This document shows, piece by piece, positions 1-64,000 of a DNA stretch of 64,000 bases. Under the pieces are notes generated by a model. It searched no databases. It was not told where the DNA came from and worked only from the letters and a program-made list of their open reading frames with translations. The translations under genes and the position numbers were made by a program. This stretch comes from Rebecca billardiae RCC1528 (lineage: Eukaryota; Protista; Haptophyta). How positions within the stretch are numbered: the stretch's first letter is position 1; each line of letters opens with the position of its first letter. Location of the stretch: the NCBI GenBank assembly GCA_965240325.2, contig OZ251244.1, positions 1,178,001 to 1,242,000 of the forward strand, read 5' to 3'.

Positions 1-48
1 GATGACGACGAAGCGGGTGCCATGCCGGATCGTTTGCGGGACGGCGGA

Positions 49-2474
49 CGGCAGCGCTAAATCAGCCCGGGCTGATTTAAGCTTATCTCAGCCCGGGCTG
101 ATTTAAGCCCTTAAATCAGCCCGGGCTGAGATAAGCTCGCGCGGAGCTTATCTCAGCCCGGGCTGATTTAAGGGCTTAAATCAGCCCAGCGGCTCGCGAC
201 TCGGCCACCGTGGACTCGGAGCGCACGTCGCGCGGTGCGGCCCGCCCGCTCCATGGCTGCACGCGCTGCTGTGTCTTCGGTGGCCACAGGGTGAAGTGCG
301 CTGAGTCTAGTGGCGGGCGCCCAGCTCCACCCACCCCCTTCTCCCTGGCCCGCCCCGCCTGCCCTCGCCCGCATCGGATGCCTTCCTCGCGCATGCAACT
401 CCACGGCGGCAACTCGGCTTGTGGACTTGCTGCCCGCATGAGAAGCATGCAGCCAACACCATGGACGCACCATCGACGTTCGCCAGTTGACCATGTCCGC
501 GCGTAGTCGCACGCGGGTGAACACGGCCCGTGCGCTACAGTCGGTTGTGTGCTGTTGCCATTGCACGTTGTTCAAAATGTGCTGAACGTTGCCACCGCGG
601 CCGCCGCGCGCGGGCGTACCGGTGCCAGCGGCACAGGCATGGGCACCGGCGCAGCTCCATGGACGATCATGGCGCTGCGGCTAGTGGGCGCGCCGACGCC
701 GGCACGCCCGCAGCTGTCGGCGCGCACGGCGAGCACGCAAAGCTCGCAGCGCGTGCCGCGGCTCAGGGGCTGGTGCGCACGGACAGCAAGCTAAGGTTGC
801 GGTGTGCGCCGCGGTCCGCACGCACGCAGCGGCCGCCGCATGCGCCACGCGCGCGGTGGCCGCCGCGCGCGCCGCGGTTGCCGCGCGCGCCGTGGCTGCC
901 GCGCGCGCCGCGGCGGACCAGCGCGCCGCGGCCGTGCGCGACGACCGAAGGCTAGTCTGTGGCGGATAGCGAGCGAGCGCGCCGCCGCGGCCAGTGAGCG
1001 CGCAGCGGCCGGCGAGCACGCTCAGCCTCATCGCGCAACTGTCACGTGTTGGCGCCAGGCTTGATGGGCACCTGCGGCGTTGGACCAATGGGCATCTGTG
1101 GCCCGTGCGGTGCGCGCTCGCCGGTTGCGGTGGCGCGCTCGCCAATACCTACGCATGCTGGCGCGGCCTGCTCACCGGTCGCGGTGGCGCAAGCCCCGGC
1201 TGCACCATCCATCCGCGCCGGTTGCGGCGCGCTCACTAGCCGCAGCGGCAAGCTCGCTATCCGCCACAGACTCGCCTTCGGTCGCCGTGCGCGGGGCGGT
1301 CGCGGCGCGTTGGTCGGCCTCGGCGCGCTCGCCAGCCGCGGCGCGCGCGGCAGCCGCGGCGCGCGCAGCAGCCACGGCGCGCTCGCCGGCCGGGCGCGAC
1401 GGCCGAGTTACGCTGTCTGCCGCCGTGGCGCGCTTACCGGCCGCAGCGCGCGTGGCAGCCGCGGCGCAATCGCCAGCCGCGCGGCGCGCGGCAGCCGCGG
1501 CGCGCTCACCGGCCGGGCGCGCTCAGCAGCCGCGGCGCGCTCGCCGGCCGCAGCGCGCTCGCCGGCTGCGGCGCGCAAGACGGCTGCGGCGCGCGCGGCG
1601 GCCGTTGTGTGCACGCGGACCACGGTGCGCGCGGCGACCTTGGCGTGCTCGCCAAGCGCGCCGAAAGCTGCGAGCGCGAGGGCGCCGGTGAGCCCACCAG
1701 CTGCGGCGCCACGACCGTCGACAGTGTATTACTCTGCCGAAGCGCCTGCCACGCTTGAGACGCAGCGAGCCGCACACCACAGCTGTCAGCTGATGGTCCA
1801 AGCTCGGTCATGAACCGGCAGCCGCCGCGCAGAGTAGTGCGCCGCGCGAAGGGACTGTTTCGATCTGACGGGATCGCGATGACTGGCTGATCCAGCGTCG
1901 AGCGTGACCGGCAAGTATGCCAAGCTGGGCAAGCACATGCCGCAACGCGCGAACGGTACAAGGGCAACGCGGTACAAGGGCGACGGCACACGGCAGACAG
2001 GTGCACGTGGGCCGTGGCCACATGCGTGCGATTACACATGACACACATGTACAGTACACGACGTACAAGTACCCGCGACCGTCGATGGTGGAATCGATGG
2101 TGGAACAATGGCGTTGGCTGAGGCCGTTGCATGCGCGAGGAAGGCATCCGATGCGGGCGAGGGCAGGCGGGGCGGGCCAGGGAGAAGGGGGTGGGTGGAG
2201 CTGGGCCCGCCACTAGACTCAGCGCACTTCACCCTGTGGCCACCGAAGACACAGCAGCGCGTGCAGCCATGGAGCGGGCGGGCCGCACCGCGCGACGTGC
2301 GCTCCGAGTCCACGGCGGCCGAGTCGCGAGCCGCTGGGCTGAGATAAGCGCTTATCTCAGCCCGGGCTGAGATAAGCTCGCGCGGAGCTTATCTCAGCCC
2401 GGGCTGATTTAAGGGCTTAAATCAGCCCGGGCTGAGATAAGCTTAAATCAGCCCGGGCTGATTTAGCGCTGCCG
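49..2474. mobile_element. Non-autonomous foldback/Mutator-like (MULE) DNA transposon with ~350-bp TIRs
   Basis: TIRs 49-399 and 2126-2474 are near-identical inverted copies. Exact 9-bp direct repeat GACGGCGGA at 40-48 and 2475-2483 (TSD). No recognisable transposase ORF inside. Confidence 0.88.
58..187. repeat. Array of palindromes (core TCAGCCCGGGCTGA) in left TIR; mirrored at ~2336-2465
   Basis: Four full cores plus a half core per end, with alternating TTTA/GATAA flanks. Perfect 44-bp-arm hairpin at 95-138/144-187. Confidence 0.95.
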
Positions 2475-3452
2475 GACGGCGGATGGCACGCGGACGAATC
2501 ATGCCGACGAATCAGGAAGCTGCGACGACCTACAGTACAAGTTCTTGATTGCTAGACGACCTGGAGACCACCATGCGGCATAGATGACGATCATGCGCAT
2601 CATCAATCGTCATCATTCGGAGTACTACAGCGACGGAATAATAATGATGGTCGTGGTCTGCAGGCAGCCGGAGTCGCCGTGATTGGCGCTGGAGTGGCGG
2701 CGGCGCGGCGGCCACCGCCGCTGCCGGCGCTGCGGCGGGCCGCTCGAGCCGTGCATGGCGCGGGCTCGTGATGCGGCCGCTACGGCGCGCATGCCGAGCG
2801 GGCTGGCGTGGTCCCGGCCGGCAGCTTCTTGATGTTTGGCACGCGCGCCGCCGCCGCACGCCGCACGCCTCGTCACTGGCTAGTGCCAACTGCCGGCGCT
2901 TAACGTCGCCTCCGCCAGCCAGCTCTCTCTCGCCTACTCGCGGCCGCTGTGCACGCTTGCGCCGCTGGCGCCCGGCCGGCCAACCGCAGCCTCGGGAGCA
3001 CCTGGCTCAGCCGACGGCCTGCACGAGTGCGTGCTACCAGTCTGGCGGCAGGGCGGGGGCAGCCGTAGCATGTGAGCACGCGCTACCGTGAACGATGAAG
3101 CTGCTGGCGCGGCTCGAGCGCCGTATACTAGCTAGGCTCCACTCTAGTGCTGCTCACGACTACGTACTGACAATTTACTGCTGCAAGTAGCTGGCGCTGC
3201 TCGGGTCGGCCGCCGCCGCAGTTGCGCAGCGGGCCTCTTCGAGTAGCCTGCAGTAGGATCGCTCTGCGACACCGCCTGAACAGAAATCACAGTGGCACGC
3301 ACAGGGAAGTGGACCCGAGCTCCACGGCACCATTCAAAGTGCACGACTACAGTCAGGCGCAGGGCAGCTTGTAGCCGCATCGGCAGTGCAGTCAGTCGTC
3401 ACCCCAGTCAGTCCACCGATTCGGTGCAAGGCTGGGCGTGTGACTGTGTGAG

Positions 3453-3495
3453 GCGTCATGACGTGACGTCACGTCATGACGTCATGACGTGACGC
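3453..3495. repeat. Cluster of TGACG/CGTCA palindromic repeats (second cluster ~3954-3980)
   Basis: gcgtcatgacgtgacgtcacgtcatgacgtcatgacgtgacg. Confidence 0.7.
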
Positions 3496-4047
3496 GAGGA
3501 ATGGCGTAACGTGACTCCCGGACAGCGCTCTGCCCACGCCTGGCACACCCGGACTCACAGTAGTCGGCCACAGGCGGCTGCGCACGCGCGCGCGCGCGTG
3601 CCGCGTCGGCGCCGCAGCCGCCGGGTGGCGGTGCAGCCCTGGCACCCCAACACCAGCTCGTGGATCCTCCAGCTCCACGGCCACATGGGTGCGAGAGCGG
3701 GAGCCCTCGCCTTTATTGGGCGACGAGCCCACCTGCTCCTCTGTGCGGTCCCGCCAGCCGGAACCCGGCGCACTCCTCTACTGGATGGAAGGGAACCCCC
3801 GGGAAACTCGTCAACCCATATTATTAAAATAATATCAGGCCATGCGATTACACAGAATACATGCGTATAGTGTAACGGACGAAACTGTCCCCGCCAAAAG
3901 ACGTGTTGCTATGACGACGCGTGAATTATTACTATATATACGCGTGTAAAACGCATGACGTCATCATGATGACGTGACGCTAGAAATGATGGGCGTCCCG
4001 ATGACGCGTCATAGCCCATCACATGATCAGTATGATCACTGCATGCA

Positions 4048-4190
4048 GCAGAAATTCGCCAGCATATATATTCGGCGAATTCGCTACGCAGAAATTCGCC
4101 ATATTCGGCGAATTCGGCGAATTCGGCGAATTCGGCGAATTCGGCGAAGAAGCGAAGGCTGAGGCCATTCGGCGAATCTGCCCATCCCTG
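4048..4190. mobile_element. Right end of a hAT-like element with 9-bp (ATTCGGCGA)n subterminal repeats
   Basis: Five tandem TTCGGCGAA units at ~4104-4148 plus dispersed copies. Ends in CCCATCCCTG (CAGGGATG on minus strand, Ac/Ds-like terminus). Left end and TSD not found. Confidence 0.5.
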
Positions 4191-5623
4191 GCCTGCTGCG
4201 CGTATTCGGTCTCGTCAGATGCGTGCTCGGTCTCCGCCAATGAGCCCAATGACCAATCGACATCGTTACCCGCGTCGCTTGCGGCAGCCCCCCCCCCCCC
4301 CTTTGGCCTTTAGCGGTTCTCGAAGCCAACCATCGACGCTTGGACGCCTACGGCCGCGCGAAGCGACGGTGCCGAGCGGGCGCGCGCGCCCGGTACGAGA
4401 GGTAGACTCCCACATCGTGCCTCCACACCCCGCCCGCGCTAGCGCACCCGCCCCTGGCGCTCTTCCCGCTCGTCGGCGGCGCTCGGCACCCGAGCCGAGC
4501 CGAACGCGTGCACAGCGCACGACGCAGCGCGGCGCGACGGGCGCGGCGCGGCGCGCTCGGACTTTTCCCGCCGGGGGCTCCGAGCGTACGGGCCGATGCG
4601 CCCACTCGCGGCGCGCCCCGCGCGCGCCCCGCCAAATGCGCGAGCACACACGAGGCGCGGGTCGAGACGCTGGGGTGCTCGGCGCGGCCGTCAACAGCCC
4701 CCCCCCCCCCCCCCGGCGTTGAGGAGCGTCACCGGTTTCCATTTTCCGGACTCTCCTTGATGCTACGCAAAGCCGCGGGGGCGGCCGTCCCGTCGAAACG
4801 GACGTGCCCCCCCGCGAAAAAATGGCAGGATAGACCGGCTCGCGCGCAGGCCGCCGGGTGCACGTTTGGGCTGATGGCCGTAGTGCTCGTGGCAGCACGC
4901 GCGCGCGCGTGGGCGCCCAACACGGCCTGAGAGTGCGCCGAGCGCATCCGATGAGTACACCGCATACTTATGGGTCTCGTCGGCCTGCCCCGACGGGCGG
5001 TTGGCGGTGTTGAGCCCGCCCGTATCGATGTCGTGATGCCCTCCGTCGTGGGACGACGCAAGCGAGCGCAGGCCCCTCGGGAGCCTCAGCCATGCGGCTG
5101 CACTTAGCACAGCGCGCGATGAGTGCGGCGGCGCCTTCGAGATACGCCGTACGGAGCTTGCCGCCATCCCGAATGACCTCTCGCTCGTGCTTGACGGTGG
5201 TGTTCGCCTGCTTGATCCACTTGTCGTCGTCGTTTAGACGGCGTGCCGGCACTTCTCGGCCTCGGCCATCGACTCAGACACCTTGCGCTGGTCGTTGTCC
5301 ATGTCGCGCGCGTCTGTGAGGTCTCTTCGGGTGCGCATGGTCCTCACGCGCACCGCCTCGCGCGCGAGATCGCGGCATATCACGCCCAAGGTCCTCCTGC
5401 GGCGTGTCCTTGCGCGTGCGCCGGGCGGCGGCGCCATGCTGTTCGAACGGTTGGGCGGGCGCCTCCGGATTCCTGCAGACGACAACCTTAAAACACGTAC
5501 CTAAACTGTAGAGATGATTGTGACGCTACCCCCATACCAAGGGAGGCTCCCTTGCCCATATACAGTTTACAAATTAATTAACGACACTCGAAATAAAGCT
5601 TCATCGACTCATTGAAGCAAGCC

Positions 5624-7330
5624 ATGGTGGTGCGCGGTGCGCTGGCGACCGCCGTGGCGCTAGCCCTGCTTCCGGGGGGGTCAGCAGTACCACATACGGT
5701 GGGCTGGTCGGAGGACGGGCGATTCACACAGGACCTCTCCATGTGCATACGCAACCTAGCAGGCGAGGTGGCGGCGACAGCACTCCAGTGGGGCGACCGA
5801 TGTAGAGGCACAGCGGACAAGATGGCATTGCAGCTGGTCGTGCTCGAGCGCGTACTCGACCCCATGGCGGATGCGCATGGGTACGTGGGCGCTCTCTGGT
5901 GCGCCTTTTACACTGTGCGCATGCGAGACCTGCCCTGGTACTCCGGTTGGCGCGAGGACCTCTGCCCGTATCGCGAGGAACAACTCGCGTGCAGCTGCAA
6001 CGAGTCGCTCGGCGCACGCTGGCCTGAGGCCAGCGGAGTCGAGCGCTCCCAGCGTTCCGCGCGAGGCGACGACGGCGGCATAAGAGCTCTTGGGACGCGC
6101 CGCGTGATGTCATGCGCACTCTGCGCGCGGCTTTACGCTGAGTTTGGCCCACCGCCGTACTCAACTGTGGCGCCGGCGAGCCCAGCGAGCGTGCACAGCG
6201 CTAGAGAACAGATCGAATTGGACCGCATCGAGCGCATGCGCGTGGTGTCGCCAGACAACCCATGGTGGCACGGTTGGGACCTGCACACTTTCGGCATGTG
6301 GGCAGAGCACGACCGGCAGCGGCGAGCGCTTCCTCACGCCAGCGTGCTCGCAGATATCCTCCGCTTTTGCGCCACAAACGGCGAGGAGGTGCATGCGTTC
6401 ATCTGGTCTGTGGGGGCGCATGAGGGCAGGCGCGCACGTGCTGCTTCGAATAATAGCGGCCCCGCCATGGGCGCAGCAAGCTCTCCCTCCGACAGGGAGG
6501 TGCCGCAGGGACAGGCGCAGACAAGCTCAAAGCTGCTGAAGCAGGTGCAAATGTCGATGGAGGAGGAAAGGCTGAAGAAGAAAGGTGGCAGCAGGTGGCA
6601 GTGGTGGCATCGCAGCAAGCCATCCAGCAGCATGCCGCCAACTGCTGTCGTACCGCCTGTGGATGAGCACGCAGCACCCAGCCCCATCGAAGCAGTGCCC
6701 AGCGAGCCGAGGCTCGATCTCGCGTCACGCGATTTTGTCATTCGCGTCGTGTCGCGTGCATACCACACAGTGTGGGAGCAGGCGCCTGAACAAATCGACT
6801 ACGTCCGCCATGCCTTTGGGCACGCGTTCTTCGAGTTCGCCCACGCGGCAAATCCGGACAGTCCGCGTGTTCTCATGGAGGCGCTGCGCCTGTGTGCATC
6901 GAGCTTGCGCTTTCAGGCATGGCCTCGCGACCAGGAATTGCCGCCGGCGAAAGAGGAGAAGGACAGCTGGCGCCTGCTCTGCGAAACAGGTGTCTATCAT
7001 TCTGCCATCAACAGGCTCTCAGCAGCCGCAGTCATGGCAGCAGACTCCAAAGGGCTTGCATCACTCGCGCGACTGCTGTGCGCGTGGCTACCATGGCCAG
7101 CGCAGGAGTCCGCGCGAAACGAGGGCGTGTGCCATGTGGGCTTTGGTACCGACGACGCAGAGGCGCGCATGGCGCTGTACCGTGCAGGTGAGTGCGCTAG
7201 CACGTTTGCGCGGCAGCGCATGCGGCCTGCGCCTTGGGAGAAAGTCCTCCTGGACGCGCAGCGCATTCGCCTCTTTCCCACCTGGCCTGTTCTGATCGAG
7301 CCGGGCATCCCGCCCAGGCCACCTGAGTGA
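5624..7330 (+). CDS. Intronless hypothetical protein (568 aa) with N-terminal signal-peptide-like segment
   Basis: Long uninterrupted ORF with mixed amino-acid composition; MVVRGALATAVALALLPGGSA leader; AT-rich upstream region. No family recognised. Confidence 0.6.
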   Translation: MVVRGALATAVALALLPGGSAVPHTVGWSEDGRFTQDLSMCIRNLAGEVAATALQWGDRCRGTADKMALQLVVLERVLDPMADAHGYVGALWCAFYTVRMRDLPWYSGWREDLCPYREEQLACSCNESLGARWPEASGVERSQRSARGDDGGIRALGTRRVMSCALCARLYAEFGPPPYSTVAPASPASVHSAREQIELDRIERMRVVSPDNPWWHGWDLHTFGMWAEHDRQRRALPHASVLADILRFCATNGEEVHAFIWSVGAHEGRRARAASNNSGPAMGAASSPSDREVPQGQAQTSSKLLKQVQMSMEEERLKKKGGSRWQWWHRSKPSSSMPPTAVVPPVDEHAAPSPIEAVPSEPRLDLASRDFVIRVVSRAYHTVWEQAPEQIDYVRHAFGHAFFEFAHAANPDSPRVLMEALRLCASSLRFQAWPRDQELPPAKEEKDSWRLLCETGVYHSAINRLSAAAVMAADSKGLASLARLLCAWLPWPAQESARNEGVCHVGFGTDDAEARMALYRAGECASTFARQRMRPAPWEKVLLDAQRIRLFPTWPVLIEPGIPPRPPE

Positions 7331-7382
7331 CCCGAGTGACCTAGTAGTAGTACCTACCCGAAACATTTGAGGGCACCTCATT

Positions 7383-7383
7383 A

Positions 7384-7417
<34 letters not shown>

Positions 7418-7449
7418 ATGTATATCAGATATATATATCAGATATATAT
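7383..7449. repeat. (TA)n/(TATG)n microsatellite
   Basis: Direct sequence. Confidence 0.9.
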
Positions 7450-8254
7450 GCGCGGGTCGCCAGCTGACCCCGCGACGTTCGATTCGACTCGGCTCTGCGC
7501 TGGCACGTGCACTCGCGGAGATCAACCACACGCAGCGGGTCCGGGATAGGCACTGGCACCCTCACTTTCTCCAGCCGGCCGCCGGCTGAATCGCCTCGGG
7601 GGGCGATGCAGCAGGTGGACGCCGCTGCACCCATCTGGCCCTTGGCGCTGGCCTCCTCCGTGCCCTTCGCTCCACCCTAGGTGGGGCAGGGGGTGCGGGG
7701 TGTGACGCGCCCGGGGGCCAGGTTGAGGTTCCCCAGCATCAAGCACTGCATCTGCAGCAGCCCGCCGGCGGGCCGGCCGGGCTGCGACATCGACTACCAC
7801 CTCATCTGCTTCATCGCCCAGAGCGCGCTAGGCGGCGCGCTCACTCCCCAAGCCCCTCTTCTGCAGCTGCGCGCCGCTTGGCCGGCGCGCTGCGAGGCGT
7901 ACTACGACCTCATCCTCATCCAGGCGCCCACGCGGGCGCACGGGGGCGACAGCCGCGGCTGCCGCTTGCCGGAGCTGCTCGCCGCTAGGTCGGCGGGCGG
8001 CGACATCGACTACGACCTCACCCTCATCCAAGTGCTCCGGAAGGCGCTCGGCCGCGGCGGCATCTGCCGTCGCCGCCGCGTGCCCCAGGCCGAGGCGGTG
8101 CTCCATCCCGGCCCCGCTCCCGTAGGGGGGCAGGGCTGCGGGTGGCGCACTACTGTCTGACCTGGACGGAAGGCGCGGACGCATTCTATGTGTCTGTTGC
8201 ACTCTGACTCTGAGCCTGACGCTTGTCCGATGCTGCCACGTCGTTAAATATATA
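7450..8254 (+). mobile_element. Interspersed repeat between TA microsatellites, possible non-LTR retroelement 3' end; second 5'-truncated copy at 44289-44779
   Basis: 7787-8254 aligns to 44289-44750 with few substitutions and small indels; both copies end in TA/TAA-rich tails. Confidence 0.65.
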
Positions 8255-8515
8255 TTATAATAATATGGATAACATATATATATATATTATTCCCCAGGTA
8301 TATTATTTGCATTGTTCAGATCATCATCATCAGAGTGGCGGGGACGAGGCTTGCGGCAGTGTCAGCAGGGCCAGGCTCCGCTCGTGCATGCTGCCAACTT
8401 GGTCGCTGGCTGCGATGCGGATGCCGCCGCCGACGGCGAGTTGTCACCGATTACTCGACACCGTCGCACAGCCGGGCAATAATTCTGCCGCTCTGCAGTG
8501 ATGACGACATCATCA

Positions 8516-9394
8516 TCAATATAATGAAGTGGGCGACGACGACACGGCTGCGGCGGGGGGCATCCACTTGGCGGCGGAGGCGCTCGCGCCTCTCTCCAAC
8601 GCATCTGCTCGGACGCCCGCGCCAGCCGCACCGCCAGCCGCTCCGCCGGTCGCCACGTAGGGCTGCACAATGAACGCCGCGTAGATCACAATGGCCGACC
8701 AGCACCACACACTCGACGCCTCGAACGACCAGTCGAGCGCGGCGAGGCAGCCGATGTACGCGAGGAGGTAGAGCGAGACGACCACGCGGATCGCCGCCGG
8801 CCGGGCGAGCACGCAAGTGCTCGTGAGCAGAAGATACGAGAAGGTGTTGGGCAGAAGGTGGCCCGCTGCCATCCGAAACGTCCAGTGCAGGTGACCGTGC
8901 CGGCCGATGTAGGTGCACGTGCGCCGCGAGGCGAAGGAGCGGAAGTGCGAGAGGGCGGCGTCGTGCACCTCCACGCCCGCGCGCTCGCCCAGCCCCAGCG
9001 CGACGAGGCACGCGACGCCCATCGCGACGGCCATCCACTGCGGCGCGAGTAAGCGCTCGCGGTTGCTCGGATCACCGCCGTGCCGGCACGCCCAGATGAA
9101 GGCAAGCGGCTGCCAGTAGATGAGCAGGCCGAGGGCGCGCGTGAGCCGCGCGTTGCGCGCGGTGCAGGTGGCGTGCACGGCCTCCGTGATGGGCGTCAGG
9201 CTGTCCCCTTCCGCCCAGAGCAGCACCTCGAGCAGCTCGATGCTTGCGATACTCACCATCGCCGGAAGCCAATAGCGCTGCGACGCGATGGCGGGCGAGG
9301 CGTGGGCCTGCGTCGCGCAGCGCCACGCGATGAAGGCCAGCGCAATCAGCTCGGCAGAAGCGAAGGCGAGCGAGACTTCCAGCGACCAGCACAT
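8516..9394 (-). CDS. Multi-pass membrane protein, DUF5765-like (MCWS... / SxWCW)
   Basis: 292-aa ORF with ~7 hydrophobic segments; MCWSLEVS start, E-x-x-x-W, QP, GHLHW and ASSVWCW motifs recalled for this family. Confidence 0.7.
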   Translation of the reverse strand: MCWSLEVSLAFASAELIALAFIAWRCATQAHASPAIASQRYWLPAMVSIASIELLEVLLWAEGDSLTPITEAVHATCTARNARLTRALGLLIYWQPLAFIWACRHGGDPSNRERLLAPQWMAVAMGVACLVALGLGERAGVEVHDAALSHFRSFASRRTCTYIGRHGHLHWTFRMAAGHLLPNTFSYLLLTSTCVLARPAAIRVVVSLYLLAYIGCLAALDWSFEASSVWCWSAIVIYAAFIVQPYVATGGAAGGAAGAGVRADALERGASASAAKWMPPAAAVSSSPTSLY

Positions 9395-9526
9395 CCTGAG
9401 CCCATCTGAATGCCCAGGCGCGCTTTGGCAAGATTAGCCGTCCGCCATCGTTGAGTCCGGACTCCACAGTAGACGGTTTCAACTGTATGCAGTATGAGTG
9501 GAACCTCGTACTAGCTGTGTGCATTT

Positions 9527-9560
9527 GCTGTGTGCGTCTCTTATTCTTAGTAAACTGTAC
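9527..9560. repeat. Dispersed ~35-55-bp motif, copy 1 (GCTGTGTGCGTCTCTTATTCTTAGTAAACTGTAC)
   Basis: Also at 26199-26248, 54679-54731 and inverted at 60829-60883. Confidence 0.8.
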
Positions 9561-9817
9561 CGGGTAACTGTGCCGTAACCGGTACGCGGAACCGCGTACC
9601 GGTAACCGGGTTCTGCGACAGGCCCGCAGCGGATATGAATACGTATGGCACTGCTATCGAGTCTAGAACTAGAAGGCTCCCAGCCTTGCCTCTCGGTCTG
9701 TACAGATGTGTGTCCCTGCGTCGGAACTCCGAGTCTGAATCGCGCCACAGGCACGCCTCTGTCAGCGGGCCCGCGCTGCGCCGCGACTGGAGAGTGCCGT
9801 CAGCCTGCCACCCGCGG

Positions 9818-12800
9818 TCAATTCGTCATCAGCTCGACGGCGGGCGGCATCACCATGCGCGTCGGCTCCGGCGCGACGCGCCTCAGGTGTGCGCCGCTGG
9901 CGTGCGCCGCCGCGTCAGCGAGGCTGCGTGGCGAGAGGTGGGTCTGCGCCAGCGCCGCCTCCGCCATCGCCAGCTCGTGGGACTCGTCTGCCGTCGGTCC
10001 TGCGCTCCAAGCAAACTGCCGGCCCGCGGGGATCGGCGACGGCTTCGGCGTGCGCAAGCCGAGCTTGCGCTTGCTCGGCCGGCGCGTCTGCGGCGGCGCG
10101 TCGCCCTCGCCCACGTCCACCACGCCGCCGAGCAGCGTGAGCCCCGCGCCGCGCAGCCGCCCGCGCTCGCGCTGCCAGGCCGCCTCGTCGCTGTCCTCGT
10201 CACTGCCGGCCGAATCCGAGTCGCGGCCGACAATGATCGAGTCGGCAGAGCGGTGCGAGGAGCGGTCGAGGCTCTCGACGAGCATGCTGCCTCTTCCGGA
10301 GGTGGAGTCGAGGCCGCTGCTGGGCTGCCGCATCGGGATGGGCGGGCACGTGGCGGGCGCGGACGCCCCCAGCGGGCCGAGGCCGGCCACGCGCACATGC
10401 GGCGGCGGCGGCGCCGGGCCGCCGCGCAGCTGCTGCTGCTTGGCCGCGTACGCAGCGGTGACCTCCGCGGGCGGCGAGTCCGGGTACGGCGAGTCCGGGT
10501 GCGGCGAGTCCGGGTGCGGCGCCGGCGTGAGCCTGTGCAGCAGCTGCGGGTTCGAGAAGAGCGGCTGCGGCTCCGCACGGGCGGCGGCCGCCGGCGCCGC
10601 GGCGGCGGGCGCCGCGTGCTCGGACGCGCCCGGAAGCCTCAGCAGCGAGCGCGAGTGCACTTCTCCCGGGGACCCCTCCGAGAAGCGCTGCTCGGGGAGC
10701 GGGCCTGAGGGCATCGAATAGTCCGGGTGCGCGGCGTACTGCGGCGGCACGCTCGGCCGCGAGGGGAAGCCGAGCTGCTGCGGCTGCTGCAGCTGCTGCG
10801 CGCCGCCGACGGGCGCCTGCGCCCACTGCGGCGCTGCGGCGGAGCCGCGCCGGATGCGATCGAGCGGAGAGGCACGCATGCGGCCGACGATGGCGCCAAG
10901 TCGCGCCTGAAGCCCCGGCGACGCGCCCTTGGGCGCGGGCGCGTGCTGGTGCGCGGGCGCGCCCGCCGCGGGGCCGCCGAAGCGCGACGTCAGCGCGTGC
11001 TGCTGCTGCTGCGTGCTGCCCGCCGGCAGCGCGCCGCACACGTCCGCGCCCATCGTGCCGAGCGCGTCGCCCGCCGACACGCACCCAGCCGAGCCGTGCG
11101 GCGCGGAGCAAGCCATCGGCTCATCGCCACCGCCGGGCGCCGGGCGCTCGGCGGCGGCGCAGCTGCCGAAGTAGCGCGTGTCCGCCTCGTCCTGCAGCAC
11201 CGGCACGAACGGCGCGCGCTGGCTGCGCAGCGCATCCCAGTTGGCGCCGAAGAAGAACGGGTGCTCCCGGACTTCGTCCGGACCGTTGGCGCCGAGCCGC
11301 GAGCGCGGCGCGGCGAGGAGGGACAGGATGAGAGCGTGCGCGGCGGGCGAGATCGGGATCGCCTCGGGGATGCGCAGCGTCTGCGCGAACATGAGCACGC
11401 GGTCCATCGTCGCGTGCGCCGTCCCCGCCTCGAACGGCGGGCGCCCAATCAGCATCTCATACAGAATCACGCCGACCGACCACCAGTCACACTCGTAACT
11501 GTAGCCCGCCTCGAGCAGCACCTCTGCGCGGCGCGGGGTTTGGGATAGGGTTAGGGTGGGAGGGCGAGAGAGGGGTCGTGGGGCGGTGAGCACAGGGCGG
11601 TGGGCGGGCGGCGGGCCGGCGCGCGGCGGCGCGCCTCGCGCCCACTCCCCGCGCGCGCGCGGCGGGACGCGCGCTGGCTGCGCGCGCGCGCGCGCGCGCA
11701 CCTGGTGCGATGTAGTTGGGCGTGCCCACACGCTGATATGCCGGCGCCGCGGCCGCGGGCTTGGGCGGCGATGCCGCCAAGCGCTCGTGCCACATCACCG
11801 CGGGGCCGCTCGGGCGCGGCTGCTCGAAGAGCGAGTGCGGGAGCGCGGGCGGCGCGGGCGCCGCCGGGTGCCGCGCCGGATGCGCGCCCCCAAACCCCGG
11901 GTGCGGAGGATGTCTCACGAGCGCGCTCGCGTCGCCAGCGCGCGCGCCGAGCGGGAGCGCGGCGCCGAGCTTCTGCACGGATGCGAGGCTGCCGCCGGCC
12001 GTGCGCGGGCTGCGCGGGCTGCGCGGCTTCTTGAGCCGCGAGCCGCCCGCCGCCGTCGCCGCGCGCTCGTACGCCTCCGCCTCCGACTCGAACGCGACCA
12101 CCTGCGCCGCGCCCGACCCGGCGGCGGCGGCGGCGCCGCGTCCGTTGCGGACGCTCAGCGAGAGCCCGAAATCCACGAGCTTGAGGTGGCCGCGGCGGTC
12201 GATGAGCACGTTGTCCGGCTTGATGTCGCGGTGGATGTACTCGAGCGCGTGCACCGCCGCCACCGCCGCCACCAGCTCCGCCGCGTAGAAGAACGCCTCC
12301 GACTCCGCCAGCCGGCCGCGCGCCTGCAGCAGATGCATCAGGTCCCCTCCCGGCGCGTACTCCAGGATCATGACCAGGTGCTCGGCCGAGCGGAAGGAGT
12401 GCGTCATGTTCGCGACCCACGGCGAGGTGCGCGCGTCGCGCGTCAGCTCGAGCAGCGCGTCGCGCTCCGCGAAGGCTCGCTTCGCCTGCGCGCGCGGCGC
12501 GGCGTGGGCGGCGGGCGGCGGCGGGGTGAGCAGGGCATGCGGCGCGACGGGTGCGCGCCCGCTGCGGCGCCGTGCCGCACGGGGGCCGGACGCTGCACGG
12601 GCCGGAGGCGCGTGCGCGCACCACTTCGGCGGTCGCGCCGCTCCCCATCACGCGTAGCCGCTTCATCGCGTACACCACGCCGCTCGCGCTCTCGCGGCAG
12701 AGGCGCACCTCGCCACCCGCGCCCGAGCCAAGCATGCCGAGATGTTGGTAGCCGGCATCCGGGTGCAGTTGCCTGCGCCTGCGTGGCACGAGGGACGCGC

Positions 12801-13125
12801 GTGCGAGACGTGGCGGCGCGCGAGACGAGGCGTGAGCGCACGCCTGGCGCATCCCCGCCGGTGCAGGCGCGCACGCCACGCGCGCTGCGCCGCACCAGAG
12901 CATTGCCTCGCGCCTGTGCGGCCGCATCGGCGCTGCCGACATGGTGCTGTGCTCGCCGGCCGCCGCGGCGGCGGTGACGCTGGGGGGAGCGGCTGATTGT
13001 GCGCGCCAATCGGAGAGGGTGTCATAAAAATCCTCGATCGCTGCCTTCGCGGCCTCGCCGTGCGCCCTTCCGGGCGTCGCGGCCGTAGCCGCCGCTGGTG
13101 GCTGTCGCCGGAGGCTGGGCAGCAT
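9818..13125 (-). CDS. NDR/LATS-family AGC Ser/Thr kinase (4 exons)
   Basis: AKAAIEDFY N-terminal regulatory motif; GSGAGGEV, YAMK, HRDIKPDN, DFG, long insert before VGTPNYIAPE, CDWWSVG; AGC C-tail (HPFF...APFVP...DTRYF). Introns ~12773-12913 (GC donor), ~12486-12621, ~11524-11701. Confidence 0.92.
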
Positions 13126-13239
13126 GGTTCGCACTCGCTGCACGGTTCTCACAGGGGTAGCGCTCACGCGGTAGTACGGATCAGCGCGGTCGTTTGGCGG
13201 GTATGACCCAATTGGCCCCGTGAGGGACATCAAGAGTGG

Positions 13240-14545
13240 GTGCGGGGTTGTGGGAGCGCCCCAGGCGGTACCGTTCTATCGAGCACATAATACCCCGATC
13301 TCGGTCTCTTAAATTGGCCTGGCCAATCACAGCGCGCACGCAAGTTTGGCGTCGATGGCCATTCATTTACCGCCGCGACCAAATGACTACAGAGGAGTGC
13401 GCTTTTCATCCATGAATATTTTCGGGCGCCACGGTTCGGAGGCCGAAAGTGTTGATGAGCCCGACCCATCAAGCCAAACCAGTTCGTCGCAAGCTTCGAA
13501 AGTTTTGGCGGCGGCGGAAGGAGAAGCCCGGTTCGATTGACTTCCCGCGCATGGACTGCCTTTCGGCTTTCGCGTCATTGACTGTACCCGCAATGAATGG
13601 GCCAAAACACACTAGGTGCTAATATCCGCCGCTTTGCATGACTCGCCCGCGCGCATACGGTTAAAGACTGATCAAGGATTTTGGACAAAGCCTATCTATC
13701 ATGTGATATGTACCAAATGATGATGTGAAAATCGAGCACCCCGATGATATATCGTGGTTTAGGTTTTTTTTGGTTTGGGGAGCTCGGTTGTAACCAAACC
13801 TTCTCATCACACAATTTGTCAAAGGGTAGCCGCGAAACGCGGTACCGAGTGTCATCATCGGAACAGGCATTAAGAAGTCGACGCCAATGAGAAGCTCCAG
13901 ATGAATCGGGGGATTCGGGGCGATCCGGGCCCCTTTCCTGATTGTGCTGAGATTGCTCACCGCCACTCATCATTTTGCGAGATGAGTATTGGGCTACGCG
14001 TGGAAACTTGAACGGGGCTTGACATTTTCACCCCCTCAAATTTTGGGGTTTTCCCCTCCCCGCGCGCGGGGTGATGACTTTGTAATGGGGCAATTGACTT
14101 TTGGCGCCAAAGATGACCAATGCGCAGCTTACTCGCAAAATCTCCGCCGACGTGATGAAGCCCGATCTCCCCAGGCCTGGGTGGAGTGCACTCGCAATCT
14201 GCGCACTCATCAAAGCCAATCTCACAAATCCAAGCCGTCCACGTCCTGGACTGCTCCGATCATGAGATACCCAATGTCCAGATCGGAGATGCGCATAGGC
14301 GAGATGAAAATCCGCCGTTTGCGCGGGCGCGCAAAGTGGTATCTCATCACCTCTCCCGGTACTCACCACCCAGGTTTGAAGCCACCTCCTACCCGGTACC
14401 GTCCTTTCACGCCGTTCCACTGACGATCTGAGTGGACCTGGCTGATCGCCAGAATCAATCCGAGTGTGTGAATTCCAACATCAAGAAGCTTGGTCGTCGG
14501 CACAAATCATGAAACAAATCGCGCCGTACAAAAAGGTAACGCTCA
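13240..14545. other. Compositionally distinct lower-GC island, probable transposon interior
   Basis: Abrupt drop in GC with A/T runs and no credible ORF; termini not identified. Confidence 0.35.
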
Positions 14546-15606
14546 TGATGGCTGCGCGCCGCCGGCTGGGTGGGGCGAGGAGTCACTGAGGACACCCACC
14601 ATGTAGTGCCCCGGACGAGCACATGGAGCGAGTATCTCGGCCACGGTGCGGGACACGTTGGCGCCTAGGCTCGGGTTCCTGACACGACGCTGACTCGCAA
14701 ACTCGCCCTGCCTTGCAGTGCGGCCGCTTCCGGCCGACGCGGCAGCCGCAGCCGACGCACGGCCACCGGGCCCGCGGCGGCGGCGCCGGCTCGCGCGGCC
14801 GGAGCCGCAGCCGCGACGCGGCGACCCCGGCCACGGGGCTGCAGCGGGCCCCGCGGGGTGGCACTGTGACTGGGGCCGATGACGGTCAGTCTGAGCCACT
14901 GTGACCGTCCGCCGCCAACGGTGCCACTGGCGCGGACTCGCCGCCAGTCACATTGAACCGCGTCAGGACCGTCGGCGCGCCGGAGTACCGGAACCGCGCG
15001 GGCCATTCGCGGCGGACCGTCTGCTAATAATCTGAGTGCAGCTCAGAACGGTCCGACCCGGCGCCGTACACTAGACAGGACTACAGTCTGATGATGAGCC
15101 GTGAATCAGCCCGAGTGCCCGCGCGCCGCCGGCTGGCTGCGCGCTCGGACCTCGGACGAGTCACTCCGCGGGGACCGCGCGGGCGCGGGCCGGTCCCGCG
15201 GCGCTGCCCCGTCGGACTCACGTGAGCCCGAGTAGTGACCGGTCCGACGGAGTGCAGCCGGCGCCGTGACTGGCCGGGCGTGACTTGACACCGCAGCCGC
15301 GACCGTGCGAGCGGGCTTCCGACCGTCGGAGAGTCCGGTGGCCAGGCGCGGGCGGCCGGCCAACCCGGTGCCCGGCCCGGCGGCCCCGGGCCCCGGGCCG
15401 CCGCCGCCGCCGTCGGAGGCCCGGCTGCGGCCGGGCCGGCCGGCGCCGCCGGCTGCGCGCCGCGCCCCGGCGCCGCCCTCGGGCCCGCAGCCTCCGGATC
15501 CGGCGCGGGCGGGACCGTCTCCGCCCGCCCTCACCCGGCGGCGTGACGGCCGCGGCGTGCCCGGGCAGCCCGCCGCGGACGCCTCCATCCGCGGGCCTTA
15601 TGCGGA

Positions 15607-16162
15607 GCGTTGCGCCAGCTGGACAAACGCGAAGGACCCAAGACCCAGGATCCTTGGACTTGTGGAGGGCCCTGGCGAGACCTGCACTCGGATCGGGGCC
15701 CTTTCTCGCTGTGCCGCTTTCGGCGCACGCCCGGCCGCGCGGCGGGCGACGTGTGCGCACGCCGTGCAGCTCGCGGCGCGTGCGCATTGGCTAGCTGGCA
15801 CACGTCTCCCGACGCACAAGGCAAATGACCGCAGCTGGGATGCTCTTTCGCGCCGCAAGAACGCGTGCGAGGCCGGTCGCCGCGGCCGAGCGGCGTGGCC
15901 GTGCCGCCTGCACGCTGGGCGCCCATGGACGTGGCTTCGCCGCGCGCGCTGAGGCCGGCGAGCGTCGCGACCGACTTCCACGACGCGTGCGACGCGCCAT
16001 CTGCCCGCTTCCTTGCCTGTGACGCACGTCTTCTGCGGGCAATGGCGACTCGCGCGCCCATGCGGCGGCGAAGCCGCCATCCGCCGCGCTTTGCCGTTGG
16101 ACAGCGCGGAACATTTCTTTTTGAAAAGCGCCGATGTTTGTCCAGCTGGCGCAACGCCCCTG
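15607..16162. mobile_element. Degenerate hAT-like MITE
   Basis: 22-bp perfect inverted repeat 15607-15628 / 16136-16157; right end CCCCTG. Left terminus eroded, TSD not found. Confidence 0.55.
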
Positions 16163-16167
16163 CTGAC

Positions 16168-16620
16168 CAGGGCTCCAAGACGGTACACCGGACACCGGTA
16201 AATACCGTACCGGTGCGTACCGGTGCGTACCGGTATGCACCGCCACAAACTGCCGCGCACCGGTGAGAGTCCGGGAGGGGTCGTGTGCGCCCGGACCACA
16301 GCACCCGCGAGTACGGACTACGCGGAGCTGTCACTTGTCAGTGTCCGAGCGGTCCGCGGGAGTCACGGCCGGATGCTGGCCACTAACTGTCAGTCAGGGC
16401 CAAGGCGACCGTACTCGCCGCGCCGATTTCGTCCAATAATTGGGCTGTAGTTTCTATCAGTAAATAGGCCCAAAACTTTTCTTCGCCTCGGGCCGGCGGG
16501 GCCCCGGGGGGGACACCCCCCCGGACCCCCCCGCGGTGCGCGCACCGGTGTACCGGTACACCGGCGCCTGCGGCGCCGGTGCACCGGTACGCGTACCGAG
16601 CACCGGATCTTTGAGCCCTG
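16168..16620. mobile_element. hAT-family MITE (453 bp)
   Basis: TIRs CAGGGCTC(C/A)AAGA; exact 8-bp TSD CTGCTGAC at 16160-16167 and 16621-16628; ACCGGT subterminal repeats. Confidence 0.92.
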
Positions 16621-16909
16621 CTGCTGACCGCCGTGCCGGGTCGCGGCAGCTTGAAGCCTATCAGCCGCCTGCCACGAGACGCGGCCGGTGCCGGCCCGGC
16701 CGCCCGCGTCTCGGAGCGGTCGGTCGGGTCCGGGGCTCGCAAGCCTTGCTGTGCCGCCGAGTAGTAGTTACTCGACCCGAGGCCCGGAAGCCGGAGCCTC
16801 GGCTTTGCCCGTGCGGGGCCGCCTCCTGAGTCCTGACTCTCGATCGAGTTGGCCGGATCAAGGAGCCGCCAGGTCCGCGGGGCCCGGGAGCGGGGGCAGG
16901 CAATCGGAC

Positions 16910-18247
16910 TCAGAACGGCGCCTTGTTGGAGTACATGTGCGTGACCGAGTGGTCATCACGATGCCTCGGCGAGTACGCGGCCGGGCCGGGCGACGAAGGG
17001 CCCTTCTTGCGGAAGCGCTCCGAGCGCGACGAGAAGATCGAGGTCGTCCGACCCATGGTCTCACTGGCGCTCTTGGAAAGCGACCGCGCGACGTGCGCGT
17101 CGTAGTATCCCGGACCCAGCCTGAACGGACTCTGCGGCTGGTCCGTGATCTGCAGCTCGCGCGCCGAGTGCGACGCAAACTGCGACGTGCCGCCCGCACG
17201 GCTCGAGCCGCCCAAAGAGCGCTGGCTCAGCTCGTGCGCGCGCGGCGAGTACGCCGCCGCGCCGGGCGAGCGCGCCTCGTCCTTCTTGAAGCGCGGCGAG
17301 CCGGACGCGAACGTGCCGGAGGCGCTCTTGCGCGGGCTGCGCGCGACCACCTCGGGCTGGTGCTCGCCCGGGCCTAGCCTGAACGGACTCTGCGGCTGGT
17401 CCGTGATCTGCAGCTCGCGCGCCGAGTGCGACGCAAACTGCGACGTGCCGCCCGCACGGCTCGAGCCGCCCAGCGAGCGCTGGCTCAGCTCGTGCGCGCG
17501 CGGCGAGTACGCCGCCGCGCCGGGCGAGCGCGCCTCGTCCTTCTTGAAGCGCGGCGAGCCGGACGCGAACGTGCCGGAGGCGCTCTTGCGCGGGCTGCGC
17601 GCGACCACCTCGGGCTGGTGCTCGCCCGGGCCTAGCCTGAACGGACTCTGCGGCTGGTCCGTGATCTGCAGCTCGCGCGCCGAGTGCGACGCAAACTGCG
17701 ACGTGCCGCCCGCACGGCTCGAGCCGCCCAAAGAGCGCTGGCTCAGCTCGTGCGCGCGCGGCGAGTACGCCGCCGCGCCGGGCGAGCGCGCCTCGTCCTT
17801 CTTGAAGCGCGGCGAGCCCGACGCGAACGTGCCGGAGGCGCTCTTGCGCGGGCTGCGCGCGACCACCTCGGGCTGGTGCTCGCCCGGGCCTAGCCTGAAC
17901 GGACTCTGCGGCTGGTCCGTGATCTGCAGCTCGCGCGCCGAATGCGACGCAAACTGCGACGTGCCGCCCGCACGGCTCGAGCCGCCCAAAGAGCGCTGGC
18001 TCAGCTCGTGCGCGCGCGGCGAGTACGCCGCCGCGCCGGGCGAGCGGGCCTCGTCCTTCTTGAAGCGCGGCGAGCCGGACGCGAACGTGCCGGAGGCGTC
18101 CTTCCTCGGCGAATCAACGGTGACGTGCTGGTAGTCCACAGGTGCCGGCTTGGCGGCGGCGTCACTGCCCTCCCATGGCAGCCGCACGTTTTTCACCGCC
18201 GATGTGAAGGCCGCCGAGGGCTTCTGTGGAGGCCGCCGATCTGCCAT
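16910..18247 (-). CDS. Sperm-tail PG-rich (SHIPPO/ODF3-type) repeat protein, probable axonemal
   Basis: Repeated F-x-S-x-S-x-R-F...(S)PG(P/A)xAYxP and LGPGYYD motifs; first ATG at 18247. Confidence 0.8.
   Translation of the reverse strand: MADRRPPQKPSAAFTSAVKNVRLPWEGSDAAAKPAPVDYQHVTVDSPRKDASGTFASGSPRFKKDEARSPGAAAYSPRAHELSQRSLGGSSRAGGTSQFASHSARELQITDQPQSPFRLGPGEHQPEVVARSPRKSASGTFASGSPRFKKDEARSPGAAAYSPRAHELSQRSLGGSSRAGGTSQFASHSARELQITDQPQSPFRLGPGEHQPEVVARSPRKSASGTFASGSPRFKKDEARSPGAAAYSPRAHELSQRSLGGSSRAGGTSQFASHSARELQITDQPQSPFRLGPGEHQPEVVARSPRKSASGTFASGSPRFKKDEARSPGAAAYSPRAHELSQRSLGGSSRAGGTSQFASHSARELQITDQPQSPFRLGPGYYDAHVARSLSKSASETMGRTTSIFSSRSERFRKKGPSSPGPAAYSPRHRDDHSVTHMYSNKAPF
17118..18095. 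repeat. ~3.8 near-identical 258-bp (86-codon) tandem repeats within the CDS
   Basis: Unit repeats at 17118, 17376, 17634 and 17892 with only isolated synonymous changes. Confidence 0.95.
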
Positions 18248-18406
18248 CGATGCAGCGAGCGACACACTTCCGAGACCGACGCCGAAGGGCCGCTTGAGCG
18301 GCTTCGGACCCACTCGGCTTCGTCAGCCAGGAACTCCAACAGTCGCTTTTGGCGTGCGGCTTGGTCAAGCGTCGAAGTAACGGCACGGGCCGCTTGGTGA
18401 GCCGCC

Positions 18407-19788
18407 ATGGAGCACGGCATCCCGCCGCCGCCGGATCCCACCTTCTCCATCGAGAAGGTGAACACACTCGCTGCCCCGAAGGGCATCAGCAACAGGTGTG
18501 CCTTGGAGTGCACCAGCGCCTCCTCACGCCCTGCCACGCCGCGTTACGCCGCCGACTCGCGCTGACGCGCGGCGCGCAACGCCGCGCGCTGCCCATTGCC
18601 CGCAGATGCGAGCTGACCGGGCTGCCTGCACAAGTGATGCTGGTGACGCCGTACGTCACGCTGTTCTACGCGTCGCGCGAGCACGCGGCGAACGCGTGGG
18701 ACTCGATCATGCACAAGATCGTGCACGTCGTCGGCGGGCTGCGCAACGCGGTGCAGACGATCGGCGCGGAGGAGCGGAACCGCCAAACTGCCGAGGCGAA
18801 CGACACGCGCAGGCGGCTGATCTCGCTGTGCCAGAGCGAGGCGAGCAAGGCTTGCGTCCGCGCGGACTTCCACCTGGCCATCCCCGCCGCCGTGTACGCG
18901 CTGCAGTTCCTCACCGAGGTGTACGGCGAGGGCAAGATTGAGCTCGTGCCCGCCCACCTGCTTCTAGCTGAGGCGAACCTCGGTGCGCGCCGTTATCCGC
19001 AGGCGGAGCAGTTCCTCACGCTGGCGAACTGGGTGCTGGTGAAGAACCCGCAGGCGTCGGACGCGCTGCGCTCGACCCTGCGGCGCAACTTCGGCAAGCT
19101 CTACGCCTCGCAGGAGCGGTACGAGGACGCGCTCCACCACCTGGCCGACGACGTCTATCACTCGTCGCTCATGTTCGGCCCAGAGCACATCCACACGAGC
19201 GGTGGCTACTTCGAGATGGGCGCGTGCTTCTTCGCGCTGTCGCAGGTGGAGCCGGCGCTCGCGTTCTTCGACAAGGTGGTGGATATCTGGTACAAGACCG
19301 CCACCCGGCTGCTGTACGCGCCCGAGCCCGGCTCGGAGGGCGCGGCCGACGTGCCGGCCGCCGAGAAGCCGCCAGTCGTCGACGACGCGATGCGATCCGC
19401 CGGCATCGAGATGCTGAAGGAGGTGCGCAAGCGGCGGGCCGAGTGCGTGGGCGAGTCGAACATCGCGACGGGCGAGGCCGAGTACATCCTGGGCCTGCTG
19501 TATCAGCTCAACGGCGAGATGGAGCAGGCGTACGAGCTGATCGAGGGAGCGCTCGAGGTGCGCGCGTGCGGGCGCGCGTGCTCGAGCAGCCATGCCCAAT
19601 CAATGCTGCGAGCCAGCGCGCACCACCACCTCACGTGCGCGCGCGCGCGTGCCCAACGCGCGTGCGCCACGCAGGTGTACGAGGCGCAGCTCGGCGACGA
19701 GCATCACTCGACGCGGGACGTGATGAACTCGAGGCTGCTGCTCAAGGAGATCCTGATGGAGATGGAGCAGAATAATGGTGGAGCATGA
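18407..19788 (+). CDS. ZMYND12: ZMYND12 orthologue (flagellar TPR protein; 3 exons)
   Basis: LAAPKG..CE, WDSIMHKI, AIPAA, ELVPAHLLLAEANLG, LRRNFGKLY, HLADDVY, HTSGGYF, KVVDIW match the family as recalled. Introns 18496-18605 and 19558-19674. Confidence 0.9.
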
Positions 19789-20258
19789 TGAACAATTGTG
19801 CTGTGCGTCTTTCGTTTGGTTCTGAATGAGCCTTGGCTGCCGCGGCAGAGTGGCTGCTGTGGGGCCCAGCCTTTGCCGACGTCGCAGCACTCGGTGCTGC
19901 ACGGGCCGGAGCACGCCGCCGTCGCGCGGCTGCGCGCCGAGTCCGCCGAGCAGGCTGCGCGCGGGCGGGCTTAGGCCTCAGCGCGGCCTGGCCGGCTCCG
20001 AGCAGTCAGCGTAGTCCGAGCCGGCGGCAGCGTCCGCGTCCGCGCGCCGGCGGGTGCCAGACATATGCATCGTCATGAGCACGCGCCACTGATGGCGCGC
20101 AGGATCGGCGACTGGCTCGCATCATAGCGCTGACGACATCCTCGCGGATAGTTAATCGGGCCTGCTCGTCAGCATTAATAACACTATATATATATATACA
20201 TACACACACATATATATACACACACATATATATATATACACTGCTACTATATAGTGTC

Positions 20259-23200
20259 TGTCAAAGGAATCGCCAATCTACATACAGTGATTTCCAATTT
20301 CCAATCCAACATTTTACTCGCAGTCACACAGTGGCGGCGCGCGACCGCTGCGGCGGCGCTCGCACAAAATCCTCCAAAATCAACGACCTGAACCTCATCC
20401 TAAAATACAGCAGGACAGCATGGCTGGCGGCGACCTGGCGGCGGCATCTGGAAGCATTCTAGATGCTTCCGAAACTCGTGAACGAAACATGAGCCGATCA
20501 CACAAAACAAGCTGAGCTCACCACCGCAAACAAGAGCCGAAGCTCGTCGACCGCGACTCGACCGTCAAGCTCAAGACGCGTTCCCTGACATGCTAGCACG
20601 GTGCTGGGAGAACTTGGGCAAGGATGGAGACGACGAGAACAGCGGCAAGGACGTGAACGGCCATCAGCCCGCCCCAGTTGCTCCCCTCATTGGGTTGAAG
20701 CCAGGCGTGGGCAGAGCGCCCGGCAATGCCGCACAGCCGTCATCGGCGATCGCGCGCAAGTGCACGCCAGACTACCTCGCCGCTGCCCTGAGGGGCATGC
20801 AGGCTGAGAAGAACCGGCAAGGCGAGAAGCTCACGCTTCTCCGCAAGCCCATCTCCAGCGCCTACGGGCCTGGCAACACCGCTGACCTGAATTCAGGCAG
20901 CCACGCGTCGAGTGCGATTGCACCGCGCGTCGACTGGCTTCATGCCGAGTCAATCAAGGATCACCTTGAGGAGGAGGTTCGCGCACAGCGCGGTGAGGAG
21001 GAGCGTTGCCGCTCGCATCCCCCGCCATCGCGCCACTCCATCCGCACGCACGTCGTTGCGCAGGGGATCTCAACCACTACCGCCCGGGACTTGGCGCCCG
21101 CAAGCGCGGCTGAGCGCGAGGCCGAGTGCCCGCAGCTCAAGGAGTGCCTTGCTGCCTCCGAGTCATCGAACGAGGTCACCGAGCGTTCCGGGGCAGATGT
21201 AGCGCTCGACGCTGCTGCCGCTGATGCCGCTCCGACCGTCGAGGCCCTCGAGCCTGCCGACGCTGCTCGGCGTGCTGGCCTTCTGGCCGCCGCCAATGAC
21301 AGCGCGGTCGTGACCGCAGTCAGTCTGCAGCCTCGCGCGCATGACACTGTGTCTGAGTCTGACCGATCGAACGATGACATTAGCACCGATGAGTGCGACT
21401 CAAACGACCTGTATGGTCTGGCAGAGCAAACTATGCTCCAAGATGCTACGACGCGTGACTCAGTCACCGCGAGCACCAGCCCCAATATTCATTGCCAAGG
21501 CCGAACCAAACCCATCGTATTTTTGGAGATGACCAACAAATACGTTTACCCCAAAATTCACGGGGCCCTCGCAGGCCTCACGATGGCTTCCGAAGCCGAG
21601 CTGCTCGCCACGAGCGACACAAGCATCCGCGAGATGACCGCCGCAGAGACGGCAGAGTCCTCGTCTGGCACGTATCGACTCGCGTCGAACGTAGGAAGCG
21701 CATACGATGCAGGGGGGGCATCATACACCTGCTTGACGGCAAAGCCGCAGCAAAACCAAGTTGGCGAGCGCGACGCGCGTGCGCATGCATCAGCTGCGTC
21801 AGCCATCACAACGCCACACTCTTGCAAGGAAGAGTATTCCGCCGAAGCTGCCGCGGATGCACATGCATCACCGCTGGACAGAACGAGCGTGAAGAAGCCC
21901 AAAGAAGGCACCACAGCCTCGACGAGGGTCACTCCTCGCTCGAAGGTAGAGCGCGAATCGCCACAGAGCGCGCGCGACACATCGACCAATGCACTTGAGT
22001 CGAAGAAACGTGACTGGATAGTCATCGAAGGAGGAGTCACAGACTCTAATCCAACCAAGAAGGAACGTGTGTTCATGGCACGCGAATCCTCGGCAGGAGT
22101 GGATACACCCGCCACACACAAGCTGACACAGTCGGCTCTGAAATCCAAGCGCGCGGTACACAGCGCGATACGGGATGCACTCGCAGAAGTGAGCACCTAC
22201 TACAAGGGCAAATCCTCAGATGTCACACCTGACATAATGGATCCCAAGGATAGCAAGCTATCCGGCTTTCAACTCATTGCCAAAGACAAATGGGTGAAAG
22301 ACGCAGCCAAAATCGATCCATACAAGGCTGACAACGCTGACGCCAACAAGATCGGATCGGTCTACGATCGATCTGCGGCAGCGATATTCAAGCAGCTGAA
22401 GGACTCTATTGAGCCTCAGTTATTCGCCTATCTGGAATCGAAGCTGCACATCAGCGATCCGACCAAGAACTACTTGGATCTGGCGCTGCTGCTACAGATA
22501 TTCGAGCGCGAGCTCAAGATCACAACTATGTCCGAACTCAGGGATGAATTCCTGAAGTTATACCCGACAAAGGTGTCGCCCATTGGCGCATCGGACATTA
22601 TCAAGAAATCCGTCGAGCAAGTCCGCTCATCTCGATATGGGAATCTGGACGATGCTACGATGTTGGTCTTCAAGCTGTATAACAGCATGCACGACCATCC
22701 CCAAGTCTACGAGTCTGTTATCTCGCACTTCGGAGCGCTCACGCCCGAGCAATGTGTGGATAACACTGACCAGATAATGGCCCAGATGGAAGATGCCTAC
22801 AAACGGCACGGCTCAATGAAGCTACTCCATCAGAACAATACCAAGGGGAGAGAGACCGAAAATTATTCCAAGATACGCCAAAATGCTGATTATCAGCAAG
22901 GCACGCGGCGACGCGGTGACTTTGAGGGCGCCGAAGTCTTCGCCGCTCAGGCCCAAAAGGCTCCAGCCAATGGCGAGAGCGGGCCGAATAACTCGGACAC
23001 CGGCAAACGGTGCACTCACTGTGGTCTCAAGAACCATACTGCCCAGCAGTGTTGGAAGCTCCACCCAGAGCTACGCCCCAAGGCCAAAGAGTGAACATAT
23101 GGTGCAAATAAGCCCAGGACTGACTCGGGTTACCCAAAACCGTCACACGGAAGTCCCAGCACATGACCCGTATCCTGGCATTGGCAACCATTACTGACTC

Positions 23201-23633
23201 CAATTCGCTCATGCACACAGATGCACAAACAATACCAAGCCCAAAATCACTCATAATCCAAGCTTAGTCCTCACAGACGAGCGCATATTGGATTGAGGGG
23301 GGGTGTCAAAGGAATCGCCAATCTACAGTGATTTCCAATTTCCAATCCAACATTTTACTCGCAGTCACACAGTGGCGGCGCGACCGCTGCGGCGGCGCTC
23401 GCACAAAATCCTCCAAAATCAACGACCTGAACCTCGATCATCCTAAAATACAGCAGGACAGCATGGCTGGCGGCGACCTGGCGGCGGCATCTGGAAGCAT
23501 TCTAGATGCTTCCGAAACTCGTGAACGAAACATGAGCCGATCACACAAAACAAGCTGAGCTCACCACCGCAAACAAGAGCCGAAGCTCGTCGACCGCGAC
23601 TCGACCGTCAAGCTCAAGACGCGTTCCCTGACA
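20259..23633 (+). mobile_element. Non-autonomous Gag-only LTR retrotransposon (TR-GAG-like, Copia-type Gag)
   Basis: LTRs 20259-20590 and 23304-23633 (TG...CA); 5-bp TSD GTGTC (20254-20258, 23634-23638); polypurine tract GAGGGGGGG at 23295-23303; no pol. Confidence 0.95.
20590..23094 (+). CDS. gag: Gag-like protein with C-terminal CCHC zinc knuckle (834 aa)
   Basis: CTHCGLKNHTAQQCWKLHP knuckle at the C-terminus; ORF fills the space between the LTRs. Confidence 0.8.
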   Translation: MLARCWENLGKDGDDENSGKDVNGHQPAPVAPLIGLKPGVGRAPGNAAQPSSAIARKCTPDYLAAALRGMQAEKNRQGEKLTLLRKPISSAYGPGNTADLNSGSHASSAIAPRVDWLHAESIKDHLEEEVRAQRGEEERCRSHPPPSRHSIRTHVVAQGISTTTARDLAPASAAEREAECPQLKECLAASESSNEVTERSGADVALDAAAADAAPTVEALEPADAARRAGLLAAANDSAVVTAVSLQPRAHDTVSESDRSNDDISTDECDSNDLYGLAEQTMLQDATTRDSVTASTSPNIHCQGRTKPIVFLEMTNKYVYPKIHGALAGLTMASEAELLATSDTSIREMTAAETAESSSGTYRLASNVGSAYDAGGASYTCLTAKPQQNQVGERDARAHASAASAITTPHSCKEEYSAEAAADAHASPLDRTSVKKPKEGTTASTRVTPRSKVERESPQSARDTSTNALESKKRDWIVIEGGVTDSNPTKKERVFMARESSAGVDTPATHKLTQSALKSKRAVHSAIRDALAEVSTYYKGKSSDVTPDIMDPKDSKLSGFQLIAKDKWVKDAAKIDPYKADNADANKIGSVYDRSAAAIFKQLKDSIEPQLFAYLESKLHISDPTKNYLDLALLLQIFERELKITTMSELRDEFLKLYPTKVSPIGASDIIKKSVEQVRSSRYGNLDDATMLVFKLYNSMHDHPQVYESVISHFGALTPEQCVDNTDQIMAQMEDAYKRHGSMKLLHQNNTKGRETENYSKIRQNADYQQGTRRRGDFEGAEVFAAQAQKAPANGESGPNNSDTGKRCTHCGLKNHTAQQCWKLHPELRPKAKE

Positions 23634-23776
23634 GTGTCACTCGACTCACGCTCAGGCAACGTCGTCCGGATGCGCCGGATGGTGCGAGGAGTGACGACCG
23701 ACTGAGTACTGACTAGCCAACTGACATTTACTGACCGCTGTCGCTGACGACGATGCCGCGCAGCTCGCAGCCCGAT

Positions 23777-24539
23777 TCATAATGAGGAGGGATGAGCCGC
23801 AGCAGGGCGCACCAGGGGCTCCGTGTCCGTTGCTGACCCAGCGCACGCCGTCGACTTCGCGCCCAGATGCTGAGCGAGCCATGCGAACCCAGCATGCACG
23901 CCCTCCGCATCGCCCGTGGCCGAGCACTCCTGCAACTCGAACGGATGTGCATGCCGCTCGTGCTCGTTCTCGTCAAAGAGCCCGCCTCTCTCGCTGAACC
24001 GCGAGGCCACCTGTTCCACTGGCATGGCGCCGGGCAGGTCCTGCTTGTTGGCGAGGATGAGCACCGGCGCGCGCTCGCGCAGCATCTGCCCGTCGCGGAG
24101 CGCCGCGCGCAGGTCATCGATCGCTCCGTCTAGCTGTGCGTGCGCGTGCGCGTCAATGACGTAGATGAACGCATCGTAATCGCGGTGATGCGCTTGCCAA
24201 AACGCCCGGTGCCGATCGGGGATGTCCCAGCACTCGAACTCGAGCCCGCTCACAAGCAGGGCCTCCACGTTGAACCCTGCGTGCGGTGCGTGAGTGGGCA
24301 CATGCCAGGCGGTGGTGGGCACAGGCCGCATCGGCGCTTGCACGCGCGCACCGCTGCGGGGTCACACCAACGGTGGGCATGGCAGAGACGACCATCCCCA
24401 TCTTCATGCGATACAGAATCGTCGTTTTGCCCGCAGCATCGAGCCCGAGCATGGCTACTCGCAGCCTTCTCCGCCGGAGAGATAGCCTGTGCAGGAAGCC
24501 GAAGCATCCGCACCAAGCGGATAAAGCCGCCGCCACCAT
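23777..24539 (-). CDS. Divergent ARF/ARL small GTPase (2 exons)
   Basis: GLDAAGKTT (G1), PTVGFNVE (G2), NKQD (G4), CSA (G5); intron 24277-24367. G3 reads WDIPDR rather than WDxGGQ. Confidence 0.85.
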
Positions 24540-25826
24540 CCACTGGGCGCAGGAATTTCGGGTGGGGATTTTCTTTTCCGAATATGTTGGTGATGCCGTC
24601 AGAGCACCACCAACCTCTGCCGCTGGCGGCTGCGCTGACAGCGCGCTGGGCGGCGCTGGAGGGGCGAGATGGGCGCCGACTGCGCGCCCTCCTGCGGTAG
24701 TTGCGTGCCCGCGAAGGCGGTGCGCGTGGTTGAGCGCGGCTGAAGAGCAGCCATTTGCGTCGTTCCACCGCTCGCCGTTCGGAATCACTGCATCCGCCGC
24801 GCCTCAGGCCATCGCGTGCGCCGCACCAACAAGGAAGTTGTGTGCATTCCTCGGCTGACTGCACGCGTGCCGCGAGCAGCGGCGTCGGCGTCCGGCACTT
24901 GGTTGCACTGGGCAATGTCCAGGTAGTTTATGCACGCGGCATCGCTCGTCACAGTACGCTGCCTGGCATACGCATCTGCACGGGTCACACAGCCGTCAAA
25001 AGGCATGATCGAGCATCACGCAGCGGTTGGCATCGACCTACGGCGAGGGTCGTGTGAGCATGCAAAGCACTGACATGCGCCCTTCTGGATAGTGATGTAG
25101 TGAGTACATTCCCGCGTGAAAGGAGCGCGCGCCATTCAGGCACCGGAAGCGGCGTCGGGGCTGGATGCTCACGTCTTAGGCAGGCTGATGCTGCCTTCCG
25201 GCTGCACGGGTGCGTCTATCAAGGCTGACCGTGTGTTCACGATGCGCACCGTCAAGTTCGACACGAACGTCCAGACGTGAGCTACTGCTTGACAAGGTAG
25301 TATACACACATTCATACACGCGCCATGTCATCCGAGGAGGCACATACACGCAGGCCATCATGGGCCTCGTTCAGGTATATTCTGCATCAGCACGCATGCA
25401 TGCACGTACTAGCTCGGGCCAAGATTGACGTCGGAGCACGAGTCAGGGAGTTCAATGCCGGGGCAGAGCTGGACAGCGGTCACGTGTGTGGCCACTCCGC
25501 GCGAGCGCACATGCTCCGCGTCACCGCATATCAGCATGGCGTGCGCTGCAACGTCATCGTCGGGCCAGAGCGCTTGTTCGACCAATCGGCTCGCATGAAT
25601 GATGCAATCAGCACACCTGAACGCAGCTGTTCGGACCCGCGCTCATGCGCGGCGGCGCAAGGTAGCGCAGTGCGTACAGCGTAGGCCTCGCCGCGCGGAA
25701 GCGCATGCTCCGTGTGTGTCTCGCCTCGCATGGCGCACGCGGGCGAGGCTGGCCGTGTGGCGGTGTGCACAGACAAGTGCTGGCCCGAGGCAAGTACAGC
25801 CGAATGCGATGCGCGGCGCGAAGCGG

Positions 25827-25926
25827 NNNNNNNNNNNNNNNNNNNNNNNNNNNNNNNNNNNNNNNNNNNNNNNNNNNNNNNNNNNNNNNNNNNNNNNNNN
25901 NNNNNNNNNNNNNNNNNNNNNNNNNN
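25827..25926. other. Assembly gap (100 N)
   Basis: Run of N. Confidence 1.
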
Positions 25927-27694
25927 CGCGAAGCGGCGAATGGCACTTCAGCACGACTGCCCAGCCTAGCTCGCCGGCTCTGCGCTCGCGGGATCGTCCA
26001 CACGCACGGGAGCGCGGCGCCGTCGCCCGCTCGCCCGAGACGCGCGCGTCCGCCGCGCAGCGCGCGGCTGAATAAATGCAAGGCGGAAATAAAAAGCGCG
26101 CCGATTTTCTCCGACCCTGGGTGCCGTGTCCCCAGTGGGTACCGTGGCGGCGCTACCATCGGCGACGGCTTCATGGGCGGTGACAGTTGGCGGGCGTCAA
26201 TCTCGCCTGCCTGAGCTGTGTGCGTCTCTTATTCTTAGTAAACTGTACTGGATGCTGTGATCCCGGAACGCCGCAGAAAAGGCGGGAGTCGGGACCCGCC
26301 GAACCGGACATGTCGTTGGTCGGCCGGCCGGCGATGGCGGTACGCGCTGCCCCGCTGTTCGATCGGCTTCTTCAACATCCGCGGCGCACGTCTGCGCCGA
26401 TGGGCCCGGCGCTCACGCGCGAGCGCGAGGCACCGAGTGCATCGACGCTTGCCGGGAACTCTGGCAAGAGCCCGAGCAGTGGCCGCGCGATCCCTCACGA
26501 CGACGGCTCGCATGATGGCTCAGAGCGGAGGAGCCGAGGTATGATGGCTCAGAGGAGGAGCCGAACCTCGGCTACCAGCCATATCCGCTGCAGGTCGAGG
26601 TCGGGGTCGGAGGGCGTGGACGGCGAGAACGGCGCCTCACAGGACGTCATCGCCCGCCAGGTATGGCAGTGTGTGGAATGCGACGACAGGCAGGGCCCTG
26701 GCGTGGGCATGTACGCGCAGCTGGTGCAACGCGGAGCGCAACCAGGGCGGCAGAGGCCTTGGGCTGCACAGCTGCCCCCAGCTGTCGTTCGGCTTCGAGC
26801 TGCGCAACCGCGGGCTTAATGCGGCAGCAGGGGCGCTGCCGCTGTAGCGGCGACTAATCGAGGGCGCGGTGCCCGGGTTCGTTGCGAAGAAGGGCGGACC
26901 CAAGCGGTCACAGATCAGCGTGCAGCCCCTTCCGGCACGCGGTGGAGACAATGGTACGCTCACCTGCTGCGCGGGTGGCCGGAACGGGTGACTCACTACT
27001 TTATTATTATATATACTTATTTTCAGTCTGATGGCATCAGCAGCAGCAGCAATAATATACACTACGCCGTCGCATCATATATATACGACTACGGTAACGA
27101 CTGAGTACTGACCGGACGCCGCGTCGTAGTGTGCGTGCGATGATATTGCTATGCAGAGTCGTAGAGCAGAGAGCAGACGAGAGAGAGATATTATATCAGC
27201 ATATGCTATATACTGTACGATCAGCGCAGCTAGTCACATGTTACGACATGATGGCACAGTGTCGTCTGGGGCAGCGCGCGATGCAGCGTGCTGCGCCTCG
27301 GCGGGGCGCGGCGATGCGGCGGCGTCGCGCGCGGGCGCGCGGCGCTCCTTGCCGCGCTCCGTGGCCGCTGCGGAGTCGAGTCATCGCTCGTCAGATCATC
27401 ACGATCGACGGCGGACCGGACCGCGGCGGCGGCGGCGGCGAAGCAGCGCGTGCTCGCACGCTAGCAGCGGCGGTGGGCCTCGGGAGTCGGCCGCCGCCGG
27501 TTTGGGGTTGGTATACAGGGCATGTGCGCGCGTATGCGTTCTGTGCTCGCTCAGCCGTGCCCTTCGGCGGCGGCGGGTCGCGCGTGTGCTGCTCACGCGT
27601 GCGTGGGCGGGTGGAGCGTCGGAGGGGCGTGCGCTCGCAGCCGCGGAGTGTGGGCCGGCCGTGGCGACGCCGCGGCCTGCCGCCGGCCGCGCGC

Positions 27695-30600
27695 TCAGTC
27701 GCTCGCGGGCGCGGCGTCGCTTGACTCGCTCGAGCCCTCCGCAGTGGCCTCCGCGCCAGCGACGTCGGCTGAGACGGCCGCGGGCTCGGCGGCATCGCTT
27801 GCACTGGCCTCCGCCGCCTCCGCCTCCGCCTCCTCCGCCGCGCCAGCCTCGCCGTCCGCCGCGCGGTCTGAGCTGGGCTCCGGCGACGCCGTCGCCACGG
27901 CGGCTGCGGGCGCGCCCACGGCCGCGGCAACGACGAGCAGCTCCGCGCACACGTCGTGTCCCGCCTGGATCGCGCGGCTGAGCGGCGTCCAGCCCTTCAC
28001 GTTGTGCGACGGGTCCGCGCCGCGCTCAAGCAGCAGCTTTACCATCTCGGCGTGTCCGGCACCGCACGCGGCCATCAGTGCGGTGTGGTCGCCGTCGCCG
28101 TCCTCCGAGTCCACAGCCTCGACGTCGGCGCTCGCATCCAGCAGCAGCTCGGCGCAGTAGATCTCGCCGCGCGAGCTCGCCGACATGAGCGCCGTCCAGC
28201 CGCTCGGCAGCGCGTGCTCGAGCTGCGCGCCACCCTCGAGCAGCGCGGCGACGCACTCGTGGTGTCCCGTCTCGGCGGCGAGCATCAGGCAGGTGAAGCC
28301 GCCGTGGACGGTCTGCTCGGCGTCGGCGCCGCCGTCGAGGAGCGCACCGACGCACGCGGCATGGCCCCTCTCGCACGCGAGCGCGAGCGCGAAGAAGCCG
28401 TCCTCCTTGCGGTGCGACGCGTCCGCGCCCGCCGCGAGCAGCGCCGCCGCCACGTCCGCGTGCCCCTCCTGGCACGCCACCGTCAGCGCGGTGAAGCCGT
28501 GCTCGTCGGCGAACGCCGCGCTAGTGCCCTGCTCAAGCAGCCGCGAGACGCGGCCGGCGTCACCCTCGTAGCTCGCCAGCAGCAGGTCCTCCTCCGGCGG
28601 CAGCTCGTCGTCGGCGACGTCGAACACCTCGAGCTCGGACGGCGCGGCCTCGGAGCGCGCCTCCGCCTCCTCCGCCTCCGCCTCCGCCTCCGCCTCCGCC
28701 TCCGCCGCGCCCTCCGCCTCCTTGCCCGCCTCGGCGGCCGGGTCCGCTTCGGCCAGGTCCGCCTCGTCGGCGGCGACCGCGTCGTCGGCGTCGGCCTCGG
28801 CGAGGGCGGGCGGCGGCGGCGTGGCGGCGCGCGGCGGCGTGGGCGCGATGATCGCCAGCTCCGGCGCCGAGGGCAGCTCATGCTCTTCCTCCTCGCCCTC
28901 CGCAGGCTCCTCCAAAGGCGTCGCCGAGCGCGAGGCCCCCTTCGGAGTCGCGATCGCCGGCGGCGTGCCGACGCGCGAGGTGGGCTTCGAGCTGGCGGGC
29001 GTGCCCGCCGGCTTGGGCGACGGCGCGGGCGACGCCTTGGCTGACGCGGCGGCGGAGGCGGCGGGCGAGATGGCGCGCGAGCCGGCGGCGGAGGCGGCGG
29101 GTGTGCCCGCGGCGGGCGTGCCCGCTGGCTTGGGCGACGGCGCGGGCGACGCCTTGGCCGAGGCGGCGGCGGAGGCGGCGGGCGAGATGGCGCGCGAGCC
29201 GGCGGCGGAGGCGGCGGGTGTGCCCGCGGCGGGCGTGCCCGCTGGCTTGGGCGACGGCGCGGGCGACGCCTTGGCCGAGGCGGCGGCGGAGGCGGCGGGC
29301 GTGACGGCGCGCGACGCGGCGCGCGAGGCGGCAGCAGAGGCGGCGGCGGAGGCGGCGGGTGTGCCCGCGGCAGGCGTGCCGGCCGGCTTGGGCGACGGCG
29401 CGGGCGACGCCTTGGCTGACGCGGCGGCGGAGGCGGCGGGCGTCTGGGCGCGCGACGCGGCGCGCGACGCAGCGGCGGAGGCAGCAGGCGTGCCGGCGGC
29501 GGGCGTGCCCGCCGGCTTGGGCGAGGCGGCGGCCGACGCCTTGGGCGAGGCCGAGGGCGGCGAGGCGGCGCGCGAGCCCGGCTTGGGCGTGCCGACCACC
29601 GGCGTCGCCGCCGGCTTGGGCGAGTTCAGCTTGGAGCCCGGCTGCGGCGTGCGCGCCTTAGGCGTCACGGAGCGCGACACGGCCTTCGGAGTGAAGGACA
29701 CGGAGGGCGTGTAGCTGTGCCGCGACGGCGCCTTGGACGGCGCCTTGGACGACGCCCTCGACGAGCCCTTCGGCGTGTCCGCGACGGGCGGCGTCGCCAG
29801 CCGCGAGCCCGCCTTTGGCGACGGCGCGGGCGAGATGGCACGCGAGTTGGCGGCCGAGGCGGCGGCGGAGGCGGCGGGTGTGCCCGCGGCGGGGGTGCCC
29901 GCAGACTTGGGCGTGGCCGCCGTCGGCGTCGCCGCAGGCTTCGGCGTGGCGAGCTTCGACGAGCGCGGCGTGCCGGCCGCAGGCGTGCCCGCCGGCTTGG
30001 GCGACGGCGCCGGCGACGCCTTGGCCGACGCGGCGGCGGAGGCGGCGGGCGTGCCGGCGGCGGGCGTGCCGGCCGGCTTGGGCGACGGCGCGGGCGACGC
30101 TTTGGCCGACGCGGCGGCCGAGGCGGCGGGCGTGGCGAGCTTGGAGCCCGGGCGTGGCGACGCGGCCGTCGGCGTGGCGGCCGGCTTTGGCGTGGCCAGC
30201 TTCGAGGAGCGCGGCGACGCTGCCACCGGCGTGCCCGCCGGCTTGGGCGACGGCGCGGGCGACGCCTTGGCCGACGCGGCGGCGGAGGCGGCGGGCGTGC
30301 CGGCGGCGGGCGTGCCGGCCGGCTTGGGCGACGGCGCGGGCGACGCTTTGGCCGACGCGGCGGCCGAGGCGGCGGGCGTGATGGCGCGCGAGCCGGCGGC
30401 TGAGGCGGCGGGCGTACCGGCCACCGGCGTGCCCGCCGGCTTGGGCGACGGCGCGGGCGACGCCTTGGCCGAGGCGGCGGCGGAGGCGGCGGGCGTGGCG
30501 AGCTTGGAGCCCGGGCGCGGCGACGCGGCCGTCGGCGTCGCGGCCGGCTGCGGCGTTGCGAGCTTCGACGTGGGCCTCGGCGACGCGGCGGTGGGCGTGG

Positions 30601-31255
30601 CGGCGGCGGGCGGGGTGGCGGGCTTGGGCGTCGAGGCGACGGGCGGCGTGCCGGCCTTCGGCGTCGACGACGCCTGCGGCGTGGCGACCTTGGACACGGG
30701 CTTGGAGGCGACCTGGAAGCCGGCGTGCGACGCAGCCCTCGATGCGGCCGCGGGCGGGTTGGGGCTGGACGAGTCCGGGGCGGCCGCCGCGTCGGGCTCA
30801 CTCGCGTCGTCGGTGGTCACCGCCATCGCGCCCACGTCCATCGCCGGAGGCGTCGCCGGCTTCGAGGCGTGCTTGGACGAGGACGGCGGCGTGGCCGGCT
30901 TGGACGACTCAGCCGCATCCGGCCCCGGCGCCGGCGAGCGGGAGGCGGACGAGGTCGCGTCGGGCGTCGGCTCTCGCACCTCGACGATGATGTCCTCGGG
31001 TGCGGCTTTCGTGTTGCGCGGCGTCTCGGGCGGCGGTGTCTTGGGCGTGTGCGACACCGGCGGGGTGGCCAGGCCGTTCGGGTACTTGCCCTTCTTGTCC
31101 GCAACGCGCGCGGAGGCCGACGGAGCGGGCGAGGCCGTGACGCTGCGGGGGGCGGAGTTGGTGCCCGTCATGCCCTTCTGCTGGAAGGCCGGGTGCGGGA
31201 AGGGGGCGTTGCCGGCGCCGGCGGCACCCTGGGGCGTGGACGCGCAGGTACCCAT
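27695..31255 (-). CDS. Ankyrin-repeat protein with N-terminal MGxC acylation motif and long A/S/P/T/K tandem-repeat region (~1186 aa)
   Basis: MGTCAS start; repeated ASAAASAKASPAPSPKPAGTP; ~7 ankyrin repeats (GFTALTVACQEGH, GWTALMSASSRG, GWTPLSRAIQAGH). Confidence 0.85.
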   Translation of the reverse strand: MGTCASTPQGAAGAGNAPFPHPAFQQKGMTGTNSAPRSVTASPAPSASARVADKKGKYPNGLATPPVSHTPKTPPPETPRNTKAAPEDIIVEVREPTPDATSSASRSPAPGPDAAESSKPATPPSSSKHASKPATPPAMDVGAMAVTTDDASEPDAAAAPDSSSPNPPAAASRAASHAGFQVASKPVSKVATPQASSTPKAGTPPVASTPKPATPPAAATPTAASPRPTSKLATPQPAATPTAASPRPGSKLATPAASAAASAKASPAPSPKPAGTPVAGTPAASAAGSRAITPAASAAASAKASPAPSPKPAGTPAAGTPAASAAASAKASPAPSPKPAGTPVAASPRSSKLATPKPAATPTAASPRPGSKLATPAASAAASAKASPAPSPKPAGTPAAGTPAASAAASAKASPAPSPKPAGTPAAGTPRSSKLATPKPAATPTAATPKSAGTPAAGTPAASAAASAANSRAISPAPSPKAGSRLATPPVADTPKGSSRASSKAPSKAPSRHSYTPSVSFTPKAVSRSVTPKARTPQPGSKLNSPKPAATPVVGTPKPGSRAASPPSASPKASAAASPKPAGTPAAGTPAASAAASRAASRAQTPAASAAASAKASPAPSPKPAGTPAAGTPAASAAASAAASRAASRAVTPAASAAASAKASPAPSPKPAGTPAAGTPAASAAGSRAISPAASAAASAKASPAPSPKPAGTPAAGTPAASAAGSRAISPAASAAASAKASPAPSPKPAGTPASSKPTSRVGTPPAIATPKGASRSATPLEEPAEGEEEEHELPSAPELAIIAPTPPRAATPPPPALAEADADDAVAADEADLAEADPAAEAGKEAEGAAEAEAEAEAEAEEAEARSEAAPSELEVFDVADDELPPEEDLLLASYEGDAGRVSRLLEQGTSAAFADEHGFTALTVACQEGHADVAAALLAAGADASHRKEDGFFALALACERGHAACVGALLDGGADAEQTVHGGFTCLMLAAETGHHECVAALLEGGAQLEHALPSGWTALMSASSRGEIYCAELLLDASADVEAVDSEDGDGDHTALMAACGAGHAEMVKLLLERGADPSHNVKGWTPLSRAIQAGHDVCAELLVVAAAVGAPAAAVATASPEPSSDRAADGEAGAAEEAEAEAAEASASDAAEPAAVSADVAGAEATAEGSSESSDAAPASD

Positions 31256-32598
31256 CACGACGATCGGCGTGCGGCGTGCTTCGGGGTTCAGAGCTGATGT
31301 TCGCGCCCTTCGTGTTGCTGTGTGTGGTCGTGGGTCGTTGCTCATCAGGCTCCCGCCTTTGGCAGGCGGAATCTGGGCATCTCGCGTGTCGGACTTTTAC
31401 CCAAACGAGCCACGTGATGTTTGAGCGATGAGCGATCCCTCCGCACCTGTCATCTTTTACGGCAATCGGCCCGACCGCCGGTGGTTCACCGACGAACACC
31501 GCCGGCCTTGCAATCAAGCCCCTTCGTGCAAGCAGAAGAAAAAGAAACCCTCCGGGTGAGCCGTCTAGTGACGTCTTGCACGTCTTTCGTCCCATCGACA
31601 GCTGATGTCATCAGAAAAAGCCCTGTTGGTCCATCAGCGGGCAAATTCAGAGTGCAGTGCACTGCGGATTCCCCCCGGTGCACGGTTGCACCGCTGCGCC
31701 GGGGCTCCCAGGCGCTCGGAGTCGCTGTGGTGCCGGTAAACCGGGCGGAACCGGCGAGCGGCGAAAATTCTCGAGACGGTCCTGGGCCGCGAGCCCTGGA
31801 CGTGATGATTCGCGCGTCGGGATGACCGACCGGCCGCGCCTCGCGAGCCACGCCGTGCAGCGAGTCACGGCCGCCGTGCGCGCCGCGCCCACCTCCTCTG
31901 CTGGCTCAGCTGCACTGCCATGCGTGAGCATGCCCCCGAGCCTGCGCCCGAGGAGAGGCGCGCAGGAGCTGGCGTCCAGAGCGTGCTGCTCGCGGCCTGT
32001 CCGAAGGCATCGCGAATCAGAACTTTGCACGCCTCTCGCCGCATGGCCAGGTGAGACGTCGGCAGTTGGCAGTGCGGTCCCCAGGGCGCCACGCCGCGCT
32101 GGTCGAATCACACGGCCGTGACGGGCTGAGTAGCAGTGCCCCGGGTGAGTCACAGGGCGGGCTGACGTGCCACCGCTGCGCCCACTGGTACCGTTCTGCT
32201 TCACTCGTGTACCGCAACTCTTGGTCGCCACTTGGGTCTTGGTACTGGCGAGCAGCGAAGTTACAATGTCTGGCCACATGGCAGGATGCGTGCCGACGTC
32301 GGGGCAGTCGAGCAGACAGCTAGACCGCCACGTTGCCACCACAGGCGGTGTCCGGCCGTGCCTCCGACCGGACCCAGTTCGCGGCCGGTGCAGCGGCGCC
32401 GCGGTGTGACGGTCCGCCCGTGACGGCTACGGCCGCAGGCCACGGCCAACGCGGGCCAACGCCAACGGCGGGCGCCTGATGGCACTGCTGACGCACGCTG
32501 CTGGCTCCGCGTGCATGTGGCCCATCGTCATCAATCCAATGAAGTGCGGGCGGCCCGGCAGCTAGGCGCTAGGCGTGATACGGCGAGGGGCAAGCCTC

Positions 32599-35009
32599 CT
32601 AGGCCGCAGGCATCCTGATCTTGGCGTTCAGCTCGAGCTGCTCGCCGACAGTCATGATCGCGTTGGCCGCCTGCGCGCCGCCGGCGGCAACCGCAGGCAC
32701 ACCAATACCGGCCGTCGTCGAGTCGCCGCAGCGGTACAGCCCTGGCAGCGGCGTGGTCACGCCGGGCAGGGTGCCCGTGCCCGCGGGGATCGCCGGGCCG
32801 TAGGTCCCGCGGTCGCGCCGCAGGAATCGCTCGCACGTGAGCGGCGTGCCGACCAGGCTGAGCTCCGCGCGCTCGCGGATGTCCGGAATATATCGCTCGA
32901 TCGCGCGCCACAGGCACTCGGCGCGCTCCGCCTTCTGGGCCTCGTACTCGGCCGAGCCGCGCTGCAGCCCTTCCCAGAGAGCGTACGGCTCGTTGCCCGC
33001 GGTGTACGCGTGGATAACGTGCTTGCCCGCGGGGGCGAGTGCCGGGTCGAGCATCGATCCGCACGAGACCACGATCACGTTCGCCGGCTCGTCGATGGGC
33101 ACGTCCCAGGACGCGACGGTCGTCCACTGCGGCGGGATGCCCTCCTCCGGCAGCCGGCTCGCGTCAAAGCCCACGTGCAAGTGCATGAACGACTTGCACT
33201 GCTCGGTGCGCACGAGCGCGTCGCGCTCGGTATCCAGCTCCGGGCAGGCGCCGCGCTCGACCAGACGGTACGTGCTCCAGAGGTCCGCGTTGGAGACGAC
33301 CGCCTTGCGCGCGCGCACGACGCGGCCGGAGCGGAGCTCGACGCCGACGGCGCGGCCGTCCTCCACAATCACGCGCTCGACGTGCGCGCCCCGGCGCACC
33401 TCGCCGCCCGGTTTCGTCACGCCGCGCGCGAGCGCCGCCGCCATCGCGCCAGAGCCGCCCTTAGGGAAATCCATCACCGCGTTCGGCTGAAAGAAATCGT
33501 CCACCTGCGCGCCATCGGGGGGCGGGTTCGTGCGGCGCGGCGTGCGCGCGGCGCGCGTCGGCCGCAGGCCGCGCGCGCGCGCGCTCGTCCGTGCAGCAGG
33601 CGTCTATGTGCGCTCAGGCCGCGCGCGCAGTCCCATGCGCACGTGGCCAGCTCCAAGCGCGTCCACGCGCGCGCGCCCGTCCCCGCAGCGCCCCCCGCGC
33701 ACCAAATGACGCCATGCCGGCCGGAGCCTCCCCTCCGCCCAGCCCTACCCTACCCCTGCGCATCCGCGCAGCGGCGCAGTGGCGCACCATGTAAGCCATC
33801 ACGGCCGTGAGCGTGCCCTCACTCGGCAGCCCCTGCAATAAAAAGGCAAGCATATTCAGATAATTGATGAGGAACGGATCAGTCACCTCCGCCTGCGCAC
33901 GGCGCGCGCGAGGCCGGCACGGTCGTCGGGACGCACCGCGCACGCGCGCCGCGCACGGCGGGGCGCAGCGCAGCGCGGCGCAGCGCGGCGCGGCGCAGGC
34001 AGCGTAGTGACGTCGTGAGCGGCGCGGCGCGCGCGCTCGCGCGGCGCGGCACGCGCTCGCGCGGCGCGGCGCGCGCTCGCGCGGCGCGGCGCGCGCTCGC
34101 GGAGAGGGCGCGCATGCAGACTCTCGACGGCCCGACGTGCTCGCACGGCGCGCACCGCGCCCGCCACCTGCCGCGGCGCACCGCACGCGCCGGCGCGCCG
34201 GCGCGCGGCGCGCCGGCGCTACGCACCTCGGCCAGCACCTCGGAGAAGGGGCGCGTCAGCTTGGGCGCATCCAGCAGGGTGCGTAGCACCGCGCCCGGGT
34301 AGCGCGCGATGACTGTGCGGAGCGCGCCGAGGTCCGGGCGGACGGCGACGGCGGGGATCGCCTTCGCGCCGTCGGTGAGCGGGCGCAGCCGCCGCGCGAG
34401 CCGCCGCCAGTCCTCCAGCGCGCTCGGCCCGCCGTACGTCTGCAAAATCTGCTCGAACGCCTCGGCGCCGATCGACAACGAATAACCGTCTGGCGCCTCT
34501 GGGAGGAACGCGCCCCACGTGTCGAAGGTGAGCCACTCGGGCTCCTCGCCGATCATCTCGTACACGTGCTTGAGCGGGTTCGGGCTGCCGTCCGTCCACG
34601 AGAACCCCGAGTACAGCGACGGGCCGGACTCGAAGCGGAACACCGGCTCGCCCGGCTGAACTTTCTCGGAAGGTACCGGCGTGCCGTCCGTCCGATAGCA
34701 GAACTCGTGCGCGCAGCCGCCGAGCTCGTAGTGGCTCTCGCACACGAGCACGTCGTACCCCGCCGTCGCGAGCAGCGAAGCGCACGACAGCCCGCCAAAG
34801 CCGCTGCCGATCACCACCACGTCGCGCTCCTCGACGTCCGTGGCGGGCGGGGGCGCGCCGGTGGAGGCGCGCACGGCTGCGCGCGCGCAGCTCGCACGCG
34901 AGAGGCGCGAGGCGTGCACGAGCGGCGAGTGGCGCGACGCGCCCGCCAGGGTTGCCGCAGAGGCGATGCCGAGCGGCGCGAGCAGCAGCACCGTCGCCGC
35001 CGCGTGCAT
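32599..35009 (-). CDS. Plastid-targeted CRTISO/CrtH-like FAD-dependent carotenoid isomerase-family oxidoreductase (3 exons)
   Basis: Signal plus transit-like leader; VVIGSGFGG dinucleotide fold, GGCAH, FESGPSL, PKGGSG, GTPLT..RFLRR.RGTYGP, CGDST..GIGVPAV. Introns 33893-34226 and 33505-33787. Confidence 0.88.
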
Positions 35010-35218
35010 CGTGCTCGTTCTCTCGTCCCGCCGTGCGCAATCACGCGCGGCGCCCGGGCGCGAGAGAGTCAAGAGTCCGACGAAAGAGCGGGAAGGTCCC
35101 CTTGAACGGCGGTGCGGCCCACGAGTACGACTTGTAACGTATTGATCGCAGCCTCCTGATAACGCGCGGCATACAGTAACCGTATTTCGAAACGGTGCCA
35201 CAGTACACCCACCTATGG

Positions 35219-37380
35219 TCATCTCCGCTTGCCCCTGCTGCCGCCGCCGCCAGCACCACCACCACCGCCGCCCGCGGCCTGTGGCGCCGCCGCCGAGCCC
35301 GTCCCGCGACCCCCGGCCGACGCGCCCCGGCGGCGCACGACTCGCGCCGGCGCCGCCGCGGCCGCGGCCGTCGCCAGCAGTTCCTCTGCGCCTGCGCCCG
35401 CGTCGTCGTCCGACGAGGACGTGTCCGTCTCCGAGTCGTTGGCGGCGGCTGCTGCTGCTGCTGCGGCGGCGGCGGCGGCGGTAGCGGTGAGCTCCACGCG
35501 CCCCGCCGCCGCGCTGGACGAGAGCGCGCGCAGCTCCCTCAGCACCTCCGCCTGCACGTGCGGGCTGCAGCAGTCGAGCGTGGACACACAGAACAACTGC
35601 CCCATCTGTTGAAGCTGCGTGGCCGTGAAGTGCGTGCCGGCGAACGGGCCGGCGCTCGGCCCGGCGTAGCTCGCCTCGAGGGTATACGAGAGGGCCACGC
35701 CGAGCTCGCGCGCCACCACCACGCGCCCCGTCGTGTCCTTCCCCTTCTTCGTCTTGAAGTTCGAGTCGGAGAACGAAAAGGCGCCATGTGTATGCCGCCA
35801 CAAGACATAGGGCAGCACGCGCGGAAGCGATTTGCGGTCGGTCGCGTCGTCCGCGCCGGCCCAGCCGGCGAGCCCGCCCATCGACGCGGCGTCGGCGGCG
35901 GCGTCTGTCGCGCCGCCCAGCCCGTCCACGCCGTACATGAACACGTTCGCCTTCTTCGAGTGGCCGTGCAGATCGGCGAATAAAATCACGTCGCGCTCGA
36001 GCGAGAGCTCGCGGATTAAATCTTTCGTCGCGCAAATGGTCGGGTGCAGCTGGCGGCTGGGCTCCTTCCAGTGGCGGTTGAGGTCGAAGCCGCCGAGCGA
36101 GGTGCGGTGGTTGCCCACGATCACGCCGTCCGGATTGAGCATCGGCACGACCTGTGCCCGCCGCCGAGGCGCGCAGCGCATGGGCGGGCGCGGGCGCGCG
36201 CGCGCGCGCGAGGCTCGCTTATCAGCGCTCGCGCGGGCGGGCGGGCGGCGCGGGGCCGCACGGCGTGGGTGCCGCGCGCGCGGGCCCGCGCGCGCGCGCG
36301 CGCCTTGAAGACGAAGTTGTCGCGCAGGATCTTCGCCTCCAGGCTCGGCCCTGTGAGGAAGCTGATGATCCCCTGCATCATCCACGACGAGCTCACCTCC
36401 CCCGGGTGCACGCGCGCGGTGAGCACGACCGCTCGCCGCTGGTCGACAGAGTTGTAAGCCGACGACTGCAGCGTGGTGATGGTGAGCACGTCGACGGCGT
36501 TGCCGGCGAGCGTGCGGCAGAGCGTGCGCCGCTTGAAGCGCTTCGCGCGCACCGCGTCCGCCTCGAGCTCGCGCAGGTACAGCCGCAGCTGCGTGTACGA
36601 ATACGGGTAGCCGAATGCGAAGTAGCAGGTGTCTCCCGCATGGGTAAACTCGACTGTGAACGTGAGCGTGTGCAGCGCCTGGCGGCGGCGGCGCTGCCCG
36701 TTGGTGTAGTAGTGGATGTGGCCCGCGGCGCGGCGCCAGCCGCTGCCCGCCGGGTCGCGCTCGTGCGCGCGCCGCGACCACATCAGCGGGCGCATCCCGT
36801 AATTAAACAGCGAGCCCTCCACGGCCATATTCACAATGTTGAATTTGACCGGGTGCGCGGAGTCGGGCGTGTTCGCGGCGGAGAAGAAGAACCAGCGCGT
36901 GTGCGACGACGTGTTGGTGTCGGTGCGGAGCAGCAGGTCGTACTCGTACGGCGCGACCTGCACCGCGCGGCGCAGGTTGCCGCACTCGAACCGCGACTCG
37001 AAGACGAGCGTCGAGTCGTCCGGTCCAGTCACGGTGTACCGAGGCGGCAGCGAGGCGGGCGCCGCGAGCGTGTCGGGCTCGACGGGCTCGAGCCGGTCGG
37101 TGCGGCCGGGAGCGAGCAGGTTGCCCGTGCTCAGCACGGGCAGGTCGAAGACCACGCGGTTGAACGAGGCCGTCGGCGACGTGAGCCGCTCCGCGTCCAG
37201 CTGCTGCAGCTCGAGCACTTCGGCCGCACGCCGGTCGGCGGGCAGCCGCTCGAGCAGCGGCTCCGGGATGGGCGGGTCGACGTGCGGCGTGTGCGGCGGG
37301 GGCCACACCAGGGGCATGTCCGTGCCCGTGTGCGGCGGCGGCACGGGCAGGCTCGCGCGAGGCCCGTCGCGCGACGCCAT
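35219..37380 (-). CDS. Cytosolic carboxypeptidase (CCP/AGBL, M14D tubulin deglutamylase; 2 exons)
   Basis: FESRFECGNL, WFFF, YPYSY, RVHPGE, PMLNPDGV..GNHR, DLNR, DLHGHS, SYTLEAS. GC-AG intron 36152-36303. Confidence 0.92.
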
Positions 37381-37515
37381 CGTCGACGGCCCCGCCAGCC
37401 GCAACGACAAACACCAGCACGCTGCCGCCGCCGCCGCCAGTTCCGCTCAAAGAAAATCCGTTGCGTCCGGATGCTCGCCTTCGCTTCATTATTGTGGCCG
37501 GCCCGACCGGGGGCG

Positions 37516-38136
37516 ATGGCGCCGGGCCGGCACGTGGACGTGCTCGTGGCGCTGCTCGCGCTGAGCGCAACGCCCGGCGCGCGCGGCTGGGCTCTCTCCT
37601 CGCACCCCGCGCCCAGGCGCGTGAGTCCATCCCCAACCGCCGCGCGGCTCGTCTGCAAGCAGTCCACCACGCAGGCGGGCAAGCAGGTCGCTGATAATCG
37701 TATCGCGCGATCTCGGTACGAGATTGTGGAGAAGGTCGAGGCGGGTATCTCGCTCACGGGCACCGAGGTGAAGTCGTGCCGAGCGGGGAACGTCAACCTG
37801 CGCGACGGCTTCGCGCGCATCTCGGGCTCCGACATCTGGCTCGAGAACGTGCACATCAGCAAGCACAGCTCAAGCGGCGCCTACTTCCAGCATGAGGAGA
37901 AGCGCGCGCGCCGGCTGCTGCTGCACAAGCGGCAGATCTCCAAGCTGCGGCAGTCGTGCGAGCAGAAGGGGTTCACGCTCGTGCCGCTGCGCTGCTACTT
38001 CAACCAGGGCAACCTCCTCAAGGTCGAGCTCGGCCTCGCGCGCGGCCTGAAGAACTACGACAAGCGCGCGCAGCTCAAGGAGCGCGTCGTCAAGCGCGAG
38101 GTGCAGCGCGAGCTGAAGAATATCGTGAACAGGTGA
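37516..38136 (+). CDS. smpB: SsrA-binding protein SmpB, nuclear-encoded with bipartite plastid-targeting leader
   Basis: NRIAR..YEI...EAGISLTGTEVKS.R.G..NL.DGFA, RRLLLHKRQI, GFTLVPL, LARG.K.YDKR. Leader ...ALSATPGARG-W. Alternative ATG at 37471. Confidence 0.93.
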   Translation: MAPGRHVDVLVALLALSATPGARGWALSSHPAPRRVSPSPTAARLVCKQSTTQAGKQVADNRIARSRYEIVEKVEAGISLTGTEVKSCRAGNVNLRDGFARISGSDIWLENVHISKHSSSGAYFQHEEKRARRLLLHKRQISKLRQSCEQKGFTLVPLRCYFNQGNLLKVELGLARGLKNYDKRAQLKERVVKREVQRELKNIVNR

Positions 38137-38384
38137 TGATCCATGGCGCGGCGTGATAGACGAATACTCCTATAAGCACTGCTGATACTCGGAAGCAGGC
38201 TATACATATACATATATATATGATTATGCATACAGCGCGCAACGACAGTAGCCTGCTAGCCCGCGCCGTGCATCGGACGCGACTACGTCAGACACAGCCC
38301 GAGCGCCCCGAGCCGGTCGTGCCACCGGCACCGCGTGGCTGGCGGCTGACGGCGGCGAGTGCGACGCTCGCGCGCGCATCGTCG

Positions 38385-40946
38385 TCAATGCTGAGTGTGC
38401 TCGGCATCGTCGTCATCATCGTGGACGACGCCGAGCAGTGCGGCCGCATGGGGCAGCAGCTCGGCCGCGCGCTCGTCGTCGGCGTCGTCCTCACGCGCCG
38501 CGGCCTCGAGCCATTCCATCAGTTCTGACGGGCTTGCGCGCAGACTGTTGCCGAGCGAGCCGCTGGGCTCGTCGAGCGACTGGCGGGATGGCTCGGCCTC
38601 CGGCGACTTGTCCGGGTGCATGCGCTGCGAGCTGCTCCGGGAGCCGAGGCCGGGCGCGTCGACGGCGGCACTCGCGGGCGGGCCCAAAGGCACAGGCGTG
38701 CCCGGCTCGTCGGTCGTCCCGTCCGTCGCGCGCGGCTGCTGCTCCGCTGACCGCTCCGCCTCGGCGGCCGGCGGCGCGTGCCAGCCGGCGCGCGCCGGTG
38801 GCAGCGGCGAGGCGGCGGCGGCGGCGGCAGCTGGCGAGGCCGATGGGGCGCCCCCCGCCGCGGGCGACGCAGTGGCCGCCCCCGCCGGGCCCGCGCGCCC
38901 TTTCTTCATCGCCGCGCGGTGCCGAGCCCCCGCCGCGCGCTCGGCGCGGCGCAGCTGCTCCGCCTGCTCCGGCCCCGCGGGCTCATCAACGTGCGTAGGG
39001 CGCACGCCCGTCAGCTCGGCGACGGCCGTCACGCAGCGCACGTGCGCGAGCCAGTCGTCGTCGGTGCACGGGCCGGTGAGGTGGAGTGCGCCGTAGCGCA
39101 CGACCGGCGGCGGGACCGCGACCGCGCCGCCCACCGTCGCGCGCCGCTCCGCCGCCATCTTCGGGTCCACGCGCCCCTGCAGCGCTCGCACCGGCGGCGG
39201 CCCGCGCCGCGCGCGTCGAACGCCCGCGTTGCGACGCGCGCCCGCGCCCTCGCCGCCACCTGTGCCCCAAGTCCGCGTCTCGCGCGCCGAGCCGGCCGCG
39301 ACGGTCTGCCCCGCGCGCGTGATGTCGTCCGCGGACTGCAGCCACTTCATCGGCGTCGCCGACTTGGCGTGCCTCTTCGCGCTCGCCGCTTGCGTGAACG
39401 CCTCCGACGCGGCCGCGTCGCCGCGGTCGACGCGCGTGCGAGAGAGAAATCCGGACCGCGGTCCGGCGATCGCGGCGGCGGCGGGCGCGGGCTGCGCCGC
39501 GGCGGCGGCGGCGCCGCTGGCGGGCGGCGCGGTGGACGGGCGCGGTGCCGCCGTGCTCGAGACCGCGGGCACGGTGGCCAGCGTGATCGTGGTACCTGCA
39601 CCGCCGCGCGCGCCGCCGCGCGCGGGCGCCGCCGCGGCCGCGCGCTCGCGGCCGCGGCCGCGCGGCGACGGGCTCGAGTCCGGCTGGAGTGCCCGGACGG
39701 CGGCGGCGGCGGCGGCGACCTTGGCGGCGCCCTCGCGGCCGGGCGGCAGGTCCGCCGCGCGCGCGGCGCGCGCCGCCGCCGCGTGCGCCACGTCGATCGC
39801 CGCCCACCCCTCCGCCCGGATGGCGATCAGCCTCCAGCGGGCGCCGGGCAGCCGGCGCCACACAGTGTCTGGAGGCGGCGGGTACGGCGGTCTGTCCTCG
39901 TCGTCGGCGTCGTCGTCGGCGGGCTCGTCGCCGCCGGCGGCCGCGGCGCGCGCCGCCGCCACCGCCGCCGCGCGCATCCGGCCGCGCGGCGAGCGGTCCG
40001 CCGCCGCGAGCCGCGCCGCCGTCGCCGCGTTGAACTCCCGCCAGTGCAGAGAGTCAAGAGGGTCGGCAGTTGAGGCGTCGGCGGCGCGCGCGAGCGCGGC
40101 CGCGGCCGACGCGGGCCGTGGCGCGGGCTCGGGCTGAGGGGCGGTGGGCGGCGAGGCGGGCGCGGCGGGGCTCGGGCTTCGGGAGCCGCCGACCGCCGTC
40201 GCGCGCGCGCGGCCGTGCGGCCGCTCCTCGCCCGGCCGCAGCCGTCGGGGCAAGTGCAGGTGAGCCTCAGGCGTGGCGCCGGCCGGCGACAGCGCACGCT
40301 CTCTGTCCAGACGCAGCAGGGCGCGGTGCGGGATGCGCACGCCGACGCTCTCGGGGGCGTCGCCCTCGGCCTCGCGCTGCTTCGCCAGCGCGACGCTCGC
40401 CGCCGAGCGCCGCCACGCGTGCGACGCGCCCGCGCGCGTCGCGCTCGCCGAGCTGGGCTGCATGTAGGACGGTACGTCAGCGGCGCCGCCCGCCACGCCG
40501 GTGGCGGCGGCGATCTGCTCGGAGAGCGGCGCGGTGCGCGGACGGACGGTGGGCACGCGCTGGGGCAGCTTGCCCCCGAGCCCGTGCAGCGCCGCGCCCG
40601 CGCGCCGCTCGATGTGATTCCGGGCGTCGAGCGCGGAGAGGAAGAAATCGGAAGTGCCGCGCTCCAGGCCGGGATGCGTCGTGAGCGGGCGCTGGGGCGG
40701 TGCGGGCTTGCGGACGGCGGCGTAGGTGGAGCGGGCCTCGGCGGAGGTGCCGAGGAGCGCGGCCGCGGCGAGCCCGGCCGTCGACACCATCGCGAGCAGG
40801 CGGGCGGCTGCGCCACCGCGCAGGCGGGACGGGGCTTGGGGCGAGCACGGCGGCGTGAGGCGTGAACTTGGGCCTTGGGGAGGGCCGGGCGGCCACCTGG
40901 CAGGCGAGCGCCTTTGTAACGACATCGCAACGGCGGCTGTGCGCAT
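38385..40946 (-). CDS. Low-complexity Ala/Pro/Arg-rich hypothetical protein
   Basis: Long ORF with islands of protein-like sequence (e.g. DFFLSALDARNHIE, PMKWLQSADDI); exon structure and start uncertain. Confidence 0.5.
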   Translation of the reverse strand: MRTAAVAMSLQRRSPARWPPGPPQGPSSRLTPPCSPQAPSRLRGGAAARLLAMVSTAGLAAAALLGTSAEARSTYAAVRKPAPPQRPLTTHPGLERGTSDFFLSALDARNHIERRAGAALHGLGGKLPQRVPTVRPRTAPLSEQIAAATGVAGGAADVPSYMQPSSASATRAGASHAWRRSAASVALAKQREAEGDAPESVGVRIPHRALLRLDRERALSPAGATPEAHLHLPRRLRPGEERPHGRARATAVGGSRSPSPAAPASPPTAPQPEPAPRPASAAAALARAADASTADPLDSLHWREFNAATAARLAAADRSPRGRMRAAAVAAARAAAAGGDEPADDDADDEDRPPYPPPPDTVWRRLPGARWRLIAIRAEGWAAIDVAHAAAARAARAADLPPGREGAAKVAAAAAAVRALQPDSSPSPRGRGRERAAAAAPARGGARGGAGTTITLATVPAVSSTAAPRPSTAPPASGAAAAAAQPAPAAAAIAGPRSGFLSRTRVDRGDAAASEAFTQAASAKRHAKSATPMKWLQSADDITRAGQTVAAGSARETRTWGTGGGEGAGARRNAGVRRARRGPPPVRALQGRVDPKMAAERRATVGGAVAVPPPVVRYGALHLTGPCTDDDWLAHVRCVTAVAELTGVRPTHVDEPAGPEQAEQLRRAERAAGARHRAAMKKGRAGPAGAATASPAAGGAPSASPAAAAAAASPLPPARAGWHAPPAAEAERSAEQQPRATDGTTDEPGTPVPLGPPASAAVDAPGLGSRSSSQRMHPDKSPEAEPSRQSLDEPSGSLGNSLRASPSELMEWLEAAAREDDADDERAAELLPHAAALLGVVHDDDDDAEHTQH

Positions 40947-41266
40947 CGATGCGTCCTCGAGTCGTTTCAATAGGCGTGCCTCGTGAACCGGCGTGCCTCT
41001 ATAAGCCGGGCGCCACTCCGGTGGTGAGCAGCTGCCGCAAGCCCACTCCGGAGTCGCACCGGATTTGGACTCATGCGCCCCCGCGCGCCCGGGTACAATC
41101 TCGAAGGGCTTCAGCTGTGCATCTCCGGCCCGGTCCTCCGCTGCTCGGGACTCTGTGACGAACCTGCGTGGCGGGCGCAGGCGTGCATCTCCGGGCCGAT
41201 CGGCAATCATTGCCGCGTCACGCCGACCGCCGTCTCGTCGCGTGATTGCCCGACCGTCTCGGCAGG

Positions 41267-42827
41267 ATGCTCCGCACGCTCACGCTCCTCGCGCTCGTCG
41301 CGGCCGCATGCGGCTTCAACTCGCCGCTCGCGGCGTCGCGCGCGCGCACCTCGTCGGTGCGCATGAGCACGAACCCGAGCGCGCCGATCAAGGTCGGCAT
41401 CAACGGTGCGCGCGCAGCGCCCACGAGCGCGCGCGCGCCGCCGCGCAATTAACGGCGTCGCCGGCCGCCGCGCGCGCGCGCGCGGCCGCCGTGCGACGAT
41501 CCGCCCTCCCCACGCGGCGCGTGGCGAGGCGCTGCGTGCGCACCTACCGCCGAGCACGCCCGCGCGCTGACCCTTGCCGCCGCCTCGCCGCCTGCGCGCG
41601 CGCGTGCACACGCTCGCGCTCGCTCGCCCTTCTGCGCCCGCAGGGTTTGGCCGCATCGGCCGGCTCGTGTTCCGTATCGCGATGGCGCGTGACAACATGG
41701 TGGTGAAGCACATCAACTCGCCGATGGCGCCGGAGTACATGAAGTACCTCCTCAACTACGACTCGGCGCACGGCCGCTACAAGGGCACGGTCGAGGTGAA
41801 GGGCGAGTCGCTCGTTGTTGACGGCCTCGAGATCACGCTCTCGGCGACGCGCGACCCGACGGAGATCCCGTGGGGCAAGCGCGAGGTGGACTACGTGTGC
41901 GAGAGCACGGGCGCGTTCACCACCACCGAGGGCTGCATGAAGCACTGCACGTCGAGCTCGCCGGCCAAGAAGGTGATCATCTCGGCCCCGGCGAAGGACC
42001 CGGAGACCCCGACCCTCGTCGTCGGCGTGAACGCGGCGGCTGACTACAAGCCGGAGATGAACGTGGTCTCGTGCGCGTCGTGCACGACGAACGGCCTCGC
42101 GCCGCTCGTCAAGCTCATCGACGAGTCGTACGGCATCGCCGAGGGCCTCATGACCACCGTGCACGCCACCACCGCCTCGCAGCTCACCGTCGACGGCTCG
42201 ATGAAGGGTTCGGACTGGCGCGCGGGCCGCGCCGCGGCTGCGAACATCATCCCGTCGTCGACCGGCGCGGCGAAGGCGGTCGCGAAGTGCTACCCGAAGT
42301 CGAAGGGCAAGCTCACCGGCATGGCCTTCCGCGTGCCCACCATCGACGTCTCCGTCGTCGACCTCACCTGCCGCCTCGAGAAGGCTACGGACTACGACGA
42401 CATTAAGGCGACGGTCAAGAAGGCCTCTGAGACCAACTACAAGGGCATCATCGGCTACACGGAGGACCAGGTGGTGTCGCAGGACTTCGTCGGCGACAGC
42501 ATGTCGACCACCTTCGATGCGGGCGCCGGCATCATGCTCAACCCCAACTTCGTCAAGGTACGCGCACCGGACGCCGCGACGCGCGCGCGCGCGCCGGGCG
42601 CCCGGCGCCCTGCGCCGGTTCGCGGTGGCGATGCGCGCGCGCGCCCGCAAAGCCGGCGACTCACGCGCACGCGCCGCCGCCACCGCCGCCGCCCCGCCGC
42701 CGCGCAGCTCGTCTCGTGGTACGACAACGAGTGGGGCTACTCGACCCGCCTGGTCGACCTCATTCAGATCATGGCGGTCACGGATGGCGTCACGGCGAAG
42801 AGTGCCGAGATGGTCGGCATGGCCTAA
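41267..42827 (+). CDS. GAPC1: Plastid-targeted glyceraldehyde-3-phosphate dehydrogenase (GapC1 type; 3 exons)
   Basis: Signal peptide ...AACG-F plus transit; [41 protein letters not shown]. Introns 41406-41643 and 42558-42707. Confidence 0.95.
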
Positions 42828-43413
42828 ATGGAATAATGCGCGGGCAGCAGCCGCTTTTTATTCCGAGGTGCGCGTCGCGCGTCACAGGCTGACGGCGGCT
42901 GCGCGACAGCGCGTGTGCCACGCACGCCCTCACACGCAGTGAGGGCGCGTGCGCGCCCATGCGCCCGTGCCGGCTGCGCCCTCGGGCCGCCCGCACGGAG
43001 CCTGTCAGCACCGCCACGGCGCCGGGCTTCCGAATTCGGATCGATTCCTGCGGCGGGCCGCTCGCACGCCTGCAATCGCGGGCGACGGACCACCGCTTGG
43101 TTTGTTGATATATATAGCATGATGATGACGATCGCCGCGCGCGACGAAGACGTATGTACGTACTCGCTGTCCTGATGCGCGACTCACGTCGTCCGTCACG
43201 GCAGCCGAGCGGCTGGCGGGCGCCGTCCTTATGACTGGCCCGGTGTCAGAACCGGTCAGCCCGAGTGACCCGTGACTCACCTACGACCTCCTAGTCCTGC
43301 CCCTGGCAGGCTGGCAGCGGGCCCTGGCCCTGCCCGTGCCGCTGCGGGCTGAAGCGCGGGTCATTCGTTCCATCGATCAGTGCCATCAGCTACTCGGTGC
43401 GGAGAGTACCGTA

Positions 43414-44155
43414 CAGGCAATCGCGGGCAATAATTAGGAGCTGTCACGTTAAGAAACTGGGGCTTACTTGCTATCTGCGGATCTGGCCTAGAAACTGAGG
43501 CTAGCGATTGGCTGGTTCGCTATACGCATAGTCACACTAAGAAACCGAGACTACGTCGCGGCTCGGGTCCGAGGCGCGTGGGACGCGTGGCGCGCCGCGG
43601 CGCCGCCCGCGCGTGACCGTACTGTCATACTAGCAGTCAACTTGGTCGTCTGCTTGCTAACTACGACCTGAGTAAGTCACTCATCAGTGCCAGTGGCGGA
43701 GTCATGCTGCATGACCGTGTTAGATGACTACTGTACTGCTGATGAGCTCCGCGTCGGGATGCCAATAAGCAGGCTGCGCTGATGAGCGCGCTATACTACT
43801 GTCTACTCGTCTACATCCGCTACACATGCCTGAGTACTACTGACATGCTGCTCTTCCGGACTGCTGCGCTTGGTCAATTCTCCTCGAGTCCTGCTGGGGA
43901 CTGATCCATTGCCACCGCACACGCCCGGCATGCAACATCATGCCAGATTTGCTCCAAAAAGGCCCAAAACATTTCTTCGGCCTCGCCGGCCGGGCCTAAA
44001 GACTCAGCGGGGGGCTCTGCCCCCCTGCGCCCCCCGCGCCTGCGCGGCGGGCGGACCTAAGAAACTGAGGCTCCGTAGGCGCTCGGGCTACCGAACAGCT
44101 AAGAAGCCGAGGCTAGCCGGCAGATCTCTGACTTCTTATTGCCCGCGATTGCCTG
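43414..44155. mobile_element. Tc1/mariner-type MITE (742 bp)
   Basis: Perfect 20-bp TIR CAGGCAATCGCGGGCAATAA; TA TSD on both sides; five internal TAAGAAACTGAGGCT-like repeats near the ends. Confidence 0.92.
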
Positions 44156-44288
44156 TAGACTGATCAGCGACTACCGATACTCACAGCGCAGCTTCGACTT
44201 CAGCGCTAAATAAATATGTATATATATAGCTAACTCTACTGGCCGCGGGAATTATGCTGAGTACGGAATCTCGTATATATACTCTTAT

Positions 44289-44779
44289 ACATTGACTACA
44301 ACCTCATCTGCTTCATCGCCCAGAGCGCGCTAGGCGGCGCGCTCACTCTCCAAGCCCCTCTTAGTCTGCAGCTGCGCGCCGCTTGGCCGGCGCGCGGCGA
44401 CGCGTACTACGAGGCCCTCATCCTCATCCAGGCGCCCACGCGGGCGCACGGGGGCGATAGCCGCGGCTGCTGCTTGCCGGAGCTACTCGCTGCTAGGTCG
44501 GCGGGCGGCGACATCGACTACGACCTCACCCTCATCCAAGTGCTCCGGAAGGCGCTCGGCCGCGGCGGCATCTGCCGTCGCCGCCGCGTGCCCCAGGCCG
44601 AGGCGGTGCTCCACCCCGGCCCCGCTCCCGTAGGGGGGCAGGGCTGCGGGTGGCGCACTGTCTGACCTGGACGGAAGGCGCGGACGCATTCTATGTGTCT
44701 GCTGCACTCTGAGCCTGACGCTTGTTCGTTGCTGCCACGTCGTTAAATATATATATATATAATAATAATAATAATAAAT
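44289..44779 (+). mobile_element. 5'-truncated second copy of the 7450-8254 repeat with (TA)n(TAA)n tail
   Basis: Direct alignment to 7787-8254. Confidence 0.75.
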
Positions 44780-45139
44780 AGTCTTATGGCCCGCGGTGTA
44801 GGGCGGAGCGCGTAGCGTGGAGCCCCGCCGGGGGCCCTCACTACGTTGTCAAAAAGATCTTTTGATCAAAGAAAAGGGGACGGGGGACGATTTTGAGGGG
44901 TGTTGGAGGGTGAGTTTTCGCTTTTTCGAGGGGTACGTTGGCCCATAGTGCTCTGCATTAGCAACTACGCGCTTGACGAAATAAGCGCGCCCACGCCATT
45001 CCGCATAAGTCGATGGACGGACGTGGGATCAGATACCCCGGGGGTGAAACAAGTGAGTATTTTTGTCATTCTTGTATGCTGGAGTACGAGTTTGCCGAGC
45101 GACGTTTGATTGTTTTGGGTCGAAAACAGCTATGCGGCC

Positions 45140-45355
45140 AGATGCTTCTGAATAGCGCTTTGTTTAAACACCTACCCGCCTGTCTCGATGGATGAACCGC
45201 CCTATAATATTAAAAGAGATTCTTTTGAATAGCGCTTGTTCAACCACATTACCCGCCTGCCTCGATGGATGAACCGCCTGTGCACTAACATTAAACGAGA
45301 TTCTTTGAATGGCGCCTATGGCGGCTTGTTAAAACGTAACAAGTTACCCGCCTAC
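45140..45355. repeat. Three diverged ~78-bp tandem repeats inside a lower-GC, transposon-like block (~44830-46410)
   Basis: AGAT(G/T)CTT(C/T)TGAAT(A/G)GCGC...TACCCGCCT recurring at ~45140, 45217 and 45298. Confidence 0.7.
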
Positions 45356-46747
45356 AAACCGGGCCTAAGCGCAACCGACCCGTTGCACGGGTGAGTAACC
45401 GTGAGCGTATGAAAAAACGACAAGCGTATGAAATCTCGCGGTTTTGTCGCTCGCGCTGCCGCATGGCTGACGTCCGCGCCGATCCGAGCGCAATGGTGCA
45501 TTGCGAAGCCGATTCGCAATGCACCAATCCAATCCGCATGTCAATCGACCCAACCGTCGCTGAGAACGAACGACAAAACCCAGGGCAGGTGTCCACCACG
45601 AAGCCACGCCGCGCGCGCGCTGGCAGCGTGAGCCGGCGCGGTTGCAAAGGGTTGCCCAAAGGCAGAGAGATCAGCCAATGCGGCTACCTTCGGCAAGCAC
45701 GCCACCTCAGCGTCAGCATCGGGTGGGGCCGTGAGGATACATGCCCTTGGATGCGGCTCCAGCCAAACGGCTCTCGACGCGGGGAGCCGCCATCGGCCGC
45801 GAGCGCGTACACGGATACACGTGCTGTCCTCGTGAACGAGGATTCAGGAGACGAGGCGCGGCCCGCGATGCGCAGGCAAGACCTAGGGAGTGGCTCACGC
45901 TTTGATCGCGGGTACGGGTACAGAAGGCGTGCGCACGCAACCACACCGCCTTCGTGAAGCGCGTGGGCAAGCTGCTGAAGCTCTCACGATGCGCGCTTAC
46001 TTCTCATCTCCGTGCGCTCGCCGACCGCTCACGCTGCCTTCCGCGCGGCGGACCTGGGAAACCTGCCACCTGGCGCGCACGACGCAGCGCGTAACGCGGA
46101 AGGTGGTAGATCTGCTGCCACGCTCCCGCTGCCGCCGCCGGCGGCGGCAGCGGCATGCCCACGATGCGGCGACGGTGCTGATGACTATCACTGCCAAAGT
46201 GTCGTTTTTTCGGCGCTCACGCGTGCAACGGGTCAACCTTTTGAAAGTGCATGTTGATGTGCATGGTCAGGGTCCTCCTCAACTACTGCATGTCGGCGTA
46301 CTGCGTGCGCGCGCGGCGCGCTGTTATTTACCGATGCATCACTTGGTGCTGGAAACATAGGCCATACACGGGCACTTGGAAGTGATCAAGTTTTGCTACC
46401 TATTCGCAATAAGTTGGATACTGGGAGCCGCCAGGCGCGCGCGGAGCGCCCTACGCTCACTTATTCGACCGAGCACGGACGGCCCTCGACTCTCGAGCTG
46501 CTCGCTCGCTCGTTCGCGTTCGCTTCGTCGCTGCGGCGCCCTGACCGGGGACGTGCGTGTCGGCGCCGCGTACGCCGCGGTGCGCGCGCGGTGGCGGGAG
46601 CCGGCCGGCCGCTGGTCTCCCCCTCGCGCTCTGCTCTCGCCCTCGCGCTCCGCTCCGGCTCTCCCCGAGGCGTCGCGCGCGTCTCGCTCGGTCCGGTCCG
46701 TCGCCAGGCCGTGCCGACGGCGCGCCCACAGCGCCCCGCTGCAAAGC

Positions 46748-47830
46748 ATGCGCGACGAGATCGCGGCGGCGGGGGCGGCGAGATCGCGGCGGAGGCGGCG
46801 GGCAACAGCCTGCCCGCGGGCGTGTTCGTCGCTCGAGGAGGAGCGCGCAAGGGCGAGCCGAGTCCGGAGCACGCTCACGAGCTTGTCGCTCGGACGCTTC
46901 GAGGATGAGTGAGCGCGCCGAGCACGCAGCGGAGATGAGCCGGATGCGCCCGGAGTTCGCGCAGCTGAAGGGCGAGCTCGAGCACGCGAGCTCGCTCCTC
47001 GACGCCGAGCGCGAGCTCCTCCTCAACTCGGTCGACGGCGGCGCTGAGGTGCAGCAGCGTGAGGACGAGCAGCCAGCCAGTCCCGAACGCTCGCAAGACA
47101 CTGCTGCACGCAAGCGGCGGCCACGTAGCGCGAGGAGCTGCGCTGGGAATGCGCCGCGCGCGTCGACGCGGCGATCACCGGGCTGCAGGCCTCGGCCGTC
47201 GACGCGTTGCGCACCCTCGCCGCCAGCCGCGACGAGTCCGCCGTCGAGCTGCAGCCGAGCTGCAGCCGAGCTGCGCGCGCAGATGGGCGGCGTCACAGGC
47301 ACACAGACACTGACAGACAGGCCGTGCATGCCAGCACGTGCGCGCGGAGGCGCTGTGCGCCGAGCTGGCGAAGCGCGACGCCGAGCGCGACGCGCTGCGC
47401 GACGTGGCGACGGACGCGCTGGGCGCGCGCGGCGCCCTCGTCGCGACGCCCCGTGCAGCAGCTCGAGCAGCCAGCTGTGCGGAGTAGACGGCCGTCGAGG
47501 CGATCGGCGCCGGTTCAGGAGCGCGCACAGGCTCCGAGCCTGCCGTTGGCTGGCCGCCGCCGTCTTCGAGGCCGCCGACGCGGCGGAGGAGGCGGCGGGC
47601 GAGCACGGCGGCGCGGTGGAGCAGGCGCGCACGCGCGGCGGCAGGCGCGACGCGCCGCTCGCCTCGTTCCACCCCGAGCTCCGCTCGCTCGGTCTCGGTG
47701 CGCGGCTGCGCAGCGGCAGGCCGGGGCAGCCGAGTGGCGCGCGCTCTCGCTCTGCCGGCACGAGGCGCGCCGGCTGAGCGACCAGCGGCCCGTCGTCGAG
47801 CGCATGGCGCAGCGCGAGCACCTCAAGCAG
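46748..47830 (+). pseudogene. Decayed coiled-coil gene fragment ending at a splice donor
   Basis: Heptad-rich E/A/R/L segments in shifting frames broken by small insertions; ends AAGCAG|GTGCGC followed by ~110 bp of typical CG-rich intron, then breaks off. Confidence 0.5.
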
Positions 47831-48999
47831 GTGCGCCCGCACGCGCGCACGCGCCGGCCCGCGCCGCGCGGCGCCTCTCGCCCTGCGCGCGCGCGCCGCC
47901 CCAGCGGCCGCTTCCCCGCGCGCGGCCCGCGCGGCGACAGTCCTCAGGCGAACTGTTACACATGTCAGACTGACAGTGACAGCCGACGGCCGACGGAGGG
48001 TGCACCGCGGGCCTCTAACTGCGTTGGTTCTACGGAAGGACCGCGGAACGCGGTCATTATAGCAGACATGTTATCACAGTTAGCAGTCACCACGGTCGGA
48101 TCACGTTACCGCGTTCGAATTTATTCAATCGACGAACAATAACGCGGCCTCACTTCCCGTCTTCCGCCGGGAGAGCGGGCCCGCGGGGTAGCTGCCACCG
48201 ACTAGCGTGGGGCCGTGCGCTGCCGCAATCTGTCTGCGCCCAGGCGGCAGTGATTCACGGATTGCCGCAGTACTATACAGTAACTACTAAGTGTCCGACG
48301 CCAGTGGCCGGCCGGCGAGTGCGCCACACCACGTTCTCGATGCCTCGGACCATTCGGACGCGCGTTGACTCTGAGCCGCGGGCACAGACCCAGTCTCGCG
48401 GCGCCGGCGCAGTGAGTGCGACCACGCGCCAAGCGCCCAGCTGCAGCGCGCAACGGCCTCAACGAATCAGCCATCTGGTCCGAGCAGCTCGGTCGACCAA
48501 GGCTCGTGATTCCGATCCGCGCCGGCACCCCCGTGTTGCCACGGTCAAGCGATTATTGGCAGGGGCGTGATTGCATCGTCTCGCGCGCACGTCGAGCTCA
48601 GGCGTCTGCTCAGTGCGCACGCGCTGTGTCAGCGCAGCTCGAGCACTGTGCCTCGTCGTCGTGGTCGGGCCGATGGTTCGTTCGGTGCTGTTTGTGTGAA
48701 ACGCTCGAGCGACGGAGCGAGGGGCCGTACTTGATTGACGGATGCGAAGCCTGAGCGGCAAGTAGGCGGTCGGGCACTGTCGTGCTGAGGGGCGTGGCCG
48801 CATCCGATCATCTTTCGCGCGCGTGTCGGCGATTGCAGGCGACGTGGTCGTACGTGCAACGTGACACAGCGGCGAGCTGCGGCGGACTGAGTGCCCGGTA
48901 CGGTTCCCCGTATAGGCCCGCCGGAGCATACTAGATAGACCGTACGACTCATCCGGTAGTAGACGACTGGCGGTCACTGCCTATACTACGCGCTGCATT

Positions 49000-51900
49000 T
49001 CACGTAGTCGGCTGCTGGGCGACTGAGTGGGCGAGCGGCGGGCGCGCACGCCAGAGGAATGACGGTCGGCGCGCGTGCGCACTGCCGTCCTCGCTGCTCC
49101 CCGCCCCGCGCCCGGCCGCGCCAGCCGTCTCGGCGGGCGCGGCGGCACCCGCCGCCGCAGAATCGCGGCGCTCTGTGCTGCTGCACGACAGTGCCCGCGC
49201 GCGGGCGGCGCGACCGGCACCGTCCGCGCGCGCGGGAGCGGGCACATCGAGAACTGCTATGCTCGCAAACGCTGCCTCGCTCCCGCCCGCCTGCGGCCGG
49301 CGCGCCACCCGCGGCGCGCGCGCAAGCCGCAGCGCGGCGAGCGCAGCTGGCGCGAGCGCGTCAAGCCCAAGTGTGGCGCGCGCGCCGCCGCTCGCTGCCT
49401 CCGCGTCGTCGGCGGCACTCGGTGCGGCGGCGGGTGCCGACGCGAGCGAGCCGCTGCTGTCCTTGATGCGTGCCGGCTTGGCGGGCGCGCGCGCGTGCTC
49501 GCTCGCCGCGCCCACAGCCCCGCCGCGCCGCCGCCGTCCGAGCGGCAGGACCGCGGCGGCCGCGGCGGCGGCGGCCGCGCCCCGTCGCTTCCCGACGCGC
49601 GCGGACCGCGGCGGGCTGTGCGCGCGCGCGCGCACCGCGGCCGTGCGCAGCACAAAGGCCGCCACCACGAGCGCGAGCTGCACGAGGCAAGCGCCCATGA
49701 GCAGCCCACCGAGCGCCACGCCGTGCGCGCGGGCAAACTCGAGGTGCGTGCTGACGAAACGGCCGTAACCGTCGAGCCCGGCGTCGCAGAAGTCCTCCCG
49801 GCACTCGCGCAGCGAGAAGCCGTCGACTCGCTCGTCCAGCAGCGCGCACACGCCGGGCTGCGCGGCGATCGTGCCGTCGTGCCCCGAGATGTACTCGCAG
49901 AAGGCGTCTGCCGACGGGTCGAGCGCGGCGACTCCGATCGCGCCCGCCGCGCCCGCGCCGGCGTGCACGGGCATGCACGGCAGCGCGCGCCGCGCGCCGC
50001 CGTCCGCAGCCGCCGAGCCGTTGCGCAGCGCGGCGGTGGCGTTGGAGCGGGGCGAGCAGCACAGCTGGTACGTCTGGCACACGAAGCTCTCCACGCGGCG
50101 CAGTGACGCGGAGCCTGGCACGCCGAACCAGCGGCCGCGCGTCACGGTGCCGTTGCCGCCGCCGCCGCCGTCGGTCGGCGCGCCTTCCTTGGACGCGAGC
50201 GTCGTGAGCGCGGCGTTTTCGATCGTGTCCAGCGAGTGGACCCAGTGCAGCACGACGCAGGCGAGGGCGAGCTGGCCGAGCAGCGCGAGCAGGCTGAGCC
50301 CGCCGTACGCGCCCAGCCCGCACGGCTGCAGCCGCGCCGCCGCGCGCAGCGCACCCACGTTAAGGCCCGCGCACCCGGCGCCGCTGAGCGCGAGCGCGAG
50401 CAGCGCGTTTTTCGACAGGAACTCCTCGGCGGTGGAATAGAAGGCGAGGCCGTACACGCCGAAGCCGGCGAGCGTGCCGCCCACCGCGACGCCGAGCAGC
50501 GCGAACGCGCGCACGACCAGCGCCGCGCGCGCGTCCCGCGGCGTGCGCGGGCACAGCGAGTCGGCCAGCCTCGCCCCGAGCGCGCGCGCGCGGTCAAGGG
50601 CACACAGCAGGCCGACGGCCGGAGGCACCATCAGGAGCAGCAGCACGAGCCACGAGCGCCAGCCCGCGTCGACGCGCTCGGGCAGCGCGGGCACGCCCGC
50701 CGCGCGCACCGAGCCCTCCGGCTTGCGCCCGCACTCGAGCACCTCCGCGTCCACGCCCGCCGCGAGCCCTACCACTGATGAAACGGCGCCATCGATGAGG
50801 CACTCCGCGTCACAATGGCCGCCGCCGGTGCTCCCGGGAGCGCCGCCGACTCCGGAGGGCGGTGCGGCGCCGTCGTCGTGGCTCGCGGCGGGCGGCTCGG
50901 CGCACGCCGTGGGAGCGCACATCGTCGTGTCCGCGACCACCGAGTCCAGTGTCGGCCACGCGCGCGCGCACAGCTCGGCCGCCGACGCGTTCTGCGCGAG
51001 CTGCACCGCCGCGCGGTGCGCGCGCGCCTCGCACCGGCGCGAGACGAAGTCGCAGCCCTGGTTGAGGCCCCACGAGATGCACTCGGCGGCGGAGTAGTTG
51101 GCGAGGTAGTGCCCCAGGTCCTCCAGCGCCGCGAGCGTCAGCGCCGACACCGCGAACGGCGCCTCGCCGTAAGACATCACGTCCTCGCGCAGCAGGCGTG
51201 TCTCGGCGTGCGACGCGCGCCCAAAGTCCGGGTACGACATCAGCGGGAACCCGGACCAGCCGCCCGGACCGGCGGGGTCGTCGCAGCCGAAGTAGGCGGC
51301 GGCGACGTCGAAGGTGCGCGTGCCCGGGAGGAAGTGCCACACCGACTCGAGCCCGTCGTCCTCCGCCCCGGACGACGACGACGACGGCGGCGCGGCGGAC
51401 GCGCCCGCGCCGCCGCGCGCGCGCGGCACGCGCAAGTCGGCAACGACGCGCCGCCGCGTGCCGTCCGGAGCGAACACGTTCGTCCAGTGCTCGATGGCGT
51501 AGCCGAGGCCGTGGAAGAGCTCGTGCAGCACGAGCGCGCGCGTCTGCCGCACCTCCGCCTCGCTCGCCGCGCCCCACGCCGCCGGCTCCCGCCCGAGCGC
51601 GTGCCAGTCGAAAACGACCACCACCGGGCGCGTGCGCTCGTCGAGCGCACATGAGGACCCAGTGCCGGCGACGCCGTCGACGGGTGGCGGGTGGCGGACG
51701 TACAGAAGCACGTCGACGTCGCCCGCGCCGGCGGGGTCGTCGCACAGCTGGTCGCGCACGCGCAGCGCGTGCAGCTTCGAGCAGTCCGCCGCGCACCGCG
51801 CGTCGCCCTCGCCCACCGCGGTGTAGAAGCCGATATAGGTCCCCACGGAGCGGCGCAGGCTGAGCGGACGACTCCCATCGCGCGCGCGCACGCGCAGGAA

Positions 51901-52617
51901 CGCGCGCGCGTCCGCGAGCGCGTGCAGCGTGGCGTTGATGGCGTACGCGCGCATCGGCTCGGTGAGCACGTCGGACGGCTCGCACTCCAGCCAGCAGTCC
52001 GACGAGAGCCCGCCGTCCGCGATGTGCGCGCGGTCGCACCGCTCCGAGCCGTCGGCTGGCGGCGCGTCGCGCGCGCGTGGCCAACCGACACGCACCCAGT
52101 CGCCCGCGCGGAAGCACACGGAGTGCGGCGCGGCGGTGTCTTCGTACAGCGCGTCGAACATCGGCTTGATCCGGATCGGTCGGGTGTTCGCCTCCGTCAG
52201 CACCTCGTCGCCCTCGTCCGCGCCGCCGCCCGCGTCGTCGTCGCCGGCGGCCGCGAGCCGGCGGCCGCGCCGCTGCAGCCACCACCACGCGGCCCGGAGG
52301 CGACCGGCCGGGCGCGCGGGCTCCTGAGGGTGCGCGTGGGGCAGCACGCCGTACGCCAGGCGCACGGCATGCCCGAGTGCCACCGCGGACACGTCGCGCT
52401 CCGTCCGCCCCGCGCGCGCGCCGAGCCGGCGGCGGCGCGCGGCCGCATCCCGTCTCGCCTCGCGCAGCTGCCGCCACACGCGCGCGCCGACCTCAGCCGA
52501 GTGCACGTCGAGCGGCGTGGGGAGCGTGGCGGTTGGCGTGCTCGGCGCATGCAACGCGGACGCTTCGAGCGCGAGCGCGAGCGCGAGGGCGACGGCGCCG
52601 CAACGGCCCGCGCGCAT
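49000..52617 (-). CDS. Leishmanolysin (M8/GP63) metalloprotease fused to a TM anchor and a tetraspanin-like 4TM domain (~1205 aa)
   Basis: Signal peptide; HELFHGLG (51525-51502), SHAETR...EDVMS Met-turn, ALTLAALEDLGHY.ANY...WG.NQGCDF; five C-terminal hydrophobic helices with YQLCCS loop. Confidence 0.88.
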   Translation of the reverse strand: MRAGRCGAVALALALALEASALHAPSTPTATLPTPLDVHSAEVGARVWRQLREARRDAAARRRRLGARAGRTERDVSAVALGHAVRLAYGVLPHAHPQEPARPAGRLRAAWWWLQRRGRRLAAAGDDDAGGGADEGDEVLTEANTRPIRIKPMFDALYEDTAAPHSVCFRAGDWVRVGWPRARDAPPADGSERCDRAHIADGGLSSDCWLECEPSDVLTEPMRAYAINATLHALADARAFLRVRARDGSRPLSLRRSVGTYIGFYTAVGEGDARCAADCSKLHALRVRDQLCDDPAGAGDVDVLLYVRHPPPVDGVAGTGSSCALDERTRPVVVVFDWHALGREPAAWGAASEAEVRQTRALVLHELFHGLGYAIEHWTNVFAPDGTRRRVVADLRVPRARGGAGASAAPPSSSSSGAEDDGLESVWHFLPGTRTFDVAAAYFGCDDPAGPGGWSGFPLMSYPDFGRASHAETRLLREDVMSYGEAPFAVSALTLAALEDLGHYLANYSAAECISWGLNQGCDFVSRRCEARAHRAAVQLAQNASAAELCARAWPTLDSVVADTTMCAPTACAEPPAASHDDGAAPPSGVGGAPGSTGGGHCDAECLIDGAVSSVVGLAAGVDAEVLECGRKPEGSVRAAGVPALPERVDAGWRSWLVLLLLMVPPAVGLLCALDRARALGARLADSLCPRTPRDARAALVVRAFALLGVAVGGTLAGFGVYGLAFYSTAEEFLSKNALLALALSGAGCAGLNVGALRAAARLQPCGLGAYGGLSLLALLGQLALACVVLHWVHSLDTIENAALTTLASKEGAPTDGGGGGNGTVTRGRWFGVPGSASLRRVESFVCQTYQLCCSPRSNATAALRNGSAAADGGARRALPCMPVHAGAGAAGAIGVAALDPSADAFCEYISGHDGTIAAQPGVCALLDERVDGFSLRECREDFCDAGLDGYGRFVSTHLEFARAHGVALGGLLMGACLVQLALVVAAFVLRTAAVRARAHSPPRSARVGKRRGAAAAAAAAAVLPLGRRRRGGAVGAASEHARAPAKPARIKDSSGSLASAPAAAPSAADDAEAASGGARATLGLDALAPAALAALRLARAPRVARRPQAGGSEAAFASIAVLDVPAPARADGAGRAARARALSCSSTERRDSAAAGAAAPAETAGAAGRGAGSSEDGSAHARRPSFLWRARPPLAHSVAQQPTT

Positions 52618-53632
52618 CCGCTCGACGGCCGGCCGGCGCGAAAAGTGAGGTCGCGCCGGGCGCGGACTGGTCCGCGCGCGCATCCTGGGCTCGCTCGCTT
52701 TCGGTGGCGGCAAATCTGGGATCGCGAGATCTTGCACTGCTGTTGAGTGTATCCGTTAGGTTACGGTAGGAGTACGTACGGGTACGGAGCGACGCAGAAT
52801 GGCTGCCGTTCAGCGGCGCCTCTTGCTTGGGTGTACTTTGTCCTCGGCAGAGGCCGCAAGGGCGATCAGACGGACCAGCGCCGGTGGGCATGTCGGCGGC
52901 TTGGCCTTTGTAATTGTCAGCAGATGTGACGGAGAAGGCCTGATGGTGTTTATTTCAGTTCAACCAGTGCTGGTGCGGCGCGATCGGTCGGATGCGCGCC
53001 GGTTTTGTCAGCTGGTCTCGGTACGAGTAGCAGGCTGTGTCGACGAGTGGTCTGCGCCGTGCGTGTGCGATGGTGATCTCTCCCACGTTGAGTTGCTCTA
53101 CCGCGCAGATGCCAGCTGCCCCTCGCGCGACCCTCGGATCGACTACCCGGGAGGCCACCAGGTGGACACTCGGTTCACGCGCGCTGCCGGGCACGCAAAC
53201 GGCCTGCACTCTCGGTCTCATGAGTCCGTGGGGCGTAGGCTCGCCGGGCGTCCGGCACTTGCGTAGTGGCTGACGCCGCGCCGCACGCATGCTCGCATGC
53301 GCATCGCCATGCGCGCTACGCATGCGGTGTCGCCACGTGCGCCTTCGGCAGTCATCGGCACGCTTCGTCACAGGTGGCAGTAGGTACTGACTAGTACCCA
53401 AGTAGTGCCCTGGATACAACAGCGGTTACAGGTATCATGACTAGGTACCCGGTGAGTTTGGTCAAGGACTTCTCTGGAGACTGAAATTGCGACGATCATA
53501 TGATGATACCAGCCTATTGATCAATGGCAGCATCGGCCCAATTCGAACCACAATCTCAAATCTCGCCGTTTATCGTGCGGCGGCCTGATTACGAATTCGT
53601 TGCGGATTCCCACCGCCGACGAGTCGACGACA

Positions 53633-56591
53633 GAGGCCACTCCACCGAAATCGAGCCCGTCCAGGGCTTCGGCCGCCCACTGGCGTCCAGGGCTTAGCCC
53701 TGGACGCGCCGAGCGCGTCCAGGGCTCCGCTCGCCAGCGCGAGATAGTATTGAGCTCATAGGCGATGCCGCCGCGCCGCGTGCGCGCGCTCCGTCTCGCG
53801 CTGGCTGCGGCCGCGAGCGCGTGCGGCGAGCCGTCGCGTGCGGTCGCGCACCGGCGCTGAGGTATGGTGTGCCCATCCGTGCCCTTGGCTCGTGCCCGCG
53901 CGCCCTCCTCCGCCGCTGCGTGGCGCGCGTGTGGTCGCGCCGCCTCGCTCGCTGGGCGCACCGAAAGCGCGAGCGCGCAACGAGTCACCTGTGGCGTGTC
54001 GGACCCAGCGCGTGCGCGCCTGGCGTGTGGTTTGTGTTTGACATGGCCTTGGTCACGCGCGGCGCCGGCCGTGCCCAGCGTCTGACCGCGCGCAACGCGC
54101 ATAGTACTGGTGGTCCCGGCTGGGTCGAGCCGACCCCTCGGGGCTCGGCGGCACCCAGCCACTCGTAGGCGGCCGCGATGGGTCGACGCGTCGGATGGGT
54201 GGCGGCTACACACCATGCTGGTCGCGCACTGCCGCGTGCAGGGCGGTTGCACGGTGACAAGTGCCCCCGCGATCGTGCCGCGCTCGGGTACGAACAGGAG
54301 CAGTATGTTGCATGCGTGCCGCCGGCAGGTGGCGAGCTGGGGCGTGCTGGTCGGTGTGGCTGACGGGCGCGCTCGCGCGCGTGGCATGAGCGAGCGCGCC
54401 GCCGCCCAAGCGTGCCGCCCACGCCGCGCGCCGCGCGCCGCGCGCCGCGCGGCCTACGTCGCGTCGGCGCTCGCGCGGCCGGCAGCTCCGGACGGCAGCG
54501 TGGCCGGAAGGCGGCACGGGCACCATGCTGCTCAAGGCTGGCAAACAAGCTGCAGTAGTCGTCCCTCATCTTGGCATACGGAAACAGCTAGCACGCATGA
54601 TGAGATGGATACACAGCAGTTCAGCAGTCTGCATGCTCCGTGACCGTGACGGGGTATTCGGAAAGTGTTCAGCTGACAAATCTCGCCTGCCTGAGCTATC
54701 TGTCAGGCTGTGTGCGTCTCTTCTTCTTAGTCAGTGTTGTGCTCAGGCCGGCCACCGTAGAAGGGTGGGAGCTGGCGAACTTCTCCACCGGGTACCGAGC
54801 CTATCATAGCCATCAGCGCGCGCATACTGTAGCAGCGGTTCAGCCTTGTCACTGGCTAGCATCCCGTACTTGGTAGCTGCCGAGCAGCTCCGCGCGCTGA
54901 GCGTCGTGTTCAGCTGTGATGTATGATGAGCAGCGCAGCTTGCTCGCACCACGCGCGCACCCTCGCGTGCACCCACTAGACCAGTGTTGATGTGAGCCAC
55001 CGACAGTGATAGGTCGGCACGAATGTGTGCAACAGAAGCCTCGCTAGGAACTGCTGTCATGAAAGTGCTGTCAGCTGACGCTCCAGTGAATCGCTTGTTA
55101 CGCACTGCTTACAATATCATTCCATTTCCCACAGTCGTTCATCAGACGCCGTGGCCGTGGCAGGCGCCAACGCCACAACTGACGCCACTCTAGGCTCCAT
55201 GCTACTTCATTGAGGGCGTGGGCCCGCGCTACATGCTCAAACCAGCCGCGGCGAGCATCAGGTGCTTGAGGCGTGCGTGCGCTTGCAGCCGCTCAGAAGT
55301 ACAGTATTGAAGGCAGTGCCGCCACCGAGCCCGTGCAGCGTCCGAGCTACGCATCTCGACTCTGGCGCATGCGCAGGCTGCCGTAAGCCTCTGGGTCTCC
55401 ACCACAACGGGAGGAGGGGCGATGTATCACCTCGGTGCGTGTGCATACCTTCTGTTCACGTGTCTTGCGACCGGCCATCTTCATAGTCATCTACCCGAGC
55501 CTGCGCCAAGGGTTTGCGCCGCGGACGTCAGTCAGCCCGCTGTGCTGATATCACCGCAGAATCCGTGGGCAATGACGTACTTCAGGGTACGAGAAGACAC
55601 GCGGCATGCGGACGCCCATAGACGCAAGGCTGTGGCTATCAACCTCTTCACCCGCCGCCCATTTCGCGTACTAGTAAGGACCAGCTCTGCAGCTGGCACA
55701 CGACAGCCACTCGGACCAGTCACGCTGCCGTCCGGAGCTGCCGGCCGCGCGAGCGCCGACGCGACGTAGGCCGCGCGGCGCGCGGCGCGCGGCGTGCGGC
55801 GTGGGCGGCACGCTTGGGCGGCGGCGCGCTCGCTCATGCCACGCGCTCGAGCGCGCCCGTCAGCCACACCGACCAGCACGCCCCAGCTCGCCACCTGCCG
55901 GCGGCACGCATGCAACATACTGCTCCTGTTCGTACCCGAGCGCGGCACGATCGCGGGGGCACTTGTCACCGTGCAACCGCCCTGCACGCGGCAGTGCGCG
56001 ACCAGCATGGTGTGTAGCCGCCACCCATCCGACGCGTCGACCCATCGCGGCCGCCTACGAGTGGCTGGGTGCCGCCGAGCCCCGAGGGGTCGGCTCGACC
56101 CTAGCCGGGACCACCAGTACTATGCGCGTTGCGCGCGGTCAGACGCTGGGCACGGCCGGCGCCGCGCGTGACCAGGGCCATGTCAAACACAAACCACACG
56201 CCAGGCGCGCACGCGCTGGGTCCGACACGCCACAGGTGACTCGTCGCGCGCTCGCGCTTTCGGTGCGCCCAGCGAGCGAGGCGGCGCGACCACACGCGCG
56301 CCACGCAGCGGCGGAGGAGGGCGCGCGGGCACGAGCCAAGGGCACGGATGGGCACACCATACCTCAGCGCCGGTGCGCGACCGCACGCGACGGCTCGCCG
56401 CACGCGCTCGCGGCCGCAGCCAGCGCGAGACGGAGCGCGCGCACGCGGCGCGGCGGCATCGCCTATGAGCTCAATACTATCTCGCGCTGGCGAGCGGAGC
56501 CCTGGACGCGCTCGGCGCGTCCAGGGCTAAGCCCTGGACGCCAGTGGGCGGCCGAAGCCCTGGACGGGCTCGATTTCGGTGGAGTGGCCTC
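53633..56591. mobile_element. Unclassified non-autonomous element with ~870-bp TIRs and 5-bp TSD
   Basis: TIRs 53633-54502 and 55721-56591 (about five differences); direct repeat CGACA at 53628-53632 and 56592-56596; termini GAGGCC...GGCCTC. Confidence 0.9.
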
Positions 56592-56724
56592 CGACACGCG
56601 TCGTCAAACGCACTCACGCACCACTCATTAGCCCCTGTGCCGCTGTGCGTGCCCAGCACTGGTGTAGTGGTGGGCTCCCACGCGCTTCGCCGCCGCCCAA
56701 CTCGACGCAGCCCAGGCCTCGAGG

Positions 56725-59700
56725 ATGGCGGCGCCGAGTCGCAAGTCCGTGTCCAAAGCGTGGGCCTCGGTGCTCGATGGCGACGGCCCCGAGCCGGCCG
56801 GCACGCGCAACCTGCTCGAGTCGCCCGCGAGCGCGCACATCACCGCGCTCGCCTGTGTCGTCGGCTTCGCGGTGGCTCTCGCCGCCGAGTTTGCGTTCAC
56901 GCCGCGCGAGTGGCGCGCGCCGCTGCTCCCGGTGGAGGCGAGCGTGGCGGGCTTTTCGGTCGCCGTCTTCGCCGCGAGCATCTCCATCCAGCTCATCAAC
57001 GCCTTCTTCGACGCGCGCGAGTCGGTGCGGCTGCAGGCGCGCGTCGTGATCGCTGTGAACGGGGTCGCGCTCGCGGCGGACGCCATCATGCTGTGGCTGC
57101 CCACGCCGATCGTGCTCGACCCGATCACGGGCGGGCGCGTGCACCTCACCCGCTGGGTCGAGTTCGGCGTGCTCGGCGTCGGCCAGACCTGGATCGTGTG
57201 TGCGCTCGACTCGCCGTCGCACGCGCTCGCGCTCCGGACGGCGCTGCTGACAGGACTAAGCACCTCGTGCGGCTTCTTCTTCCCGCTGATGCCGGGCCCG
57301 TGGTCGTACGCCGCGCTGATGGCGTTCTCCTTCCTCACCTACTTCCCCATCTTCGCGCGCGCCGCGGAGAAGCGCGAGGCCTTCGACAACCTGCCCGCCG
57401 ACGGGCTCACGGCGTTTGCGCAGCGGCGCGTGCGCGCGACTGTCGCCCTTAACATGACTCGGCTGTGCGCCGTGCTGTGGACGACGCTGCCCGTGGCGTA
57501 CTTCGCGCTGTGGGGCGTGCGCCACGCGCGGCAGACGGCGCGCCTCGAGCCCGACGGCCTCGTCGCGCAGCTCCACTTCATCGTCGACACCTCCATCAAC
57601 GTCATCCTCAAGCTGTCGTACGCGCATGTGCTCTCAGGCGCGCACGTCACGGCCGCAAGCGCCGCGCAGGGCCAGTCGGCGACGGCGCTGCGCGACTCGA
57701 TGGAGGTGCTGTGGGCGCAGTACGGGCACGTGCTCCTCGTCTCGAGCCGCGTCTCCAACACCCGCGCGCACACCATCGCCTCCGCCGGCCTCGCCGAGCT
57801 CATCGGCGAGGCGAGCGCACAGCCGTGGATTCGCGGCCACGCACACGGCGTGCAGTCGACCGCGGACGATGTCGACTCGATCTCCGGACCGGACTGCACC
57901 GGACTCGGCGGCGCGGGCGCGAGCCCGTCGGACGCGCTCGAGGCGGTGGTGCGCCGCGCGTGGCACGCGGCGTCCACCGCCGACGGCCCGTGCACCGTCC
58001 AGTGCACGCTGCCCGGCGGGCCCGGCGGCGAGGGCCGGCCGGTCGAGGTGCACGCTGGCGTCGCGCCCAACACAGCGCTGCTGGTGATCGCGCTGCGCGA
58101 CCTCACGACCAAGGTGGCGCTGACGCAGGCGCGCGAGGAGCTCGAGGCGGAGCGCTCGGCGTCGGAGCAGGTGATCGCGCAGCTCGCGCGCGAGAAGGAC
58201 GCCGACATCAACCGCTTCACCCGGCACGAGGTCAAAAACGGCATGCTTGCCGCGCTCGGCGTGTGCGACGCGCTTCGGGAGATGTCGGAGCGCGCGCTCG
58301 CCGCAGGGGGCGCGCGCGGCGCGCCGGCCGGCGGCGGCGGGCTGAGCAAGGGCGACGGGGCGGGGGCGGGGGGTGCGCCGGGCTTGACGCGGCAGAGCAG
58401 CGCGGACGAGACGCGGCAGAGCAGCGCGGACGAGCGCCTCGCCTCCTCCATGCACCGCGGGCTCAACGAGGTGACCATTGGCCTTCAGCGCACGCTCAAC
58501 GTCGTACTGGCCGAGGCGATGGCGCGCGAGGTGGCGCACGGCGCGTACACGCCGCAGGTGGAGGCGGTGCACCTGGTCGAGCTGCTGCGTGGCGCGCTCT
58601 CGTCGTCGAGCAGCGCGGCGCGCTTCCCGATCCTCACGCAGCCGGAGCCGCTCCCCCAGCTCGAGCTTGACCCGAGACTTGTCTTCCACATCTATCGCCT
58701 TGCGCTCGCCAACGCGTGCCGCTGGGGGCAGCCGGGCGGGCTCGTCTTCACCGAGCTGGCTCATATGCACGGCCGGCTCACGCTGCGCGTGATCAACAAG
58801 CCCGGCCCGGAGCACGCGCAGCTGGTGCGGCTGATCGACCCGACGGGCATGGTCTTCGAGGACGAGCAGCGGCTGCACTCCGAAGCCGTCGCGCTGCGCA
58901 CCCGTCCGGCCGGCGCCTTGCGGCTGGAGCGCGGCTCCTCCGGCTCCAGCGCCGAGAGCGACGACGGCGGCAGCAGCCAGGCGAGCTCGCCCGGCAGCTC
59001 GCCGCGGATCGGCAGCCGCTCGGCCACGGGCGTGTCGCACGGCAACGCGTGGTCGATGCGCGAGTGCGCGCGCGCGCTGAGCGGCTCCTGCTCGATTTCG
59101 TTTGAGCCCGATCAGACCGTTTTTGAGCTCGTCTGCCCCGCGCCCGTCCGCCTGCCGCCCGAGGCGGTGGCCGCCTTTGCCGTGCCGCCCGGCACCGTGG
59201 GCATCGGGATTGACGACTCTCGCGTGCAGCGCGCGATCCTCGGCCGGATCTTCGGGCTGCTCGGCGTGGAGAAGGAGAACACCTTCGTCCTGGGCGGCAC
59301 GGACGAGGAGATGCTCGGCTTTGCCGACCTCGTGCTACAGCTCGTCCGCCGCTACCCGAGTCGGCACTTCCTCATCATCGCCGACGAGAACCTGGAGCTC
59401 GCGCACGCCGGGAGCGAGATGGTCTCTGGCTCGGAGGCGCTCGCGCGCGTGCAGGCCGAGCTCGAGCCCTCGCTGCACGCGCGGCTGCTGCTCGTCGTGC
59501 GCTCGGCGAACGATTCAGCGGACGACACGGCGGTGTACCTGCAGCGCGCGCACGCGGTGATGCCCAAGCGCGGCTTCTCCAAGTCCGCCATCCTGGAGGA
59601 CGCCTCGACGCTGTGGCGCGAGCGGTTCGGCGCGCCGAAGGCCGACGAGCCCTCCGACTCCGAGGACCAGATCGCCGTGCGCCAGCTCGAGCGGGACATC

Positions 59701-60099
59701 ATCGACACGGTCCACTCGCTTCTCGTTTCCATCGACGGTGCACTCGGCGCCGACTGGCCGACACTCACCAAGCTGCTGCACCACCTGAAGGGAGAGCTCC
59801 TCTCCATGCCGTCCGACGACGAGGGCTCGCGCTTCGACCGGCTCGTCGCGTCGATCGAGTCGGTCCGCAGGCTGGACGACAAGCCGTCCGACTTGGCGGC
59901 GGCGTGGGCGGCGCTGCGCGAGGCGGTGTGCGAGACGCTCTGCCGATGCGCTGACGAGCGCGACGGCGGCGCGCGGGCGAGCGGGGAGCGCACGCCGTCG
60001 GCCGCCGCCACCGAACTGCACGCCATGCCCACCATCCGCCGCTCGTTGGAGAAGGCGGGCATCACGGCGGTCACGCCGCTGTGGCGCGCGCTCGCCTAG
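56725..60099 (+). CDS. Microbial-rhodopsin-like hybrid histidine kinase: 8TM - PAS-like - HisKA - HATPase - REC - Hpt (1124 aa, intronless)
   Basis: Helix C RWVEF, helix F LWTTLPV, helix G NVILK (K296); H-box FTRHEVKNG (H501), N-box ALANACRWG; REC GIDDS...IIADENL (D887)...RSAND...MPK; Hpt LHHLKG (H1019). Confidence 0.85.
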   Translation: MAAPSRKSVSKAWASVLDGDGPEPAGTRNLLESPASAHITALACVVGFAVALAAEFAFTPREWRAPLLPVEASVAGFSVAVFAASISIQLINAFFDARESVRLQARVVIAVNGVALAADAIMLWLPTPIVLDPITGGRVHLTRWVEFGVLGVGQTWIVCALDSPSHALALRTALLTGLSTSCGFFFPLMPGPWSYAALMAFSFLTYFPIFARAAEKREAFDNLPADGLTAFAQRRVRATVALNMTRLCAVLWTTLPVAYFALWGVRHARQTARLEPDGLVAQLHFIVDTSINVILKLSYAHVLSGAHVTAASAAQGQSATALRDSMEVLWAQYGHVLLVSSRVSNTRAHTIASAGLAELIGEASAQPWIRGHAHGVQSTADDVDSISGPDCTGLGGAGASPSDALEAVVRRAWHAASTADGPCTVQCTLPGGPGGEGRPVEVHAGVAPNTALLVIALRDLTTKVALTQAREELEAERSASEQVIAQLAREKDADINRFTRHEVKNGMLAALGVCDALREMSERALAAGGARGAPAGGGGLSKGDGAGAGGAPGLTRQSSADETRQSSADERLASSMHRGLNEVTIGLQRTLNVVLAEAMAREVAHGAYTPQVEAVHLVELLRGALSSSSSAARFPILTQPEPLPQLELDPRLVFHIYRLALANACRWGQPGGLVFTELAHMHGRLTLRVINKPGPEHAQLVRLIDPTGMVFEDEQRLHSEAVALRTRPAGALRLERGSSGSSAESDDGGSSQASSPGSSPRIGSRSATGVSHGNAWSMRECARALSGSCSISFEPDQTVFELVCPAPVRLPPEAVAAFAVPPGTVGIGIDDSRVQRAILGRIFGLLGVEKENTFVLGGTDEEMLGFADLVLQLVRRYPSRHFLIIADENLELAHAGSEMVSGSEALARVQAELEPSLHARLLLVVRSANDSADDTAVYLQRAHAVMPKRGFSKSAILEDASTLWRERFGAPKADEPSDSEDQIAVRQLERDIIDTVHSLLVSIDGALGADWPTLTKLLHHLKGELLSMPSDDEGSRFDRLVASIESVRRLDDKPSDLAAAWAALREAVCETLCRCADERDGGARASGERTPSAAATELHAMPTIRRSLEKAGITAVTPLWRALA

Positions 60100-61059
60100 C
60101 CTGTCGCCCCCGGACCGAATGCAGGCGATGCGCTGCTCTGGCGTAAGTGACGACTGCTGGCTCATGCGGCGTGACCGCGGCGAACCCGGCAGCCGGCGCG
60201 GCGGTAGCAGTGTCAACGGCTGTCAACCTGATGTGTAAGGCCGACGGCTAGTCAGCATCCGTGGCGCGCCAGTCGTACATAGTAGTGCCGCCGCCATCAT
60301 CTTTTGCTGACGATAATATCGGCCGCGCCGCGCATTCGGATTCCGCGCCGCCGCCGGCCATCCCTATTAATATATTAATAATATATAAAATATTAATTCC
60401 CTTCGCGCCTTATTATTAATATATTATTCGGCCGGCCCGCCCGGCCGCTTCGGCGCGTCGACACGGGGACGACTGGCACGGTTCGTCGGTTCGGCACCGC
60501 CTGTCCGCGAGTCACTTGCCTCGCACGTGAGTGACGTGAGTCATGGGCCACGGACTCGGACTCGGAGTCGGAGACTCCTAGACAGTCTCGGACAGTCGGA
60601 CTACTCGGTGACCCCGCTCAGCCCGCACGCGCACGTGCACAATGGCGGGGCGTCAATGCACATCGTCACGCGCGGGACTCGTCGCACACCTCACTGAGTC
60701 AGGGAGTAGTCGCACATTGAAAATACGCCGCGCACTGTCGTCTTCGTTATTCGCTCAGCAGCATCACTTCCGCTTCAAGCATCACTCCGTACTGTATCGT
60801 ACTAATTCTATGACTGTAAGTGTAGTACGTACAGTTGACTAAGAATGAAAAGAGACGCACATGTACAGCTCCAGCAGGCGAGAGTGTAGTCGGAAAACAT
60901 GGCTGCCGCGAAAAAAACGGACGCGAAGCCGCTGAAAGTGCGGTCATCAGTCCCGGCAATCGCTTGCGACCAGTGGCAACACCGACGACCTGTCCAAGCG
61001 GAAGCGTCGACGCCGCGCGCACACCCCACCCGCCGCCGCCGTTCTTCGCACCCGCGCGC

Positions 61060-62104
61060 ATGGTCGTCAAGTCGCTCAAGGACCTGCAGAGCGACGAGCC
61101 CGTGGGCTCGGCGGGGCCCTCGGGCGCGCCCATCGACGGCGAGAAGCTGCCCACGGACTACAAGGGCCTGTACCACGAGAAGCAGGTGCGCTCCGTTCTT
61201 CCCGCGCGGCGCCGTTCGCACGCGCGGGCCGCGCGCGCGGCGCGAGGGGCTGACCGACCTGGCGCCGCCGTCCGCGCGGGTGTGGCCGGCGCTGGGGCAG
61301 ATCGGCAGCCTCTGTGCTGTGCACGCGCTCAACAACCTGCTCCAGGGCCCCGAGGTAAACGAGGTGACGCTCGCCGAGCTCGCACACGGTCTGGACGTGC
61401 AAGAGCGCGCGGCGATGCAGGGCCTCGGGCTGGAGGCGGAGTCGGGCAACGTGCGCGCGGACGGGTTCTTCTCGGTGCAGGTCATCTCGAGCGCGCTGCA
61501 GCAGCTCGGGCTCAGCTGCACGCCCATCGGCGCCGAGTCGGCGCGCGCGGCCGCGAGCGCGCCACAGAAGGAGGCAGGCTTCATCTGCAATCGCTCGCAG
61601 CACTGGTTTTCTATTCGGCGGCTCGGGAGCTACTGGTTCGACCTGAATAGCATGCTCCCGACGCCGCGGCTGCTCACCGACGCGCAGCTCGGCTCGGCGC
61701 TGCAGCAGCTCGGCGCCAGCGGCTACTCCGTCTTTGTCGTGCGCGGCGCGTTCCCGCCGGCGCCGATTGAGCAGAGACCCGACCGGCTCCGCGCGGCGGC
61801 GGACGCGTGTCGGGATGGCGGCGGCGGCGGCGGCGGTGGCGCGGTCTCGCGCGGGGGCGGCGACGGCGGCGTCGACTTCAACGCGTTCAGCGGGCAGGGC
61901 TACTCGCTCTCCGCCACGCCCGCCCCCGCCGCCCCGACCGCCGCCGCACTGCCCGACAACATAGCGGAGATCCAGCAGTCGGACCCCGAGCTAGCGGCCG
62001 CGCTCGTGGCGTCGCTTGGCGACGCGGGCGCGGGCGCGCCGCCCAAGCCGGCCGAGGACTCGGCGGAGGAGATGCGCCGGAAGCGGCTCGCGCGCTTCGG
62101 CTGA
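61060..62104 (+). CDS. ATXN3: Josephin-domain deubiquitinase (ataxin-3-like) with SHP, UIM and VIM-like motifs (2 exons)
   Basis: YHEKQ|IGSLCAVHALNNLLQG, GFFSVQVI, FICN..HWF.IR, DLNS, GYSVFVVRG; intron 61186-61300. Confidence 0.9.
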
Positions 62105-62769
62105 GGCGGCGCGGGCGCGGGCGCCGCCGCCGCCGGCTTCGCCGGCCCTGGTGCCGGAACGAGACAACCGACGAAGATTGGAAGCAGTCGATGAGCCGTC
62201 AGTGCACGGCGCACGCCGCCAGCGCGCCGCCAGCACCGGTGGCGGTGTCCGTCTGGGCCCTGGCTGGGAGCACTGGCGGGATGGATGATCAGCCGTCTGA
62301 GCCATCGGTCTCCGAGCCGCTGACGCGCTGCGGATCCGCGCGCCGCGCCGGGACGGCGCGACTCGGAGGCCCCGGACCCCTCGGTCTCGGCTCACCGGGC
62401 CGCGCCGGCCGGTCGCCTTCGCTGACGCCCGCTCCGGTACGAGCCCTGGTACGGCTACTACGCGTCGACGCGAGTAGCTTGAGTGTAATGATGTACACGT
62501 TGTCGATGATCTACTAGCCTGAGTGACGATGACAAGGCTGGAATCGGGTTTGAGCGTATGCCTGCAGATGATGATGCAGGAAAAAATCAAGTTGTCGAGC
62601 CCACCGCCAGAAAATCAAGACGTGGGCGCCACACCCGCCCTCTTATTATTGGTCAGCATGGCTGCCTGGCCGGCGGCGGCGTGGTCCACAGCGAGCGTAG
62701 GCCGGGAATTTACGCACTGGCGGTGCGGTTGTGGCGGCGCAGGTGGCCTCAAATGTCGTCTGCGGGTAT

Positions 62770-63560
62770 GCTCAGAGCATTGGGACACCTTGGTGGCCCG
62801 CAACCCCGGCTACTTGCTTGCCGACTGCATGAGCGATCACGTGTCTGACCGTGTCGCAATCCCGCGTGCACGCGGCCCAACGTAGGGTGCTGCACATGTC
62901 AGCAGATGGTATGCGACCAGATGTGGTTACGGTCCTGAGCAATGCTCTTGGTGAGGAGTCGAGAGTGGCTCCACCGCTCGTCCGGTTGTCGAGTTCTCGG
63001 AGCAAGTCACTCTTTGCGTGCTCAAGCAGCAAAGCGTCGTCTTCGATGAGCCTTTCCGCTTGCTGGAACGCGAGCATTCGCAATGAGCGCGGGCGGCTTG
63101 ACCAGGTCAGAGCGCCTCCGCTGCGATGGCACTGTCTCGAGAGTCCAAGGGACTTCATGATCGCTATCGGATATTCGTGCGCGCATCGCCGCTGCTGTTG
63201 ATCACCACCGCCTGTGCAGCTCGTGCGCACTCTCACTAATACTACTCAGTAGCACGAGTCGGACACTGAGCGTGTGGGGCGCAATATGACGCCGACGAAG
63301 ACGATCCAGCGAGCATCGTTTGCCGACGAAACCTTGGCCATGCTCGTGTGGCTGTCCTTCAACCTCCCGCAGCGCTGCACCAACTTGACCTCTCGAGGTA
63401 CGTACGGCAGTGGTACGCTGGTGGACACCGCAGCATCAAGCAGATCCGAAGCCCAGTGCGCAGCTCGCGACAGCGGCGGTGCGTCCCAGCGGCAGCCGGT
63501 GCTGTCGCGGCTGAGGGAGGCTGCGCACATGGCGTCCTTTCTTGCTCGTCCTAACGACGA
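62770..63560 (-). pseudogene. Possible decayed coding sequence
   Basis: Two adjacent protein-like ORFs (63246-63569, 62772-63236) separated by a stop-rich ACT/AAT insertion; no family recognised. Confidence 0.3.
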
Positions 63561-64000
63561 CTGAGCCACCGTGACGTCTGACGATGACTAGTCGTCGAGC
63601 GGCGCAGCGCCGCCCGTCAGGGCCGCGCCGGCCGCGGCGCGCGGCGCGGGCGGTGCGGCGCCTGCGGCCGGCCCCGCGGCGCCGCTGCGCCGCGCACCGC
63701 GCGCCACGGCCCGCGGCGCTGCGCGCCGCGCTTGATTTATATATATTATTCAAGTCGTCATCTTGCTGATTCCGCTTCGATGTCAGGTCCCGGTATTCCA
63801 TCAGCCGCATCAGCAGGCATAGTATACAGAGCTATCCCGCTCCACCCTTGCGTGGCGGGGCGCACCCGCTCAGCCCCAGCGCCTCACTCACCTCGCAGGA
63901 GTCAGCCCGAGTCAAGGCTTGAGTCAATAAGGGCAGTCAGCCGTCACTCGTCAGGCCGCTCACACTCGCGGCTTACACTTGCTTGCTCGGTCGTGAATTA

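Follow-up and report, generated by a model that had tools for sequence, protein, structure and literature searches.

Can a tetraspanin be built into the same polypeptide as a protease? Tetraspanins are regarded as non-covalent organisers of their partners, the best understood case being the control of the sheddase ADAM10 by TspanC8 proteins in animals. Classical members of peptidase family M8, for their part, are GPI-anchored or carry a single transmembrane (TM) helix. A first-pass annotation of the window (the whole stretch of DNA analysed here, 64,000 nucleotides of contig OZ251244.1 from the haptophyte Rebecca billardiae RCC1528) claimed that an M8 (leishmanolysin) protease is covalently fused to a tetraspanin-like module. 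We asked whether the reading frame is one gene, whether its four-TM module is a tetraspanin, and what the tetraspanin may do for the enzyme.

The open reading frame (ORF) of the first-pass annotation (49000-52617) is real. Its end at 52617 falls on Met41, the first residue of a typical signal peptide; an alternative ATG, Met19, lies at 52683 (Table 1). GC3 was 0.86-0.98 in each 50-codon block over codons 51-1100, with GC1 and GC2 lower, a pattern which argues for a single coding frame that runs through both domains and their junction. Beyond codon 1100, in the tail, GC3 was 0.72-0.80. Judged from the sequence, the minus-strand ORF 49000-52737 is one gene joining an M8 protease to a tetraspanin, and only one copy was found in the 72-Mb genome. 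The DNA of the region is 78% G+C, and chance ORFs of 300-555 codons occur in its other frames too.

Table 1. Features of the fusion gene (positions in the window; residues numbered from the first codon of the ORF).
Feature	Residues	Position	Strand	Evidence or remark
Whole ORF	1245 aa	49000-52737	minus	uninterrupted, 1245 codons
Coding sequence, Met41 to stop		49000..52617	minus	single exon as read; ORF open from 52737
Signal peptide	41-63	52549..52617	minus	hydrophobic peak aa 44-64 straight after Met41, basic n-region
Arg/Ala-rich N-terminal region	64-180	52198..52548	minus	poorly conserved, without conserved columns; pLDDT below 50
Peptidase M8 (leishmanolysin) catalytic domain	~181-552	51082..52197	minus	Pfam PF01457 and 1LML
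Zinc-binding HExxH	H405, E406, H409	51511..51525	minus	kept in 18/18 full-length family members
Third zinc ligand and Met-turn	H510, M521	51175..51210	minus	aligned to matching His/Met stretch of 1LML
Cys-rich membrane-proximal stalk	553-690	50668..51081	minus	family-wide Cys conservation
TM0	693-715	50593..50661	minus	hydropathy peak 2.45; extra helix ahead of four-TM module in all full-length relatives
Arg-rich cytoplasmic linker TM0-TM1	24 residues	50524..50592	minus	short; Cys729-Pro conserved
Tetraspanin module	739-1030	49648..50523	minus	profile, homologue and fold evidence
TM1	739-763	50449-50523	minus	hydropathy
TM2	779-797	50347-50403	minus	hydropathy
TM3	about 812-830	50236-50304	minus	hydropathy; contains LLGQLAL
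Large TM3-TM4 outer loop	~170 aa	49723-50235	minus	8 Cys
Loop signature C-x-T-Y-Q-x-C-C-S	887-895	50053..50079	minus	at end of loop helix B
TM4	about 1008-1030	49648-49722	minus	hydropathy; contains LVQLAL
Cytoplasmic tail, Ala/Arg/Gly-rich, low-complexity	215 aa	49003..49647	minus	extent uncertain; GC3 drop after codon 1100

The M8 catalytic and Cys-rich regions that had been placed ahead of the TM helix were recovered with Pfam, with 1LML and in the pattern of conserved Cys. The window protein matches PF01457 with 72 bits (gathering cut-off 21, E 5.5e-20) and 1LML by sequence at E 4.4e-9. Foldseek with the full-length AlphaFold (AF2) model, which has a pLDDT of only 67, returned 1LML as top match (E 1.2e-11, probability 1.00, 394 columns). 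Among the 18 full-length members of the family, H510 is invariant and the position of M521 is conserved as Met (or I/L); by its zinc-site residues the domain appears to be catalytically intact. The stalk Cys kept across the family are 553, 562, 569, 590, 612, 642, 646 and 669. The Arg/Ala-rich segment behind the signal peptide is possibly a pro-region. A pro-peptide with an HxCxHD cysteine-switch is typical of the M8 family without strictly defining it; none was seen when aa 41-200 of the window protein were read by eye. The same genome encodes a canonical M8 paralogue (G000 C7, locus L002), a single-TM protein scoring 258 bits vs 72 bits for the fusion, and its sequence contains the motif. 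With leishmanolysin/GP63 (MEROPS M8; 1LML) the fusion has in common HExxH, the third His at a distance from it, the Met-turn and the general fold, but differs from both GP63 and the paralogue in belonging to a divergent clade and in the HxCxHD motif not seen in the window protein.

TM0, placed more narrowly at aa 696-714 (50652-50596) by hydropathy, coincides with the single helix put at ~50660-50595 by the first-pass annotation. We interpret it as a retained type-I anchor that would carry the chain from the outside to the cytoplasm. Just before TM1, the juxtamembrane C729 (CP column) is present in at least 90% of the family sequences and is a candidate palmitoylation site. From hydropathy and charge, the module is predicted to have four TMs, a short first outer loop, a very short inner loop, a large second outer loop and cytoplasmic ends. 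Hydropathy and the AF2 helices (44-76, 87-113, 116-163 and 294-350 in module numbering) bear out the previously claimed 4TM arrangement with a short TM1-TM2 loop and a large Cys-rich loop. Arg is abundant in the TM0-TM1 and TM2-TM3 loops and behind TM4, and the TM1-TM2 loop is acidic, in agreement with the positive-inside rule, and N-x-S/T sequons in the M8 part and in the large loop are consistent with both being on the outer face. The predicted topology therefore puts the M8 domain, the stalk and the large tetraspanin loop together outside the membrane. The tail showed no similarity to that of the nearest relative.

Against the Pfam Tetraspanin profile (PF00335) the window module scored 16.4 bits (E 0.0076) over TM1-TM3 only, below the gathering score of 32.1. 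That score is passed by the relatives P0023 (43.7 bits), P0059 (36.4), P0038 (36.1) and P0050 (32.4), whose matches extend over about positions 1-222 of the 225 in the model and take in the loop and TM4; in HMMER, the E-values of these four with the window module are 2.5e-16 to 6.4e-11. Tetraspanin clusters made up 29 of the 30 nearest clusters in an ESM feature search. Among PDB sequences the family profile found tetraspanins only at E<1e-3 (the top seven matches are all tetraspanins), with CD53 at 2.3e-9 and also CD9, Tspan7, CD81, Tspan15 (2.3e-4) and UPK1B; these alignments keep register through TM1-TM3. At E 0.004 the profile matches designed TM bundles as well. The fold comparison that the first-pass annotation had proposed for the C-terminal part came out, like the profile, in favour of a tetraspanin: the AF2 model of the module (pLDDT 84.5, pTM 0.77) gave VIA-align Z values of 15.1 for Tspan15 (rmsd 3.1, 133 residues), 15.0 for CD53, 14.6 for CD9 and 13.9 for CD81, the next unrelated chain reaching 7.5 in a Foldseek-seeded list and 10.0 when 48,161 chains were scanned without bias. 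Tetraspanins take the first three places of that scan, with alignments running from TM1 to TM4. With Foldseek the E-values for the module were weak (0.5-2.4), though tetraspanins came first.

QLCCS, which had been located at 50067-50053, is found exactly there (aa 891-895), and an AF2 helix (187-205) ends at its CC pair. Of the CCG loop motif that had been invoked, the CC pair is invariant and stands at the end of helix B, but the Gly is replaced, by Ser in the window protein and by Arg or Glu in most relatives; the family version of the signature is Y-x-x-C-C-[R/E]-D-P. LLGQLAL and LVQLAL lie in TM3 and TM4 as described, the Q822 position being Q/E in 29/35 sequences and the Q1020 position in 30/35. 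In contrast to animal tetraspanins, TM1 has no Asn (Ser in the family, Ala in the window protein). The loop Cys (887, 893, 894, 921, 947, 964, 979 and 984) are all invariant in alignments of 20 and 32 sequences; in a 35-sequence alignment five are invariant, with C921 and C947 at least 90% conserved. Conservation in the loop is on a level with that in the catalytic domain. On profile and model evidence, the four-TM module is a genuine tetraspanin by fold and homology.

An exhaustive HMMER search with the four-TM module yielded 109 relatives at E<=1e-3; with so many relatives and eight invariant loop Cys, the module lies well outside what chance would produce. Word-index protein searches with this region had given no matches in either the fusion-length or the stand-alone-length range, probably because the Ala/Gly/Leu-rich query swamped the word index; since HMMER then gave the 109 relatives, these blanks are uninformative. 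M8, stalk and tetraspanin occur together in 23 representatives and stalk plus tetraspanin in 9 more. Where enough N-terminal sequence is available, 32 relatives carry M8 parts and 3 do not; P0050, P0066 and P0090, with >90 residues upstream of the module, gave no M8 signal with local profiles. When complete stand-alone members of the loop subtype were sought, nearly all short matches were fragments, truncated by the end of a contig or beginning partway through the module. The fusion was found in haptophytes, dinoflagellates (a Cladocopium goreaui cluster) and Picozoa, lower-GC relatives among them. The order M8-TM0-tetraspanin is contained in single assembled transcripts of relatives (two MMETSP, one Trinity), one of which has an in-frame stop upstream of the ATG, and in the chromosome-level Prymnesium parvum gene model KAL1504838.1. 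The split into two genes, which the first-pass annotation had named as grounds for refutation, is not seen in these transcripts or in this model, and the conserved architecture bears out its Rosetta-stone fusion. As an M8 part is present in nearly all relatives that reach far enough N-terminally, the fusion defines a conserved family. It is so far undescribed: we found no account of it in the openly accessible literature. In some relatives the cytoplasmic tail bears added modules: P0100 has two CH domains there, and P0059 has PA and rhomboid. A search of the R. billardiae genome for ordinary tetraspanins returned only an 8-TM double tetraspanin-like ORF, a low-complexity match and a multi-TM protein. 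All three lack the eight-Cys loop, which leaves the genome with no free-standing paralogue.

These data bear on two readings that would dissolve the fusion or its tetraspanin. Two adjacent genes, for a single-TM M8 protease and a separate tetraspanin, could seem to be one because stops are rare in DNA of this composition, and the long chance ORFs in other frames would fit this. However, the GC3 signal is unbroken at the junction, only 24 residues with a conserved Cys-Pro separate TM0 from TM1, and relatives of lower GC content, assembled transcripts and a chromosome-level gene model all show the identical order; we regard the two-gene reading as very improbable and already largely refuted. Alternatively, the module could be of the claudin/PMP22, MARVEL or MS4A type, or novel, and resemble tetraspanins by convergence and composition. 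The restriction of the sequence matches with solved tetraspanins mainly to TM1-TM3, the designed bundles at E 0.004 and the missing CCG glycine would fit such an origin. It is hard to reconcile with above-threshold Pfam matches of relatives that span model positions 1-225 with loop and TM4 included, or with a structural scan headed by three tetraspanins aligned over TM1-TM4, and no other four-TM family turned up. The chance that the module is not a tetraspanin homologue seems to us close to nil.

TspanC8 proteins bind ADAM10 via extracellular regions and control its trafficking (PMC4751363, PMC5490636). The fusion resembles this pair in combining a membrane-anchored metzincin-clan zinc protease, which has a Cys-rich membrane-proximal stalk, with an eight-Cys-loop tetraspanin; both ectodomains are on one face (predicted for the fusion), and Tspan15 is the top structural match of its module. 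ADAM10-Tspan15 (PDB 8ESV) is an example of the animal pair. The fusion is unlike that pair in that the TM helix of the protease itself links both parts into a single polypeptide, in that its protease is M8 and not M12B/ADAM, and in its loop signature (CC-S/R/E, not CCG); binding between its parts is what we infer. The TspanC8 proteins (Tspan5/10/14/15/17/33) share the trait of eight loop Cys with the module by count alone. Membership of TspanC8 was weighed but not adopted: Tspan15 matches at E 2.3e-4, weaker than CD53, CD9, Tspan7 and CD81, and the structural Z values are tied within 1.

The best explanation, which we consider likely, is a single-chain membrane ectoprotease with the tetraspanin as built-in partner. 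The fusion may have arisen when read-through joined a type-I M8 gene to the tetraspanin gene lying downstream of it, which would explain the retention of TM0. In the predicted topology, protease and stalk lie outside, TM0 leads into the cytoplasm, and the 24-residue basic linker connects to the tetraspanin. The large loop of the tetraspanin would sit next to the membrane-proximal stalk and so hold the active site at a set height and in a set orientation. The TM bundle, with Gln/Glu in TM3/TM4 and the juxtamembrane Cys, may direct the enzyme to membrane domains or vesicles of the tetraspanin type. By analogy with the role of TspanC8 proteins for ADAM10, the enzyme could be a sheddase or surface-processing protease that the tetraspanin positions and targets, and the partnership could serve shedding, vesicles or scales. 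In a stricter form of this model, the loop docks on the Cys-rich stalk and sets both active-site height and substrate choice, a one-chain metzincin-tetraspanin 'molecular ruler' either independently evolved or very ancient; we offer this tentatively and with some doubt.

A real fusion could also use its tetraspanin only as a multi-pass anchor or address label (for vesicles, the flagellar/haptonemal membrane or scale-forming compartments), with no direct contact with, or regulation of, the protease. The extra tail modules of P0100 and P0059 suggest that the four-TM part can be a scaffold for other partners, and M8 proteases and tetraspanins both occur in extracellular-vesicle studies of parasites without known binding. 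A generic anchor would, however, be expected alone or on other ectodomains, whereas the eight-Cys loop subtype is found almost only on M8 (32 relatives vs 3), and the loop is under the same degree of conservation as the catalytic domain. We consider a mere anchor unlikely.

As a built-in partnership, the fusion would be a naturally occurring single-chain equivalent of the ADAM10-tetraspanin pair of animals. Its spread across haptophytes, dinoflagellates and Picozoa suggests that protease-tetraspanin pairing is not peculiar to animals, and, as a defined 1:1 system, it lends itself to the study of enzyme positioning by a tetraspanin. A further prediction is that free GP63-like proteases pair with tetraspanins elsewhere. 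If the loop does dock on the stalk, Rosetta-stone logic would make free GP63-type proteases and tetraspanins of other protists physical partners, including those of parasites whose extracellular-vesicle studies report both proteins. Database relatives are 25-36% identical to the window protein and annotated only as protease or hypothetical protein. KAL1504838.1 (UniRef A0AB34IU09, 'Metalloendopeptidase'), for example, has the same M8-TM0-four-TM architecture, its tetraspanin part not flagged by Pfam. Since most members fall below the Pfam threshold and are labelled only metalloendopeptidase, a whole tetraspanin subfamily escapes standard annotation.

The window carries a single long open frame of 1245 codons at 49000-52737 on the minus strand. 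G+C is 75-79% in this region and long chance ORFs are present in other frames; the coding signature GC3 (0.86-0.98) > GC1 > GC2 holds in each block of 50 codons between codon 51 and about codon 1100 and is unbroken across the junction between the protease and tetraspanin parts (see table). Met41, at position 52617, where the first-pass annotation placed its upper limit, begins a typical signal peptide, and the alternative start candidate is Met19. Past codon 1100 GC3 drops and the coding signal is lost towards the end. The tail encoded here is Ala/Arg/Gly-rich with a run of nine Ala, lacks conservation and shows no similarity to the tail of the nearest relative. It may be untranslated in part, or an unseen splice may remove it. 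The flanks at 46457-47850 and 53521-54570 are also G+C-rich (0.74-0.79), with long ORFs on either strand, and are likely to contain neighbouring genes.

Features of the M8-tetraspanin protein (minus strand of the window) and of two related loci
Feature	Residues	Nucleotide coordinates	Remarks
Signal peptide	41-63		
Arg/Ala-rich stretch	after signal peptide, to ~180		unconserved
M8 catalytic domain	between Arg/Ala-rich stretch and stalk		
Cys-rich stalk	553-690		
TM0	693-715		single helix after the stalk
Linker	between TM0 and TM1		24 residues, Arg-rich
TM1	739-763		then acidic 15-residue loop
TM2	779-797		then basic 14-residue loop
TM3	812-834		
Large loop	between TM3 and TM4		~170 residues, eight Cys
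TM4	1006-1030		
Tail	after TM4	49003-49647 (-)	215 residues, low-complexity, very basic
Canonical M8 paralogue		G000:C7:1384678-1386252 (+); locus L002:1258-3789	843 aa leishmanolysin
Relative P0059		L012:4001-8056 (+), metagenome contig ERZ27317592 k141_254144	1351-codon uninterrupted ORF, GC3 0.88-1.0 throughout

The protease half scores 72 bits against Pfam Peptidase_M8 (cut-off 21) and matches leishmanolysin (1LML) by sequence (E 4.4e-9), an alignment that identifies H510 as the third zinc ligand and M521 as the Met-turn. A full-length AF2 model of moderate quality (pLDDT 67) also returned 1LML first in Foldseek (E 1.2e-11, 394 columns). H405, E406, H409, H510 and the Met-turn are retained in all 18 full-length relatives, and by this conservation the enzyme should be active.

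The four-TM half, which the first-pass annotation had called tetraspanin-like, is a true tetraspanin. By itself the module barely touches Pfam Tetraspanin (16.4 bits, E 0.0076, TM1-TM3), and word-index protein searches with the region gave no matches. A protein-language-model search, treated as a lead and not as proof, placed tetraspanin clusters at 29 of the 30 nearest positions (best score 0.92). Exhaustive HMMER searching of 1.8 billion representatives recovered 109 relatives of the module at E<=1e-3 (51 at <=1e-10), four of which pass the Pfam threshold over nearly the whole model (P0023, 43.7 bits; P0059, 36.4; P0038, 36.1; P0050, 32.4). At E below 1e-3 a profile of 32 modules matched no PDB sequences other than tetraspanins, all in register: CD53 (2.3e-9), CD9, Tspan7, CD81, Tspan15 and UPK1B. 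With the family alignment as input, AF2 gave a confident model (pLDDT 84.5, pTM 0.77) in which TM3 is continuous with loop helix A, the CC pair ends helix B and TM4 is continuous with the last loop helix. Foldseek ranked tetraspanins top, weakly; VIA-align Z was 15.1 for Tspan15 (from the ADAM10 complex), 15.0 for CD53, 14.6 for CD9 and 13.9 for CD81, vs 7.5 for the next unrelated chain. An unbiased search over 48,161 chains returned the same top three tetraspanins, then generic helical hairpins at Z 10.0.

All eight large-loop Cys are invariant in alignments of 20 and 32 sequences, and the loop signature is Y-x-x-C-C-[R/E]-D-P, then D-P-S-x-x-x-F-C, then a C-x4-C pair. The polar TM3 and TM4 residues singled out by the first-pass annotation are kept as Gln/Glu in 29 and 30 of 35 sequences; of the CCG motif it had named as typical of tetraspanins, the CC pair stands and the glycine does not. 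Textbook tetraspanins have CCG and an Asn in TM1. Here both the glycine and the Asn are absent, and an additional Cys lies five residues upstream of the CC pair.

Re-reading the translated frame reproduced exactly the positions assigned earlier to TM0 and the loop segment QLCCS. The charge distribution obeys the positive-inside rule, and N-x-S/T sequons occur in the protease and the large loop alike; both are therefore predicted to lie on one side of the membrane, outer or luminal, with the N-terminus of the four-TM module predicted to be cytoplasmic. A tetraspanin needs a cytoplasmic N-terminus. An intact ectoprotease and a tetraspanin lie on one chain with a compatible predicted topology.

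Two separate genes could be seen as one by read-through. Local profiles derived from the family alignment were used to score the 109 representatives for M8, stalk and tetraspanin. The catalytic domain, stalk and tetraspanin occur together in 23, and nine more start inside the stalk. The remaining 77 are nearly all fragments beginning in the module or within ~60 residues of it (one begins at base 3 of its own contig); only three proteins have >90 upstream residues without a detectable M8 part. Full-length fusions are found in transcripts (two MMETSP, one Trinity); one of these has a single ORF of 925 codons, with an in-frame stop before its ATG. They are also found in a gene model annotated at chromosome level (Prymnesium parvum KAL1504838.1), in a 90% cluster with Cladocopium goreaui and in single-cell genomes of Picozoa. 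All full-length members share the additional helix TM0 and, in the short linker on the cytoplasmic side, a conserved Cys-Pro. The fusion claimed from the window thus recurs across several lineages; comparative support that the architecture is a conserved family is strong, and read-through is excluded for practical purposes.

The only other M8 gene in this alga's genome encodes a canonical type-I leishmanolysin, the likely model for the unfused ancestor. Its Pfam score of 258 bits is far above that of the fusion protein; it starts with a signal peptide, contains an HxCxHD cysteine-switch motif and a single TM, and ends in a Pro/Ser-rich tail. TM0 would be the protease's former type-I anchor, presumably retained because a tetraspanin must begin in the cytoplasm, and the fusion would most simply have arisen when an M8 gene was joined to a tetraspanin gene lying downstream of it.

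We likened the protein, by analogy, to the ADAM10-TspanC8 pair, in which contact is made via extracellular regions (PMC4751363, PMC5490636; PDB 8ESV) and TspanC8 controls ADAM10 ER exit, localisation and substrate choice (PMC4751363, PMC5490636). However, the protease belongs to M8, outside the ADAM10 family, and TspanC8 membership was not adopted, the family profile being no nearer to TspanC8 than to CD53 or CD9 in the PDB. By the same analogy the large loop would lie beside the stalk and set active-site geometry. The TM bundle and candidate lipid-modifiable Cys would direct the enzyme to tetraspanin-type domains or vesicles. The tetraspanin could instead be a generic anchor for the protease, but among relatives with enough upstream sequence the eight-Cys loop subtype is almost exclusive to M8 proteins, which argues for a specific relationship.

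Database entries for the family are labelled hypothetical or 'Metalloendopeptidase', and the tetraspanin part of the Prymnesium protein is unflagged by Pfam. A literature search pairing leishmanolysin/M8, tetraspanin and haptophyte terms found no published description of the fusion; papers naming M8 and tetraspanins together concern separate cargoes of parasite vesicles.

Some members carry added domains. P0100 (NCBI assembly contig, 1294 aa) is an M8-tetraspanin fusion with two calponin-homology domains on its cytoplasmic tail (Pfam CH 95.8 bits, actin-binding type), which suggests a tie to the cytoskeleton. In P0059 the C-terminal part of M8 is followed by TM0 and the tetraspanin; beyond a Ser/Gly linker come two PA domains and a domain of the rhomboid protease type. 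The N-terminal M8 half is in the ORF immediately upstream. The combination is reminiscent of the animal ADAM10-tetraspanin and ADAM17-iRhom pairs. Its PA domains would, oddly, be cytoplasmic by topology. Elsewhere in the R. billardiae genome, a 352-codon ORF (G000:C14:1681085-1681795 (-), loci L004/L007) matches tetraspanin weakly at two tandem sites (37.7 and 15.8 bits) and has about eight TM helices, without a Cys-rich loop.

What the first reader, a model, noticed from the sequence alone, without database searches (positions are those of the whole stretch)
56725..60099. Putative light-gated complete phosphorelay in one polypeptide: rhodopsin-HK-REC-Hpt
Seen: eight hydrophobic helices. The last seven align by eye to bacteriorhodopsin landmarks: R143/E146 (BR R82/D85), the helix D Gly, the helix E Ser, W252/P256 (BR W182/P186) and K296 in helix G (BR K216, the Schiff-base Lys). 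The BR D212 position is Asn (N292) and BR W86 is Phe. These are followed by a PAS-like region, a coiled coil, an H-box (H501), a divergent HATPase, a receiver with its DD/D887/S/K set intact and a C-terminal HxLKG Hpt (H1019). Established: histidine-kinase rhodopsins are known mainly from green algae, usually ending in REC plus cyclase, and enzyme rhodopsins carry an extra TM0. Inference: this is a distinct architecture, with an algal HEVKNG/RSAND-type kinase and a His-Asp-His relay ending in Hpt. The single acidic counterion would predict unusual spectral tuning. It could be an uncharacterised photoreceptor system in a red-plastid alga.
Basis: partly seen in the sequence, partly recalled or inferred. 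Interest (0 to 1): 0.9.

Follow-up and report, generated by a model that had tools for sequence, protein, structure and literature searches.

The report
Cryptic rhodopsin-histidine kinase relay gene
This intact, intron-free gene of a haptophyte-like alga joins an eight-helix retinal-type light-sensor domain to a histidine kinase, a receiver and a probable phosphotransfer domain, and it belongs to a large haptophyte and diatom family that standard domain searches miss and that I found described in no paper.

Summary
Window 56725-60099 (+) is one uninterrupted 1124-codon gene with third-position GC of 0.94 throughout and flat flanks.

Pfam finds nothing in the protein. An exhaustive search nevertheless finds 651 relatives at E<=1e-3, 210 of them at E<=1e-30.

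A family profile of residues 30-325 hits the Salpingoeca rhodopsin phosphodiesterase structure at E 7e-6. The AlphaFold model (pLDDT 92) superposes on that structure at Z 24 over 274 residues, including the extra helix TM0. All 50 best solved-structure matches are microbial rhodopsins.

K296 maps to the retinal lysine. R143 and E146 map to BR R82 and D85. N292 replaces the second carboxylate, which only 3 of 63 relatives do.

The kinase H-box (H501) and the receiver quintet (D830, D831, D887, S927, K948) are intact. The C-terminal LHxLKG motif (H1019) is probably an HPt, but the support is sub-threshold.

This copy's ATP-binding domain deviates from its own family at L659 and in the G2 box, and carries a 45-residue lid insert, so its kinase competence is uncertain.

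The scan has already reported paralogues of this family on other pieces of the same genome. No RNA data were available, and no function has been shown.

Verdict: a new variant of the enzyme-rhodopsin / histidine-kinase-rhodopsin kind.

The parts
56725..60099 (+). Whole gene: single exon, 1124 codons plus stop
   Evidence: ORF listing and translation. GC3 is 0.94 throughout against flat flanks. Relatives give collinear single-HSP tblastn matches. The same gene was called on a 6-kb Logan contig.
56824..56898 (+). TM0, the extra N-terminal transmembrane helix (aa 34-58)
   Evidence: AF2 helix at model residues 5-29, pLDDT above 95. It is covered by the superposition on Rh-PDE 7d7q_B (model 1..296, Z 24.1), but not by 7-TM rhodopsins, whose matches start at about model residue 36-41.
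56929..57696 (+). Seven-helix microbial-rhodopsin core plus the cytoplasmic extension of helix G (aa 69-324)
   Evidence: AF2 model with pLDDT 92 and pTM 0.89. The Foldseek top 50 are all microbial rhodopsins. VIA Z is about 20 to SRII, BR and AR2. The family profile hits Rh-PDE at E 7e-6, then BR-like, cruxrhodopsin and ChRmine.
57151..57162 (+). Helix C motif R143-W-V-E146, equivalent to BR R82...D85 and Rh-PDE ...E164
   Evidence: The profile alignment places the family RWaEW on Rh-PDE RYAEW. Family conservation is R 60/63 and E 57/63. The next residue is F147 where the family has W in 56/63.
57598..57612 (+). Helix G motif N292-V-I-L-K296: Asn at the BR D212 / Rh-PDE D292 position, Lys at the Schiff-base position
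   Evidence: The family DvlaK aligns to DVLAK of a solved bacteriorhodopsin-like protein and to ADYAAK of Rh-PDE. The end offsets of the BR and SRII superpositions put model residue 267 on BR K216 and NpSRII K205. K occurs in 59/63 relatives, D/E in 56/63 and N in 3/63.
57700..58089 (+). Linker module between opsin and kinase, PAS-like (aa 326-455)
   Evidence: Support is weak. PAS_9 is hit in 4/39 relatives, best E 0.004. There is no hit in solved structures. Language-model neighbours of the whole protein are PAS-HK-REC families.
58090..58644 (+). Dimerisation / His-phosphotransfer helices with the H-box FTRHEVKNG (H501 at 58225-58227) and a G/A/S-rich loop insert
   Evidence: Family conservation is H 39/41, E502 41/41 and N505 41/41. 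The loop insert has GC3 0.96.
58645..59160 (+). Divergent catalytic ATP-binding domain: N-box N663 kept, L659 in place of the family Asn, G1 as in the family, G2 SHGNAW, 45-residue S/G-rich lid insert (aa 728-772)
   Evidence: HATPase_c is hit in 32/42 relatives but not in this protein. The family profile hits YycG, HprS, KdpD and other histidine kinases at E 3e-4 to 5e-3.
59188..59634 (+). Receiver domain (aa 822-970), phospho-acceptor D887 at 59383-59385
   Evidence: D830, D831, D887, S927 and K948 are all present and conserved in 39-40/40. Response_reg is the commonest Pfam hit among relatives (9/40, best E 0.0046). CheY and receiver structures are the top but non-significant PDB profile hits.
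59677..59949 (+). Probable HPt domain (aa 985-1075), candidate phospho-His H1019 at 59779-59781
   Evidence: In the LHxLKG motif, H occurs in 31/38, K in 37/38 and G in 38/38. Pfam Hpt is sub-threshold in 7/38, best E 0.0036 in the nearest relative. UniRef names that relative 'HPt domain-containing protein'. Of 100 named language-model neighbours, 95 are Hpt clusters. Against this, there is no PDB profile hit.

Best explanation
The gene encodes a membrane photoreceptor of the enzyme-rhodopsin type. An eight-helix opsin has TM0 plus seven helices, with both ends in the cytoplasm, and binds retinal at K296. Helix G continues as a long cytoplasmic helix into a PAS-like module and the coiled-coil helices of a dimeric histidine kinase. 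Retinal isomerisation would change the kinase/phosphatase balance at H501. The phosphoryl group would then pass to D887 in the fused receiver, on to H1019 in the C-terminal HPt, and from there to a separate response regulator. What is shown: an intact coding gene, a rhodopsin fold with TM0, the lysine and helix-C residues in register, family-wide conservation of all phosphorelay residues, and membership of a large haptophyte/diatom family. What is inferred: retinal binding, light control and its sign, actual phosphotransfer, and the HPt fold. By analogy with green-algal 2c-Cyclops, I favour a kinase that is active in the dark and inhibited by light. This copy has Asn at the position that is the sole counterion in Rh-PDE. 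I therefore expect E146 to act as counterion, or an unprotonated or shifted Schiff base, which would make this a spectrally distinct paralogue.
For: Coding status. Rhodopsin identity: the family profile hits Rh-PDE at E 7e-6, and 12 of 14 PDB hits are rhodopsins. The AF2 model has pLDDT 92. The Foldseek top 50 are all microbial rhodopsins. VIA gives Z 24.1 over 274 residues to Rh-PDE including TM0, and Z about 20 to SRII and BR. The top Swiss-Prot hits are sensory rhodopsins. K296, R143, E146 and W252 sit in columns conserved at 90-98%. Kinase. Receiver. HPt. Family size and taxa: 651 relatives, including Diacronema, Chrysotila, Corethron, Cylindrotheca and Seminavis and several MMETSP transcripts. 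The query falls in a haptophyte clade. Precedent for the mechanism: 2c-Cyclop is 8-TM, ATP-dependent and light-inhibited (PMC6284317). The Rh-PDE structure and its counterions are described in PMC7644710.
Against: The protein itself has no Pfam hit at E<=1 and no phmmer hit to any solved structure. All recognition depends on family profiles and a predicted model. This copy has L659 where 37/41 relatives have the first N-box Asn. It has SHGNAW where they have S.GDGAW, plus a 45-residue low-complexity lid insert. A G-box mutation abolishes activity in Cr2c-Cyclop1. The pocket residues W86 and Y185 of BR are F147 and L255 here. The HPt and PAS modules lack significant matches. H1019 is not universal in the family (31/38). 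No RNA run was listed for this gene, so its expression is unknown.
Confidence: 0.65

Rival explanations
1. The protein is a light sensor with a crippled kinase. The opsin binds retinal, but this paralogue cannot autophosphorylate. It would act as a phosphatase or phosphotransfer scaffold, or only as a heterodimer with a kinase-competent paralogue that phosphorylates H501 in trans.
For: L659 is unique among 41 relatives. The G2 box has lost the family's GDG, and a 45-residue S/G-rich insert sits in the ATP lid. HATPase_c is detected in 32/42 relatives but not here. Several paralogues exist in the same genome according to earlier scan notes. Histidine kinases phosphorylate within dimers, and G533A abolishes activity in Cr2c-Cyclop1. 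The end branch is longer than the family median, 1.15 against 0.68.
Against: The Mg-ATP Asn N663, the G1-equivalent N691/P693/G694/H697, the F-box and H501 are all retained. ATP lids vary in length. The nearest relative, from Diacronema, has an equally long branch. The whole domain keeps strong codon bias and an open frame.
Confidence: 0.22
2. The protein has an opsin-fold sensor that does not use retinal. The eight-helix domain would sense something else, such as a lipid, membrane state or ion, or merely anchor the kinase.
For: Pfam Bac_rhodopsin is not matched by any of 42 members. Several BR pocket residues are replaced: W86 by F, T89 by L, Y185 by L and D212 by N. Opsin-related proteins without chromophore are known from established knowledge.
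Against: The helix-G Lys is kept in 59/63 relatives, together with the R/E pair of helix C and the helix-F Trp (62/63). That pattern has no obvious reason to persist without a Schiff base. The closest solved structure is a retinal-binding enzyme rhodopsin that also carries Glu at the D85 position.
Confidence: 0.08
3. The gene is a decaying or silent duplicate: an unexpressed, recently inactivated paralogue whose frame happens to remain open.
For: No RNA run was listed. The gene has deviant kinase motifs, two low-complexity inserts and a perfect 24-nt in-frame duplication. Both amino-acid differences between the two alleles lie in an insert.
Against: The frame is 1124 codons long and open, with GC3 0.94 everywhere, including the inserts. 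All phosphorelay residues and the Schiff-base Lys are intact. Two alleles differ at only 3 of 6012 bases.
Confidence: 0.05

Closest known systems
Rhodopsin phosphodiesterase (Rh-PDE) of Salpingoeca rosetta, PDB 7CJ3 / 7D7Q
   Same: It is the best sequence-profile and structural match (E 7e-6; Z 24.1 over 274 residues). It shares the eight helices with TM0, Glu at the BR D85 position, a D-x-x-x-K helix G (family consensus), and helix G continuing into a cytoplasmic linker helix that carries the enzyme.
   Different: The output here is a histidine kinase relay, not a phosphodiesterase. Identity is only about 14%. This copy has Asn where Rh-PDE has D292, its sole counterion.
Histidine-kinase rhodopsins / two-component cyclase opsins of green algae (CrHKR1, Ot-HKR, Cr2c-Cyclop1)
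   Same: Both have an 8-TM opsin covalently followed by a histidine kinase and a receiver in one chain. Phosphotransfer is controlled by light in 2c-Cyclop. This is the same functional class of enzymerhodopsins.
   Different: In 2c-Cyclop the kinase directly follows the opsin (K298 to H352). Here a PAS-like module of about 130 residues intervenes (K296 to H501). There is no cyclase, and the chain ends in a probable HPt. The hosts are haptophytes and diatoms rather than green algae. A direct sequence relationship to green-algal HKRs was not tested, because no reference sequence was obtainable with these tools. The AFDB clusters named 'histidine kinase' matched more weakly (E 3e-5 to 1e-4) than the family's own clusters.
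Unorthodox hybrid sensor kinases (HK-REC-HPt, e.g. ArcB, BarA) and the multi-PAS HK-REC-HPt proteins reported in Emiliania, Guillardia and oomycetes
   Same: The module order is kinase, receiver, HPt in one chain, giving a His-Asp-His relay that ends on a separate response regulator. Kabbara et al. 2018 report such fusions in haptophytes and cryptophytes.
   Different: Those proteins have PAS or periplasmic sensors, not an opsin. Their domains pass the Pfam thresholds used in such surveys, whereas this family does not.
Sensory rhodopsin II with transducer HtrII and CheA
   Same: A rhodopsin controls a histidine kinase. SRII is among the best structural matches for the 7-TM core (Z 20.4; top Swiss-Prot hits).
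   Different: That system is non-covalent and works through a separate transducer and CheA. It has seven helices and is archaeal.

Membership tests
Microbial (type-1) rhodopsin | Seven-helix fold with microbial-rhodopsin topology | tested here: met
   AF2 model with pLDDT 92. The Foldseek top 50 are all microbial rhodopsins. VIA Z is 20-24.
Microbial (type-1) rhodopsin | Lysine in the middle of helix G at the Schiff-base position | tested here: met
   K296 lies in the family D-x-x-x-K motif, which aligns to DVLAK of a solved BR-like protein. Superposition offsets place it on BR K216 and NpSRII K205. It is conserved in 59/63 relatives.
Microbial (type-1) rhodopsin | Match to the curated family model (Pfam PF01036 Bac_rhodopsin) | tested here: not met
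   No hit at E<=1 for the protein, and none at E<=0.01 in 42 relatives. Only the family profile against solved structures and the fold comparison detect the relationship.
Microbial (type-1) rhodopsin | Covalent retinal chromophore and a photocycle | not testable with these tools
   This needs expression with all-trans retinal and spectroscopy.
Enzyme rhodopsins (8-TM, type Ib) | Additional N-terminal helix TM0 and a cytoplasmic enzyme fused after helix G | tested here: met
   TM0 is at aa 34-58 and superposes on TM0 of Rh-PDE (model 1..296 aligned). Kinase modules follow.
Histidine-kinase rhodopsin / 2c-Cyclop (green algae) | Opsin followed directly by HK, then REC, usually a C-terminal nucleotide cyclase | tested here: not met
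   A PAS-like module of about 130 residues lies between opsin and H-box. No cyclase is found by Pfam in the protein or its relatives. The C-terminus is HPt-like. The architecture of 2c-Cyclop is taken from PMC6284317.
Histidine-kinase rhodopsin / 2c-Cyclop (green algae) | Common descent of opsin and kinase parts with CrHKR1 / Ot-HKR | not tested
   No green-algal HKR sequence could be obtained. None appeared among the 150 best hits listed.
Histidine kinase (HisKA + HATPase_c) | H-box histidine in a helical hairpin | tested here: met
   H501 lies in RHEVKNG. Conservation is H 39/41, E 41/41 and N 41/41. No Pfam HisKA hit was found.
Histidine kinase (HisKA + HATPase_c) | N, G1, F and G2 boxes of the ATP-binding domain | tested here: inconclusive
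   N663 and the F-box are kept. G1 is the family's own variant N.PG..H rather than D.G.G. L659 replaces the family Asn, and G2 is SHGNAW against the family S.GDGAW. HATPase_c is hit in 32/42 relatives but not here. The family profile hits solved kinases at E 3e-4.
Receiver domain (CheY-like) | Acidic pair, phospho-Asp, Ser/Thr and Lys in order | tested here: met
   D830, D831, D887, S927 and K948 are conserved in 39-40/40. Pfam Response_reg is only sub-threshold (9/40, best E 0.0046). CheY is top but non-significant in the PDB search.
HPt domain | H-x-x-K-G motif on a four-helix bundle | tested here: inconclusive
   The motif L-H1019-H-L-K-G is present. Family conservation is H 31/38, K 37/38 and G 38/38. 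Pfam Hpt is sub-threshold in 7/38, and 13/38 hit DUF7032 instead. A source names the nearest relative as HPt-containing. Language-model neighbours are Hpt clusters. There is no PDB profile hit.
PAS domain | Recognisable PAS fold between opsin and kinase | tested here: inconclusive
   PAS_9 is hit in 4/39 relatives, best E 0.004. The family profile has no hit in solved structures.

The most novel reading that the evidence does not exclude
Diatoms and haptophytes, the dominant marine phytoplankton, carry a large and so far unrecognised class of rhodopsin photoreceptors. In it an Rh-PDE-like 8-TM opsin drives a complete His-Asp-His phosphorelay through a PAS-like coupler. Within that class, paralogues such as this one (Asn at the main counterion site, Phe for the helix-C Trp) would be spectrally distinct sensors, for instance UV-absorbing with an unprotonated Schiff base or strongly shifted. 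One cell would then read light colour through a set of kinase rhodopsins.
Probability: 0.35. Interest if true: 0.85.

Novelty: new variant of a known kind. Interest (0 to 1): 0.7.

Why it matters
Known histidine-kinase rhodopsins come from green algae. Surveys of marine eukaryotic photoreceptors and of eukaryotic histidine kinases found essentially none in diatoms or haptophytes: rhodopsin-histidine kinase transcripts were 'not detected' in PMC8017926, and only three kinases were counted in Emiliania in PMC6324907.

The family recovered here is invisible to Pfam. It is nevertheless large, with 651 clusters at 50% identity, and relatives are present in transcriptomes (MMETSP entries).

If these proteins are light-regulated kinases, a major light-signalling route in the ocean's main primary producers has been overlooked. 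They would also offer a new scaffold for optogenetic control of phosphorelays.

This locus adds a natural counterion variant (N292). It is a ready-made test of colour tuning and Schiff-base protonation in the family.

Tried and rejected
- Pfam on the whole protein: no family at E<=1.
- phmmer of aa 25-332 against solved structures: nothing at E<=10.
- AlphaFold on the single sequence was useless (pLDDT 44). The useful model needed the 40-sequence alignment.
- Both word-indexed homologue searches, one with the protein and one with the 42-sequence alignment, returned only the query itself. Low-complexity words probably filled the candidate list. The exhaustive search was what found the family.
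- The RNA-run search listed no run. Read laying was therefore never used, and expression is untested.
- The profile of the C-terminal module against solved structures gave only designed helical bundles and spectrin, with no HPt.
- The profile of the linker module gave nothing.
- The receiver profile gave CheY-type hits only at E 0.2-0.8.
- The ESM-Atlas shape search returned one bacteriorhodopsin cluster (TM 0.69/0.84) and otherwise noise.
- I considered that the two low-complexity inserts might be unspliced introns. I rejected this because their GC3 is 0.96-1.0.
- I considered that the antisense ORFs listed might be genes. I rejected this because their codon-position signal mirrors the sense frame.
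- A findings search for a retinal-forming carotenoid oxygenase in this genome gave nothing.


Full report
**1. The gene is real**

Window 56725-60099 (+) is an ATG-to-stop ORF of 1124 codons. GC at the three codon positions is 0.71/0.52/0.94. The third-position value stays at 0.91-0.98 in every 300-nt window from the first codon to the last. The 1.5 kb on either side shows no periodicity.

The two low-complexity stretches (aa 527-577 and 728-772) have GC3 of 0.96 and 1.0. They are therefore translated sequence, not retained introns. An open frame of this length has a chance probability of about 2e-10 at the local composition.

Three relatives each align to the window in one collinear tblastn HSP spanning 56806-59919. 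There is one copy in the window and no intron.

The same gene was called on a 6-kb contig of a public assembly. That contig differs from the window at 3 of 6012 bases: one synonymous change, plus R733Q and E735Q inside the lid insert. This looks like a second allele.

No RNA run was listed for the gene. Read laying was not used, and expression is untested.

**2. Standard tools see nothing; the family does exist**

Pfam gives no family at E<=1, and phmmer against all solved structures gives nothing. Two word-indexed homologue searches returned only the query.

The exhaustive phmmer scan of 1.84 billion representatives found 651 proteins at E<=1e-3 and 210 at E<=1e-30. Many are 1000-1250 aa long and match along the whole length. 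The best is 37% identical.

Named members are:
- Diacronema lutheri (KAG8462663.1, the nearest relative)
- Chrysotila / Pleurochrysis
- the diatoms Corethron hystrix, Cylindrotheca fusiformis and Seminavis robusta ('expressed unknown protein')

Several are MMETSP transcripts, so relatives are transcribed.

In a maximum-likelihood tree of 42 full-length members, the query pairs with the Diacronema protein (SH-aLRT 95). That pair sits inside a 7-row clade that also holds the Chrysotila sequence (100). All named diatom sequences fall in the other, 35-row clade.

The neighbouring Josephin (ataxin-3-like) gene is 77% identical to an MMETSP transcript. It is 69% identical to a partial Pavlovales sp. 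CCMP2436 protein and 58% identical to Diacronema lutheri. The genome is therefore a pavlovophyte-like haptophyte, but not D. lutheri. This is an inference from two genes.

**3. The N-terminal domain is a microbial rhodopsin of the 8-TM enzyme-rhodopsin type**

- **Profile search.** A profile of 40 family members (query aa 30-325) hits the two crystal structures of Salpingoeca rosetta rhodopsin phosphodiesterase at E 7e-6 and 1e-5. Of the 14 hits at E<=10, 12 are rhodopsins, including BR-like, cruxrhodopsin-3, ChRmine and a cation channelrhodopsin.
- **Model.** AlphaFold with that alignment gives pLDDT 92 and pTM 0.89. It shows eight long helices and a beta-hairpin between helices B and C. The single-sequence model had failed.
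- **Foldseek against the PDB.** All 50 best matches are microbial rhodopsins, and the top four are Rh-PDE chains.
- **VIA-align.** Z is 24.1 over 274 residues to 7d7q_B, covering model residues 1-296 and so including TM0 and the post-helix-G linker. Z is about 20 for seven-helix rhodopsins, whose alignments begin at model residue 36-41.
- **Swiss-Prot models.** Sensory rhodopsins come first.
- **AlphaFold DB clusters.** The two best are unnamed 855- and 964-aa proteins at TM 0.85-0.88. These are evidently family members.

**4. Residue register**

The HMM alignment puts the family motif RWaEW on Rh-PDE's RYAEW. It puts the family D-v-l-a-K on DVLAK of a solved BR-like protein and on ADYAAK of Rh-PDE.

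In Rh-PDE, Lys296 carries the retinal, and Glu164 and Asp292 correspond to BR Asp85 and Asp212. Asp292 is the sole counterion, while Glu164 stays protonated (PMC7644710).

The end offsets of the BR superpositions are -51 in five entries, and the NpSRII offset is -62. These place model residue 267 (query K296) on BR K216 and on NpSRII K205, assuming no gap within helix G. NpSRII Lys205 is named as the retinal lysine in PMC6798134.

Conservation across 63 non-redundant family opsin domains:

| BR position | Family residues (of 63) | This protein |
|---|---|---|
| R82 | R 60 | R143 |
| D85 | E 57 | E146 |
| W86 | W 56, F 5 | F147 |
| W182 | W 62 | W252 |
| D212 | D 38, E 18, N 3 | N292 |
| K216 | K 59 | K296 |

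N292 is a minority state, shared with a Corethron protein and one other. Only P256 is not a family feature, since the family has Val there.

**5. The cytoplasmic part**

- **H-box.** The sequence is FTRHEVKNG. H501 is conserved in 39/41, E502 in 41/41 and N505 in 41/41.
- **ATP-binding domain, family level.** HATPase_c is detected in 32 of 42 relatives, best E 6e-7, but not in this protein. The family kinase profile hits solved histidine kinases (YycG, HprS, KdpD, VicK-like and bacteriophytochrome kinases) at E 3e-4 to 0.1.
- **ATP-binding domain, this copy.** The Mg-ATP Asn (N663), the F-box and the family's G1-equivalent viN.PG..H are kept. Three features deviate. L659 replaces an Asn present in 37/41 relatives, and no other member has Leu there. 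The G2 box reads SHGNAW against the family S.GDGAW. A 45-residue Ser/Gly-rich insert sits in the ATP lid. In Cr2c-Cyclop1 a single G-box substitution abolishes activity. Kinase competence of this paralogue is therefore open.
- **Receiver.** All five catalytic residues are present (D830, D831, D887, S927, K948), and each is conserved in 39-40 of 40 relatives. Response_reg is the commonest Pfam hit among members but is sub-threshold (9/40, best E 0.0046). CheY-type structures lead the PDB profile hits at non-significant E-values.
- **C-terminal module.** The motif is L-H-x-L-K-G (H1019). H occurs in 31/38, K in 37/38 and G in 38/38. Pfam Hpt is hit sub-threshold in 7/38, with the best hit (E 0.0036) in the Diacronema relative covering the motif. 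UniRef names that relative 'HPt domain-containing protein'. Of 100 named language-model neighbours of aa 975-1085, 95 are Hpt clusters. Against this, 13/38 members hit DUF7032 more strongly. The PDB profile search found no HPt. I rate HPt at about 75%.
- **Linker module (aa 326-455).** It is only weakly PAS-like: PAS_9 in 4/39, nothing in the PDB, and PAS-HK-REC language-model neighbours for the whole protein.

**6. Mechanism**

The anatomy is an Rh-PDE-like 8-TM opsin. Its helix G runs on as a long cytoplasmic helix (model helix 249-295) into a coupler and a dimeric kinase. This is the arrangement by which enzyme rhodopsins transmit retinal isomerisation (PMC7644710; PMC6798134).

The most likely function is light control of H501 phosphorylation, followed by transfer to D887 and then H1019, and finally to a free response regulator. 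By analogy with 2c-Cyclops, the kinase may be active in the dark and inhibited by light (PMC6284317). The sign is a guess.

The family consensus keeps the Rh-PDE counterion pair and this copy has Asn at the D292-equivalent. Either E146 takes over as counterion, or the Schiff base is unprotonated or strongly shifted. CrHKR1 shows that a kinase rhodopsin can rest with an unprotonated, UV-absorbing Schiff base (PMC8818676). These points are inference.

**7. Comparison with what is known, and novelty**

The class is known: enzymerhodopsins, including histidine-kinase rhodopsins, from green algae (PMC12558739). HK-REC-HPt fusions with PAS sensors are also known from Emiliania, Guillardia and oomycetes (PMC6324907).

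I found three things in none of the nine literature searches:
- an opsin joined to a PAS-like coupler, kinase, receiver and HPt
- any kinase rhodopsin in diatoms or haptophytes
- this family under any name

A metatranscriptome survey states that rhodopsin-histidine kinase transcripts were not detected. That is what one expects if detection relied on standard models.

I could not test descent from green-algal HKRs. I therefore file the gene as a new variant of a known kind, not as an HKR family member.

**8. Earlier scan findings**

The scan has already reported this family on other pieces of the same genome, with at least eight first-reader notes and five follow-ups. Those notes are consistent with what I found independently here.

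This locus adds three things: the Asn counterion variant, the family-deviant ATP-binding motifs, and an intron-free gene model.

Noticed in passing
window 58387-58434: A perfect 24-nt tandem duplication (two identical copies) encodes TRQSSADE twice. It lies inside the low-complexity loop between the two kinase dimerisation helices. It is in frame and evidently recent.
   Followed up: partly
window 57201, 58922, 58927 versus L001: A public 6-kb contig of the same gene differs at three bases. One is synonymous, and two give R733Q and E735Q in the ATP-lid insert. This is probably the second allele of a diploid genome.
   Followed up: partly
window 61280-62104 (+): A Josephin / ataxin-3-like deubiquitinase gene (PF02099) lies 1.2 kb downstream. 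Its best named relatives are an MMETSP transcript (77%), Pavlovales sp. CCMP2436 (69%, partial) and Diacronema lutheri (58%). I used it only to place the organism.
   Followed up: partly
window 49003-52755 (-): A long open frame of about 1250 codons with strong codon bias (GC3 0.91). I did not examine it.
   Followed up: no
window 20001-24000: GC drops to 0.55-0.60 against about 0.70 elsewhere, with strong AT skew (+0.19 to +0.22) and negative GC skew. This compositional island was not examined.
   Followed up: no
family alignment A5 (C-terminal module): In 7 of 38 relatives the candidate phospho-His of the LHxLKG motif is Q, F, L or R, while the K and G stay conserved. Some members may therefore carry a pseudo-HPt. 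In addition, 13/38 members match Pfam DUF7032 better than Hpt.
   Followed up: partly
window 52756-56667: About 3.9 kb upstream of the gene has no frame with coding-type codon bias on either strand. The many ORFs listed there are what a 70% GC sequence gives by chance.
   Followed up: partly
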